Source of the DNA: Octopus vulgaris
Taxonomy: Eukaryota
Length of the DNA: 64,000 nt
NCBI GenBank assembly: GCA_951406725.2
Contig: OX597819.1
Coordinates: forward strand, 52,638,001-52,702,000
Direction: 5' to 3'
Part shown: piece by piece, positions 1 to 64,000 of the stretch
Layout: the number at the start of each line of letters is the position of its first letter
Numbering within the stretch: position 1 is the first letter of the stretch
Notes under the pieces: model-generated
What the model saw: only the letters and a program-made list of their open reading frames with translations
Told to the model about the DNA's origin: nothing
Databases searched by the model: none
Translations under genes and position numbers: made by a program

Positions 1-194
1 GAAAAGGGGCGACAGAAAGATGGGGAGAGAGATATACAAAGAGAAGAGGGTGGGAACAGAGAGAGAGATGATAAGGAGAAAGCAAATAGATAAAGAAATG
101 GACAATTATAACAACATTATTGCCCACCACCACTAACCCACTAAATCTGAATTACATGGCCCCAGAAAATGATGAGAGATACAGCGACAAGGAA

Positions 195-475
195 GATATA
201 TATATATGTGTGTGTGTATATATATATGTGTGTGTGTGTGTATATATGTGTGTGTGTGTATATATATATATGTGTGTGTGTGTGTATACATGTGTGAGTG
301 TGTATAAAACGTGTGAGTGTGTATAAAACATGTGTGTGTGTGTATATATATATGTGTGTGTGTGTGACGTATGTATGTGTATGTGCGTATGTGTATATAT
401 GAGACGGTTCGGAAAAAAAGGGTTCTTATTCAATTTATGAAAAATAAGTGTGTGTGTGTGAAAATTAACTATATA

Positions 476-506
<31 letters not shown>
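195..506. repeat. Compound (TA)n/(TG)n/(CA)n microsatellites
   Basis: Directly visible dinucleotide arrays; source of the spurious YIYI/VCVC/HTHT ORFs. Confidence 0.95.
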
Positions 507-507
<1 letters not shown>

Positions 508-938
508 CAGGTGGATTTTGTTCGCCCACCCACCGCCTCCACCACCCCACCCCATTTCTTGCAAAACGGAAAATAGATTTCGGATTTGTTAGGTGACACC
601 CAACCCACCACCCGTGCATATATACACCCCACCACCCACCCACACCTGTTTGTTTTTGTTGCTTATATATTATATCCAAGTGTGTACGTGCATTTTTTTA
701 ATACATACATACATACTATATATATATACATATATATACTACACAAGCATTATATACACACATATATATATAATGTATATATATATATTATATACAATGA
801 TAATAATAACACTAATAATACTAATAATAAAGATGAAAAAAATAATTTATATTTCTCCAACTCCCCACTCCCACTTCTAAATTACTTTTATTTATTCCAT
901 TTCCAAGAAAGAAAAAGAAAAAGCAAACAAACTAAATA

Positions 939-986
<48 letters not shown>

Positions 987-1278
987 GAAAAGATGTGTGA
1001 GACAAGCAATTTAGCAGTTAGGTTTGCCAAGCATTAAGTTTTGTGGTCGGTTGATTGGTGTAATGTATGGTGTGTGTGTGTGAGTGAGTGTGTGTGTGTG
1101 GTGAGGGTGTAATATTTGTGAGTGTATATGTTGATCGTGTGTGCGTGTGGTGAGAGGGTGGAGTGTTTGTGTGTACTGGTGTCTTTTACATGTGTGATGT
1201 GTGTGTGTATGATGGTGATGCTTTTAAGGTGCAATGTTTGTATATGTTGCACATAATGTGTGTGAATAAATGAATGAT

Positions 1279-1336
<58 letters not shown>

Positions 1337-3514
1337 TAATTGGACAGTGAAAGAGAGAAAGTGGGGAGAGTGGATGAAGAGTGAGGGGTAATAGAGAAAC
1401 ATATCAGGCCGGTTTCCAAATTCATTTCCTTCACCACCACCACCAGCCACTTCAGCTCTCTTCTTCCCTCCCCCACCTCCTCTACTTCTACAGTCCACTC
1501 CTCATCTCTCACCACCACCACCACCATCAAAGTCATCATCATCATCATCAACAACACCACCACCACCACCAATCCAGCACCACCTAAACAGTAGCAACCA
1601 GACTATACCACCTCCCGTCCGCTCCCCCGCATCACACAACATCCTCCATACGATTGAGTAAGAGAGACCCTTCAAAGCCCTTAAACCACCACCACCACCA
1701 CCACCCCTGCCGCCACTACTGCTCAAATTCTAGCCGATTTCCCCTCTCCCACCGCGCGCGCGCGCACACACACACACTCCCTCACTGCCTCATCTCTTAT
1801 ACACCCTATACTTTTAAAATAAACCTGTCACCCAACCACTATCTATCTATCTTCCTCTCCACACTATTTTCCTCTATATATCCATCCACGACACTCCACC
1901 ATCACCGCCACTATCATATACAACAAATAGTAACCACTACAATAACTATCGCTGCTTCACCACACAACCACCACCAACACCGCTGCTATCAGTCACAACA
2001 ACCAGCATCACTATACAACAACAACAAGCGCAATCAGCACCATCACTACCACCACCAACATAATCGTCAGCATGACCACCACCACCGCCAACATAATTAT
2101 CAGTACCACCGCCGCCTCCACCACCACCATCATCATCGTCGTCGTCAACATCAACATCAAGTACTTTTTTATATTCATTTCTTTATGTAACACTTTGTTT
2201 TTTTTTTTCTCTCTTCCCCCTCCTCCTCCTCCACAAAGATATTTTGCACCGCCAATTTTCCAAGCCCTCCTGACCCCCTGGGCAGGTTGTCAGTCATCTC
2301 ACCCGTCACTGACCATGGAATGCACGCCTGGTCGCCTCTCAATATCTCCCTCTCACACACACCCGCCCACTCTTTCTCTCGCTACTCCACACTCCACCAC
2401 TAAACTATCATCATCAGCTCCACCAACACCGCCACCGCCACCGCCACCACCACCTCATCCGCTAGCATAAAATAAAATAAAATAAATAAATAAATAAAAG
2501 GCCTAGCCAATCAACTACTGCTAATAAGATTGCGAGTAATGTTTAATAACAACAGTCTGACCTCTTCCACATCCATCTACCTACCACCACCACCACCACC
2601 ACCATCGCCGATCTGAGTATCAACAGCAGTATCAACACCGCCAGCCAGTACCGCTCTCTCTCTCTCTCTCTCTCTCTATCTCGACATCATATCTTTCTCT
2701 TGTATTCCTTATTCTATCTGAGAGAGAAGGAAAAAGATTTAACATGCATGACGAATCAGAGAATCTTCTGAAAATAAACAACCTTAACTTGATCAAAATT
2801 GCAGCCAGTCTTAATGATAAACCAGGTGTTATGAGAGAGGAGAGACAGCGAGAGAAAGAGAGATATATATATAGAGAGAGACAGAGCGTGTATGTGTGTG
2901 TAGAGGGAAAACATGGTGAAACAGCGAGAGTGTATTATATATATATATATAATATATGTGTGTGTGTGTATGTATATAACGAGGATATAATACAGCGTAG
3001 AAATGAGAGAGAGAGAGAGAGAGAGTGGAAGTACGAAGAGAAAAGAAAAAAAGAACGACATAAAGAGTATTGTTTAGATAGAGAGTGACGGGGTGAAACG
3101 TGAGAAGAGAAGAAAGTGTGAGAAACAGAGTAAGAGAGAGAGATATAAAAGACAGAGGGGAGCGATAGAGATATGTGAAGGAGAGATTGATAAGGTGAGA
3201 GTGACGATTGATAGCATAGAGATAAGCTAAGGCTATAAGGGAAGAAAGAGGAAGAAAGGGTAAAGAACTACATGGCGGTGATAAAGAGAAAGAAAACAGA
3301 ATTGAGAGAGAGGGGGAAGAAAGAGAGAAAGAGCGATGGGAAAGTAAAGTGGAAATGCAAATAAGGTGGAGATGAGAGAGTGAATAGTGGCGGTGGAGGT
3401 GGTGGGGACAAAATTGACTGGGGTGGGCAGGTGGGTCGAAAGTGACAATCAGAAACTGACGGTGATGAGGAGGGAAGAGGGGGAAGGATGAAAAATAAAA
3501 GAGAAAAACTAAGT

Positions 3515-3700
3515 GGGCGGGACCACCATCGCCTGCTTGACAAGCAGAAAGGTGGAAAGCGATAGGGAGAGATAAATAAGTAGATAGAGATAGAGACAGA
3601 AAGAAGAGTTTACAGAGAAAGGTGGGAGTGTCCTGGGCGAGCACTATAAAAGCTGTGGTAGCGGCGGTGGAGAGTGTGTACAGACTTGAACGAGGTAAGG
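3515..3700 (+). promoter_or_regulatory. Candidate Pol II core promoter (GC box, TATAAAAG) followed by a 5' splice donor
   Basis: GGGCGGG at ~3516, canonical TATAAAAG at 3645-3652 in GC-rich context, GAG|GTAAGG at 3692-3700. Motif evidence only. Confidence 0.25.
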
Positions 3701-3959
3701 GGGGAAATAAAAAGTATTATAAAAACTCTCAAAAGAAATGAAGACAAAAATAAAAAAAACATTCATATATATATACATAATCCCACCATACCGGACAAGA
3801 CAAAATGCACCGTAATAATAGGGAAAAATACACACGTACACATTACTATGTGTGTGCGTGTATACAATATATATATATACACACACATACATGCACATTA
3901 CACATGTGTGTGTATCATACAGACGTACACATCTGACAGTGATTGACAGTTCAGTTAGA

Positions 3960-4090
3960 TCGACAACAAAACGTGGAAACGCCGAGAGCGCAGCTCGAAA
4001 AAGCACGTTGCTCGTCAGCGATTGGTCGGTCGTAGTTCTTTAGCCACTGCTTAGTGTGCATATTTTTAAAAAAGCACGTGCTTTTTTTCC
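3960..4090. promoter_or_regulatory. CpG-rich island with E-box/E'-box cluster and inverted CCAAT
   Basis: AACGTG 3970-3975, CACGTT 4004-4009, ATTGG 4021-4025, and CACGTG inside the perfect 20-bp palindrome AAAAAAGCACGTGCTTTTTT (4068-4087). Confidence 0.4.
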
Positions 4091-5160
4091 TTACAACATA
4101 AACGGAGTAAAGGGGGTGAGAAGGAAACGAGCTAGTGAAAATAGGCGGAATGGGCGGGGATCATTATAGACATGCACTTTATATAGATATATGTATATGT
4201 GTGTGTGTGTGTATATATATGTATATATACACACACATAGATATATTTATACATATACTGGGACGTACTTACCACTTTAAAGCTCTCTTTCCTCACAATA
4301 CACACACACATATATATATATATATATACACATATGATAGGTGTGTATGTATATCTATATATACATACACACACATACTGTGTGTACTTAGTCGATACAT
4401 GTATGTACAGCGGTACGTATGTACATATATATAATGTTTAGATATATCTATGTACACATAAGTATACATGTGTGTATATGTATGCATATAGTTGTCTGTG
4501 TATGGAGATATATGTGCATGTGTGTACAGAGAAGGAGAGAGAGAAAGGGTTTGTGTACATGTGTGTACAGAGATCTGTCCGTATACATTCGTATATTATC
4601 TATTGGCGATACATAAAGAGTTATGTACACATGCGCACACATATAAGTAGTCTATGAGAGACACACACATAGACGTGTATGTGCATGCATGCATGCATAT
4701 ATATATATATATTTACACACACACACACGTTCATACATGCATTTATACAAGGAGGATAGAGTAGTTTGAACAGCGAAAAAGAAAGAGAGGGAAGAAAGAA
4801 AGAAGGATATAGATATAGACAGAGCTAAAGAGGGGAAATAGAGAGAGTAATAAGTAAGTAATATTATAAAAAGCCAGGTTAGCTAGCCAGACAGTAATGA
4901 GAATTCAGAAATAAGGGGAATTTTTTTTCGCCTTTTTTCGTTTTTTTTTTTCTGTTTCCTCTTTTCATATTTTTTTCTCTCCTCCCTATTCTCCTCTATA
5001 TTACTACTACTACTACTACTACTAAACACATATATTCCTAATTCTTTTTTTATACATCCCCACCGCCTTTATCAGCAAGGTAGCCCCTTATTTATTCTCC
5101 CTATTTTTTTTATATCATTCTCCTTAAATGTCTTTTTCGGTCTTCTTTTCATTCTATAAC

Positions 5161-5197
<37 letters not shown>

Positions 5198-5358
5198 TGC
5201 TTTTTCTTGAAATTTTTTCTCTTTTCTTCAGCTGATTTTTTTATTTTATTTTTACTTCTCCCACCACGAGTTTTTTTCCCCTCTCATCACCATCATTATT
5301 ATTAATTTATTTATTTATTACATCTAATTTCTTTTCTTTTTTTTTATATTCAATGACT

Positions 5359-5416
<58 letters not shown>

Positions 5417-5709
5417 TTTTCTTTTTATTTATTTATATTTATTTACTCAATTCAGAGACACCAACGTCATCGCCGTTATCTCCGTTTCTCTTATTATTAT
5501 TCCGTTCATCGACCTCACCACCCCTTCAATACATACACACGCTCTGACACTGCCTCTCTTTCTTTCTCTCTCTCACTTGCGAACGTGTGTGTATGTATAC
5601 ATACATACATACATACATATAGCTAATTTTTCAAGTATTCCTCTCACTCTCTCATTACTGATATTCCCTTTCCTCAATTCCTTTGCCAACAAATCTATCG
5701 CTCTATTTG

Positions 5710-5748
<39 letters not shown>

Positions 5749-5772
5749 ATATACTATATATATATATATATA

Positions 5773-5875
<103 letters not shown>

Positions 5876-6945
5876 GTCCCTCTTCTCAATCATTCACCAT
5901 TTTCTTCACTTAGCTCTATCAAATCCCTTCTCATTTACCATCATGTTTCTTCTCGGCCCTTCTCTCCCCCCACTCGTGTGTATGTGTGTGTATATGTGTA
6001 CACACACTGTTTTTAGCTATTTATTTTCTCCATTCGCAATTTATTCTTCGTCTTCTACCCATCTTCCGCCAACAACTTCCTTCTCGTCATCTCCTTCATT
6101 CCTTCGACATAACAATTTCTCTATTTACCCTCCTCTTAACTCAATTCCCTCCACCCCCTCTCTCTCTCTCTATCTCTTTCCTGTGTGTCCTTGCTTATAT
6201 ATATATCTTCTTCATCTGAACGGTGGCGGGGGGCTGGTTGGTTGTAAGCAACGATGTTACAGGAAGGGGCGTTTTTTGTATGAATGGAGAAAAAATCAGG
6301 CCTTGGATCTTGTGAAGAGTGCATGTTTGTCTTGGGTTAAAACGCATTTGCAAAGCTTGGCCAGTAATATTGCTTGTGTGTGAGTGTGTCTCGCAGTGTG
6401 TTAATGGCTTTGCCGCCACTTAGCGGAGCTATCATGTTGCTGTGCCAATGATAGGGTTTGGAGAGAGACCCGAACAACGAGGGGTTGATGGCGGCATATG
6501 ATGAATGAGAGGAGATAGGGAATACGTGTGTATGTGTTAGAGAGAGAGAGACAGGAGGGGGGAGTGAAGGGGAGAGATAAAAGGCCTTTGAGAAAAGGAA
6601 GCACATCCAGAACTTAGCGGGTGTTAGCTGCTAAGATACCCCGAAAAAATGTCGTCGACGAGAACAGCGATGGCGATTATATGATGATAATGATGTTATT
6701 CAAGGTGGTTTGCATGTAAGTGCTTGTAAAGGGGCCATTGTGATGATGGCTATGGAGAGGTGTCTGCTGATATTGTTTTGTTTGGTGGTGGTGGTCATGG
6801 GCGGTTGCAGCGTAGCTGGTGTATGAGCGGGATTACTGTCTGTTGTTGAAGGTGGTGTTGGCAGTTGTGGTGGTGTGGACGGCTCTAACAAAACACTTCA
6901 ACGATGGTGTTGGAGTGAAGAGAGTTGCCCCCAATAGCCGTGACG

Positions 6946-7248
6946 GGCGCAGGAGTGGCTGTGTGGTAAGTAGCTTGCTTACCAACCACATGGTTCCGGG
7001 TTCAGTCCCTCTGTGTGACACCTTGTCTTCTACTATAGCCTCGGGCCGACCAAAGCCTTGTGGGTGGAAACTGTGTGTGTATGTATACGTTTGTCCCCCC
7101 CAACATCGCTTGACTCAGCGGTTCGGCAATAGAGGCCGATAGAATAAGTACTAGGCTTTCAAAGAATAAGTCCTGGAGTCGATTTGCTCGACAAAAAAGG
7201 CGGTACTCCAGCATGGTCGCAGTCAAATGACTGAAACAAGTAAAAGAA
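6946..7248 (+). mobile_element. tRNA-derived SINE family A, near full length
   Basis: Head GGCGCAGGAGTGGCTGTGTGGTAAG...GGTTCCGGGTTCAGTCCC (A/B-box-like), internal TG microsatellite, end GCAGTCAAATGACTGAAACAAGTAAAAGA. Many homologous copies in the window. Confidence 0.9.
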
Positions 7249-8337
7249 TTATATATATATATATATATGTGTGTGGGTGTGTGTGTATGGGGGGGAGTAA
7301 TTGTGGGAGGACGTTACTTTACTTGTTGGCGACACTACCGGCCAGTTTAAGAATAATTGCGGAGGTAACAGGTAGCGTTGACGATAGTGGTGATGTGGTG
7401 CAAGGAATTAAATAGCCAAGCAAACGGTAGGAGGTAACAGAAGTGGGAAGAAGAAGAGGAGGACAACAACGACGACGGAGAGGAGGAGCCAGCGGTGGTG
7501 GTGGTGGTGGTGATGGTGGAGGCGGAGGCGGCGGCGACCACCGTCCCGTGCACTCCCGCCATCTTTCTATAAAGTCAGTCGGTACATACTAATGACTTTT
7601 CACAATGAAAGCAAACCAACAACAGGAAACACCAGATATTTCATGACAGCAATGGATCTGTGTGTGTGTTAGGAGCTGTGTGTATGTGTGTGTGTGTGCG
7701 GATATGATATGTATAGGTGACGTGTGATTGTTTTGAACAAGTGTGTGTATATATATATACACACACACACACAAATATGTATGTGGGAGTGTTAGCATAC
7801 TTGTGTGTCGAAGACAGGTGTGTAACTATACACAATATGTGTGTGACCACTCACCTACTTAATGTAATGTATGTGTATGCGCTATCGTTCATGCATGTGT
7901 GTGTGTGTGTGTGTGTACGTGAACATTCAGTGTGGGTGAGCGAGTGAGTGAGTGAGGGAGAGGGCCTGGGACCTTAAATAAAGCACTAAATTTTCATGTG
8001 ATGCTTCAAGCAGGTAATAAGGATAATGATGATGATAATGGTGGTAATGATGATGATGATGTCTTAACTTCCACCACCACCACCACATACACACACACAA
8101 CTTAGCCACTGTCACCGTAATCCAGTGTTTTGTTAAAGCAGTGCCCTCTCTTATGTATGTATGTATTGTAAGCCACTCGGAAATGTGGTCGGTAACACCT
8201 ACACACCCACGTCACACAGATTCCGTTGCCTTACATGACGTGTACCCGACACTTACCCTTTATTATTACAGTTAACCCTACACTTGCTTTTTTTATTTTT
8301 ATTCTTTTACTTTGTTTCAGACATTTTTTTATTTTTA

Positions 8338-8703
8338 TTCTTTTACTTTGTTTCAGACATTTGACTGCGGCCATGCTGGGGCACCGCCTAGAAGAGTATA
8401 TTAGTCAAACAAATCGACCCCCACCCCGCCCAGGACTTTTTTTTTTAAAGCTTAGGACTTATTCTTTCGGACTCTTTTGCCGAACCACTAAGTTACAGGG
8501 ACGTAAACAAACCAACATTGGTTGTCAGCGGTGATGGAGGGACAAACAGTCACAAAGACACCTACAAACACACACACACACACACACTCACAGGACTTCG
8601 GTCGGCCCGAGGCTATAGAAGACACTTCTATAGCCCAAAGTGCCATGCAATGGGACAGAACCTGGAACCATGTGGTTGGGAGAGCAAGCTTCCTACTGCA
8701 CCT
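8338..8703 (-). mobile_element. SINE family A, inverted copy
   Basis: Reverse complement of the 6946-7248 family; its tail is locally duplicated at ~8286-8360. Confidence 0.85.
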
Positions 8704-9269
8704 GTACATACGTTGCACGTACCTGCGTACGTACGTATGTATATACGTAAGAAGCCAGGGGTTGGCGGGGAAGCGGGGGCGGAAGAAGTTTAGACAGAGC
8801 GTACAAAGTATTTAAAATAACATAGGTGTGTTTTTAATGTTGCTGTTGCTGTTGACTGTGATGCATTGTCAATCCGATGCCTCAAGTAGCCAAGGGCGAC
8901 AACGACGACGACTGAGACGGCGGTGCGCAGGAGAAGGAGGGGGAAGATTGGGGTGGAGGGGTGACAGGAGCGACATAGGTAGACGGAGGAATAGGTGGTG
9001 GTAGGGGTGGGCCTATCGAATTTCCAACCATGTTTACTCTTTCACCTTACACCACCGTCAACACCCTCCTCTTTTACCCGTTTGACTCTTCTTTCGCCAC
9101 CCCCACCCCGTCGCCACCACCACCACCACCACTTTCTTCTGTGTCTTATCTCTACATATCTCTGTACCGTACCTTTCTCTAATTACATTCACCGCTACAC
9201 CCTCCTCCCCACCACCACCAACTCTTTGTTTATCTATGTATCTTTCTCTCTCTCAGCCTCACCGTCACA

Positions 9270-9310
<41 letters not shown>

Positions 9311-9474
9311 AAACAACAAATATTTTTATGTAAACATTTCCATTGACCGATTCGTGTCAAGAGAAGTTTTCTCACCACCGCAACCCCACCTTTCTTTCCG
9401 CAACCAAAAAACTCGAGGACATCCTTCACCTCCCACAGACCGTAAAAGTTACTGACTTGATCTTACCTATTCCC

Positions 9475-9506
<32 letters not shown>

Positions 9507-11073
9507 CTCCGTCATCACCGCCGCCGCCATCAGCAACCTGATCGACAATACGGTCAAACAACATCGCCACCTCCGTCGCCATCGACAGCACTTATTTATT
9601 ACCAGACAAAACAGTCACCACCTCTTCGTTCAAACAACCGGGTCGTTCAGCTTGAGTCGGTGACGAAGAGGGAGAGAAACGAAACACTTCTGTCTCTCAC
9701 CACCACCACCACCACTCTCTCCCTGTCTTTCTCTCTATCTATCCTTATGCATACACACACATGCATAAAGACAAACAGACAAGGAATGACTTGGTTCCCC
9801 CTTCTAACAAATGACTAAGCAATTAAAATGATTTTATTCTCACGCTATTATAAAGCTGGTCTTATTCTCACACTAAATCACCAGCACGCTGGCATTGATT
9901 ATAATAATACAGCTCAGTCAACTGCTCGTCTCTCACTCTCTCTCTCCCTCCCTTATACAATATCAATGGACATTTCAAGATAGCAGAGACGATAGAGAGA
10001 GCTGTTATGATACGCGTCTTAAAGATAATCAGTAGAACTCTTGAGACAGCGACAACAATCGGATTGGAAATGACTAAGTCGGTAGAGTGCCTGACAAAAT
10101 GTCTTGTGGTATACATTTCAGGCGCGCTACTTTACCAACCGGCCTAAGTTCAAAGCCTCACTGGAGCTGGTTGGTTAGGCAATTTAATCGACTGTGTGCC
10201 GAAGACTACTCCCTAAAATTAGTGACCGTGGGCCCCTAAATTGGAACTTCATTGTGATATGTAGTTTGGTACTCCAGGGTACAGGAGTTCAAATTCTGGA
10301 GTCTTCCTTCCACACCCCCTCAATGCTATTTATAATTCTTAGTGTCCGTAGAGTAACAGTTGATGTGAAACAAACCCTTGTTCTGCCACTGGACGATACG
10401 CTAGTCCATCGCAAAATACCTCCACATTCCAATTCAAAGAGTTATAAAGCATACCCCACCCCTCTGGTGTTCAGCCAAGAAAAGAACATCACCATTAACA
10501 TCATCATCATCATCACCACCACCACAAAAGCAACAATGATACAGAAGGGATAATGGATGGGCATATTGTCCTGTAATGGTTAGTTCCGTCCTAGCCCATT
10601 CTGTGTTCAATTCCAGCCAGGGCTACTTTTCTGTCATCCAAAATGGAGATCCAGTAAAATAAATACCAGGAAGTACTGGTGTGCCTGCCATTCCGTCAGC
10701 CATGAGCGTGTCGAAGTTAGACGCCACTACAACTACTACCAACACCACCACCTTCCTAATCCACCAAGAGTGGATTAGGTTGGATACAAGTAAACAGACC
10801 AGGTTTAAATTTGTTTCGTCAGTTTTGAATCCCAGAAATATTTCAAAAGCTACAGCCATTGTTAATGTGGATGTCAAGTACGTTTCGCAATCCTGTTGGT
10901 TTCGGGTCCTCTTGTTGTTATCTCACCAGCCACACACACACATACTTCCCACGCGACACAATGGGTCAGGGTCTTCAGTCATAAACCTTGTGTCAACCGA
11001 AGCCTTCTCAGTGAAACTGAAATTGAGCCAAGAGAAATTGCGTGGAAGTCTGTCGGGTGGACTGTTCCTGTTT

Positions 11074-11125
<52 letters not shown>

Positions 11126-11135
11126 TAACACTAAT

Positions 11136-11520
11136 AATCCTTTCTACTAAAGGAACAAGGTCTGAAATTGGGGCAGGGGGAGCAGACGGTTATATCGACC
11201 CCAGCGTTCCACTGGTACTTAATTTATCGACCTGGAAAGGATGACAGGCAAAGGCTACTTTGGCGGAATTTGAACTCAGAAAGTAGCAGCAGACGAAATA
11301 CCTATTTCTTTACTACCCACAAGAGGCTAAACACAGAGAGGACAAACAAGATTAAGTCGATTATGTCGACCCCCTGTGCGTAACTGGTACTTATTTAATC
11401 GACCCCGAAAGGATGAAAGGCAAAGTCGACCTCGGTGGAATTTGAACTCAGAACGTAGCGGCAGACGAAATACCGCTAAGCATTTCGCCCGGTGTGCTAA
11501 CGTTTCTGCCAGCTCGCTGT
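11136..11520 (-). mobile_element. tRNA-derived SINE family B, composite or nested copy between (TAA)n tracts
   Basis: Reverse complement of GGCGAGCTGGCAGAAACGTTAGCAC...GAGTTCAAATTCC...GGTCGACTTTGCCTTTCATCCTTTCGGGGTCGAT...AGTAGAAAGGATTATT. The central segment occurs twice. Confidence 0.9.
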
Positions 11521-12094
11521 CATTATTATTATTATTATTATTATAGTTTCAAATTTTGGTACAAGACCAAAAATTTCATGGGGATAAGTAGATGACATTA
11601 TCCTTCTGTGCTCAACTGGTAATTATTTTAATCGACCCCGAAAGGTTGTAAGGCCAAGTCGATTTCAGTGGTAATTGAACCTAGAGCATAAGCCAGAAAA
11701 AATACCAAGCATTTTCCGATGTGGTAACGATTCTGCTAGCCCTACATCAACCGAACCAGTTGTACCACTAAGTCTACCAATGAAGAAACTTCAATTTGGG
11801 CGCATGAGCTACTAGAAATACCAGTCAAATATCACGTAAAACATACCCCATACTGTTACATACCCTGTGGTATTATATTAAAAATAGAAAGAAAGAAAAG
11901 AGATATTGCATGTCGGAGTTCTCTTAACGCTACGTCTGAATAAAATACATGATGGTCATATCTGGAACACAGTTGACAGTATGTACGCCTGCTGAACCTG
12001 GCTGATCAAGAAAGAAATTTAACAACAAACGACGATGATTTCTGAAATGGAATTGTCACAACAGATTTATGAGAAACGAATGTGAAATTACGTG

Positions 12095-12128
<34 letters not shown>

Positions 12129-13062
12129 AGGACATTGGAGACATATATGCAAGTGTGTGTGTGAGAGCGAGAGAGACGGTGGGGAGCGTGGTGGGGGTGG
12201 GGGTGATGGGAAAGGCTTTCAAGTGGAAATTGAAAACAAGTCAATAAACCAGGATTAGATTCTCGATAATTAATAAAAGAATAATTTTTGAGATATTTCA
12301 CCGAGTATAAAAAGCATTCATTTGCATGGGTAATTAACAGCAGCAACAGCGACAACAAGGACACACCAAATTACCAATGACAACAACTGTAGCAGCAACA
12401 TTACAACCACAACAACAACCACAGTCACAAGTGTTTTCCAAAGTGTGTGTGTGTGTCAAGGTCCTCTGGTTGGGCGAAAGAGTATGGATGGACCAGTTCC
12501 TACGAAAGGCTATTTCAAAGTTAACTATTGATTGATGTCATTTAACAAGCCCTAATTGAAGCTGTTTTAATGTGTTTCACACACATAAAATAATAGTAAT
12601 ATGAAATAAACCAGAAATCCATTAAAAAAAAAATTCCCTCTCAACTCCTTCTTATCGAGAAAAGAAAAATACATAAATAATATTTTTTAAAAATACATCC
12701 AAACCGGCGAAACCTCTTGTGGGAAGAGTTACTACGAATTGCAGTCTAACTACTTGAAGAGAGAGAGAACAGTGGAGCAGAGAAGAGCTAAAGGAGTAAA
12801 AGAGAAAACAAGATTTGGACAAAGCTGTAACAGTCGACGGAGAAGAGAAAACGAAGGAGCCCCGTGGTTAATTCAGTTATTAAAAACGGCAGTCAAATCT
12901 CCATTAGCTCATAGACAACCGGGTTTATATATAGGTGCAACAGCGATCCTTCGGAAACTTTGTTTCCAAAGCTTATCCGGACGACTGCCCTCCCGCCCCT
13001 GAACCAGGAGTATTCACTTTGGCCAACATACTCTAAATCAAACAAATATTGAATTTACTTTA

Positions 13063-13258
13063 ATAATCCTTTCTACTATAGGCACAAGACCAGAAACTTT
13101 GGGGATGGGCTAAGTTGATTGTCAAATTCCCAGTAATCGGCTCCGAAAGGATGAAAGGCAAAGTCGACCTCGGTGGAATTTGAACTAAGAACGTAACAAC
13201 GGACGAAAGGCCGCTAAGCATTTTGCCTGGCGTACTAACGACTCTGCCAGCTCACCGC
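13063..13258 (-). mobile_element. SINE family B
   Basis: Same family motifs (GAAAGGATGAAAGGCAAAGTCGACCTCGGTGGAATTTGAAC). Further decayed copies at ~11545-11740 (-) and ~13774-13955 (+). Confidence 0.85.
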
Positions 13259-13984
13259 AGGTACCTGAACATTAGCGTAAACATATTATGGATTATAAGA
13301 GATTCCGGGCCATAAGTCTTTAGAAAATCAGTGTCATACATACATACATACATACATACATACATACATACATACATACAGAGAGACAGACAGACAAACA
13401 AACAAACAAACAATATTAAATCTCTGAGCTAGAAGTAAACAGTAGCAGTACGGAATCGTAAAATATGATTGCCAACTAAATGTAGTGGTCTAAATACCTT
13501 GACCAGTCAAATGACAGGATGATCTCAGCTGAAACACCTTCGATCACAGGTCTGCACGATCGAAGCTGTTCTGAAAGTTAGGCAGCGCAAGCAGCAGGCG
13601 AATGAACAGATCGAAGGTTCTAGAAGCAACAGTCCTTATAACTTGAGGGTCAATAACATTGATTTCTTTTCTTGCCTCAAGGACACACATTTTAAGGCTA
13701 CAATAGTTAATTACATCCATCTCTACGATGTATAGACAAATTCGATGTGAATTCTATTCAATTTCTCGTGTTAAGGCGAGCTTGGCAGAATCGTTATTAC
13801 GCTGGACAAAATGCTTACTGGCATTTCTTCCGGTTCCTCACGTACTGAGTTCAAATATTACTGAAGCCAACTTTGTCTCTCCTCCCTGAGGTCGATGTAA
13901 TCGATTTGATCCCTCCCACTAATTCCAGGCCTTGTGCCTATGGTAGAAAGGGTTATTTTAAAGAGTCGTACCGACTCAAAATTT

Positions 13985-14179
13985 CTCAGCTTCCATGGCG
14001 TTTAAATTCTCCACCTGGACGGGACGCTGGTCAGTCGCAGGGTTATCTCATTTTTTTACCAGTTGAGTGGACTGGAATAACGCAAAATGAAGTGTTTTGC
14101 TCAAGAACAACGCATCGCCCGGTGCAGGAATCGAAACCACAATCTAACGATCCTAACCCTGACACTAAGCCATGCGCTT
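13985..14179 (-). mobile_element. tRNA-derived SINE family G
   Basis: Reverse complement of GCATGGCTTAGTG..AGGGT...TGGTTTCGATTCCTG.ACCGGGCGATGCGTTGTTCTTGAGCAAAACACTTCATTT. Other copies at ~17500-17775, 34783-35080, 46590-46850 and 48605-48889. Confidence 0.75.
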
Positions 14180-14915
14180 AGAGCGGAAGGGTAGTAGGAC
14201 TAAATACTAGGGCCCGAGTCAAATTTGTTATTTGAGTAGCACTTGAAGTTTCGCCTGACGGATTAGTCAACCATTCTAGTTTAAATACACGCAACTTTTA
14301 AATCCTATATTTATACGTAACAATAAATTTATGTAATTTTTTCAAGCATTTTTTCTTTTTTGTTTTATTTTGTTAAAAAAAAAGACATAGAGTTTTATTC
14401 ATACCATACTGTGTATCACTAATGCTTATATTTAATAGTCCCATGGTGGAATGGAAATTAAAGTTAGTCCAATTTTACCATAAACAGATTTCCAAAACAT
14501 CTCAAACCTCTTTAGCTACTCCAGCCATCAGTTTATTTTGTAATATTCCAAATACCATCAATACTTTACAACTATTTCGACCGATTGGGATCATATAGGA
14601 TTGTTTTTAAAGACAGTAGGGTGTGATTCCAGGAACTCCCACTGTTTTTTTTTTCTTTTTTTTTTTTTTTTTTGAGACCAAAATTTTATTTCTGCACGTC
14701 CACGCGAATAACTATCGCTCAAATTTCTTCAAATTAGAAAAAATAAAAATCTGATTTCATCTTGGGAAGAAAATTAAATCAAAAACATACGTTCGTACAT
14801 TTCCTTGTTTTGGAGGGCCCCCCTAATTTCGTGTGCGCCCGTACAAGCGCACAGCTTTGTGGGAATACCGAACAAACTACGATTCGAACGACCGAATGGA
14901 GGTCTACCTAGATCT

Positions 14916-15298
14916 TGTTGCTATTGCTGTTTGTTTGTTTGTTGCGCGAAGCGGTCTTTGTCCCAGTGGGAGAAGTCCGAAACGTGGTCCTTTGCTATTC
15001 GTAAGACCCGCAGAGGAGAAAGCAGGCCAACCCCCGACACCGAGAGCATCGACGGATGGATGAATGCGCATCCAGGCTCAGCGGTTGCGTAGGAAGTCGG
15101 GGACAAGAAACAGGAAGAAAAGAGTGAGAGAAAGTTGTAGCGAAAGAGTACGACAGGGGTTGCCACCACCCGCTGCCGGAGCCTCGTGGAGCTTTAGGTG
15201 TTTTCACTTGATAAACACACACAATGCCCGGTCTGGGAATCGAAATCGCGATCCTCCGACCCGCAAATCTGCCCTAACCACTGGGCCATTGCGCCTCC
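14916..15298 (-). mobile_element. tRNA-derived SINE family D, CpG-rich young-looking copy
   Basis: Minus-strand head GGAGGCGCAATGGCCCAGTGGTTAGGGCAG...TTTCGATTCCCAGACCGGGC; (CAA/AAAC)n tail at ~14916-14945. Homologous to 52612-52910 and 58621-58908. Confidence 0.85.
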
Positions 15299-15822
15299 AC
15301 TGCTGTTGCTGTGGTGGTGGTGGGGGTCGGAATATGACCTTTTACATTTTTCAATGTATTTATTGCCCACTTCCACTTCACCCCCGCCGCTTCTTAATAA
15401 AAACACACAACTCTGAACTACTCAACTGTAAACGGCTGTAATCCAAGTACTTTTATTTTCAGTTAATCAGAGCCACGTTATGTTACGCAATACAGAACGA
15501 ACGAGATAAAAAAAAAAAAAAGGAAACAAAAAAAAACAGAAACAAAGTTTGGAGTTTGTATGACAGTATGAGCTGTAATCCAGCTCCTTTAAAAAAAACC
15601 ACACCGACTCGTGTCTGTACCTCCACCCCGTTTCTCTCTCTCTCTCTCTCTCTCTCCGTGACTAAACAGCACGCATGTTATAATCTAAACATGCCAGTTG
15701 TGATTAATTTGTCTATACGGCATATTGTTTTTGAAATTGCAAAAACATGACCGTCTCCACTTTACTGGCCGCGCTATGTGGGTGTTATATACATTACGCG
15801 TGTGTATATGCTCAGGAGGGTG

Positions 15823-15909
<87 letters not shown>

Positions 15910-15911
15910 TG

Positions 15912-16125
15912 TGGAGCTGGCAGAAACGTTAGCACGCCGGGTGAAATGCGTAGCCGTATTTCGTCTGTCGTTACGTTCCGAGTTCAAATTCCGCCGAGGT
16001 CGGCTTTGCCTTTCATCGATAAATTAAGTACCGGTTACGCACTGGGGTCGATGTAATCGACTTAATCCCTTTGTCTGTCCTTGTTTGTCCTCTTTGTGTT
16101 TAGCCCCTTGTGGGTAGTAAATAAA
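15912..16125 (+). mobile_element. SINE family B
   Basis: GAGCTGGCAGAAACGTTAGCACGCCGG...GAGTTCAAATTCCGCCGAGGTCG...AGCCCCTTGTGGGTAGTAAA. Confidence 0.9.
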
Positions 16126-16141
16126 TAAATAAAAAAAAAAA

Positions 16142-16174
<33 letters not shown>

Positions 16175-16618
16175 ATATATGTATATATAGACAGACACAC
16201 ATATACATACACACATACATACATATATAGACAAGCATACATATACATACGCACGCACACACATGTATAAAGAGACACACCCACTCATACGCACAATTAT
16301 ATTATCCTACGTACTTACTAAGACACCTTAATGGGGTACTTCAGATAACCATGGTAACAAGTGGATATTAAATTCAACTCTTAAATTCTAGTCACATTCA
16401 TTAGATTTCGAAAGGTACAAAAAAAAAAAAAAAAATCAAGTAGTTCTTAGTTTTTGCTTTTCTGTTTTTTTGGGGTTTTTTCGTCCTTAAATAAAAATGG
16501 TTACATAAAAAAAAGACATTCTCGAAAAAAAAAAGTGAAAATTAAAACATTTCAATATTTTCATTTTAGCCTGCAGAAGCTTATATTTCTCTCCTGATTG
16601 CCGTGACATATCACTGAA

Positions 16619-16650
<32 letters not shown>

Positions 16651-16739
16651 CTATGTGTGTGTATATATATATATATATATATGCCTCTGTGTTTGTGTAC
16701 ATATGTATGAATGTATGTATGTATGTGTGTAAGGCTATG

Positions 16740-16960
16740 ACAATTTTCTGAAGTATGATGCATGAAATACATAACAATTATGTGACCTCGTGTGTACCGT
16801 TGGCGATTTTTTTTACTGTCTTCCCTTCTCCTATGTTTCCGACGAAGAGCTCCGCTCGAAACGTTAAACCCTCCTTCTTTCCTTGGCGTCCAATAATACT
16901 ATATTTGTTCCACGTCCTCGCGTTGTTGTGTTTTTTTGTGCTTTCTTGTTTGGATTAACT
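16740..16960 (+). mobile_element. Penelope-like element (PLE) pLTR fragment with minimal hammerhead motif
   Basis: GTTT-CCGACGA-A-GAGC-TCC-GCTC-GAAA-CG-TT-AAAC at 16835-16869, a T-rich 3' part, and TG/TA microsatellite flanks. Minimal type I hammerheads are a known hallmark of PLE pLTRs. Confidence 0.6.
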
Positions 16961-16980
16961 TATATATATATATATATATA

Positions 16981-17318
16981 TGCGGTACCTTGGGTAAGTG
17001 TCTTCTACTACAGCCCCGGGCCAAACAATGCCTTATCAATGAATTTGTTAAACGGATACTGTATAGAAGCCTATTGTATGTGTGTGAGTGTGTGTGTGAA
17101 TCTTTGTGTTGTTCACTGTACCCCACCAAAGCTTGACAACCAGTGTCGGTTTGTTTACATCATCGCAACTTAGCGGTTCGGCAAAAAAAGACCGTTAGAG
17201 AAAGTACCGGACCTAAAAAACATAAATACTAGGATCCAATTGTACAACTAAACCAATCAAGGCGATGCTCCAGTATGGTCGCAGACCAATAACTGAAGCA
17301 AGCCAAAGATTAAAGATA
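16981..17318 (+). mobile_element. SINE family A, 5'-truncated and diverged
   Basis: ACCTTGGGTAAGTGTCTTCTACTA...CTTAGCGGTTCGGCAAAA...CCAGTATGGTCGCAG. Confidence 0.8.
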
Positions 17319-17813
17319 TATTTAGTTAATGCTCTTGTTGTTTAGCCCCCGGTCAAGTAGGTTGTCTATTACTACGTTATCCAGTGTAGTGTTACATATC
17401 ATCTTTACGGCAGTCGGATGTAATTTAAGGGAAATTTGGCTGGTATTTCTAACAAGTTGAGTGGCCACATACTCGATTTCTTGCTAAGGTACGTACTGTT
17501 CAGCCAACAATCACCCAAGTGCGAGTATGGTTTGATAGCTTGTACCATGTTTTAGCTAATTGTTTTAGGTGTCTGTGTTGTTGAGAACAAATATAGATAC
17601 CCTTTTGGTTACCTCACCTTTGGCCTAGTGGAACATCAGGGATGTGGAAACTGGAGAAAGATTAGGCTGAGTAGACTGGAACAACTTGAAATGAAGTGCC
17701 TTGTTCAGGGATACAATGCGCTGTTTAGTCCAGGAATTGAACCTACGGCCATATGATCATAACCTGAATACTCTGAGCCTTCAAGCAGTTAGGGGACATT
17801 TTATAGATATAAT

Positions 17814-18220
17814 CCTTTCTACAATAAACACAAGGCTTGAAATTCGGGGGTAGGGGTAAAGTTAATTACATTGACCCCAGTAATAGAGTGGAACTTATTT
17901 CATCGACGCTGGAAGGATGAACGTCAATATCAACGTCTGTCAACGTCAACGGAAACTTGACTCCACGTAAAGATGGACGAAATACCTATTTCTTTACTAC
18001 CCACAAGGGGCTAAACACAGAGAGGACAAACAAGGACAGACAAACGGATTAAGTCGATTATATCGACCTCAGTGCGTAACTGGTACTTATTTAATCGACC
18101 CTGAAAGTATGAAAGGCAAAGTCGACCTCGGCGGAATTTGAACTCAGAACGTAGCGGCAGACGAAATACCACTAAACATTTTGTCCAACGTGCTAACGAT
18201 TCTGTCAGCTCACTGCCTTG
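17814..18220 (-). mobile_element. SINE family B (composite) with 14-bp TSD
   Basis: TTTATAGATATAAT at 17800-17813 and 18221-18234 flanks the element. Confidence 0.9.
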
Positions 18221-18296
18221 TTTATAGATATAATATAACTATGATAAATCAGATTGGAAAGCAATTCTGTGCCAACATCTGGACACAGAAAAACAG

Positions 18297-18860
18297 TGCA
18301 TTTAGATTACTCTATCCAATATAATACTTATTTACTCGTATTGTTTTGAATTAATCATAGGCGTAGGAGTGGCTGTGTGGTAAGTAGCTTGCTTACCAAC
18401 CACATGGTTCCGGGTTCAGTCCCGCTACGTGGCACCTTGGGCAAGCCTCGGGCCGACCAAAGCCTTGTGAGTGGATTTGGTAGACGGAAATTGAAAGAAG
18501 CCCGTCGTATGTGTGTGTGTGTGTCTGTCCCCCCAACATCGCTTGACAACCGATGCTGGTGTGTTTACGTCCTCGTAATAAACTGACAGAATAAGTACTA
18601 GGCTTACAAAGAATAAGTCCTGGGGTCGATTTGATCGACTAAAGGCGGTGCTCCAGCATTGCCGCAGTCAAATGACTGAAACAAGTAAAAGAGTAACAGA
18701 GAGTATCATCTCGTAGCCTCGAGATTTCGATGATGTGACTGTTTATTTTTGAATGACATTGTAGGATAGGTGTGAGAGGCCAAATCTGGCTGGTTTGTGT
18801 ATAAAACAGGTAAAAAAAGAATTCGGCTGGTTATGGCCAGTTTAAATGCTAATGAATTAA
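18297..18860 (+). mobile_element. piggyBac-like MITE (family E), interrupted by a SINE A
   Basis: GCATTTAGATTACTCT...TTGTTTTGAATTAATCA, then SINE A, then TCTCGTAGC...GGTGTGAGAGG...TTTAAATGCTAA. Both halves match the 24610-24817 element. Confidence 0.7.
18360..18695 (+). mobile_element. SINE family A, near full length
   Basis: Complete head and tail; CpGs retained. Confidence 0.92.
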
Positions 18861-19379
18861 TAGAAAGATGACAAAAACAAGTCCAGTAAGCAGCTGGGCG
18901 TTTAAGGTATCAGTTGATGAGTTTTCAGGAGAGGTAGGCAAGGTGGGTATGGCTGTGTGCTGCAAATAGATGTCACACAACATCTTGTTGGAAGAGTACA
19001 TTGTGTTGACACAGAGAAGTACTTGTGGTAGAGGTAACCAAAGGAATAACTACAGCTGAAGCTAAAAAAATCTCTATAGGTGATGTTGGTTCTCGTAGAT
19101 GAGATGACACAAAAGAGAAAATAGAAACATATTGTATTGTACACCCATTCAACCCATACAAGTGGTATATGAGAGGAACGGACCTTATGACATTAATGAG
19201 GCTGTTATATAGTCACAATGGTTTAGGTATAGAGGTATATACAGGTGTATAATTCAGAACTTTAAATAACACCAGCGGTTTAACCTATTTTGTTGTCTCA
19301 GCTATTTACATTAAACTGAGCCCAATCTCGTCTACATATACATGTTTTAGCGACATGGTCTATTACTAATTACCTCGGT

Positions 19380-19870
19380 CACACTGTACATCATTACCCC
19401 ATGTCTCAGTCACATGATCAACCATTAATTAGTCACAGGATCAACCATTAATTAGCTACAGGATCAACTATTAATTAGTCACAGGATCAACCATCAATTA
19501 GGTCACATGATCTACCATCAATTAGTCATATGATCCACCATCAATTACTCCATGACTCAGTCACATGGGCCACCACTACTTCATGTCTTTATCACGTGGT
19601 CCACCATAAATTCTTCCATATCTCAGTTATATGATCCACCATTATTCCTTCATGTCTTAGTCACATCGTCCACCTTAAGTTACTTCATGTTTCAATCAAA
19701 TGGTCCACCACTCATTAACATGTCTCAGCCACATATCTCAGTCACATGGTCTACCACCAATCACCTCATATTTCAACCACATGGTTCACGACTATGAAAT
19801 GTCTCAGTTACAAGGTCCACTACCAATTACCTAATGTTTCAGCCACAAGGTCCACCATTACCTTGTGTCT
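19380..19870. repeat. Minisatellite: ~23-bp unit (AGTCACAKGATCAACCATYAATT) x ~6, grading into longer degenerate units
   Basis: Tandem copies visible at ~19408-19546. The related CATGTCTCAGTCACATGGTCCACCA core recurs to ~19870. Confidence 0.85.
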
Positions 19871-20037
19871 CAGCTAAAGCTGTCCACATTATGCCAAGAC
19901 TACAATTCCACTTCCAGAACAATCTATAAAATGAAGTGCTGATAGCAACAGCTGTAATTGTATTTCACTTAAGCTCTAGAAGATTAATATTCTGCTTAAC
20001 AAGTTGATTACATACTGAGGCAGAAGTATCTTGTTGT

Positions 20038-20092
<55 letters not shown>

Positions 20093-20180
20093 GTAAAGGA
20101 GAGACAGAGAGATAATGTTTCTCTGTCTTACAAGCATATGTATGACTGAGTGTGTGTGTGTTTTTATATATATATGTATG

Positions 20181-20223
<43 letters not shown>

Positions 20224-20244
20224 GTGTGTGTGTGTGTGTGTATA

Positions 20245-20325
<81 letters not shown>

Positions 20326-21512
20326 GCATACACACACGCGCTCTCATATACACAGGTATACATACATATGTACAAATATATGCACATATACATATATACG
20401 CATGTGCACACACACACACACACACAATTATATACATTTATTTACACACGTGTATATATGAGTGTGTAAGGATTGTAAGGTATAGAGAAAGTATATGCAC
20501 ACAAACACCACTACATACATACAAATACAGGCAAAAAGATAGGAGACTAGAATTACTCATCTTAAGAGCTGTCTTGAGATTTCAGAGATTATTATTATTA
20601 AACCTTTGGTATTTTCAGATTCCTACTTAGCAGAAACTATTAGCTTAGCTTATTGTTTCCTGCCATCATCCCAGCAGACACCCCACCCAACATATCTCTT
20701 TATGCTTTCATGTAAACACATGTATTACAAGAAAGATAAGCTGGTGGTGGTACGGATTTTAGCAAAATACATCTTAAATAAATTCATTATTTATGTATCT
20801 ATTTATATATATATTTTTTTCATTTCCCCATCAAAAGCAAAATAAGCAACAAAAAAAAAATGAAGAGAAGGAAAGAAAAAGATAGAAAAAGAGGAAAATG
20901 TGTTCTGTTACAAACATAATTTCTCTCTTGGAAACTAAACTAAATTGTTTGGTATGTTGGAAGAGAAATAGATAAGTGATTCACACACACAAACAAACAG
21001 AAAACACCTCACTCACTTCTTCAATCTATATATTACTGATTGGTAATAATTTGTCAACAATACCAAAGTTTTAAATCCTACCCAACCACCCAAACTGCCA
21101 TGAAGTTCCTTCAGAGACAAGCTTGCACTGCACTGATATCCTACCTCGGAGAGATACGAGATGTGAAGCCTCAAATGCTCAACATTATGCATTAAACCTG
21201 GATAAGCTCCATCGTAGTGCAAAGCTTACAAGTAATAGCTGTACATCATTGTGTCAATGTGTGTGTGTGTGTGTAGAGTGAGTGAGTGAGTGAGTGTGAG
21301 TAAGCGTAGGTATGGCTATGTGCTCAAAAAGTTTGCTTCCCAAAGCACATGGTTACAGGTTCAGTCTCACTTCATGGCAGCTTGGGCAAGTATTTTCTAC
21401 TACACTATTTGCAGTTTGACCAAACCCTTGTGAGTGAATTTGATAGAAATTACGATAAAACTGACTAGTCGCCTACCCCCAAATTTGAGGCCTTGTGCCT
21501 CCAACAGAAAGG

Positions 21513-21707
21513 ATTATTATTATCATTATTATTAGTATTCCTTCGTAACACAGTGTAGGTAAAAATGCACAGGAGTCTTTAGTCATCTGTCAAGTCACAA
21601 CAAGGATCTCAGACAGATAAAACTTTCCTTAAGATGTGTGCTGTGCCTAATAAGGCTGCTTTTTGCAAGACATCAATCTTGCATTGGATTTCCAGTTGCC
21701 TTAGATT
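21513..21707 (-). mobile_element. R4/Dong-clade non-LTR retrotransposon, 5'-truncated 3' end
   Basis: Minus strand 21707-21609 reads NLRQLEIQCKIDVLQKAALLGTAHILRKVLSV*, matching the LQKAxLLGTAxILRKVL C-terminus of R4/Dong ORFs. A short 3' UTR and a (TAA)n tail follow at 21513-21534. Confidence 0.8.
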
Positions 21708-22299
21708 GAGCCCAAATTATAACTATTATTTACTTTGATTTTGTGTTCAAAGAAGTGGTGACAATAACAGCAACAACAATCTTTTTTTTAAATAATTTCC
21801 AATGATGGTAAAATGCAAAAATAGTAAGGAATGTTAATCCTTACTATTTTCTCCTTCATGACATTAAAAAATAATAATATTAAGTAAATAAGAAGAAAAT
21901 TTGAAACACTGCTTGCTAGTGACAACAATAATCGAAACATCAATGAGAACACAATAGCCTAACAACAACAACAACAGGAAGTAAGATTTCCCAACAGTAA
22001 CAAGAAGTGGAGATAAGGAAGACCTGGATGCTGTAGAATAAGAGAGGCAACAGCAGCAGCAGTAACAACAACAGCAACAACAACAAAAAAAAAACAATAA
22101 TAATCTAGTTGAGGAATAAAAACAAAATGACTTGAATAAAATGGAATATTAATAACAACAAATCAATAACAATAAAAATGAAAGAAAACTGCAAGAATTA
22201 TAAAAAAGGTTTTTGAGACAAAAATAGCAACAAGAACAAACAATGATTCTTATTCATTTAAATTCCATCTCAATGATAAGAAAAGGAAAGAAAAACTGT

Positions 22300-22300
22300 G

Positions 22301-22375
<75 letters not shown>

Positions 22376-22752
22376 GCAGGCAGGCAGGCAGATAGATAGG
22401 TAGATAGATAGATAGATAGGTAGGTAGGTAGATAGATAGACTGACAGACAGAGACAGATAAACAGACAGACCGACAGACAGAAAGGTAGGTAGGAAGGTA
22501 GGTAGGCATAGATGTAGATAGTTAGATAGACAGACAGACAGACAGATATATAGATAGATACATACATACATACATACATAAATATATAAATAAATAAATA
22601 AATAGATAGATAGACAGACAGACAGGCAGGCAGACAGATAGATACACAGATAGATAGAAAGGTAGTTATATAGATAGGTAGGTAAATACATAGATATCTA
22701 TATAGACAGATACATACATACATACATACATACATACATACATACATACATA
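22300..22752. repeat. (GATA)n/(GACA)n/(GGCA)n/(CATA)n tetranucleotide array
   Basis: Directly visible. Confidence 0.95.
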
Positions 22753-24321
22753 AAAAATAAAAAAAAGTGAGAATGGAATAAGAAAGGGAGATGGGAGGGG
22801 TTGAGGGGTAGAGAAGAGTTATGAAATATAAATTTAATTAGAACTAGCTCTCGTTTATTTGATTCTCTCGTTGGTAAATTCAATCAGTTCAGCTGCATGC
22901 ACTATCGCAGAAATGTTACAGTCACTTTAATTTAGTGCACTTCCAATAGAAGATCGCTCTGCTTTCATGCACCACCGTACAACAATGGTGCTGGTTGTAG
23001 TGGTGGTGATGGTGGTGGTGTTGGTGGTGGCGGGAGGATTGGGGAGGGGGGTAACAGCAGCAGCAGCAGCAGCTGCGTGGCCAAGCTGAGAGGAGACCAA
23101 TACGTTAATATTTTGGAATATAAGACATAATGAAATAAAAGAGAAAAATCTTCAATTGAATTAGTTACTAGTCCAATATATTGTGCACACACACACACAT
23201 ACTCCAGTATGTGAGTAGGCATGTGTATGTTACTATACATTTTTAAAATACATACATACATACATATATATATATATACATACACATACACACACACGCA
23301 TACACACACATACATACAGGCATACACACGTGTGCACATGCATGCACAACACGCACAAATTCCCATACCGCAAACCTATAGGAATGTGTAGATGTGTGTA
23401 AATTCCTGTAAGCAAGGAACACATACACATATGTAGACACACTGCATTTGTATGTGTGTGTGTGTGTGTGTGTACGTGTAAGTATAAACATATATATATA
23501 TATACAAATAAGTATATGGGTGTAAATTTATATGTAAGTGTCTATATGTATGTATGTGTGTGTGTGTGTGTGTGTATATATGAGTGTGTGTATATATGTA
23601 TATATATTTGTTTGTGTGTGTATATATGTATGTATATATTTGTGTGTGTGTATGCATGCATTTATATATATGTATGAATGAATGTGCATACGTACACACA
23701 CCCGCCTGTGTTTGCAGTAGAAAATAGTAAATTGAGTACAATTTGTGATGAAATATATGTGTACGTGCACAAGTGTGCAATTTTGCAAGGATGTATAGGT
23801 GTATATAGACGCACAGAATATCCGTATACATGAATGTGTACTACTTGTACAGCATACCTGCTTCACAGAATTCTATCAGGCTTGATTACAAATTCAGCTT
23901 TCTACACCATAAGAAAAATATTGGTCAGGCTGAAATAAAGGAACTTGGATAGAATGGAGCTCTTGAACGACTCTGAAGATGCTAGAGAAAGGTTAGCTTG
24001 GGTATTTCAAATGGCACCTTGTAGGTGGGGAGACTACTTCTCACTACACAGCCATCAATCACAAACAATGATTGCAAGCTCTTGCCCATTTGCCAGGTGT
24101 TTTAGCCATGGTGGAAATCAAATTTTTCAATAACATTACAGTCAACAAGCAAGATGCCAAGCAATGATAAAAGTATACAAGTACAAGGCCTCGTGCTAAA
24201 AATGTATAAAATTCAAGAAGGATTTGTGATAAATATTTGAAGGCTTGAAAATAAGTCACATGCCAAAATGCTTCAAACAGGTTTTCCATTAAATACACAG
24301 GGATGATTTGATTCTTAATCA

Positions 24322-24478
24322 CTACACTCTCAGAGTGGTTGGCATTAGGAAGGGCATCCAGATTGGAGCCTGGTGCAGCTGCTGGCTTTCCAGACCTCAG
24401 TCAAACCATCCAACCCATGACAGCATGGAAAATTGATATTAAACGATGATGATGATGACGATGATGATGACGACGACA
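24322..24478 (+). mobile_element. Family C retroposon 3' part with (GAT)n tail (SINE-like, possibly RTE-dependent)
   Basis: CACTCTCAGAGTGGTTGGCATTAGGAAGGGCATCCAG...CCAACCCATG.CAGCATGGAAA...TTAAACGATGATGAT. Many copies, e.g. ~25905-26055, 30541-30850, 42005-42165, 44795-44940, 46030-46190, 57290-57460, 61105-61300. Confidence 0.75.
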
Positions 24479-24609
24479 CAGTGTGTGGCATAGTGTTACT
24501 GTCTCCCAACAGGACATTAGTACAATGCACAGATGTATGAAAGATAAGTGCAAGCCCTTGAAGGAGCCAGTTAGGGGATCACTAGAAAAAGCAGTCTAAT
24601 CTCCCTTAA

Positions 24610-24817
24610 CCTGTTAGCATTCAGATTTCTTTGTCAAATGTATGACTTATTTATTCACATTGTTTTGAATGAATCACACAATAAGATTCCAATGGTATGT
24701 TTGTATATTTTTAGAACAACACTGTAGGGTTGGTGTGAGAGGTTGGATCTGGTTAGTTTTAACATAAAACAAGTAGAATATTTGAGCCAGATATGGCTGG
24801 ATTAAATGCTTAAAGGG
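24610..24817 (+). mobile_element. piggyBac-like MITE (family E) with TTAA TSD
   Basis: TTAA|CCTGTTAGCATT...AATGCTTAAAGGG|TTAA (TTAA at 24606-24609 and 24818-24821). Removing it restores the host repeat AATCTCCCTTAAATCATATCCTAC. Confidence 0.8.
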
Positions 24818-25113
24818 TTAAATCATATCCTACAATCTCTATACATGTGGCAATATTATCAGCAGTAGGTCAATGTTAATAAGGGAGAGGAAGAAAAGGC
24901 AAGGGAGAAAGAAAAGGAATAATAGTGACAGAGGGAGACTGTGTGTCTGAGAGAGAGAGAGAGAGAGAGAGAGGAAAGATTGAGAGACAAAGACTCAAAG
25001 TAGCAAAGCTTTCAATGAGGAGCAGAAAGAGGGGTTATAACAGTAAAGCACAAATGAATAGTGCTATGGAGAGAAGGGATCAACAGGTGTGTTTGATAAT
25101 GTAGTCCTAGAAA

Positions 25114-25301
25114 GGCGGCGAGCTGGCAGAAATGTTAGCATGCCGGGGTGAAATGCTTATCGGCATTTCGTCTGCTGCTACGTTCTCAGTTCAAATTCCA
25201 CCGAGGTTGACTTTGCCTTTCATCCTTTCGGGGTTGATAAATTAAGTACCAGTTGCGTACTGGGGTCGATCTAATCGGGCCTTGTGCCCAGAGTAGAAAA
25301 G
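25114..25301 (+). mobile_element. SINE family B with 16-bp TSD
   Basis: AATGTAGTCCTAGAAA at 25098-25113 and 25302-25317. Confidence 0.93.
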
Positions 25302-25617
25302 AATGTAGTCCTAGAAAAATTATGTCTGAGAAAGAAGAGCATGATGATCATAGATCTACTGGGTGACGGCTGACCTCAGGCTCAACAGCAACACAAGCAA
25401 AATGTTATTGAACAATTACATAAGGGATCAATCTAGAAACCCCCTATCGCAAGTAAAGTTATGGCTTCTTTTCCCATACACTAAATCCATACCAACTTTT
25501 GTAAACTGAACATTCAAATTAACACACGGTATTATAGATTTGTTCCTCAATGACAAACATCTGATTTTGGCCTTCAACAACAATCATATACTTTCTGCCT
25601 AGTGACCTGCTTTAAAT

Positions 25618-26158
25618 CAGTGATCTGAACCAGCGTCCACATAACCCTTTAGGGTTCCATAAAAAATTTGGGGCATCCACAGAGATAAAATAATAAATAA
25701 CAGATCCACAGCAGTATTTTAAGGGTTCATGAAAATATTTTCTATCAGTTGTTTACTGCAAAAAACAACTAGGTTTCTTTCGTTAATGTTTTACATAGAT
25801 CAACGAGTTTCCAGCCATTGAAACATGTTCGCTTAGAGAGTGCTATGGAAAACCTACAGAAGAGAATGTATGAAAAACAAAATAGGAATTTTGAAAGAAG
25901 TAGTCGTGACAAATGGCACCCACGCTTGTAGCACATAAAGCACCCATAACACTCTTGGAGTGGTTAGCGTTAGGAAGGGCGTCCAGATTGCCAGCCCTGG
26001 TCAAACTGTCCAACCCATGCCAGCATGGACAATGGACGTTAAATGATGAAGATGGTATCTGTAAAACTAGTTTTTAAACATCAAATGGCTATACAGGTCT
26101 ACAAGAGTAAAATGCTAATTTCAGGGGTCCATAGGTAAAAAATGGTTGAGGATCATTG
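25618..26158. mobile_element. hAT (Charlie-like) MITE with nested family C insertion
   Basis: Imperfect TIRs CAGTGATCTGAACC and GGTTGAGGATCATTG resemble CAGTG.TTCTCAACC-type hAT ends. The flanks share CTTTA (partial 8-bp TSD). Confidence 0.6.
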
Positions 26159-27812
26159 CTTTATCATCATCATCATCATTTTAATGTACACTTTTCTATG
26201 CTTGCATGGGTCAGACAGAATTTATTGAAGCAGATTTTCTGATACTGGATGCCCTTACCGTCGCCAACTCACCTGGTTCCAGGTAAGATAATATCTACTC
26301 ATGGTCAGATAATCTTTTTTAACCAGAAGACTAGAAATGAACAACCTCGCTTGTATGATGGTGACGCTCATCTACAACCAGCATATGATGTCAAGACAAG
26401 AGCACACACACACATTCATGTACAATAGACTTCTTCCAGTTTGCATCTACCAAATTCATTCACAAGGCTTTAGCTGACCCAGAGATATAGTAGAAGACAC
26501 TCGCCCAAGAAGACTTCTTCCAGTTTCCATCTACCAAATTCATTCACAGGGCTTTAGCTGGCCCAGGAATATAGTAAAAGACACTAGCCCAATGTGCTGC
26601 ACAGTGAGATTGAACTCAAAACTATGTGGTTGCAAAGTGAGTTTCCTAACTACAAAGCCTTCTCTACACCTAATTAATAATCTTTTTATTGTATTCCCGT
26701 TAGAAATTTATCACTATCAGTTTCTTGTGCTTTTCCATTTTCTTAAAACTAATGATATCTTTAATTCATGTCCTACTGCAAAAATTGCACTGTGTTCTTG
26801 GGCAAGGTACACAGGTCTACCTTCCTGAAAATTCAAGTTTAATTAAGAATGCATTTATCATTACCCCATTTTTATCATTATTACCATCATCATCATCATT
26901 ATCATGCAGTTTAATTAAGAAATCATTTACAATCAACACCATTATCACTACTATTGTTGCTGCTGTCAGCATCATCATCATCATCATTATTATTGTCCTT
27001 ATCATTATTAGCATCATTACTCATTTACTACAACTAAAATCCAAGAGCCTTCATTAAGCAATTTAACTCAACCAACACACATACATTCACACACACACAC
27101 ACACCTCACTAAAAGCCTTCAAGCCAGCTAATGATGATAATAATAATAAATTGTAATAATAACTATGGTTCCTTATCTTTTTGATAATCTTTGATTTTTC
27201 ATAAATTCCATAAAAAAAAAACAAATTTTTTTAAAAACAAAAATGAAAAAAACAAAAAAACAAAAGGAAAGAAATCAGTGAATAGACACATGAATAATTG
27301 GTTGCAAAGATAAATATGATAATAACTACCAATTACAGTGGCTATTAGACGAGATTCATTATCGAGACATTTTAATAATAATAAAAAAAAATAAAAAAAT
27401 AAAAAAAGAATTAAAAAATTGAAAATAAATTAAAAATAAATCAAATATTCTAACTAATAGTTGAATACGCCATTAGGAGTTTGAAAATAAGCATCGAAGA
27501 AGACACAGATTTCATCAACATAACTTTTTTTTTAAATGTTATTTTTTGCCTTATTTTCTTTGTTATCAATTTTATTTTTATGTACTTTCATTTTTGTTTT
27601 ACTCTTAGTTTATCGAAGACTAATTTGATTGTTTTTGTTGTTGTTCTTTGTAAGTATTTCCTTTTTTTTTCTTTTTACAGTGGATAAAATTTATAACACT
27701 TTCAATAGTAGATATATGTTAATTCGGAAAAAAAAAAAAAATCAACTAAGGTATTGATTTCTTTTCTTTAGTGTTTTAACTAATTTACTCAAATTTCAGA
27801 TACATAAAAAAA

Positions 27813-27867
<55 letters not shown>

Positions 27868-28484
27868 AAGAAAAAGGAAAGGGAGAAAGGAAGGCATATA
27901 TGACTAACAAGTGCAATCCTCACTCAACCCTAACATGTGCTTATAAACTGAAAGTTAAACCTAAGTAAACAAGACATTTTAGCTGCAATTAATAGTTGTC
28001 GTACCTGGCCCAAATATTCTACTTGTTTTATGTTAAAACTGACCAGATCAAACCTCTCATACCAACCAACAATGTCATTCTAAAAATATACACTACTGAA
28101 ACCTTGAAGCTAGAAGATAATGCGTGGGTCGTTTGAAACAATATAGATAAATAGGCAATACCTTTGACAGCGTAATCTAAATGCTAAAGGGTTAAACATA
28201 GGCACAAGGTCTTAAATTTGAGGAGAGGGGCATAATTGATTACATTGAACACAGTACAAGACAGCTACCTCTCCTTCATTGATCCACCCAGCTCTACAAG
28301 AATGAAAGGTAAGTTTGAAATTGGAGAGATTTGAACTCAGATATAAAAGGACTGTAACTAAATGAGCACATGGTATTTTTTCCAATTCTCTACCAATTCA
28401 GCTAACCCTTACTGAAACAAGCATTAGTACTAGGATACATATTGATAATACACACATATGTGTGTGCATGTGCATGTGTGTGAG

Positions 28485-29005
28485 GGTGCATGGTTTAGTG
28501 ATTAGGGTGTTGATTTCAATTCCTAGACTGGGCAGTGCATTGTGTTCTTGAAAAGAACACTTTATCTTATTTCATTTATTGTCCACAAGGGGCTAAACAA
28601 AGAAGGGACAAACAAGGACAGACAAAGGGATTAAGTCGATTACATCAACCCCAGTGTGCAACTGGTACATATTTAATCGACCCCGAAAGGATGCAAGGGA
28701 AAGTCAACCTCAGCAGAATTTGAATTCAGAATGTAACGGCAGATGAAATACTGCCTAAGCATTTCGCCCGGTGTGCTAATGTTTCTGCCAGCTTGCCATC
28801 TTTTAACACTTTATCTTGTGTTGCTCTGTGATCGCTTCGACACTGCACACGTGGCACACTGTGAACCTATTCAGACAACATCGATTTGATGGAGGGAGTG
28901 AGCTAAAGTGTGGCATGAACATTTGATCACTATAAACAAATCATTTGTGCAAGTCTTTCAGCAAAGGCTGAACACGCATGTTGTCTGCAACAGGAGAGCC
29001 CATCA
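28485..29005 (+). mobile_element. SINE family G-type copy split by a SINE B insertion
   Basis: Head at 28485-28568, resuming at 28805; homologous to 34783-35080. Confidence 0.75.
28569..28804 (-). mobile_element. SINE family B with 13-bp TSD, CpG-decayed
   Basis: AACACTTTATCTT at 28556-28568 and 28805-28817. Confidence 0.9.
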
Positions 29006-29007
29006 TA

Positions 29008-29400
29008 TCTTTATATATAGAAGTCAAGTTGTATGTCTGTCTCCTACGATTTAGATTCCTAACTACTCCCACATTTTGCGGTGCAGTTTAACCAAAACCA
29101 GGTATCTTATAGTCGTGATTCATATCGAGCCCTTCTGGGTATTAGCGCGCGTCTACGATGAGCCTACGATTTAAAAAAAAATTTACCATAATTTTTTTCC
29201 ACTTTAATGCATTTTTCGCTATTATATAAGGGAAGTAACTCTTTAAAAATGTCTACAATGAGTCAACGATTTAAAAAAAAATTTACCATCATTTTTTTCC
29301 ATTTTTAATGCATTTTTTTGCTATTTTTTGGCTATAACTCTCTAAAAATGCTTATATAGTTATTTCCCTTACAAACCCGAGCAACGCCAGGCGATACTGC

Positions 29401-29403
<3 letters not shown>
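29008..29403 (+). mobile_element. Non-autonomous Helitron
   Basis: 5' A|TCTTTATATATA, subterminal hairpin CCCGAGCAACGCCAGG, 3' end CTAT (variant of CTAG) followed by T. Internal direct repeat at ~29151-29220 and 29251-29322. Confidence 0.8.
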
Positions 29404-29460
<57 letters not shown>

Positions 29461-30403
29461 GTATGTATAAGAGAGGGAGAGAACCTTAGCTTTACAAAAA
29501 TAAATTAAAACAAACAGTTAAAAGTTGTAATAACCAAGTAATATACAATCTTCTTTATTCTACGGATTATACAGTGACAGCTAAATAAAATTGATAAGGC
29601 TGTTATTTTTCAGAATTAAAAATGAAAATGGTAAGGAATGGAAAATAAATAAAGACATTTGATGAAACTAAATCAGATTGGGCTTGTAACAATGATAATA
29701 TACTGGAGACTTATTTCTTATTTCGAGCCGTCATTGCTGTTGTTGTTGCTGTTCTAGGATTAATTAATTGGATACAGAATACAGATATGAAAGAATTATA
29801 GCAGTTCTATTGTTCTCTTAGATTTGTACTAATTAATATTTCAGCATGAAGGAAAAAAGATAAAATCGGGCAGAAAAGGAAAGAGAACTAGAGTTCTTTA
29901 CTAAACAAAGCCAATATGAAAAGGTATATTCAGTGTGAAAGGCAAGAGTTTATAAATAGAGAAGAAAGGAAATACACAACCGCCAACCCATGCACATACA
30001 TACAGTTCATGAATTAATATTCATCATCATCAATGTTTTACAGACCACTTTCCTGGGTCGGATGGAATTTTCTGAGGCAGATTTTTTTACAGCGAGATAC
30101 CCTTCTTGATGTCAACCTTCACCTGTTTCAAAGTAGGGTAATATTTACTCATGGCCAAACATGTCTTTAAGGGTGTTCAGAAATGATTGAAACTTTTTGT
30201 ATGACAGTCACATTCATTTACAACCATTGTATGATGTCAAGAGAAGGAAACACCCCCCCACACACACACACACACACATACAGGGCATCTGACTGTCTAA
30301 AAAAACTCTGCCTTGACAAATACTGTCTGACCCAGGCAAGCATGGAAAAGTAAACATTATTACGATGGCTAAATACAGCATGGCTCAGTTCACCTAAATA
30401 CTT

Positions 30404-31140
30404 GGCTGCATAGTAAGAAGTTTGCTTCCCAATCACAAGCTTCTGGGTTCAGTCTCACTGCATGGCACCTTGGGCATGTGTCTTCTACTATAGCCTCAGG
30501 TCAGTCAAAGCCTTGTGAGTGAATTTGGTAGATGGAAACCATTTAACGTCCATCTTCCATACTGGCATGGCTTGAATGGTATGACATGGAGCTGGATAGC
30601 AGGGGAGCTATCCTGACTCCAATTGTCTGTTGTGGCATGGTTTCTATGGCTGGATGCCCTTCCTAATGCCAACCACTTTAAAGAGTGTGTTTGGTGCCAT
30701 TTACATACCACCAGCATGGGTGCTTTTTCACAGCACCAGCACAAGTGCATTTTATGTGCACCAGAACCTGTAAAGGACAAGCCTGTATGTGTGGATGGCA
30801 GTAATTTTACTTAGGTTGGCACATCTTCTCAAGTACAGCAAATCACAACTTCTGTGTATGTGTGTGTGCGTTTTTGTGTGTGTGTGTGAGAGAGAAAGAG
30901 ACAGTTATGTGTGTGTGCATGCATGTGTGTATGTGTGAGAGTGTGTGTGTCTGTGCCTGTTTCCCCCACCCCTCAGCATGACACCTGGTGTTGGTGCGTT
31001 TCCATGCCCATAACTTAGCAGTTTGGCAAAAGAAACAGACAGGAACAGCACCAGGTTTAAAAAGTAAGGGTTAATTCATTTGACTAAAATTCTTCTAGCT
31101 GGTGCCCCACCATGGCCACAATCTAATGACTGAAACAAAA
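30404..31140 (+). mobile_element. SINE family A interrupted by an inverted family C copy
   Basis: Head at 30404-30540, family C on the minus strand at ~30541-30850, tail at ~30955-31140; CpGs decayed. Confidence 0.75.
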
Positions 31141-33524
31141 ACGATAAGTCAGAGTGGTACCCAATTGACGGAAAGATTTACCTTCCCTCATTTCAACACT
31201 AACAAACTTAAGCTAAGCACCAATCTAATCCTTATGTGACATTCTTCTTTCAATTTCTTTTTTTTAATTTATATTATTCACAAGAATTTCTCCAAACAGT
31301 CGCCATTTTTTCATTCTCATTCTATATCGTCAGAAAACATTGCTCTCTGATAATGAGTCCTGCTTGGAATGCTAGAATTTGACATCTCCTCTTCCTCATG
31401 ACATAGCAATTTACTCTACTTTTGAACAACATTAACTAAACACAACTGGCTTGACTTCATTACTGACAAATTCCAATAACTTAGGAAATATATGTTAAGC
31501 TGTTAAATGATCAAGAAGGCTGAGAGGGGAAACAATAGTGTTGAACAGGATGTAGAGCAGTAAGGATTTCTGTGTTAATTAGCCACATTAGGATGGAGAA
31601 AGAACAAATATAGTGGTAACATCACAGCACTGGTTGGATTAAACAAACCATTTATTAAAAGGAACTGGAAGAGATTGCCATAATTGTTTGCAGAGGATAC
31701 AACTCCATGGAAATCTGCCTTATTAAGAAGAGGAAGACTGTAGTAAACTAGAATTGTCTTTAGCTTCCTTTATAGGAAAAGGCCATATCCGTAGTTTAGA
31801 TTAATTACAGATTGGAGAGGTAGGAATGGAAAAGAAATACAAAAGCAATAAAAGCAGAGACAGCCTTCCTTGATAACTTAATACCAAAAAGAAAGCCTTT
31901 TCAAGGTTCTTCAACCTGTTTGATATAGCAGCTAAATCTCTCTCAAACAATTTCATAAGTCTTGAAAAAAACAAGGAGACATTGGACAATGTAGTCCTGG
32001 GTGTATAAAATAATGGTATGATCATGACCGGAATGTCTTTGATGATATCAGAGGTTAGCCTGATCAGGACCGACCTTGCAACTAAACAATAGCAATGACA
32101 ATTTAACTCATTTTATACCAAACTCTCCAAAACAGCCTCTAGTTCAATGATGTAAAATCTCCTGTTTTAAAATATTCATTCTAACATAATTTTATGTAAA
32201 ATCTTTTATTTGTTAAGTTACATTTCAGACACCGAACTGATAATGACAAAAGTTAGTTAATTTACAAAATGACATCTAAATCTGGATTATTTTCAAAGTT
32301 ACTAAAATGTCCATAGACAGACTGTTTCAATAGAAATATGAAGATAAAATATTCAATCCCTAAATTTAGTGATTTTGTATCTTAGACTAATAAATATAAT
32401 CTGCTTCCTAACTTACCTTCAACTTACTTTCCATGTTTCCATGTTTTTAGGCTACATGGGGGTATGTTTCATCAAGAATATGGTGATAAAACATTTAATC
32501 TCTTTCCAACCACATAGTTCCGGGTTCACCACTGCATAGTACCTTGGGCAAGTGTCTTATACTGTAGCATTGGGCTGACCAAAACCTTGTGAGTGGATTT
32601 CATAGAGGGAAGCTAAAAGAAGCCCATTGTGTGTGTGTGTGTGTGTGTATATCACTTGACAACCACTGTTGGTGTGTTTATGTCCCCACAGCTTAGCAGT
32701 TCAGTAAAAGGAGACCAACAGAATAAGTGCTGGGGTCGATTCATTTGATTAGAATATTCAAAGCAATGTCCCAAAAACACCAGTTTAATAATGATGAAGA
32801 ATTTTACTAAATTCTCAACTACTTTCAAAAGCTACAGTAACGAAGGTAGAGTATGTAAACAGAAATATGGTAACAAAAGGGTGAAAGTATATTTAACAAC
32901 TTCATGTGTTATTAAATCCCTAGAATGGCTTCTAAATAATGTAACTGCTTCTTTGCATATCCTCTCCAGATGAAATTTCTTTTCTCTCCTATACACAAAA
33001 CCAGCTCTATGAAACCTTAGGGAGTTGTGAATGTACGAACAAACAACAGAGACCACCAAAACTACACAAAACCTGTCTCAATAGTCAAATATTTTAACTT
33101 GTCGTACTTGTAAAATCAAGGCAGCTGGCAGTCTTCTTTCCATGGCTCTCTCTCTTAGTTAAATGTATTTATTTGAAGTAGTCAAGCATGTAAGTGAAAA
33201 AACAAGTCTTCCTACATATGCCATGTTGTATTGGATGTCGTGAAGAAATCTCAATTTTCCACAAGTGCATTGTATACCAGTAAATGGTTAAACACACACA
33301 CAAGCACCACACTCAAGAACACAAAAATCCTCACATAATATGAAACACTTCTGAATAAAGTGTTATATGAAATATGATACAACGGAAAGAATTATAATAA
33401 AGTCAGGAAAAGGCAATAAGCAGAAAAAAAAAATATCTCATGTAAGTATTTATATCTGTATATATTTGTGTGTGTGAGTGTGTGAGTTGTGAGTGTGTAA
33501 TAATACAATATCTGCCAATATTCT

Positions 33525-33726
33525 TGATATATATATATATAGATATACATATGAATACATATACATATATATACACACATATATATATACATGCATACAT
33601 ATATATATACATACACACACATATATATATACATGCATACACATATATATACATACACACACATATATATATACATGCATACACATATATATACATACAC
33701 ACACATATATATATACATGCATACAC

Positions 33727-33763
<37 letters not shown>

Positions 33764-34110
33764 TATACATCCATACATATATATATAAACATGCATATAC
33801 ATATGTATACACACACATATATACATGCATATACATATATATATACACATACATATATATATATATATACATATATACATGAATATACATATACATATAT
33901 ACGTACATACACATATACATACATATACATATATATACACATACATATATATATATATACATATATACATGAATATACATATACATATATACGTACATAC
34001 ACATATACATACATACACATATATATGTATATATATATATATACATATATACACATACATATATGCATATATACATACATATGCACATACATAGACACAA
34101 GCACACACAC
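33525..34110. repeat. Compound TA/CA microsatellite with higher-order repeat units
   Basis: ACATGCATACACATATATAT blocks and GAATATACATATACATATATACGTACATAC blocks recur in tandem. Confidence 0.9.
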
Positions 34111-35339
34111 AAATATATTTAGGTAAGAAGTGGGTTTTGTTTTTTTTTTTCTTACTTCTGATCCAACTATTTCAATTCAGAACAGAAAAAAATCCACCAA
34201 TGGGGGATTTAATTTCAATTAAATAGCTTTGATATTAAACAGAGAACTTAAAACAAGTATTTAAGAAAAAGAATGTAATGGCAATGCGGTAAGGTTGGGT
34301 TGAGAAGATGCACTGGAACCAAGAGGTCCCTGAGAGAGAGAGAGAGAGAGAGTGCGAGAGAGAAAACGCAGCCACCTCCTACATTAGTAGCACTAAATTA
34401 ACTAATAAAGTACTTCAGTTTGATGGTGATTTGATGGTGACTGAGGCTGGGAAATGCAGACGCAGATGGAAAAGAGGAAACCAAATACCAGAATAAATTA
34501 GATTCTTAAAGTAGAGACTAATTATAATTAAACATCCCAAAGAGGAAATAGATGTGAAGATATGTGTGTGTGTGTGTGTGCCACATGTTTGTTTAAGTGT
34601 GTTTATATGAATATAATACCCATGCATATATGTATGGCTCTATGTGTGCATGTATATATACATATATATATATACATACGTATAAACATATACATATATA
34701 TACACACACACACACACATATATATATATTTATATACAAATGTATATATACATATATACATGTGTATATATATATATTTATATGCATGGCTTAGTAGTTA
34801 GGGTGTTGTACACGTGATTGCAAGATCATGGGTTCGATTCCCAGACTGGGCGTAGCATTCTTGAGCAATGCACTCCATTTCACATTGCTCTGCAATCATT
34901 TCAACATCTGACACATGACACCCAGTTGCACCTGTACAGGTAATATCGATTTGATGGAGGGAGTGAGCTTATGTCTACGCAAACATCTGATCACAATAAA
35001 CAGATTATCTGTGTGGTTGTTGTTCGGTAAGATATTGTTCAACCCTCATACATTGCCTAACAACAGGAGATTCCATTATTATACATACATATATATATAT
35101 ATATACACACACACACATAAATTTCCTTTGTGGCACCACACTTATTTCTGTCTTTATTACTGATTTTGCACTATCTCTCTCTGGCCGGGTGACTTTGTAC
35201 CTTCTCTACAGTGAGACACCTGTTTCTGCCTCTCTGCCTCACTATCACCTTTCATCATCTGATACGAGATCACCTCCTGCAATTGCCCCTCTCCTGTCAA
35301 AAGATTTTTGTCTAGTAGGTTACTTGGTGACCCTGTCAG

Positions 35340-35630
35340 TGCAGGTGCCACTTAAAAAGCAGCCAATCCACACTGTAAAGTGGTTGGCATTTGGAAGGGC
35401 ATCCACCTGCCAAAAAAAACCTTGCCAAAACTGACCTCGCCTGTACTTGTGCGACGTAAAAAGCACTTAATCCACTCTGCTGAGTGGTTGGTGTTAGGAA
35501 GGGCATCCAGCTGTAAAGATCCTGCCAAAACAGTTGCAGAAATCTGATACAGGCTTCTGCCTGGTCAGTTCCTGTTAAAATGTCCTACTCATGCTATCAT
35601 GGAAAGCAGACATTAAACGATGATGATGAT
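35340..35630 (+). mobile_element. Family C retroposon with internal duplication
   Basis: GTGGTTGG..TT.GGAAGGGCATCCA occurs twice; (GAT)n tail. An inverted copy follows at ~35836-36185. Confidence 0.75.
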
Positions 35631-36180
35631 ATATACATGTGTGTATGTATATATATATATATGTGTGTATGTGTGTGTCTGTATGTATGTATATATTTAT
35701 ATATGTGTGTGTGTGTGTATATATATATATATGTGAATATAAATATATTTATATATATTTGTGTATATACATTTATGTTTATATATATTTATATATATAT
35801 ATGTATATATATTTATGTTTATATTTATATATATATCATCATCATCATTTAACATTTGTTTTCCATGCTAGCATGGGTTGGATGGTTCGACCGAGGTCTG
35901 GGAAGCCAGGAGGCTGCACCAGGCTCCAGTCTGATCTGGCAGTGTTTCTACAGCTGGATGCTTTTTACGTGCCACCGGCATGGGTGTCAGGCGAGACTGG
36001 CAACAGCCATGATTGGTTGGTGCTTTTTATGTGCCACCGGCACGGAAGCCAGTCAAGGTGGCGCTGGCATTGGCTATGATCGGATGATGCATTTTACGTG
36101 CCACCAGCACAGGTATCACAATTCAATTTCCATTTGATTTTTTGATGTTGATGTACTTGACTCAATAGGTCTCCTCAAGC

Positions 36181-36227
<47 letters not shown>

Positions 36228-36285
36228 GCATATACACATGAATATATACATTTATATATATGTGTGTGTGTGTGTGTATGTATAT

Positions 36286-36319
<34 letters not shown>

Positions 36320-36718
36320 GAGTGTTTATTACTGAAACACACACACACTTCTATAACATGTATAAAGATGTATTTAAGACTAGCATTTCATGAATGAGGC
36401 TCCACATATTGATGATGTTTCCAGACGGCTTCCTAATTTCTCAGTCTCGATTTAGAGCACTTCAATCACTGTACAGGCCAATTATATATCCATCACAACG
36501 ATTTCTTCATAACATAGCTTTTAGCTTCCTCGCTTAGCTATTTATCCTTGTTTTTATTTTCACCCATTCAACTTCTTACCAATATGCACACACCCCATCC
36601 CCTGCTCTTTCTCTATCACAGTGTCTTTCCATTTATGGTACTCTTAATTTCTCTGTCTGTCTGTCTCTCTCTCTCTCTAGCTTTTAGAGATTTTACATTT
36701 AATATCAAAAGCAAAGGA

Positions 36719-36940
36719 TATGATGATGTGCTGAAAAGTTCCTGGCTTTGGTTAAAAGAAAATATAGGAAGATCAGTTAATAATGATTTTATTCACCATA
36801 TTCCCCTCTCAGATTCACACACTTATTGCAGCAGTCCTTCAGTTTTCCTAAGCCCTGTAAAAGAACCTAGAAGGTTAGGCCTCCAACTAGGCCTTTCACA
36901 ACGCCCTTAAAACTAGGAGCTTTTCATCACCTCCTCATCT
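36719..36940 (-). mobile_element. Internally deleted mariner element (MITE) retaining the transposase C-terminus
   Basis: TIRs TGCTGAAAAGTTCCTGGCTTT and AAAACTAGGAGCTTTTCATCA, with TA at the left end. The minus strand encodes ..KLKDCCNKCVNLRGEYGE*, matching the mariner KCxxxxGxYxE* end. Confidence 0.8.
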
Positions 36941-37129
36941 AGTTTATGAAGTTATATTGGTGGCAATACCTTGAGGAACATTTTCTCTGAAATAATACAT
37001 CACAGTGTATGAAGTACAGTGGATTCCCGACTCAGTTATATCACCAACATAGTCATAGTCAGCATTTCAAAGATTGACTGAGTGCTTCTTTTAAAGGAAA
37101 AAGAATAAAAGCTATTAAGGGAAATAGTG

Positions 37130-37348
37130 GTTTCAAATTTCAGCACACAAGGTCAGTAATTCTGGGGTAGGGGTTAAGTCGATTATATCAACCCCAATGC
37201 TCAACTGGTACTTATTTCATTGACACCCAACAAAAGGATGAAAGGCAAAATGAAGCTCAGTAGAATTTCAACTCAGAATATAAAGGTGGATGAAAAACCA
37301 TTAAGCATCTTGCCCAGCATGTTAACGATTCTGCCAGCTCACCACCCT
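37130..37348 (-). mobile_element. SINE family B, CpG-decayed
   Basis: Family motifs with CpG>TpG/CpA changes. Similar copies at ~56630-56800 and 60150-60355. Confidence 0.8.
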
Positions 37349-38084
37349 TGTAAAGTGAAATATTGCCCAACACCTCTCAGTATAAATACACAAATGGTGG
37401 TGGTGATAGCAGCAGTGATGATGATGACGATGATCAATGATGGTGATGATGTATTTCGCAGGGCACTAGCTGCAGTAGGAATCACCATCAACAGTGTTAC
37501 CATCTTCATTATCATCACCACCACCACCACCACCATCCTCATCTTCACCACCATGATGATGATGATGATGATGACGACAGCAGTGATGATGATAACGATT
37601 CTTACTGCAGCTTGTGGTACTCAAAATATAACCTATTTTAAACAGCTAAACTCAAATTTCTCCCCTGTTACATTAATATACCTAGTTCATTTTAATTAAT
37701 TAACTGCTAATAAACACACCTCCCAAGAGGGTTTCATAGAAAAGTTAATCTAAAAAGTTTACATTTTATTTTCCTTTTCACTACTTATTACTCACAATCA
37801 CTAAACGACACAAGTTCAATGAGGAGTCACACAGCTTAATTGACGGTTCAGTGCATAATTATGTTTAATTACCGAGTTCTTTTTTTTTTTTAATAGTTTT
37901 CCTCATTTATTTCTTAAACCTTGAAACCTTTCTTCAACATTAATTTCTTTCTTACTAATCCAACGGATCATTTCACACCCTTCAAGTAAAAGAGATGAAT
38001 AAAACTTAGGATTTTAAGAAAGAAAGAAATAAAAAGCATGAAATAAAAACACTGCACTCCTGTTGTTTTGTAATTTTTATATAT

Positions 38085-38507
38085 CTCCAACTTGTTTCAG
38101 TCAGTGGGCCATAGCCATGCTGGGGCACCGCCTTGAAGAGTTTTAGTCAAACAACTTGACTCCTGTACTGAAGTCTGGTACCTATTCTGTCGGTCTCTTT
38201 AGCCAAACAGCTACGTTATGGCGAAGCGAACCATCACTGGTAGCTAAGCAGTAATGGGAGATATACACAAGCACAAAGACATGTAAATACATATACATAC
38301 ACATACACGTGTTTGTGTGTGTGGTGTACATACACACACACACACACTACAGGCTTCCAAACAGTTTCCATTTACCATATTTATTCGCAAGGTATTAGTT
38401 GGCTTGGGCCTATGGTAGAAGGCACTTGCCCAAGGTGCTATGCAGTGGGTTTGAACCTAAAACAACATAGTTGCAAATTGAGCTTCTAAGCCACACAGCC
38501 ATGCCTG

Positions 38508-38510
<3 letters not shown>
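38085..38510 (-). mobile_element. SINE family A
   Basis: Reverse-complement head (CCACACAGCCATGCCTGC) and tail. Further copies at ~21303-21445, 26425-26660, 32505-32790, 40947-41870, 46255-46465, 48310-48467, 49087-49250 and 54250-54400. Confidence 0.8.
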
Positions 38511-38542
<32 letters not shown>

Positions 38543-38904
38543 CACAGACAGACAGACAGACAGAGGGAAACAGGGACAGAGAGAAGCAGGGACAAAGAAA
38601 GCGACAGACTAATAAACCAAGACCCTACACAAAGCTAAAACAAGATGATTACTTGTTTATCTAAATGGCTTCCCCCCCCCCCCCATGTTCTCCTTTCTGC
38701 ACCACATACAGTTCTTATATATCCAGAGAGTTTTCTTGCACCACTGTCAGTTGTTTAAATCAAAGTTCTACTTTTTTTCTTGCTTCTTTTGTTGTTGTTG
38801 TTGTTGTTGCTGCTTTGTCTGTTGACTGGTCTACCAATTGTTCATTCAGCGCAATGTTTTAACTGGCTGTTAGTCTATTATTCAGTTATTCTGACAGTTA
38901 TGAA

Positions 38905-38935
<31 letters not shown>

Positions 38936-39494
38936 GTAATAAAAAAGACTGCTTTGCAACTGAATATTGGCAGGTATACTGGTGAGACGGGGTTTGATGA
39001 GAGGGGGGTGGATTCTGTTGAAAACAGTTAATAAATATATGATGAGGTGTACATTTCTATTGAAAAGAAAACGAAGACCAACATAGAAACAGAAGCTTGT
39101 ATCCATACAAACATAACACATCCATGAGAATAATTAATTCCACCCCACCCCTGTACATCTTTTTTTTGTTCTTTCAATGATTAGCTGTGACCTTGAAGTA
39201 ATTTATATTCAGGCCACTTAGGTCAAAGTTCAAATACTGCCAGCATTAATTTCACCTCTGAACTAAAACAAGCACCAATATCACTGCCTAATAGAATTGG
39301 GGGGTCCATAACAACTGGCCCATGGATCAATTGGCATCGTGGCCACAGTGAAAGAATAAACTTTAAAATTTTATTTCTATTATGTTAACTATTGCAGCAT
39401 GCAGGATATTTTTTTTTGAAAAATTACCACTTCTGTCTGAGCCTCTTTCCTGTACTTATTTAAATCAGTTTTTGTGCACCAATGAGCCCACAAA

Positions 39495-39862
39495 TCATCA
39501 TCATCAACATTTAATGTCTATTTTCCATGCTGGTAAGGGTTGGAGAGTTTGATAAGAGTTGGCCAACCAGGTTCCAATTATCTGTTTTGGCATGGTTTCT
39601 ATGGCTGGCTGCCCTTCCTAATACCAAATACTTTACGGAGTGTACTAGGTGCTTTTTATGTGACATCAGCACTAGTGCTTTATACGAGGCACCAGCACCA
39701 GTGCTTTATCCATGGCACCAGCCCAGGTGCTATTTACATGGCCCCAGAAAGGGTGCTTTTTACATGGCACCAACAACAGGTGCTTTTTACATGGCACCAG
39801 TGCTTTTTACCTGGCACCAACACAGGTTCTTTCTACATGGCACCAGCATGGGTACTTTTTAC
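39495..39862 (-). mobile_element. Family C retroposon with internal ~21-bp tandem array (GTGCTTTTTACATGGCACCAGC)
   Basis: (CAT)n tail at ~39495; tandem units at ~39650-39860. Confidence 0.75.
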
Positions 39863-40643
39863 CTACAAACACTAACAATAAATAATAAGAGTGCATGATC
39901 CTCCAATCTGTGAAAAAAATTGTATTGCATGACACCAGACCACAGTGCAAAAAAAAAAAAGTTAGGTATCGCTGTAGTTAACTCACTTGACCATATCTCT
40001 CCATGTGTGCCATAGTAGGAACCAATGTCAGGTGTTGCATCTTGGAACAGTTGACTCCGAATCAAAGCCCCAGTCATGTAATGACTCCATTAAAGAATCA
40101 AAATGAATGACAGGTCAAGAGTTATAGCTTTCTCCTTTATGTTAGGAAGTCCCTCATTTCCCAACATTAGTACCACTGGTGTGATTATTGCACACTCCAA
40201 GTCTGGCTGATCAGCACTTCAAGACTGGCACGTATAGTATTGTAAAGGAGATTTAGAGTACAATAGATTCGAGAGTAACCACTGTTAAATACCAAATGGT
40301 AGTGAAACTAGGAATAAAAAATAGTCTTGTTTCATAGAGCACTTAGCATTATCCAAAGTCTAAAACTAACACACACATATCTTTTCACTTCATTGAAAAC
40401 ATGTTGCTTCTATGAAAAAAGTTGTCTTTCACTAGAGAATGTCCACACACATACACACGTGTGCTAGTACAGGTATACACACACACACACACACACACAT
40501 ATTTTACAAGCCATTACTTCTTGTTGACACACATATCAGATGAATGCGACATGTCAGTAACTATTTCCCTAATTTATCTCCTGCTTAATCCCAATCCTGC
40601 TTCAAGTAGTTCTTACTATCAAACACCGAATCTGGAATCTGTC

Positions 40644-40680
<37 letters not shown>

Positions 40681-41531
40681 CAGCGGCAGCTGCTCTTTAC
40701 TTAGTCATCAGCAACCAATTTCATGGCACTCTAGCATGGCCTCAGCTGTAATGTCTAAAACAAGCTAAAAACTAAACTTAGTCATCTCCCTTGTTACCAT
40801 CACCATCATACCTACCATCAGTAGCAGCCACCCAAAGTATAATATGTTTTCAAGATGTTTCAGTCACCTCTCTCAAAAACATTTGATATCATGAGCCAGC
40901 AAAAGAGAGGAGAGAAGGGAGATGGGGGGGGGGGGGTTTACAGTCTAGCATGGCTGTGTGGTTAAGAAGCTCAATTTGTGACCAAATGATTTTCGGGTTC
41001 AGTCCCAATGTATAATACGCCTTGGGCAAATGTTTTCTACTAAAACCCTGGTAAGGCTAAGCCTTGTGAAGTGAATTTGGTAGATGGAAACTGTGTGGAA
41101 GTACATCATGTGTGTAAGAGTGTGTGTGTGTGTGTGTGTATATATATGTATATGCAGATTGCTAGAAGAGACACTAGGCATCTTATACAATCTGCCTAGA
41201 CCACATCTCTACTAGTAGCTCATAACTAAATGATCTGAACATTGAACAATATTTATCTCTCACCAGATGGAGTACTTTTTTGTGCATATATATATATATA
41301 CACATGCATATATGGGTACAGGACATCTTCAACAGTGCAAATAACATGAAATATGTAAACAAACGAGTTAAATACATAAACAAGAAAAAATGGAAAACAG
41401 GACAAGTAAACACAGAGAAAGGACCCTTCATCAGTTGCCAGCTGTCTATCTACTCCACATTTCGAGCATTCAACGACAACATGAGTCTTCAAAGACAGTT
41501 GCCTCTCTCTCTCTCTCTCTCTCTCTGTATG

Positions 41532-41571
<40 letters not shown>

Positions 41572-41895
41572 TATGGAAAATGAGTAGCTTGTCAGATATT
41601 GTATGTAAGCTTATATATTGTACACGTGCATGTTTGTCTATCTTTTTGTCTGTGTTTGTCACCCGAGCACTCAGCCAACCCATCACTTGACAACTAGTGT
41701 TGGTTTATTTACATCCCTGTAACCTAGCAATTTGGCAAAAGAGACTGATAATATAAGTACCAGATTTTTAAAAAAACCATAAGTACTGGAGGGCAATTTG
41801 TTTGACTGAAAAACCTTGAAGGCTGTGCCCCAGCATGACCACAGTCCACTAACTGAAACAAATCAAAGATAAAAAAAAATAGCACCTTAGACTAA

Positions 41896-42294
41896 CCCTT
41901 TAGTATTCAGATTATTCTGACAAATGTATGGTTTATTTATCTGGATTTTTTTGCATTACTTATGCATTATCTTATAGCTTTGAGATGTTAATGATGTGAT
42001 TGTCCACTCTGCAAGGTGGCTGGTGTTAGGAAGGGCATCCAGCTGTAAAAACTATGCCAAAACAGACACAGAAGTCTGGTGCAGTCTTCCGCATGGCCAG
42101 CTCCTGTAAAACCGTCCAACCCATGCCAACATAAAAGGCAGACATTAATGCTGATGATGATGATCATGATGATCATGATTGTTTCTTCTTGGTAATACAT
42201 TGAAGGATAAGTGTGAGAGGCTGGATCAAACCAGTTTGAACATAAAACAGGTAGAATATTTGGGTTGGACACGGGTGGTTTAATTGCCAAAGGT
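41896..42294 (+). mobile_element. piggyBac-like MITE (family E) with nested family C copy
   Basis: CTAA|CCCTTTAGTATTCAGATT...GCCAAAGGT|TTAA, with an insertion at ~42005-42165. A partial inverted copy ends AATGCTAAAGGG|TTAA at 28191. Confidence 0.75.
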
Positions 42295-43069
42295 TTAAGA
42301 AATGCTAAGTTTGAGGAAGCGGAGGGGAGAGAGATTAAATACCCATACCTATCATGAGTCTTCATGGTCAGAACTGACTTAAGGTGCTACTTACTGAGGC
42401 GAGGGGGAAGGTAGTTGTTTTTAGCATCATTCAAACCATTACAATTAAAATGTCTTGAAGACCAATCCATAACATTTATTTATTTTTACATGCTATAACT
42501 TCCATATCACATAATCTGGAAGTTAAGCTTATAATCATTGTCCTCACAACCACCACCACCATCATCATCATCACTGTTACCATCACTCATTATTACCATC
42601 ACCACTGTAACCACCACCATTACCATCATCACCACTACAACTGTCATAATCACCACCACTACCATCACCACCACCATTATCACCATCATCCTCATTATAA
42701 TCGTCACCCTCATCATTGCTACTGCTGCTAATTTGAAGTCTGTACCAGTGTGGGTCGGTAACAAAAATAAAAGACTCAACCAACAGTAATCAACCACAAT
42801 AACAACCAGTATCATCATCGTGGTCGTCATAATCATGGCCATCATCGCCATCATAATCCTCAATCATCATCTGAGGAATAAAGGGGTTAATGCAAGGAGA
42901 CGTTTACTCATTAATAACATCATTGGACATTCTCTATTAAAAGACAGCTTTCGCATAGAAGCAGCATATTTTCCATGATAGCAGTGAAAACTGAAACTTA
43001 GTTGAAATTGAATTTCCATTTCATACATATGCATCCATATATATATGTATGTGTGTGTGTGTGTGTGTA

Positions 43070-43790
<721 letters not shown>

Positions 43791-46700
43791 ACACATAACT
43801 GTATACATAAATATATATATAAATATATATACACACACACACACATATAATGTACATATCCATTATATATATGTATGTATACATGTATGTCTGTACGTAT
43901 GTATCTATATATACATATATACACACACACACACACATATATATACATAGTCATATTATATAAATATATATGTATATATATATAATGTATATACAGAAGA
44001 CACATATATGTATATATGTATATGTGTGTGTGTATACATAAACACACACACACACACACACACACATATATGAAGGAATTCAATCAGTTAGCAGCAACAG
44101 AGAATTCTTGGGTTAGTAATTTCCTCCTATCAGCAGATAAAGAAGATAAAAGAAAAAGATCTTAAATCATCCATCAACACGTTTACTTCACTTCCCACCG
44201 AGAGCATTTGGTCAAGAAACGGCAAAGTTAGGCCAGAAATAAGTTCCATATCATTTAGTTACTTCCATTATTACAGCGAAAACTTTTTATCCATCAATGG
44301 CGCTCACATCAATATATTGTAGCATGATAGTCTTTGTTGCTAATAGCCAATATAGGTAATTGAGAGCGAGGAAAAGAGACAGACAGAGAGAGAGAAATGG
44401 GTGGTGAGAAGTAGAATGAAGTGTGTGTATGGGGAGAGAGAGAGAGAGAGAGAGAGGGATTTCAAATTTGCAAATAGTTAACCATTGTCCAATGAGGCAT
44501 TGTCAATAAGAATTTCTAACCATGAATAAATACTACACCTACTACTACTACAACTACTACTACTGCTACCACTACCACCATCGCCACCACCACTACAATG
44601 AAAACTATTAATACCACATCTTTAAAACTCAATAATATGTTGAAATGCAGGATATTGCCAAAGCTGGCAGTGAAAGCCTGGCCATAAGATAAATCATCAT
44701 CACCATCATCATCATCATCATTATTAGCATAGCTACCACCCACCACTGCCGCTGCTGCTGCCGCCACCATGGCCATCCATCATTATTACCATCATCATTA
44801 TTTCCTTTTAACATCTATGCTTCCATGCTCACATAGGTGGAATAGGTCAACCCTGTCAACAGTACAACAACAGTACTGAAGTGTAGTAACCAGTGAAAAG
44901 ATTTTATGGATGGGTGTCCTTCTTAATGCAAACCACTCTCTATTATATGTACATATACATGCCGGCATGTTTGCATATGTGTGTGTGTGCGCGCGCACAC
45001 ACATGCAAATAGGTGTATTAACACACACATACACACACACATGCATGCATACTTATACATAGATTATACGATAGAATTTATGAGGGAATTTATTATATTT
45101 TTAACATGAAATGAGTCAGTCATATTAGCTATGTAGTTAAATGACAGGACAGTTAACGACAGAGTTGTGAGTTCAAATGCAGCTACAGCCTATAAACATC
45201 TGCACATACACAGATTTTATGAGAGAATATATCACATTTTTAGCATGAAATGAGTCAGTTAAACTAGTCATGTGGTTAGATGACAGGACAGTTAACCAAA
45301 TAGTGCCAGAGTTCAAATCCAGCCATATCTTATATCTAGTGAAATCCTCTACCATAGTACAATTAAACAAGTTTCAAAACTCTTATAAAACTTGATATAA
45401 AGTTCTTTGTCTTTATATAATTCTTTTTTTTTTTTTACAAAAAACGGGAAAAAAAAATTTCTTTTTGATAACTTTTAGGAATCAAAATAGTCTTGATAAC
45501 TATTTTTAAATCTACAAGAGTAAGTCATGAATAAATACTAAACCAAGAATATTGCTATTATTACTACTATGAAAAGTATTACTGCCATCTTAAAGAGGAT
45601 GTCAAGAGGAAATGACCGTCTTGCCCTCATTACAAATTCACATACACATTAGCTTCTGACAACCAAACAAAATCACTTATGCAACATCTCATTTATTAAG
45701 AGAAGTAAACTTTAAAAATATATGGTGGGGAAGAACAGGCCAAAAAAAAAATAGAAAGAAAAAATTCCACATTTAAAAACAAACAAATAATAGCAACAAA
45801 ATAAATCAGAGGGATTTTGAGCTAATGAAGAAGCTACTCTGTGATGGCTCAATTGGTTAGAAAGACTAACCACATCAACTTCTAATCACTAAGAACCTGC
45901 ACTACCACCCCACCTACTTTTCATAGCTCCATCCCCCCTTGTTCCCTAGCATGAAGCTAACCCCATCCGTCCAGGGTTTGTAGTTCTGCAAGCTGCATAG
46001 TGCTGCATGGCAACCTCAATAGTGTGGGTGGCATGAATAAAGCACCCATTCCATGTTGTAAAGTGGTTGGCATTAGGAAGGGCATCCTGCCTTAGAAACC
46101 ATACTAAAAAAAAGAAACTGGACACATTGGATCCTGTCAAACTACCCAGCCCATACCAGCATGGAACACAGACATTAGATGATGGTGGTGGTGGTGGTGG
46201 TGGTAGTGGTGATGTATGTATGTGTGTGTATCTGACTGTCTGCCTGTCTATCTGTCACTGTGTCCTAGAGTTTGTGTTTATCTTCCCACCACTTGACAAC
46301 TGCTGCCAGTTTTGTTTATGTTGCTGTAACTTAGAAGTTTGGAAAAAGAAATTGATAAAATAAGTACCAGACTTCAAAAATATGCACTGGGGTCAAATCA
46401 TTCAACTAAAATCTGTCAAAGCAATGCTCTAGCATGGCCTTAATTCAGTGAGCGAAATGAGTAAAAAAAAAAAAAATTAAAGATACACAACACAGTGAAC
46501 CTAAATGAAAATGCATCTGCCTCTCACTAAATATTCTACTGAGTCAAGGCAGGAGCCTCAACATGGTTACATAACCTGTTAGAAATAGCAAGTATGGTTT
46601 GATAGTAAGTTTTATGCTTTCACTAATTGTTTTAAGTGTTCATGTCGTTGTGAGCAGTCATAAACCTCTTCTCAGGTCTCTCACTCTTGACCCAATGGAA

Positions 46701-49046
46701 AATTCAGGGTAAGACAGATGGTACTCATGACAAGCAGGAGCAATGTGAAACGAAGTGCCTTGCTCAAGGACATAATGTGTGACCCTGGCCAAAAAAAATA
46801 ATCTCATGATATTATTAACAGAAGTGAAACTCTCTAACCAGCGGGCCACATTACCTACACTTTGAAGATATACAGTTGACTGAATTGTTTCCTAGCACCA
46901 AATTGCTGGAACTTATTTCATTGATTCCAGAGTGAACAGACTTCAAAAGAAGGAAGTATAAGTTTGATGATGTATATAAAAAAGAGACACCATCAATCCT
47001 ATAGTCCAACTCTTTACCATTGTACCATTTCTACTGTAATATGAAAATTGAAAATAATAATAATAATAATAATAATAATTAACTAATGCCAGATTTTAAA
47101 CATCATTCCCAGAATTTTAGCCGGTTTCCAAATCAATAAGCTATGCTAAGTAAATTAGAATCCAATTTCTTTAACCAAACATCGCCAGCAATTGAAGGAA
47201 GCAAAAGATGCTTCAATAGCTGCCGATGTCTTTTAAACAAGGAACAATCAATGCCATGTCAGAATCAATATGGTTGGATTGTTTTTCTTTCAAAATACAA
47301 AAGAATGATTACTTTACAAGAAGCTGCCATTATCAGAAATGCTGTCTGAATGCCACCCCATCAGAATGTGGGGGGATGGGGGGGGTGCTCATGCACAGGT
47401 GTGTGTGGAGGGAGGGGTGCTGTTTTCCCTTTCTGTATCAAATTCATGTTTATACAAGCATCTGATATGGTTTAATGTTGAAATTTTAGCAGTTAATTAA
47501 TTCATAATAGCGAAGAGAATTATATGATATCAGATCAAAATTATGTGAAGATGGATGTATACATATACCCATATTCATATATATATATATATATACATAC
47601 ACACACACATGTATATATACATACACACACACACACACACATATATATACATAAATACACATGCAAACATACATATACACACAAACACACACATAAACAC
47701 ACACAAGATGGATCCAGCTATGTTATTCAATATTGCTTTCCAATCTTGATTTTACTTAACAATTATGGGCATGTAAACTGTGATAAATGAATCCTCACAA
47801 GTATCTTCATTAAGATCAGTGGTTGGCAGAGAGAGACAGGCATGGCCTGTCTACTAGACAATCAAGAACATCTACTTTTGGACTTCATTATGCCAGGTTT
47901 AAACCACTCAGAGGTCTACTCTGCCAATCAAATCTATAGTAGGAAAACAAGCAAATGAAGGAGCAGGGGCATACCTGAACATGGTCGTTTAATATGCTAG
48001 AAATAGTAGTAAAATTTTTCTCAAACCCAACAATGTCAGCTTTAGAAAGACACATTGGATAATGTAGTTTCTTCATTTAATATCTATCTACTTCTCCATG
48101 CTAGCCTGGACTGGAATTGGTTTTTGCAGTAAGATTCTTACAGTCAGATGCTCTACCTGCTGCCAACCCTCACCCATTTTTTAGGTCAGGCGTGGCGTTT
48201 TTATATACAAAACTACAAAGTAATGGCCATAAATGACCACATGGAATGTCAGCCACTGCTTCACTTAAACAGGGACAAGCAAAATATCAACATCCACATA
48301 CACAAGATGTGCTTACTACAGTTTCTAGCTACAAACTTTACTTACGAGTCACTGGTCAAACTGAGGCAATAAAAGAAGGCACTTGATCAAGGTACTGCAC
48401 AATGATGGAATTGAAACCAAAATCAAATGGCTGTGAAATGAACTTCTTAACCACACAGTCATGTCTGTGATGGAAGTGGGATGGATGTGTGAAAAGATGG
48501 GATGGCCATGATTGGAATTCCTTTGATTATAGGTCTGATAAATCATCACAGCTGACCTGGGACTAAATAAGAGTAACACAGACTCCCTGGACAAATATGA
48601 TAGTATTGACCAGACTAACGGATGTTGTTATACATCACTGGTCACACTGCGCTTCACATTGTTTTAGCTGTCAGATGATGACATCCCACTAGCTAGATGA
48701 GCAGGCCAACATTCCCCCGATCAGAAGACTATTCTGCCACAGGGTTACTCATTTACAGCTGAGCAAACAGAAGCAGCATGAAATGAAGTGTTTTGCTCAA
48801 GAATGCAGCACGTTGCCGGTTCTGGGAATCAAACTCATGATCTAGTGATCATGAGTGCAACACACTAACCACTAAGCCATGTGCCTTCACATAGACAGAT
48901 ATACCCCAATAAAATAAAAAGTTCAGTTTAGTTGATTATATCTGATTCCTTTTCCCATAATATCAACTTATTTATTAAATGAAAGAAATAATATTGAAGC
49001 AGTATTATTACTGCTCATTCTTAACAATGAACTTCAATCACAAAAT

Positions 49047-49078
<32 letters not shown>

Positions 49079-51725
49079 AGCGCATGATAGGCTTCTTTCA
49101 GTTTCAGTCTACAAATCTACACACAAGGCTTTAGTTATCCCAAGGCTATAATAGAAGACACTTGCCCAAGGTGCCATGCAGTAGGACTGAACACAGAACC
49201 ATGTGATTGGGAAGCAAGCTTCTCACCACACAGCCAGCCAAACCTGCACCTATACTTATTTAAAAATTTTTTTTTTTTCAGTCTGCAATCCAAAAGCTCT
49301 CTCTCATTCCACATAGAGTAATTAATCTTTTTTTAAGAGGATAACAGATATGAAGAGCAAAATGTTGCAATTAATTTGTTTGAAAATCAAATGGATGTAA
49401 GAACCCATAGTTGGGGCAAAACCTTGGGTAATTACAACTTTGAGCAAATTGACAAATGGGCATCTAGTCAAATATAACATTGCATAAATCTAAGCAGTGT
49501 TTAAAATATGGATCCCAATATTTTGCCATTAGCATATAATGCAGAATAAAATACACACACACACATATGTATACAAAGAGAGATGGGGAGAGACAGGTGG
49601 AAATGCAGTCCACCGTAGTCACTGGTAATGTAGTTGAAGGCGGTCAGTTTGCAAGAAGAGGTAAAGTAAAAGATGGACAAAAACATTATGACAGCACTTC
49701 AGCCATAATTCTAGGTGATGGATAGGCTTCCCGTGAATGTGTGAATGCTTGAGCACTTTTGTATGTGAGGGAATGAGTGGGTAAGTGAGAGAGAGAGAGA
49801 CAGACAGACAAACAGAGAATGAAAGAGATAGAGAAAAGAAAGAGCATGTGTGCAAGTTTGTGCATGCATATGTATCAGTGTGTGTGTGTGTGTGTATACA
49901 TATATGAATATATACACACACACACGCAAACAGCTACATACTGGTGCATACATAAATATACACAAACACACACAAAAGTACACAAACACTCACAATCAAA
50001 TACACACGCACACATACATATATTACATTTAACAGTTATTATCTGTTCATCATGTTATGCAGATAAGCTACTTAGAGAATGGCAGTGCCTGCCTTACCAA
50101 ATGTGAACTACACACACTGACACACATACACACACACACACACACAGATCAGTCCATAGACACACACACACAGACAGATAAGTATGTACACACCATACTG
50201 CAGCACTGAATTCCAAACGAAGAGCAAATAAGTTCAATCATTAACCATTTCCTACACTGACCAAAAGTGGAACCACTTTAGAGCTTAGGAGTTCCGACAG
50301 AAGCTTGACAAACATTAGTTTTTACACGAGAGAGAAGGAGAAAGTGGGAAGTTCAGCATGAGAGGCCTACTGGAATGGAAAAAAGACAAAAGGTGTTAAA
50401 AAAAAGACAAAAAAAAAAGAATCCGACATCAGTCAAGTGTGTGAACGACATTTTCGCTTCACTTCTCCAGAGATCACCATTGCTATCTCAAACAACTGGA
50501 GCCATGACATTCTAAGCTCAGTGGCATTTTAAATAATGCTGCTGGGCAACTGTATTGCATTAAGAGCACATCAATAGTTAAAGCCTTGAAATAGTACCAC
50601 CACAGCAGCTATTGACTGAAGAATCTACTCACCATTTTTAAATGTTCGTGGATGCACGTAAGTTTGTACATAAGTGTATACATGACTATGGATGTATGTG
50701 TATGTACTTATATGTTGGTATATGTGTGTGGGTGCGTGTGTGTACGCTGTATATACAATCACACACCATGCACATCTCTCTCCCGTTTTCTCTATATATA
50801 CACACACACTTATGGATATATGTATACGTGTGTGTATAGAATACCATTGTTAAAAAACAAACTGATGCTGATTATAATGGTGGTGGTGGTGGTGGTAGTG
50901 CTACTGCTGGCAATAATGATGATGACAATGATGAATGCCATAGAACTGTAGGCAAATAGAGTTTGTGACACGACTGAAATTAAGCTATTAGTGGCTGTTT
51001 TTCTTGATCACACCTTTTCATTTCACTTTGAATAACTGGCTTCGCACATGGGAAAGGCATGCATGTCACAACATTTATCCAGTCTTCCTTAAATGTCTCC
51101 CAGAGAATTCAGCATAAAACTTAGTGTCATTGTAAAAAGAAAGAGACAGAGCTTAATAGACAGATAGAGAGAGAGAAGGAAAGAGAGAGAGAGAGAGCTT
51201 GTTCAAGAAAACTTTGACATTCTTTGTTTACGACACTGGTCTCCATATACTACAGCATCTCTTACAATATATTTAATAATATTCTATTTTATTGATGCCT
51301 AACTAACATTAACAGTATATAGATTAGAGATGCGCCAATATATTGTGCATTTCTTTGTCCTACCACGTTAATGTTGGGCATAAAATAAAATAGACTATTA
51401 TTATTATTATATAGAAATTTAAAAGTTGTTGTTGCTGTTGTAATACACAGAAAGCAGTGTTCTCGAGGGAAAATAATGGAACTGCATAGGACAGAGGAAT
51501 AAACAACATGCCAACACCAAAACTAACACATTGCTAATCTATACAACTTGTAAAGCTTGAGAAACAATTTGGCAGTTTATCCACAGCCCAACCTCAACAC
51601 CTGACACCAAAACGTATGCATAAACATGCACTCACATATAAATTTAGCTGCTGGTTGAGTGTTTTTTTTTTTTTGGGGGGGGGGGGGGTTCAATGAAGAC
51701 AATACATAAAATATATGGTCGAAAA

Positions 51726-51770
<45 letters not shown>

Positions 51771-51867
51771 GACCCATATACATCAGTACATACACACATA
51801 TACATATGTATATGTATATGTCTCTATTTGCACAATATATGTTTGTGTATACACACTATCTATCTAT

Positions 51868-52233
51868 CCGCTCAGTCGACTCTCGGTTACTCTTTGGATC
51901 AGTGTCCTCCAGTCAGTTCTATCCTGGGCTGCTTTTTTCAGATTGGCTATATCCATTCTGGTATCCCTCTTCATGGTGTCAAGCCAGCGGGTTCTTGGTC
52001 AGCCTCTTCTCTTGCCACTGACCATTCCGAGCATGATGTCCTTCTCCAGGGGTTTTCTCCGCATAACATGACCGAAATATGCCAATCTATGCTTGGTGAT
52101 CCTAGCTTCTAGCGACATTTTCAGCCTGATCTGCTTAAGAACTTCTCCATTGGTGAGAGCCTCACTGTCCATGGAATCCATAAAAGCCTTCTCCAACACC
52201 AAAGCTCGAATGCATTAATTCTCTTCTGGCTGG
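51868..52233 (-). mobile_element. RTE (BovB-like) LINE, 5'-truncated and frameshifted 3' fragment
   Basis: Minus strand reads QKRINAFELWCWRRLLWIPWT, frameshift, TNGEVLKQI...RLAYFGHVMRR..LEKDIMLGMVSGKRRG*PRTRWLD...AAQDRTDWR. This is the classic RTE ORF C-terminus. It is followed by a (GATA)n tail. Confidence 0.92.
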
Positions 52234-52611
52234 TATACACACACACAGTCATAAATACAACACAATACATACATATATATCTATCTAATGTACATATATA
52301 AAAACATACACATGCATATCTATCTATATGCACAATAGATGTGCATATCTACCAACCTATCTAACAAATACATATGTGTGTGTGTAAAAGAGTTTTTTTT
52401 GAAAGAAAAGAAAATGTCTACATGTATGGTAATACTCAATGGAACAATGAGCCGCATGCTATCAGTGAAGGCAGAAGGGAGACAGACAAAATACATAATC
52501 CAAGCAATTCTATTTTTCATTGACAAATAATACCAGCATGGCAAAAGAGGAGCATCATAGATGATGATTCTTGCCTGCCTAGAAAATAACCTACACCTAA
52601 TCTAACCAAGT

Positions 52612-52910
52612 GGAGGCACATGGCCAAGTGGTTAGAGCAGCGGACTCGTGGTCGAGGGATTGTGGGTTCGAATCTCAGACCGGGCGATGTGTGTGCTTAT
52701 GAGCGAAACACCTAAGCTCCACGTGGCTCCAGCAGAAAGTAATGATGAACTTCTGCTGACTCTTTCGCCACAACTTTCTCTCACTCTTTCCACCTGCATC
52801 TTGCAGCTCACCTGCAACAGACCAGCATCCTGTCCAGGTGGGGAACCTATACGCCAAGAAAACCGGCCCTATGAACCAGGCGTGGCTCAAGAAGAAACAC
52901 ATAACAGCAA
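52612..52910 (+). mobile_element. SINE family D with ~13-bp TSD
   Basis: GGAGGCACATGGCCAAGTGGTTAGAGCAGCGG...GGTTCGAATCTC. TAATCTAACCAAG at 52598-52610 versus TAACCTAACCAAG at 52911-52923. Confidence 0.9.
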
Positions 52911-54659
52911 TAACCTAACCAAGCAAAGAATTTGTATCAGTTGCAGTAGTTACATTAGTAGCCACTAGCACGCTAAAACTCTACCATTATGTACTGCACA
53001 AAGAGAAGATTTGGAGAAATATGTAGATTTTGTCTGGCACATGTTGGTATTAAATATCAGGTATTAAACGAGATGGTGACGATGATGATGAAGAATGATA
53101 ACAAAGATGACTATGATGGCAGCGGTGGCAGTGACGAAAACGACGACAATGAAGGAAAAGATGAGGAAGAAGATGGTGGCAAAAAACAACAACGAAGACG
53201 ACGAAACCCTAATTGAGTTATTGAATGTCGCAAACTTGTTAATGGGTGGGAAAAAAAATAATTTACATTGCAAGTTGGTGTGAAGAGACAAGAGTTAACA
53301 ATAAATAAATACATGAAATAAAAACTAAAAAAAAAACAAAAATAAAACTCATCGAATTATAATGAGGAAAAAGACTAAATAGTTTTACCAGTGATGTAAG
53401 GAAATATAGTTTTGTCTATAAATAGGAGGAAACCCACAAATAAGATAATTTACTCAACTGAAAGATGAAATGATTATACATAAGGAGAAAATAGAAGAAA
53501 AAAAAAGTAGAAGAAATCACACAAAATAAAACTAAAGAACAAAGAGCACTTATCTCCTTAAGAAATAAATTGGAATATAAGAGAAATTAACAAGACATCT
53601 GGAGTGTGTTATGGAGGAAGGAGTAGAGTGAGGGAGGGGCGGCAAGAATGAAGCTCAAAATACTAAGAGAAACAACAGTTGTAAGTGAAATTAGAAACAA
53701 GCAACTAAACGAGTATTGAGAAGGCGGCGGAGAGAGAAAGAGAGAGAGAGAGAGAAATGCGTAAAGGGAGGCGGGGGGAACAGACAGAGATTGATTACAT
53801 ACAAAATCTTTGAGACTTGTGCAAACATGTACTTAAACAGAAGAAAAAAAAATAAAATAAAATACTTTAAAAAATACGAGAAAAATCAACAATGAGAAAA
53901 GAAATATATATAAACACATAGTTGAAAATATAAGCAAAGAAACAAAAAGCAAAAAAAGACACGATTTTGTTGCGGTTGTTGTCGTCTCTTAGATCAAAAC
54001 GGTAAAGCAGTAAAGGTACTTGAACAGAATGAACATGGTACCTCATTCATAAATAACACTCAAGACCTAGAATAACATAATGCATAGTTATGCATTACAT
54101 GTGTTGTCTGTGACATGCTTATTTCGGTAAACAGCTACTTCAAACTACATCAGTAGTAACTACAGCACACTGTAGTTTGACTGTGGTTTAATCAAGATGA
54201 CTTGAATCTCAGAGACAATGTGTAAGAAGCTTCTCTCTTTCCGTGCCTGAGTGTAGTTAAGAAGTTCGCTTTGCATCCAGGTGGACTGCAGGTTTGATCC
54301 CACTGCATGGCATTGAGAGCAGGTGTCTTCAACTATTGCCTTGAGATGACCAATGCCTTGAGCATAGAATTGATAGACGGACAATAAAGGAAGCCAGTCA
54401 CATGTGTGTGTTCAAATGTGCGGCTTTTAAATGTTTGTGTGTTGTGTAAAAACAATTCCACTGCCTATGTAGTGGTGTCTTTCTTTACAGTCTGTCACGA
54501 AAACATGTCCAGCCACTGAGCTGTTCCTTGTGGAAAAGAACTAGGGGAAATAGTACTTCACTCGGACACAAATGAGAGCTGGGGATGTGAAGAACAGAAA
54601 ACCATAGGAAATATGCTTGAATAACTTGCATCTTATTTATGCCAACATAATAAAATAGA

Positions 54660-54947
54660 CACCTCTGCTATCACCTTGGTGGCAATGACAGCAATAATAC
54701 AGATTTCTATTGAAGAACCTGGTCTATGTGTTTTAATCTACCTTGAAAATTAACAATATAGGATTCTACTGTTCACAATGAATCTTAAGAAACAAAATCC
54801 CCATATAAAAGCAGTCACAAGGCCAAACATCCCTGAAAGTTTCACCTAAATCCATCCAGCGATTTTTGAGATATCTTGTCCGTGGACAAATAAACAAACA
54901 AATACAACTGAAAACAACACCGCTGCCTTTGCTAAGGCAAGGTAATA
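54660..54947 (-). mobile_element. Helentron-associated (HINE/DINE-like) non-autonomous element
   Basis: Minus strand starts TTATTACCTTGCCTTAGCAAAGGCAGCGGT (hairpin), then a (TGTT)n-like tract and AAGATATCTCAAAA..GCTGGATGGATT...GAAACTTTCAGG. Layout recalled for HINEs. Confidence 0.55.
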
Positions 54948-57098
54948 ATAAAATGACAGAATTCATTCAGTACATTTCAGGAAAGGCTTAATGCACCAAC
55001 ACTCTCGGGTGTAATGTAATCTACAATGCAAAATACTTGTAAAACAATAAGGTAAACATAGAAAGAAAAATCAACAGATGTGAATATGAAAAATAAGCAA
55101 TATAACTACAGCTGTAAAAAATGGAAACAAAGTTAATAAAAATCTTTAAAATAATAAAAATAAACTGTCCATTTTCAAAATTTTATTGCACAATGGTTCC
55201 CAAAGTATTTTCCTGTCACGATCCCCACACCCACAAACTCATTACCATTTCCCCATGCCATAGAAACCTATTAAAATGATTATTCAGAAAAGCAGTTTGC
55301 AAGATACTACAAAAGATAATAATCATTACCAATTACAATTAATTTCACTATTTATTCAAAATTAAATTACAACCAATTGGTTTAATTAATTTAACAGAAG
55401 TGATGAAATTGATCCAAAGAGACCAGTTTTCCAATCTGATAATCATCTAGTAACAGTCTTGTTATATCTCACATTTACAAAAATATTACTGCATTCACTA
55501 ATTTCATATTATAATGGATGATGAGACCATACCTCATCATAATTTTACACTCTTACAGACATAGATTTATCCTTGGGTGGTAGGCATTGGCTGCAGAGCC
55601 AACACACAGAACCTTTCACGACTTATCAATTCATGGCATCACCTACTCCAGATCCAATGCTTCTGATTGGAATTAGATTAATATAGTTTTCATATATGGT
55701 CATCAGACTACATTTTAGCACCCTAACCTATTACAGTCTATTGTTATATCATCATGGCTTTTTTTAAATATGTAATTTATTGAAGTTGTGTAGACATGTT
55801 TAGTGATTGTTGGGTTTGCAATCAATCATAAGGCATTGTGTCCTTGAGCAAGGCTCTTGATTACATGTTTGATCCAGTCTACTCAGATAAAAGTGAGTAA
55901 CAGGCACATGAGAGCAGCTGCTGCTGCTCTCTCTCCCCTTCTCTCACCAGTTATCACATCTTTGGTGTTTCACAGGGTCAAAAAGGAGAAAGCTAAAAAG
56001 GTCCATGTCTACTCACAACTACACAGACACCTAAAACAATCAGTAAAAGCCAAGTCCCTGCTACTACTAAATTATCCTTGTTTGTGAGTGATGGCTATGG
56101 AATCCCTTTATTTGTTCTCTTTATTAAAGAAGATACAAAAAATTAAGCACAAAACAAAACTAACAATCTTTTTTTAAAGTGGATGCTTCTATCAAAAAAT
56201 TCTATAGAGTAAAAGAATATTTAAAAACAAAAACAAAATATAAAACAGTATAAAAGAATAAAATCAAGAACATCTTTCTTTTCCACTTCTAAGATCAAAG
56301 CTAAAAACTAAAAGACCAAACACCTAAAACAACTTAACAAATGATCATTTTGAAAAAAATAAAATCAATTACATAAATAACCTTTCCTTTTTGAGATTAA
56401 AGCATTGTTTGAAACTTTAATGCATTATATAACAATTTACATTTAGTCAGTGTTAAAACTGGTACATATTAACTGATTTCAACTAAACAACTCTGACTCT
56501 ACAATTGTTGTAAGAAGCACAACAAATTGCCTGTCTTAACACTGCCATTTCATACTTGGGTACCTTAGTACATGTGTACCTTAGTACTTGGGTGCCTTTA
56601 GCAGAGTGCTCTGAATTGTAAACATTTTGGTTTCAAATTTTGGTACAAGGCCAGCAATTTCAGAGGATGGAGATAATTGACTGCATCAGCCCCAAAAACT
56701 GGTACTTATTTTATCGACCCCGAAAGGGTGAAAGGCAAAGTTGACCATGGCAGGATTTTAAGACAGCATTTTGTCTAGTGTGTTAATGATTTTGACAGCT
56801 TGGTGCCTTAATCATAGTAAACATTTTAACAAGATCTCTGGTTTCATCCCAAGCTCCCCACCCATTTTCATTTTTTTTTTTTATATCCTGCAGACCTTGG
56901 GATGTTCTAGCAGTGTACTGGGTATCAACCACATCAACCACCCACATCTGGAGGATCTTATAAAGGTTACAAGTATTGAATCCTGATCCCTTCTTTTCTT
57001 AATTTTTTTTTTTTTAGATTCCACTTTTAAACCAAAACATGGCTTGTTTTACCATTTATTTAAGGAACAACTTTAACAGCATTAGGTAAAAATTGGAG

Positions 57099-57213
57099 AC
57101 TTACCGCATATTCCAAAATTTAATGATGAAACATTTAAGAAGGGTTTTTTCATAAATCATGTACTTACCTACAATGAGAAAAGAGACGCAAGTGTGAAAA
57201 GCATGTTAATCAG
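57099..57213 (-). other. Recursive splice site (ratchet point) with 64-nt cryptic RS-exon
   Basis: Minus strand: CTGATTAAC (branch-like) ATGCTTTTCACACTTGCGTCTCTTTTCTCATTGTAG|GTAAGT, junction at 57169/57168. A second donor, GCG|GTAAGT, lies at 57105/57104. Confidence 0.65.
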
Positions 57214-57545
57214 TTATATATAAATAACATATTTATCAACATTATTTTAATGTCCATACAAATACACACACACACACACATATACTGGTAAGCTGCACCA
57301 GGTTCCAATCTGACTTGGCAAAGGTTCAAGGACAACAAGCCGTAGAAACCTTGCCAAATCAGACTGGAACCTGGTGCTACTCCCCAGCTTACCAGTTTTC
57401 AGTGAAACCGTCCAACTCATGCCAGCATGGAAAACAAACATTAAATGATGATGATGATATAAATGCATATTATACATACATTTAAATATAGGAAAAAATT
57501 GAAAATGGAGACAAACGCTCAAGATGTTATTAATTCATTTATACC

Positions 57546-57645
57546 TTCATATCATCAACATATGTTTCGATGGATGCATTCAAAATAAATCTGACAGAAT
57601 GAATAATGTAGAGCAATGTATCAATCTCATCAGGGAGGATATAAA
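57546..57645 (-). ncRNA. Type I hammerhead ribozyme motif (GUU triplet)
   Basis: Stem I UUUAUAUCCUC/GAUGAUAUGAA, C-CUGAUGA (core at 57633-57627), long stem II, GAAAC-AUAU-GUU. Confidence 0.7.
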
Positions 57646-58525
57646 TAAGTGCTCATCAATTAGATATTTTAACAGACATAAGAAACTCCAATATACACAT
57701 ATACATACATGTACACACATACATACACACACCTACAAACACACACATGCATAAACATATGTACACATACTTACATACATACACATACATAAACACATGC
57801 ACACATACATAAATATAGATGCATATACATACAGGAACACCTACAAACCTACACACATATATGGAAAGTGAAGTTGTGAAGGGAAAGCTAGAAATTTGAA
57901 AATGGTGTTGAGGAAACAGATGCCATAGGGCAAGAGAAGAAGAAAAGGAAGAAAGAGGGAATGAAAGAACAAAGTTAAAGGAGAAAGGGAGGTACAAGCA
58001 AAAGAGTATAGATGATAGATGGAAAGAAAAGATGAAGGGAAGAATATGGGTTATGAGAAGCAAGAATAAAGGTAAGTTGCAGAAATTATTACTTGATGAG
58101 GGGGTAGATATTATTTTAAAAAAGCAAGAGTGTTTTTTCCAATGTAAACACCTGTAAACTCATTTATTAAAGGTGCTTACCATATGGTTAGAAAAGAAGA
58201 TAGATAGTTGCTTGTCTATACAAAGAGGACAAAAAGATTTCCCTTTGTCATGGGGGAATGATCTGGAAAAATTTTCCAGTCTAAAGAAAAGAGTTTATTA
58301 GTCTTTAAGGTGCCAAATTAGCTTACTAGGTCCTGTAGAATTATGCTTATGACTGTATTTAAAAGTTGAAAGATGGTTCGTGATACGGCATTTCAACTCC
58401 GTAGAAGATAATCCAATATAAAAGAATTCTTTAGATTGGTAAATGGCATTTTTAATACTGTAATTTCCATTGAGGACACAAGTTTGTATATATGTTTATG
58501 CATGTGTGCATGGGTGTGTGTACAC

Positions 58526-58580
<55 letters not shown>

Positions 58581-58620
58581 CATGTGCATGGGTGTGTGTA
58601 CGTGTATATATATATATAAT

Positions 58621-58907
58621 GTTGTTTGTTCATAAGGGTTCATAAGCGCCGGTTTCCTGGTTTCCTTGGTGTATAGGTTCCCCACATGGACGGGATGCCA
58701 GTCCATCGCAGGTGATCTGCAAGATGCAGGAAAGAGTGAGAGAAAGTTGTGGTGAAAGAGTCAGCAGAAGTTTGCCATTACCTTCTGCCGGAACCGCGTG
58801 AAGCTTAGGTGTTTCACTCATAAACACACACATTGCCCGGTCTGAGATTCGAACCTGCGATCCCTCGACAGTGAGTCCGCTGCTCTAACCACTATGCCAT
58901 GTGCCTC

Positions 58908-58908
<1 letters not shown>
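58621..58908 (-). mobile_element. SINE family D
   Basis: Reverse complement of 52612-52910; lies within a (TA)n tract. Confidence 0.9.
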
Positions 58909-58950
<42 letters not shown>

Positions 58951-59010
58951 GCATCACATATACTGGAGTCTCTTATATCAGTTAAAATATCTAACTGATG
59001 AGCACTGTTC

Positions 59011-59110
59011 TTTATATCCTCCCTGATGAGATTGATGCATTATTCTACATTATTCATCGTGTCGGATGTATTTTGAATGCATCCATCGAAACATATGTCG
59101 ATGATATGAA
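59011..59110 (+). ncRNA. Type I hammerhead ribozyme motif (GUC triplet)
   Basis: Stem I 59011-59021/59100-59110, CUGAUGA 59023-59029, stem II 59030-59041/59076-59087, GAAA 59088-59091, stem III AC-AUAU-GU, predicted cleavage after C59099. Confidence 0.8.
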
Positions 59111-59317
59111 GATATAAATGATTAAATAACAGCTTGAGCATTTGTCTCCATTTTCAATATTTTCTATGCTATCCTAAATATGTCTCACTTCTTCCCAGAA
59201 TTAACTCCCACACTAGTGTGATCACTGATTCCTGGGACACTTAAGCAACATCTGGCTGCCTTGCAATTATTCCCTTGGATCTTTCCTATAAATTGAACAC
59301 TCATACATTTAAATATG

Positions 59318-59498
59318 CACGTAAAAGCACCCACTACACTCTTGGAGTGGTTGGTGTTAGGAAGGGCATCCAGCTGTAGAAACTTTGCCAGATCAGATTG
59401 GAGCCTGGTGCAGCCATCTGCTTCGCCAGACCTCAGTCAAATTGTCCAACCCATGCTAGCATGGAAAGCAGACGTTAAACGATGATGACAATGATGAT
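59318..59498 (+). mobile_element. Family C retroposon 3' part
   Basis: CACGTAAAAGCACCCACTACACTC...CCATGCTAGCATGGAAAGCAGACGTTAAACGATGATG. Confidence 0.8.
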
Positions 59499-61446
59499 AC
59501 ACCTATACATATATATCTACACACACACATGCATACCTACATGTACATTCACTTACAAATGTATAAACATATAGATACATTCATACAAAGACATACATAC
59601 ATGCACACGCTCACTGACATATGTTCATACACAGATGATAAGACAGGTGGTTGCTAATACAAACAATTCAAACTGCAAGCAAATGGTGAACATCCCAAAT
59701 AACCATAACATCTGTTATAAACAATGGTACACTTCTCTCTCCCTCACACACAACACATGCACGTGCACAAACACACACACACAACTTTAAGATGCTGTCA
59801 TAGTACAACTATCTGTAGATATGTATCAAACTTAAGATGAGAAAAATCTCAAGTACAGGACTGCCTTGAGAGTGAAACAGGAAAAAGTCAAGCACTTTGA
59901 AAGATCAGGAGATAAATTTGCAACACCACTCATGTGTTACTACAAGATGTTATTGTGTCTTTTGTTTAAATTTCACTAGAATATTCCTCCTTGGAAGTGG
60001 CAACTGCCTTTCAAGAACTATGAGAAGGACAATATCATTATAAAGTCATTGTTGTCGTCATTTTACAATTTGCTTCCAATGCTGGCATGGGTTGGACAGT
60101 TAGACAGGATCCACTGGGTTGGAGAACCGGATCTTGCCTTAATGTTCCAGGCAGTGAGCAGCAGAATCATTAGTATGTCAGACAAAGCTAAGCATTTTGT
60201 CTATCTTTATGTTCTGAGTTCAAATTCCGCCATGGTCGACTTTGCCTTTCATCCTTTCAGAGTTGATAAAATAAGTACCAGTCACGTACTGGGGTTGATG
60301 TAACTGACCTACCCCTTCCCCTGAACTTGCTAGTCTTGTGCCAAAATTTGAAACTGGTGTTCCACTGTTAGTATGGTTTCTTTGATTGAATGCCCTTCTT
60401 AATGACGACCACTTTACAGAGAGTACAGGATGCTTTTTCCAAATCACCAGCACTAGTGATATTGTCTTGCTAAGAGAATGAAAAAAAAAACCTACAAAAC
60501 ATCGGATCCAATTTAGATAAAGTTCAATCACCATGATGATCATCATCATTGAACTAAGGTTTATATTTCTAAATATTGGGGTGGTGGTGTTGTAGATGAA
60601 GTGTATCAATCTTGGTTAGATTAAGACCCACAAATCTAAGTGCTCCAATATAAGTAATTCAAAATATGGACATTGATAAATCATAAAATAAATCTTTCCC
60701 GTCATATAAACTACTTTGAATATTATTTTAGCAAGTTTAAAGTGATTTCTTTTGTACCATAAACCATTTACCATTTTTCTTGATGCTTTAAGCATGTTTA
60801 TTTTACTTCATGGTTAATCCACCACTGGTATCAATGTACACAACAGAGAGTGATTTACTTCCAATAACAAAGGGCTTGAAGAAGAACAATAGTGTAGGTA
60901 AACTTTCTAAGGCTGCCTTGAAATGGGTTGGTTATAGTTTACAACTGTTTGAACCTTCAAAAACTTTTAATTGGGTAGTAAACATAATCAAACAGCAGAG
61001 GTCTAGAAGCATTTTGCTTTTGTCTCAAGATATGTCAGGTACTGGCTCATCTGTCTTAAAAACAATATGTAAAATTACACTGAATAAGGTACACATAGAA
61101 AGCCCTGGTGATAGTGCCACATAAAAAGCACTCGGTACACTCTGTTAAGTGGCTGTCATTAGGATGGGCATCCAGCTGTAGTCACCAAGCCAAAACAGAC
61201 AATGGAACCTTGTGCAGCTCCTGGCCCTGCCAGCTCCTGTCAAGCCATCGAACCCATGCCAGCATGGAAAATGGCTATTAAATGATGATGATGATGAATG
61301 ATGACTAGAAGAAAAAGGATGGAATGGAAATGATTTTGTTCATAGACCTGCTTACTCAGGGCCACCCTGGGGCTAAACAGTAACATTATGATCAGCATTA
61401 TTCATATTAGTACAGGGAAAAGACACATATGTGCGTGAATGTAGAC

Positions 61447-61676
61447 AGGAGTGGCTGTGTGGTAAGTAGCTTGCTAACCAACCACATGGTTCCGGGTTCA
61501 GTCCCACAGCATGGCATCTTGGGCAAGCGTCTTCTGCTATAGCCCGGGGCCGACCAATGCCTTGTGAGTGGATTTGGTAGATGGAAACTGAAAGAAGCCT
61601 GTCGTATATATGTATATATATATATGTGTATGTGTGTATATATGTGTATATATATATATGTGTGTGTATATATGTG

Positions 61677-61714
<38 letters not shown>

Positions 61715-61918
61715 TGTGTGTGTTTGTGTTTGTCCCTCTAGCATTACTTGACAACCGATGCTGGTGTGTTTACGTCCCCGTCACTTAGCAGTTCGGCAAA
61801 AGAGACCGATAGAATAAGTACTGGGCTTACAAAGAATAAGTCCCGGGGTCGATTTGCTCAACTAAAGGCGGTGCTCCAGCATGGCTGCAGTCAAAATGAC
61901 TGAAACAGGTAAAAGAGA
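61447..61918 (+). mobile_element. SINE family A, full length with expanded internal TA/TG microsatellite
   Basis: Complete head, ~125-bp internal microsatellite (61604-61730) and tail; most CpGs retained. Confidence 0.92.
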
Positions 61919-62722
61919 GAAAAGAGTAAGAGAATAACATGTATCAGTACTATTTGCAGTGCATGTGTGGTTATGCTGGTGCATGACGATAGAATTGTAG
62001 GCTGGGAATGGAGAGAAAGACAGGTGGACAGAATGGAAGCGACAGTCTGAAAAAGAATGTGAATAGGTGAAAGACAACAATAGGTGCAACCGAACAGAGC
62101 AATATTGAAATTATGCATACACCCGAACACACACGCACACATATAAAATCATGTGATAATAAGATAAAATACAAATTAACGGTGTGAATGGTCAATGAAA
62201 ACAAACTAATACACTAATACCCACAACTGTAATACTAACAAAAACCAAAAAAAAAAAAAACATAAAATAGACAAATTGGATTCAATTTTTATTAGATTCG
62301 TATTTAAAAAAGAAACAAAAAGAAGAAAAAGAAATTCAGACACATGAAAAACAAATAGCAAATTAAAAGCAAACACAAATATACAAATACATAAAAATTC
62401 AATAGGATGAAATAAATGGAAGAAAAAAGAAAAAAAAACTTGAAAAATCCGACACTGAAACAAGCACTAAACTAACAGAAATCTGTAAATAGTTCCAGCA
62501 TAAACTGTGATGCAACAAGGGTGTCTTGTTCCTGGAGCTGGTTTTTGTAAGCCAGTCAAATATTAGATTATTCCAGCATAAAACAGTCAGCTCAATAGCC
62601 ATTTATCAAAGACCAAACAGAGTGGCGGAGATAATTAAAAGACCTCAGAACACCAGTGGCGGGCCAGCTTTAGCATCATTTAGGTAAACAATAAAGTGTT
62701 TACAGTAAACATTGACAAAATG

Positions 62723-62770
<48 letters not shown>

Positions 62771-64000
62771 GGTGGTGAATGGAGAAAAACACACATATCA
62801 TGATGTTAGTCTGGAGAGGGTGGAGAGAGAGAGAGAGAACAAGTAAAAGTGAGAGACAATTAATGAAAGAGAAAGACATAGAAAGAATCAGTAAAAGTAT
62901 GTGTGTGTGTGTGAAAGAAAGGGAGAGGGTGAGCAATTAATGAAAGGGAAAGCATGAGAAATGAAAATAAAGAGGGTGAGTAAGAAAGACAATGAAGAAG
63001 AGGATGAGAATAACAGAGAAGAAAGCCTAGATCAAAAAGAAAGGGTTAGGGACAGACAAACAGACAAAAGAAGAGGGAGGGAGGGAGGAGTGATTGAGAT
63101 AAAGAGAGGAAAAGTGAGGGAAAGAAAGAAAAACAGATAGATAGCCAAACAGAAAGAAGAAAAAAAAAAGATAGAAAACAAGAATGTGGACAAAGAAAGA
63201 GGTAGGGAGAGAGAGAGAGAGATAGTGAGAATGTCAAAGACAGAAGAGGCAAAGCAAACATTTGAGATGGAGTGAGAAGATGTGAGTGGGGAAGAGAGCT
63301 ATTATTGAGTTCAGAAAAAAAAAGAAAAAAAAATTGAAAACAGGAAAAAAAAAAAAAAGACAAAAAAGAAAAATCAAAATCAAAATCAAAATGAAGGTAA
63401 AAATAAACAAATAACTGAACTAGTATGTTGAACTGCAACAGACTGGAATCATTAACCAATATTATTCCATTATTCAAAAAGTCAATCAGTAAAGTATTTG
63501 ATAAACCGCCAAGAACAAACATCAACCATTGCTCCAACAAATATAACACACACACACACACACACAAGATAAACATAAGGACCGAAAACACCGCATACAT
63601 AGTCATCAAATATCACGTACACACGCATACGCAAAAGACAAACAGAAGGACCAAACACCGCAGACACCTACACAAGACAAAGACCACACACATATATAAA
63701 CACTAAACAACCACAAGGACCAACCAAACAATACACACACACACACAGAAAACAAATATGACACACATACACACACAAGGCAAACAGAAGCACCAAACGC
63801 ATTCCTCATGTAATGTCAACAGTCTGTGAACTCGCACAAGGCAAACAAATAAGCTAGCAAGCGATCAATGGTAGGAATATTTCATATTAGATATCGGAGA
63901 GAATAGAAGGCAGTGTGGTGGCGTGGGTAACATCATCATAGTTTTATGGCATGGGAGTCCCGAATGTTTGTATTATCGTGGCTATTGCACATATTCTCTT

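Follow-up and report, generated by a model that had tools for sequence, protein, structure and literature searches.

Structure of the site

The DNA analyzed here (the window) is a 64,000-nt stretch of the Octopus vulgaris genome, positions 52,638,001-52,702,000 of contig OX597819.1 (C6). The window falls within a far longer stretch between two coding exons of the gene SMG5, and its minus strand, which is the sense strand of that gene, carries a compact module resembling a fused splice acceptor and donor (Table 1). The initial annotation had described this module as a branch-like motif, a pyrimidine tract, TAG|GTAAGT, and a second GCG|GTAAGT 64 nt further on, all on the minus strand, and all of these elements were recovered in place.

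Table 1. Elements of the candidate recursive-splicing module, in window coordinates
Feature	Position	Strand	Remarks
Branch-point-like CTGATTAAC	57205..57213	-	-45 to -37 from the junction; putative role, from sequence
Polypyrimidine tract	57172..57204	-	25/33 Y; -36 to -4; within a 116-nt AG-free zone
Candidate ratchet-point 3' splice acceptor TAG	57169..57171	-	Acceptor score 6.7
Candidate ratchet-point donor GTAAGT	57163..57168	-	C6:52695168; would be regenerated after joining of the upstream SMG5 exon
Cryptic RS-exon, 64 nt	57105..57168	-	SMG5 frame (phase 0): Val-Ser-Thr-stop; frame-shifting
Second (RS-exon) donor GTAAGT, preceded by GCG	57099..57104	-	Donor score 6.8
Portion of the 888,010-nt SMG5 inter-exon stretch, likely host intron	1..64000 (entire window)	-	C6:53343780 to 52455771

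The nearest AG upstream of the acceptor TAG lies as far as 116 nt away. Recomputation bore out the earlier statement that the 64-nt exon shifts the frame and is closed by stops in two of the three frames, the stop in the SMG5 frame being codon 4. The exon has an uninterrupted run of 20 codons in frame 2, whose 20-aa product had no match in the PDB, and its G+C content is 27%. On a heuristic matrix, the donor at the junction scored 6.4 vs 6.8 for the second donor. The hexamers AATAAA/ATTAAA occur at +44 and +108 from the site. Three sequence features that define a ratchet point are present: an acceptor fused to a donor, a sense position in a long, likely intronic stretch, and a short cryptic exon followed by a second donor.

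Both strands of the window together contain 13 AG|GT[AG]AG sites, four of which have the form AGGTAAGT. A strong tract precedes one of these four, with 16 pyrimidines among 20 nt at the site under study vs 9, 5, and 5 at the others; the module is indeed the sole polyY-AG|GTAAGT on either strand of the window, as had been claimed. The surrounding 221 nt are single-copy, their sole match in the genome being themselves. Very abundant short repeat fragments flank the unique module at window positions 56600-56800 and 57300-57460, and we take them to be SINE-like. Elsewhere, the window contains a 956-nt (TA)n run (43068-44023) and a minisatellite block with 23/35/69-nt units (19408-19873). Of 24 sequencing runs with matches to window positions 55300-57200, none on record as RNA, contigs from four were compared with positions 55300-57690. 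They matched mostly as repeat fragments, with low-depth unique contigs at 55384-56989; bin 57060-57139 was uncovered in all four, and among the loose ends and joints listed, none fell at 57168 or 57104. As assembled contigs, they speak neither for nor against use of the site. An excess of T>C differences in the contigs of one run was not read as RNA editing, for want of a matching DNA run.

The host gene and its annotation in octopods

An exon scan of 464 kb revealed a 60-nt minus-strand exon, 240 kb downstream of the site, with a sequence identical to octopod SMG5. Simple exon and ORF heuristics over the same 464 kb recovered this single SMG5 exon, and an 88-codon ORF near it had no homologue (0/29 candidates). 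When a mollusc SMG5 protein (P0027) was aligned to the genome, residues 22-900 were placed at C6:53512864-53343778 and the remaining residues at 52455770-52390074, in collinear order and on the minus strand throughout. The two exons flanking the stretch are 100% identical to octopod proteins named SMG5 (PF10374/PF10373 and PF13638, respectively). The gene has an N-terminal part with EST1 and EST1_DNA_bind, a C-terminal PIN domain, and collinear exons, and it was identified on these grounds as SMG5. Matches to the PF10373 profile in the genome fell at loci other than this gene. EST1_DNA_bind matches were observed at C6:31205278-31211306 (-) and C22:22659443 (+), which are likely SMG6/SMG7 paralogues.

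The upstream exon ends in QERM and is followed by GTAAGT, and the downstream exon begins with VNAESRR after CAG, both in phase 0. The residues encoded by the two exons abut in five of the eight full-length mollusc proteins (P0017, P0018, P0022, P0025, and P0027); a one-residue gap separates them in P0030, and P0020 and P0029 align less cleanly. The distance between the two coding exons is 888,010 nt, with zero N in 914 kb, and the site lies 648,612 nt into this stretch in the sense orientation. The neighboring SMG5 introns measure 84 and 40 kb. The stretch is likely an intron of SMG5, in which the two flanking exons would be joined. Among the longest 150 of its 363 filtered ORFs, eight had Pfam matches, all to transposon domains. 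LINE-type endonuclease and reverse-transcriptase ORFs lie inside it at L094:1435-4214 (+), L084:939-3419 (-), and L093:563-1546 (+). The 60-nt coding exon that closes the stretch (L023:7711-7770, minus) begins CAG|GTAAAT and ends CAG|GTAAGC, which is the layout of an expressed RS-exon; its skipping would be in frame and would delete a conserved helix before the PIN domain.

Public octopod SMG5 annotations break at or near the 888-kb stretch, so that one half is N-terminal and the other contains the PIN domain alone. Four PIN-only models, from O. bimaculoides, O. sinensis, Argonauta hians, and O. vulgaris (P0003, P0031, P0032, and P0033), start at the downstream exon, and a fifth from O. bimaculoides (P0034) starts one exon later. 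Of the nine N-terminal models, seven stop just past the upstream exon; the other two, both from O. bimaculoides, stop earlier. None of the 191 proteins examined was an octopod SMG5 spanning the stretch. The shared break in annotation suggests that the giant intron is common to O. bimaculoides, O. sinensis, and Argonauta.

Sibling sites in the same stretch

A search of the whole stretch for AG|GTAAGT with an acceptor score of at least 3 revealed five sense and no antisense sites, at offsets 121, 145,236, 301,272, 568,897, and 648,612, the last being the site under study. A weaker sixth sense site lies at offset 833,706 (acceptor score 2.9). With a combined score of at least 8, the counts were 11 sense vs 2 antisense, and AGGTAAGT without a tract filter was found 18 times in sense vs 9 in antisense. 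The chain implies segments of 121 nt and then of 145, 156, 268, 80, 185, and 54 kb. A strong second donor is present at one of the six sites, the one described here (6.8); the values at the other five are 4.3 or less. The site nearest to the upstream exon, a strong polyY-CAG|GTAAGT at C6:53343659 (minus), is 121 nt past the donor of that exon and has no second donor close by; a ratchet chain that opened with a segment of 121 nt would be unusual.

Models from O. sinensis link the upstream exon to two of these siblings. In the RefSeq SMG5-like models X1 and X2 (P0039 and P0038), the upstream exon is followed by the tail VSLFYTLCCDNAI, and in X3 (P0036) it is directly continued by VSNNNLQYII. Each tail has one AG-preceded match in the 888 kb, and these matches are the ratchet sites at 145 and 301 kb. 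As these tails match the O. vulgaris genome at 100% identity, they reflect usage in one species or between very close ones and say nothing of deep conservation. RNA junctions usually underlie alternative RefSeq models of this type. The annotated joins to the two siblings have the form expected of recursive-splicing intermediates and are, though indirect, the strongest independent evidence for such a process. A perfect GTAAGT follows 18 of the 45,277 sense AG positions in the stretch, and both annotated siblings are among these 18. A-runs of 11-14 nt lie downstream of both annotated siblings and of the site under study, so that oligo-dT capture of splicing intermediates may be possible.

Other models end away from ratchet sites: the end of P0040 is formed by an ordinary acceptor 7.5 kb into the stretch, and P0042 is a read-through of the donor. 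The two-residue tail of P0041 (X4) has 18 matches and is uninformative. An Argonauta model ends in Val-Ser-Thr, which among the AG-preceded positions of the stretch matches the site under study alone and is maybe a read-through. We attached little importance to this tail, since the model is partial, the first residue of its partner model is derived from intron, and a similar tail arises in P0042 by reading through the upstream donor.

Distribution of fused sites in the octopus genome

The strict pattern Y12-N-YAG-GTAAGT had 154 matches in the genome, vs 43 for its reverse, 28 and 60 for a pattern ending in GTAATG and its reverse, and 28 and 48 for a pattern with the AG flipped and its reverse. 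The enrichment was thus 3-5-fold (154 vs 28-60). Among the first 100 of the 154 sites listed, neighbors shared a strand in 12 of 12 cases within 300 kb and in 14 of 15 within 500 kb, and the share faded to 49/86 at any distance; in the same 100 sites, 15 close pairs were seen vs 3.5 expected by simulation. Same-strand chains of strict sites were observed at C13:4468665-4805422 (+, five sites), C13:56677060-57801944 (-, four), and C9:104955602-105622543 (+, three), and these are likely other giant genes. Two near-identical sites with second donors lie 93 kb apart at C12:64851935 and 64944751, an apparent local duplication. The L049, L051, and L069 sites are mutually alike, so that a few of the genome-wide matches are repeat-borne.

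Ordinary exons of one gene also share a strand, and the test for a second donor therefore weighs more. Matches to Y8-N-YAG-GTAAGT followed by GGTAAG numbered 34 at a gap of 30-75 nt (6 for the reversed pattern) and 4 at a gap of 130-175 nt (5 reversed), the second donor in this class being 36-81 nt beyond the junction. Among strict-pattern loci, 8 of 30 had a donor score of at least 4 at 30-90 nt, vs 1, 0, 1, and 1 in windows farther away. The 34 exons of the class are 37-80 nt long (median 56.5) with a mean G+C of 0.32; 12/34 preserve the frame, and in 11/34 every frame contains a stop, compared with 39% for random intron. These exons are cryptic, not coding. The genome-wide enrichment check for polyY-AG|GTAAGT that had been proposed for the site was run and was positive in the number of matches, the same-strand clusters, and the second donors (34 vs 4). 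The site under study is absent from both strict patterns because of one A in its tract, and these tests consequently support the class and not this particular site.

Proposed mechanism and alternative explanations

Taken together, the data make it likely that the site is a recursive-splicing ratchet point in the 888-kb SMG5 stretch, one of about six. The earlier proposal that octopus removes this long minus-strand intron stepwise has gained a host gene, a chain of sites restricted to the sense strand, and annotated joins at two siblings; that the present acceptor is used, and that re-splicing follows from the recreated donor, is inferred. In the putative order of steps, passage of the polymerase would allow exon definition across the 64-nt cryptic exon, from the acceptor to the second donor, and the upstream SMG5 exon would be spliced to the ratchet AG. 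The joining would recreate a donor, the exon end ATG plus GTAAGT, which would be used for the next segment. Onward splicing would discard the cryptic exon, and the intron would be removed in segments of about 54-268 kb each. Should the second donor be chosen instead, translation would stop at codon 4, SMG5 would be cut before the PIN domain, and the RNA would likely go to nonsense-mediated decay (NMD). The two donors are nearly equal (6.4 and 6.8), so that some inclusion of the cryptic exon is plausible. Against this reading, the re-splicing step has been seen at none of the sites, and the donors are about equal here, whereas ratchet donors in flies are generally stronger than RS-exon donors according to the accessible text of PMC8605326. 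The confinement of a strong second donor to one of six sites, the model ends away from ratchet sites, the 18 vs 9 count of unfiltered AGGTAAGT, the mismatch of the site to both strict patterns, and the lack of a spanning octopod protein among the 191 examined also count against it.

Chance was estimated as a product of separate factors, with the antisense strand of the host intron as background and with heuristic weight matrices of generic frequencies. As score thresholds were set post hoc at the values of the site, the figures are orders of magnitude: 0.006 fused sites of such acceptor strength are expected per window, or 2.5e-5 with an equally strong second donor, and the same estimate gives about 255 fused sites genome-wide and about 1 with a comparable second donor. 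These genome-wide numbers, as well as the 28-60 matches still yielded by control patterns, would accommodate a chance motif or an unused decoy within a long intron. Such an origin is nevertheless very improbable, since 0.04 such fused sites are expected per strand of the host stretch, acceptor scores of at least 6 are reached there by three sense and no antisense sites, the site is the third-ranking AG|GT when both strands are considered, and every part of the module is present, including the AG-free zone of 116 nt. The motif was confirmed as real, single-copy, and far above chance expectation. A nested gene or long non-coding RNA on the same strand, with the 64-nt piece as one of its ordinary exons, would fit the open frame 2, and small exons of nested genes could slip past the ORF screen; however, the Pfam matches among the ORFs screened are all to transposon domains, and the G+C content of the exon and the lack of frame preference in the cryptic-exon class make this identity extremely improbable. 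All retrieved octopod models are halves that do not cross the stretch, as would be the case if SMG5 were truly divided in octopods into an N-terminal gene, ended by the sites, and a PIN-only gene. We hardly expect this to be so: the halves are collinear on the same strand, both flanking exon ends are in phase 0 and border intact GT and AG, and no residue is lost between them; models disagree on where the PIN half starts, as expected for invented starts; and the sense-biased sites run on to 833 kb, close up to the PIN exons.

The likeliest alternative is that the AG is a real acceptor, belonging to a poison cassette exon or to an alternative last exon that yields PIN-less SMG5, and that no re-splicing occurs from the first donor. 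The O. sinensis models treat the siblings as terminal exons, the two donors here are of equal strength, AATAAA/ATTAAA hexamers lie at +44 and +108, and the SMG5 mRNA is itself a known NMD target, both in human cells and in flies, as stated in the available part of PMC6680220. However, both annotated siblings start with a perfect GTAAGT, which is rare among the sense AGs of the stretch and which a plain last exon does not need; the A-runs of 11-14 nt could have let oligo-dT capture intermediates; and such hexamers are frequent in AT-rich DNA. This route is quite unlikely as the full explanation of the site, and it could coexist with ratchet use as a minor route. By analogy with the NMD sensitivity of SMG5 mRNA elsewhere, a feedback role for the ratchet site is conceivable. 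A bolder version of the ratchet reading holds that octopus uses fly-style recursive splicing genome-wide, at roughly a hundred sites or more, with cryptic exons of about 55 nt and on a scale well beyond that of flies, and that the SMG5 chain doubles as a regulator. In this version, the present site, alone in having two donors of equal strength, would choose between re-splicing and inclusion of the stop-bearing exon and so let an NMD factor set its own level via NMD, and the siblings could release PIN-less SMG5. We regard this combination as speculative and rather doubtful.

Significance

A literature search found no report of recursive splicing in octopus, cephalopods, or molluscs, and nothing relevant on SMG5 in octopus; subscription papers and supplements were largely outside the search, so that a mention in a cephalopod genome paper is possible. 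No mollusc appears in the available part of the survey of RP-site enrichment (PMC2773006), and the accessible text of PMC7222433, which deals with intron expansion in octopus among other genomes, makes no mention of recursive splicing. The element is likely of a known kind, a fly-type ratchet point. If the interpretation is correct, recursive splicing extends to molluscs, which would favor the view that the mechanism and its cryptic-exon design arose early in bilaterians. The six sites in one gene and the 154 strict-pattern sites genome-wide are a test set ready for existing total-RNA data. In databases, octopod SMG5 is entered as two half-genes plus truncated "isoforms," the latter probably intermediates of splicing; similar annotation errors may affect other giant genes of cephalopods, and same-strand ratchet chains could locate them.

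Comparison with known recursive splicing

The site resembles Drosophila ratchet points in its fused YAG|GTAAGT, its sense orientation in a long intron, and the presence of several sites per intron (1-6 in the fly). A further likeness is the short out-of-frame cryptic exon closed by a second donor; according to the accessible sections of PMC8605326, fly RS-exons are about 50 nt long and generally out of frame, and exon definition followed by onward splicing that drops the cryptic exon is established for flies. Fly ratchet points were first sought through junctions that link an annotated donor with an AG|GT inside an intron, as far as the available text of Duff et al. (10.1101/006163) describes it, and the upstream exon is likewise joined to an unannotated intronic AG|GT in octopus, at two siblings and by annotation. 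Unlike in Drosophila, the octopus stretch measures 888 kb with segments of 54-268 kb plus the first 121 nt, whereas the same text gives 11-133 kb for recursive introns of the fly and 2.6-64 kb for their segments; the octopus stretch is about seven times longer than the upper limit for fly introns. The putative branch point lies at -45 to -37 here vs a fly range of -36 to -21. The near equality of the two donors also differs from the fly, although the greater strength of the ratchet donor is a tendency in flies and mammals and not an absolute rule (PMC8605326, available text). Finally, fly sites have saw-tooth and lariat proof, whereas the octopus site is a candidate known from its sequence.

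With recursive sites of vertebrates, the octopus site would share RS-exon definition with donor competition, a very long intron, and an exon that bears a stop if included. Such sites were reportedly described in long vertebrate genes by Sibley and colleagues in 2015. The octopus genome differs from those of mammals in its excess of roughly 95-125 strict-pattern sites, which brings it nearer to the invertebrate pattern. In mammals, few sites are fully suppressed, nine being noted definitively in the accessible text of PMC8605326, and strand enrichment is small, with a ratio of 1.5 or less in the part of PMC2773006 available. The latter survey (Shepard et al.) reported, in the same part, that RP sites are computationally enriched in the large introns of fly, mosquito, bee, beetle, and sea urchin. 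Unlike that survey, as far as its available text goes, the present analysis includes a mollusc and tests of the second donor and of host-gene junctions; like the large invertebrate introns described there, the octopus SMG5 stretch shows a sense-strand excess of fused sites.

Follow-up and report, generated by a model that had tools for sequence, protein, structure and literature searches.

An inverted pair of hammerhead stretches is very probably one 5′-truncated insertion of a Hydra-clade Penelope-like element

We found that two hammerhead-bearing stretches lying in inverted orientation are very probably the outward-facing 3′ ends of one dead, 5′-truncated, inverted insertion (57490-59301) from a multicopy family of Hydra-clade Penelope-like elements (PLEs). 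In this insertion, the long left arm carries a decayed endonuclease frame, and the right arm is short and inverted. A preliminary description had offered a 'PLE pLTR' or the 'inverted ends of one composite element' among its readings, and these gained support from the endonuclease remnant, a flanking 15-nt repeat and the abutting junction of the arms. The outcome comes close to the 'ordinary PLE relic' which that description had set against its own reading, but it was reached via one insertion and not by chance proximity.

Layout of the inverted pair

The window (the whole stretch of DNA that was analysed, 64 kb) is AT-rich and of animal type, with a GC fraction of 0.25-0.46 per 2 kb, and is crowded with microsatellites and several dispersed repeat families, the repeats lying in both orientations. 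At least four dispersed families are present in many copies each, at 66-88% identity and in both orientations, and inverted pairs that could fold into duplex RNA are therefore frequent across the whole window. At 43000-43950 and 33450-34120 there are very long (TA)n and TA/CA tracts, of several hundred bases each.

We used blastn within the window to align the two copies. The left copy (57492-57695, minus strand) matched the right copy (58959-59164, plus strand) at 89.3% identity over 206 nt (E 7e-75), in agreement with the likeness of roughly 90% first estimated; the reported spacer of 1263 nt and the TA/TG repeats adjoining the start of both copies were likewise borne out. No third copy of the hammerhead stretch was found in the window, and there was no other match below E 0.03. 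The copies differ by 20 substitutions and 3 gap positions in 210 columns; 12 of the 20 substitutions are transitions, four of which adjoin CpG. The near-identical boundaries described earlier did not hold up, as the right copy extends in family sequence to about 59301-59308, approximately 135 nt past the end of the left copy.

On the left, minus-strand arm, the endonuclease frame is followed by a pyrimidine-rich stretch (57870-58114, 78% pyrimidine on the element strand) and then by a degenerate TG/TA repeat tract (57696-57869) lying between the frame and the hammerhead; the first is likely 3′ UTR and the second likely the element's own 3′ UTR. This arm closes with a 3′ terminal region of the pLTR type (57490-57695), which holds the hammerhead and ends 67 nt past its cut site. 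The plus-strand right arm starts in the same repeat tract, in element sense and with an expanded (TA)n (58488-58620), the rest of which, again (TA)n, lies at 58912-58958. It continues through its own hammerhead-bearing 3′ terminal region (58959-59166, from the blastn pair and the core scan) into a 3′ extension of about 135 nt present on this arm only (59167-59301). Contigs of other loci align through the extension, which is likely an optional 'tail'. The inner boundary common to both copies is the point at which homology enters the repeat tract. This tract seems to belong to the element, which would account for the microsatellite next to the start of either copy.

The SINEs flanking the pair share one orientation, so the pair's symmetry does not reach outward. 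The SINE to the left of the insertion carries a short inverted duplication at its 5′ side (57286-57386), a hairpin of about 30 pairs with a weak miRNA-model score; this hairpin is likely an inverted SINE 5′ end.

A decayed endonuclease in the spacer

The preliminary description saw no ORF between the copies. We found there a decayed C-terminal GIY-YIG endonuclease of a Hydra-clade PLE (58115-58486, minus strand), using phmmer, alignment and tblastn. The frame, read from 58486 to 58115, contains three in-frame stops, a short compensated frameshift and a small deletion before YIG, and it is 5′-truncated inside the Zn-finger linker, at the last cysteine. The translation of 58115-58480 with X at the three stops (P0001) was searched with phmmer and matched 428 proteins among 1.84 billion at E<=0.001, nine of them at E<=1e-10, with the best at 7.8e-18. 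The closest matches were unnamed, similarly decayed pieces from Logan assemblies, and the longer ones had a reverse transcriptase in front, with YRDD in P0060 and P0093. Among the 150 matches listed of these 428, CxxC..E was present in 130, CxH in 120, a CxC-x(4-7)-C linker in 49 and YRDD in two. P0158, an 813-aa cluster mate of the match P0060, has DKT, RWR, YRDD, a CxCx5C linker, CxxC and CxH, and its last domain aligned to P0001 at 32% over 125 aa (E 6e-14). The match at rank 7 (P0008), a cadherin-repeat protein, was set aside as spurious.

P0001 itself bears the Hydra-clade endonuclease marks, CxxC at residue 84 and CxH at residue 111, both aligned with those of the homologues. By the definition of the clade in PMC8557442, CxxC and CxH late in the endonuclease replace the usual CCHH arrangement, and section 11 of that paper gives the clade canonical hammerheads and (TA)n targets along with CxxC and CxH, and places it in molluscs. 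The motifs of P0158 (DKT, YRDD, CxCx5C, CxxC and CxH) are the marks named there; RWK is a further motif of the clade. In tblastn, 12 of 12 homologues landed on 58106-58519, and 157 homologues gave no match elsewhere in the window at E 0.001. No PLE-type reverse transcriptase was found in the window by tblastn of the homologues, as is expected of a 5′-truncated copy.

Pfam gave no match for the remnant and also missed P0158 (even at E 0.1) and 19 of the 20 homologues tested. A word-indexed protein search with the endonuclease piece returned nothing, unlike phmmer; the Atlas lead was a cluster with PF01541 (GIY-YIG) on 21% of its members. Because Pfam and Rfam both miss this Hydra-clade family, the spacer looked empty. 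Applied to 109 of 355 open frames (from 44092 on), Pfam gave two weak matches below the cut-off and no host exon.

The endonuclease frame reads toward the left hammerhead on the same strand, 482 nt away. Since it lies in sense and leads into this hammerhead, the left copy is best read as the 3′ end of a 5′-truncated coding element. A read-through protein test of the pyrimidine-rich UTR gave no alignment past the endonuclease for the closest matches. Endonuclease and hammerhead likely belong to one element, judging by their order, strand and distance in the only single copy seen with both.

Flanking direct repeat, junction and SINE

A perfect 15-nt direct repeat (57475-57489 and 59302-59316, both plus strand, 15/15 identical) was found around the pair. 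Its two copies lie outside the outer ends, and the word is absent from the rest of the 64-kb window. A shared run of at least 15 nt was obtained for 19 of 99,203 random pairs of AT-rich 40-nt windows, in a test that was run after the match had been noticed. The positions of the repeat agree with ends that were obtained independently, namely the stop of the arm alignment (57488-57492) and the stop of family homology (59305-59308). The target is rich in AT but is not a pure (TA)n tract. As no empty site was seen, the repeat is a candidate target-site duplication (TSD) only.

The arms meet head-to-head at 58484-58490, in a junction with no palindrome. Endonuclease homology reaches 58486-58489 in tblastn, and a 19-nt word at the start of the right arm (58490-58508, plus strand) recurs in the left tract (57742-57760, minus strand) and nowhere else in the window. 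With the homology stopping at 58486-58489 and the word running from 58490, the right arm most likely starts within the repeat tract, abutting the 5′ end of the left arm.

A SINE with a tRNA-like head (58621-58911, minus strand) matches 52609-52864 at 87% over 256 nt and 15116-15301 at 78% over 190 nt. TA runs lie on both sides of it, and it likely entered the (TA)n of the right arm later. In its head we see what we take to be A-box and B-box likeness, judged by eye; ARAGORN found no tRNA gene in the window. One tRNA-headed SINE was observed in three copies (52609-52864, 15104-15301 and 58659-58911), and the copy at 52609 appears, by eye, to have a short flanking direct repeat of its own.

The hammerhead ribozymes

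We scanned both strands of the 64 kb with a descriptor consisting of CUGANGA, a paired stem II and GAAA, and obtained two hammerhead-core matches, one per copy. Rfam found no hammerhead at gathering score over the window, and over 56000-61000 a cut-off of E 10 let in only miRNA matches driven by microsatellites, again with no hammerhead. The hammerhead call rests on the descriptor scan and the stem counts.

The type I core (CUGANGA, GAAA, NUH) is intact in both copies. In the right copy (plus strand), the 5′ strand of stem I (59012-59022) leads into CUGAUGA (59023-59029), and stem II is formed by 59030-59041 with 59076-59087, enclosing a 34-nt inner loop. GAAA (59088-59091) and a palindromic 8-nt stem III/loop (59091-59098) follow, stem III being 2 bp, and the predicted cut falls after 59099, at a GUC triplet. 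Stem I of this copy has 9 of 10 pairs only with one C left unpaired beside the core. The left hammerhead (minus strand) has CUGAUGA at 57633-57627 and its cleavage-site base at 57557, in a GUU triplet. Stem I, CUGAUGA and GAAAC were first described as unchanged between the copies. CUGAUGA and GAAAC are indeed identical, but the ribozyme as a whole is not: the triplets differ (59099 against 57557), and stem II of the left copy has lost a pair to a G-to-A change at 57619 (10 of 12 paired, against 11 of 12 on the right). GUU is common among the Hydra hammerheads listed in File S2 of PMC8557442, so the left GUU is not in itself a dead site.

When the hammerhead shape was forced on the monomers, the predicted folds lay 8.8 (right) and 15.3 (left) kcal/mol above the minimum. 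Hammerheads with a short palindromic helix III are described in PLEs in PMC4209133 as weak in vitro and dimer-dependent. With its short palindromic stem III, the ribozyme here would be of this weak, dimer-dependent PLE type, and its monomer fold is predicted to be unfavourable.

Other candidates were rejected. One was a second CUGAUGA, located upstream in the right copy (58995) and peculiar to it, with T there in 12/12 and 15/15 contigs and in the left copy, and for an open frame antisense to the left hammerhead (57503-57697) no homologue was found. The 20-nt core word had no match in viral contigs and one in metagenome contigs (L001); this was a chance match, inside a 1974-aa microbial ORF, with nothing else in common with the window. 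That open frame (L001 236-6160, plus strand) has a likely signal peptide and C-terminal membrane anchor and is unrelated to the hammerhead pair.

The family in sequencing runs

The stretch is contained in sequencing runs of five organisms. We compared 58952-59316 with the contigs of four runs at 80% likeness. Matching contigs numbered 386 in X1 and 379 in X12 (both DNA runs), 36 in X10 and five in X16 (both guessed to be RNA); these are contig counts, not copy numbers. The family is multicopy, with related copies in the runs of two organisms. Summed contig depth is highest at the two halves of the ribozyme core and falls off at the loop of stem II.

Family homology ends at 59305-59308 in five of the eight X1 pieces listed, with a range of 59294-59311 over the four runs. 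A further set of family contigs departs at about 59155-59157, close to the end of the left copy, into A/CA-rich letters. As contigs leave at two places, 3′ ends in the family seem to be of two kinds, short and long, approximately 135 nt apart, and one of each is present here. Among the 24 loose ends of other copies listed, out of 261, some run into TA/CA repeats.

Seven joints were listed across the four runs, of which five are skips, two are strand changes (one contig per DNA run) and none goes back. The strand changes are opposite-strand joints inside the family at other loci, and they were found in both DNA runs. Both DNA runs also contain, in one contig each, a skip of 128-131 nt between about 59130 and 59260, whose ends are not GT..AG; it is perhaps an internally deleted subfamily common to organisms A and E.

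The arms appear closer to each other than to most of the family: their mutual likeness is 89-90%, and the 16 long DNA pieces listed reach 81-88%. This comparison of arms with family is biased in that 29 of 828 pieces were listed, the longest ones and mostly from the 3′ part. Over short stretches, 66 of the 386 X1 contigs are at least 95% alike to the right arm. At ten listed sites (from 40 of 200 variant rows), at least three quarters of X1 depth departs from the right arm; in six of these the left arm carries the family letter, and many differences are therefore private to the right arm. At 58989 both arms have A, where 11 of 12 X1 and 14 of 15 X12 contigs have G.

Two independent insertions of the same family, 1.3 kb apart in opposite orientation and helped by a common TA-rich preference, would also place two hammerheads in this arrangement. 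The family is multicopy by the X1 and X12 counts, Hydra-clade elements target (TA)n (PMC8557442), the arms are about 10% different, and TA tracts abound in the window along with other repeat families that lie in either orientation. We nevertheless regard two insertions as unlikely: one direct repeat brackets both outer ends, none having been noticed around either arm alone in an unsystematic look; the arms abut within a few bases; they have in common, at 58989, a letter that is rare in the family; and neither blastn nor tblastn of the 157 homologues found another family piece in the remaining 62 kb.

The preliminary description had also suggested a short non-autonomous, retrozyme-like element, in which case the 208-nt units would be retrozyme monomers making small circular RNAs. 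Their size, type I hammerhead and short palindromic stem III do fit the metazoan retrozymes of PMC7229834, retrozymes are argued to derive from pLTRs (10.64898/2026.07.22.740005), and family contigs are present in the two runs guessed to be RNA. This reading is very unlikely in our judgement, since the window contains the inverted pair only and no tandem array, the left unit runs on from the coding remnant as the 3′ terminus of a longer coding element, and copies of the family vary on their 5′ side and end in two different ways on the 3′ side. None of the seven listed joints in the four runs goes back, as tandem or circular joints would, which counts weakly because contigs drop rare forms.

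Predicted RNA duplex between the arms

A transcript of either strand had been proposed to contain a ribozyme and a duplex of about 200 bp. The duplex is present in the sequence: the arm-arm pairing, of 186-191 pairs with uninterrupted runs of 31-53 pairs, is predicted at -264 and -283 kcal/mol, whereas each arm by itself reaches -30 to -46. The ribozyme part of the proposal fared less well. Since the 3′ ends face outward, the antisense arm would be transcribed before the sense hammerhead on either strand, and with the antisense arm made first, pairing between the arms is predicted to trap the ribozyme in any read-through RNA. The duplex could be editable like any inverted repeat, if the locus is transcribed. 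The two runs guessed to be RNA contain family contigs, and no listed piece spans the whole stretch.

That the host has retained the pair to supply double-stranded RNA for A-to-I editing or Dicer is hardly credible: the long predicted duplex with its uninterrupted runs and the presence of the stretch in runs of five organisms would suit it, but the 20 differences between the copies resemble neutral decay (12 transitions, four beside CpG), there is no host exon nearby (109/355 open frames, none above the Pfam cut-off), and the changes in X10 (A>G 17, T>C 20, C>T 21) compare with 14-16, 17-21 and 27-28 in the DNA runs, counts that are blurred by family copies.

Proposed route of formation

Given one insertion, we lean slightly towards a route with two primers. 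The GIY-YIG endonuclease of the element would cut AT-rich DNA with a stagger of about 15 nt, and both 3′ overhangs would prime reverse transcription at the 3′ terminal region of the element RNA, with either two RNAs or the two pLTRs of one tandem RNA as template. Both cDNAs would stop early, one in the endonuclease linker and the other in the UTR repeat tract. The two truncated cDNAs would then be joined head-to-head, and fill-in would yield the 15-nt duplication. A start approximately 135 nt further out on one arm would produce the tail. The SINE would have entered the (TA)n of the right arm afterwards, and the arms would have drifted about 10% apart.

Purified PLE protein was reported in PMC11167929 to cut and extend both strands of AT-rich DNA; reverse transcription there starts at two internal sites, and their spacing equals the genomic tail. 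The alternative to two primers is inversion by self-priming on an antisense template, which PMC3846280 proposes from palindromes at the junctions. The junctions of that paper are palindromic, whereas the one here is not.

A further-reaching version of the two-primer route is possible, though we are doubtful of it. The family would be an undescribed and abundant one of the Hydra clade, with two reverse transcription start points about 135 nt apart (three to four times the length of known tails) and a hammerhead with an unusually long stem II, and the locus would cleanly preserve the outcome of a single 15-nt staggered cut whose two overhangs both primed cDNA synthesis. If this is true, a two-primer origin of PLE inversions could be tested by genome-wide counts of tails and TSDs.

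Comparison with known elements

One dead transposon copy in a known layout has little significance alone. It does add a Hydra-clade family that both Pfam and Rfam missed, and it offers a tidy example for how PLEs form head-to-head inversions and one-sided tails, named as unresolved in PMC8557442. Inverted hammerhead pairs in such genomes should be read first as PLE ends and not as paired ribozyme RNAs. Our literature searches found no description of the family, which may already have a name in Repbase, Dfam or the octopus library of PMC13282606.

Non-LTR retrozymes, as described in PMC7229834 and 10.64898/2026.07.22.740005, resemble the pair in their type I hammerhead and in a unit length of a few hundred bases. 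They are non-coding tandem repeats yielding circular RNA, whereas here an inverted pair is attached to a coding remnant, and no tandem joint was seen. The paired minimal hammerheads of Schistosoma PLEs (PMC4209133) are also close pairs on opposite strands, with a long helix II and a palindromic helix III, and that paper reads them as truncated PLEs. They lie 100-700 bp apart, compared with about 1.4 kb here with a SINE between, and the hammerheads here have no extra base between positions 9 and 10.1, unlike those of Schistosoma.

The Pen2a/Pen2 elements of Adineta vaga (PMC3846280) share more of the layout. There, too, inverted pLTRs stand head-to-head at the ends within a TSD (8-10 bp), with an optional tail on one of them. 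The clade is a different one, the tail is 31 bp and the junctions have palindromes; the AT-rich 15-nt repeat here is longer than the TSDs of that paper.

Hydra-1_Obim, a cephalopod element with a (TA)n preference in the supplement of PMC8557442, has in common with the insertion its clade and its endonuclease pattern (by eye, from the rows of Fig. S7). Its hammerhead differs from those here in sequence and stems, and the 11-nt stem II word of the ribozyme here is absent from the whole supplement of that paper. Set apart by the hammerhead and by this word, the family appears distinct from Hydra-1_Obim.

Another Hydra-clade element of PMC8557442, Penelope-13_HM, likewise has a C-terminal GIY-YIG with CxxC and CxH, a hammerhead near the 3′ end and a TA-rich setting. 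According to the supplement of that paper, its 5′ end bears a 5′-truncated inverted copy and both strands have a hammerhead, as here, and the legend of Fig. 2 describes an inverted 5′-truncated copy together with a one-sided tail. Stem II is 12 bp with a 34-nt loop here, against 3-7 bp with loops of 3-10 nt in the Hydra rows of File S2; the UTR here holds a long repeat tract, unlike the Hydra-clade elements as that paper presents them; and the one-sided tail is approximately 135 nt long, against the published 30-40 nt. As the inverted layout has already been published for PLEs, the finding is an ordinary one, and the long tail and the long stem II are its only departures from published members.
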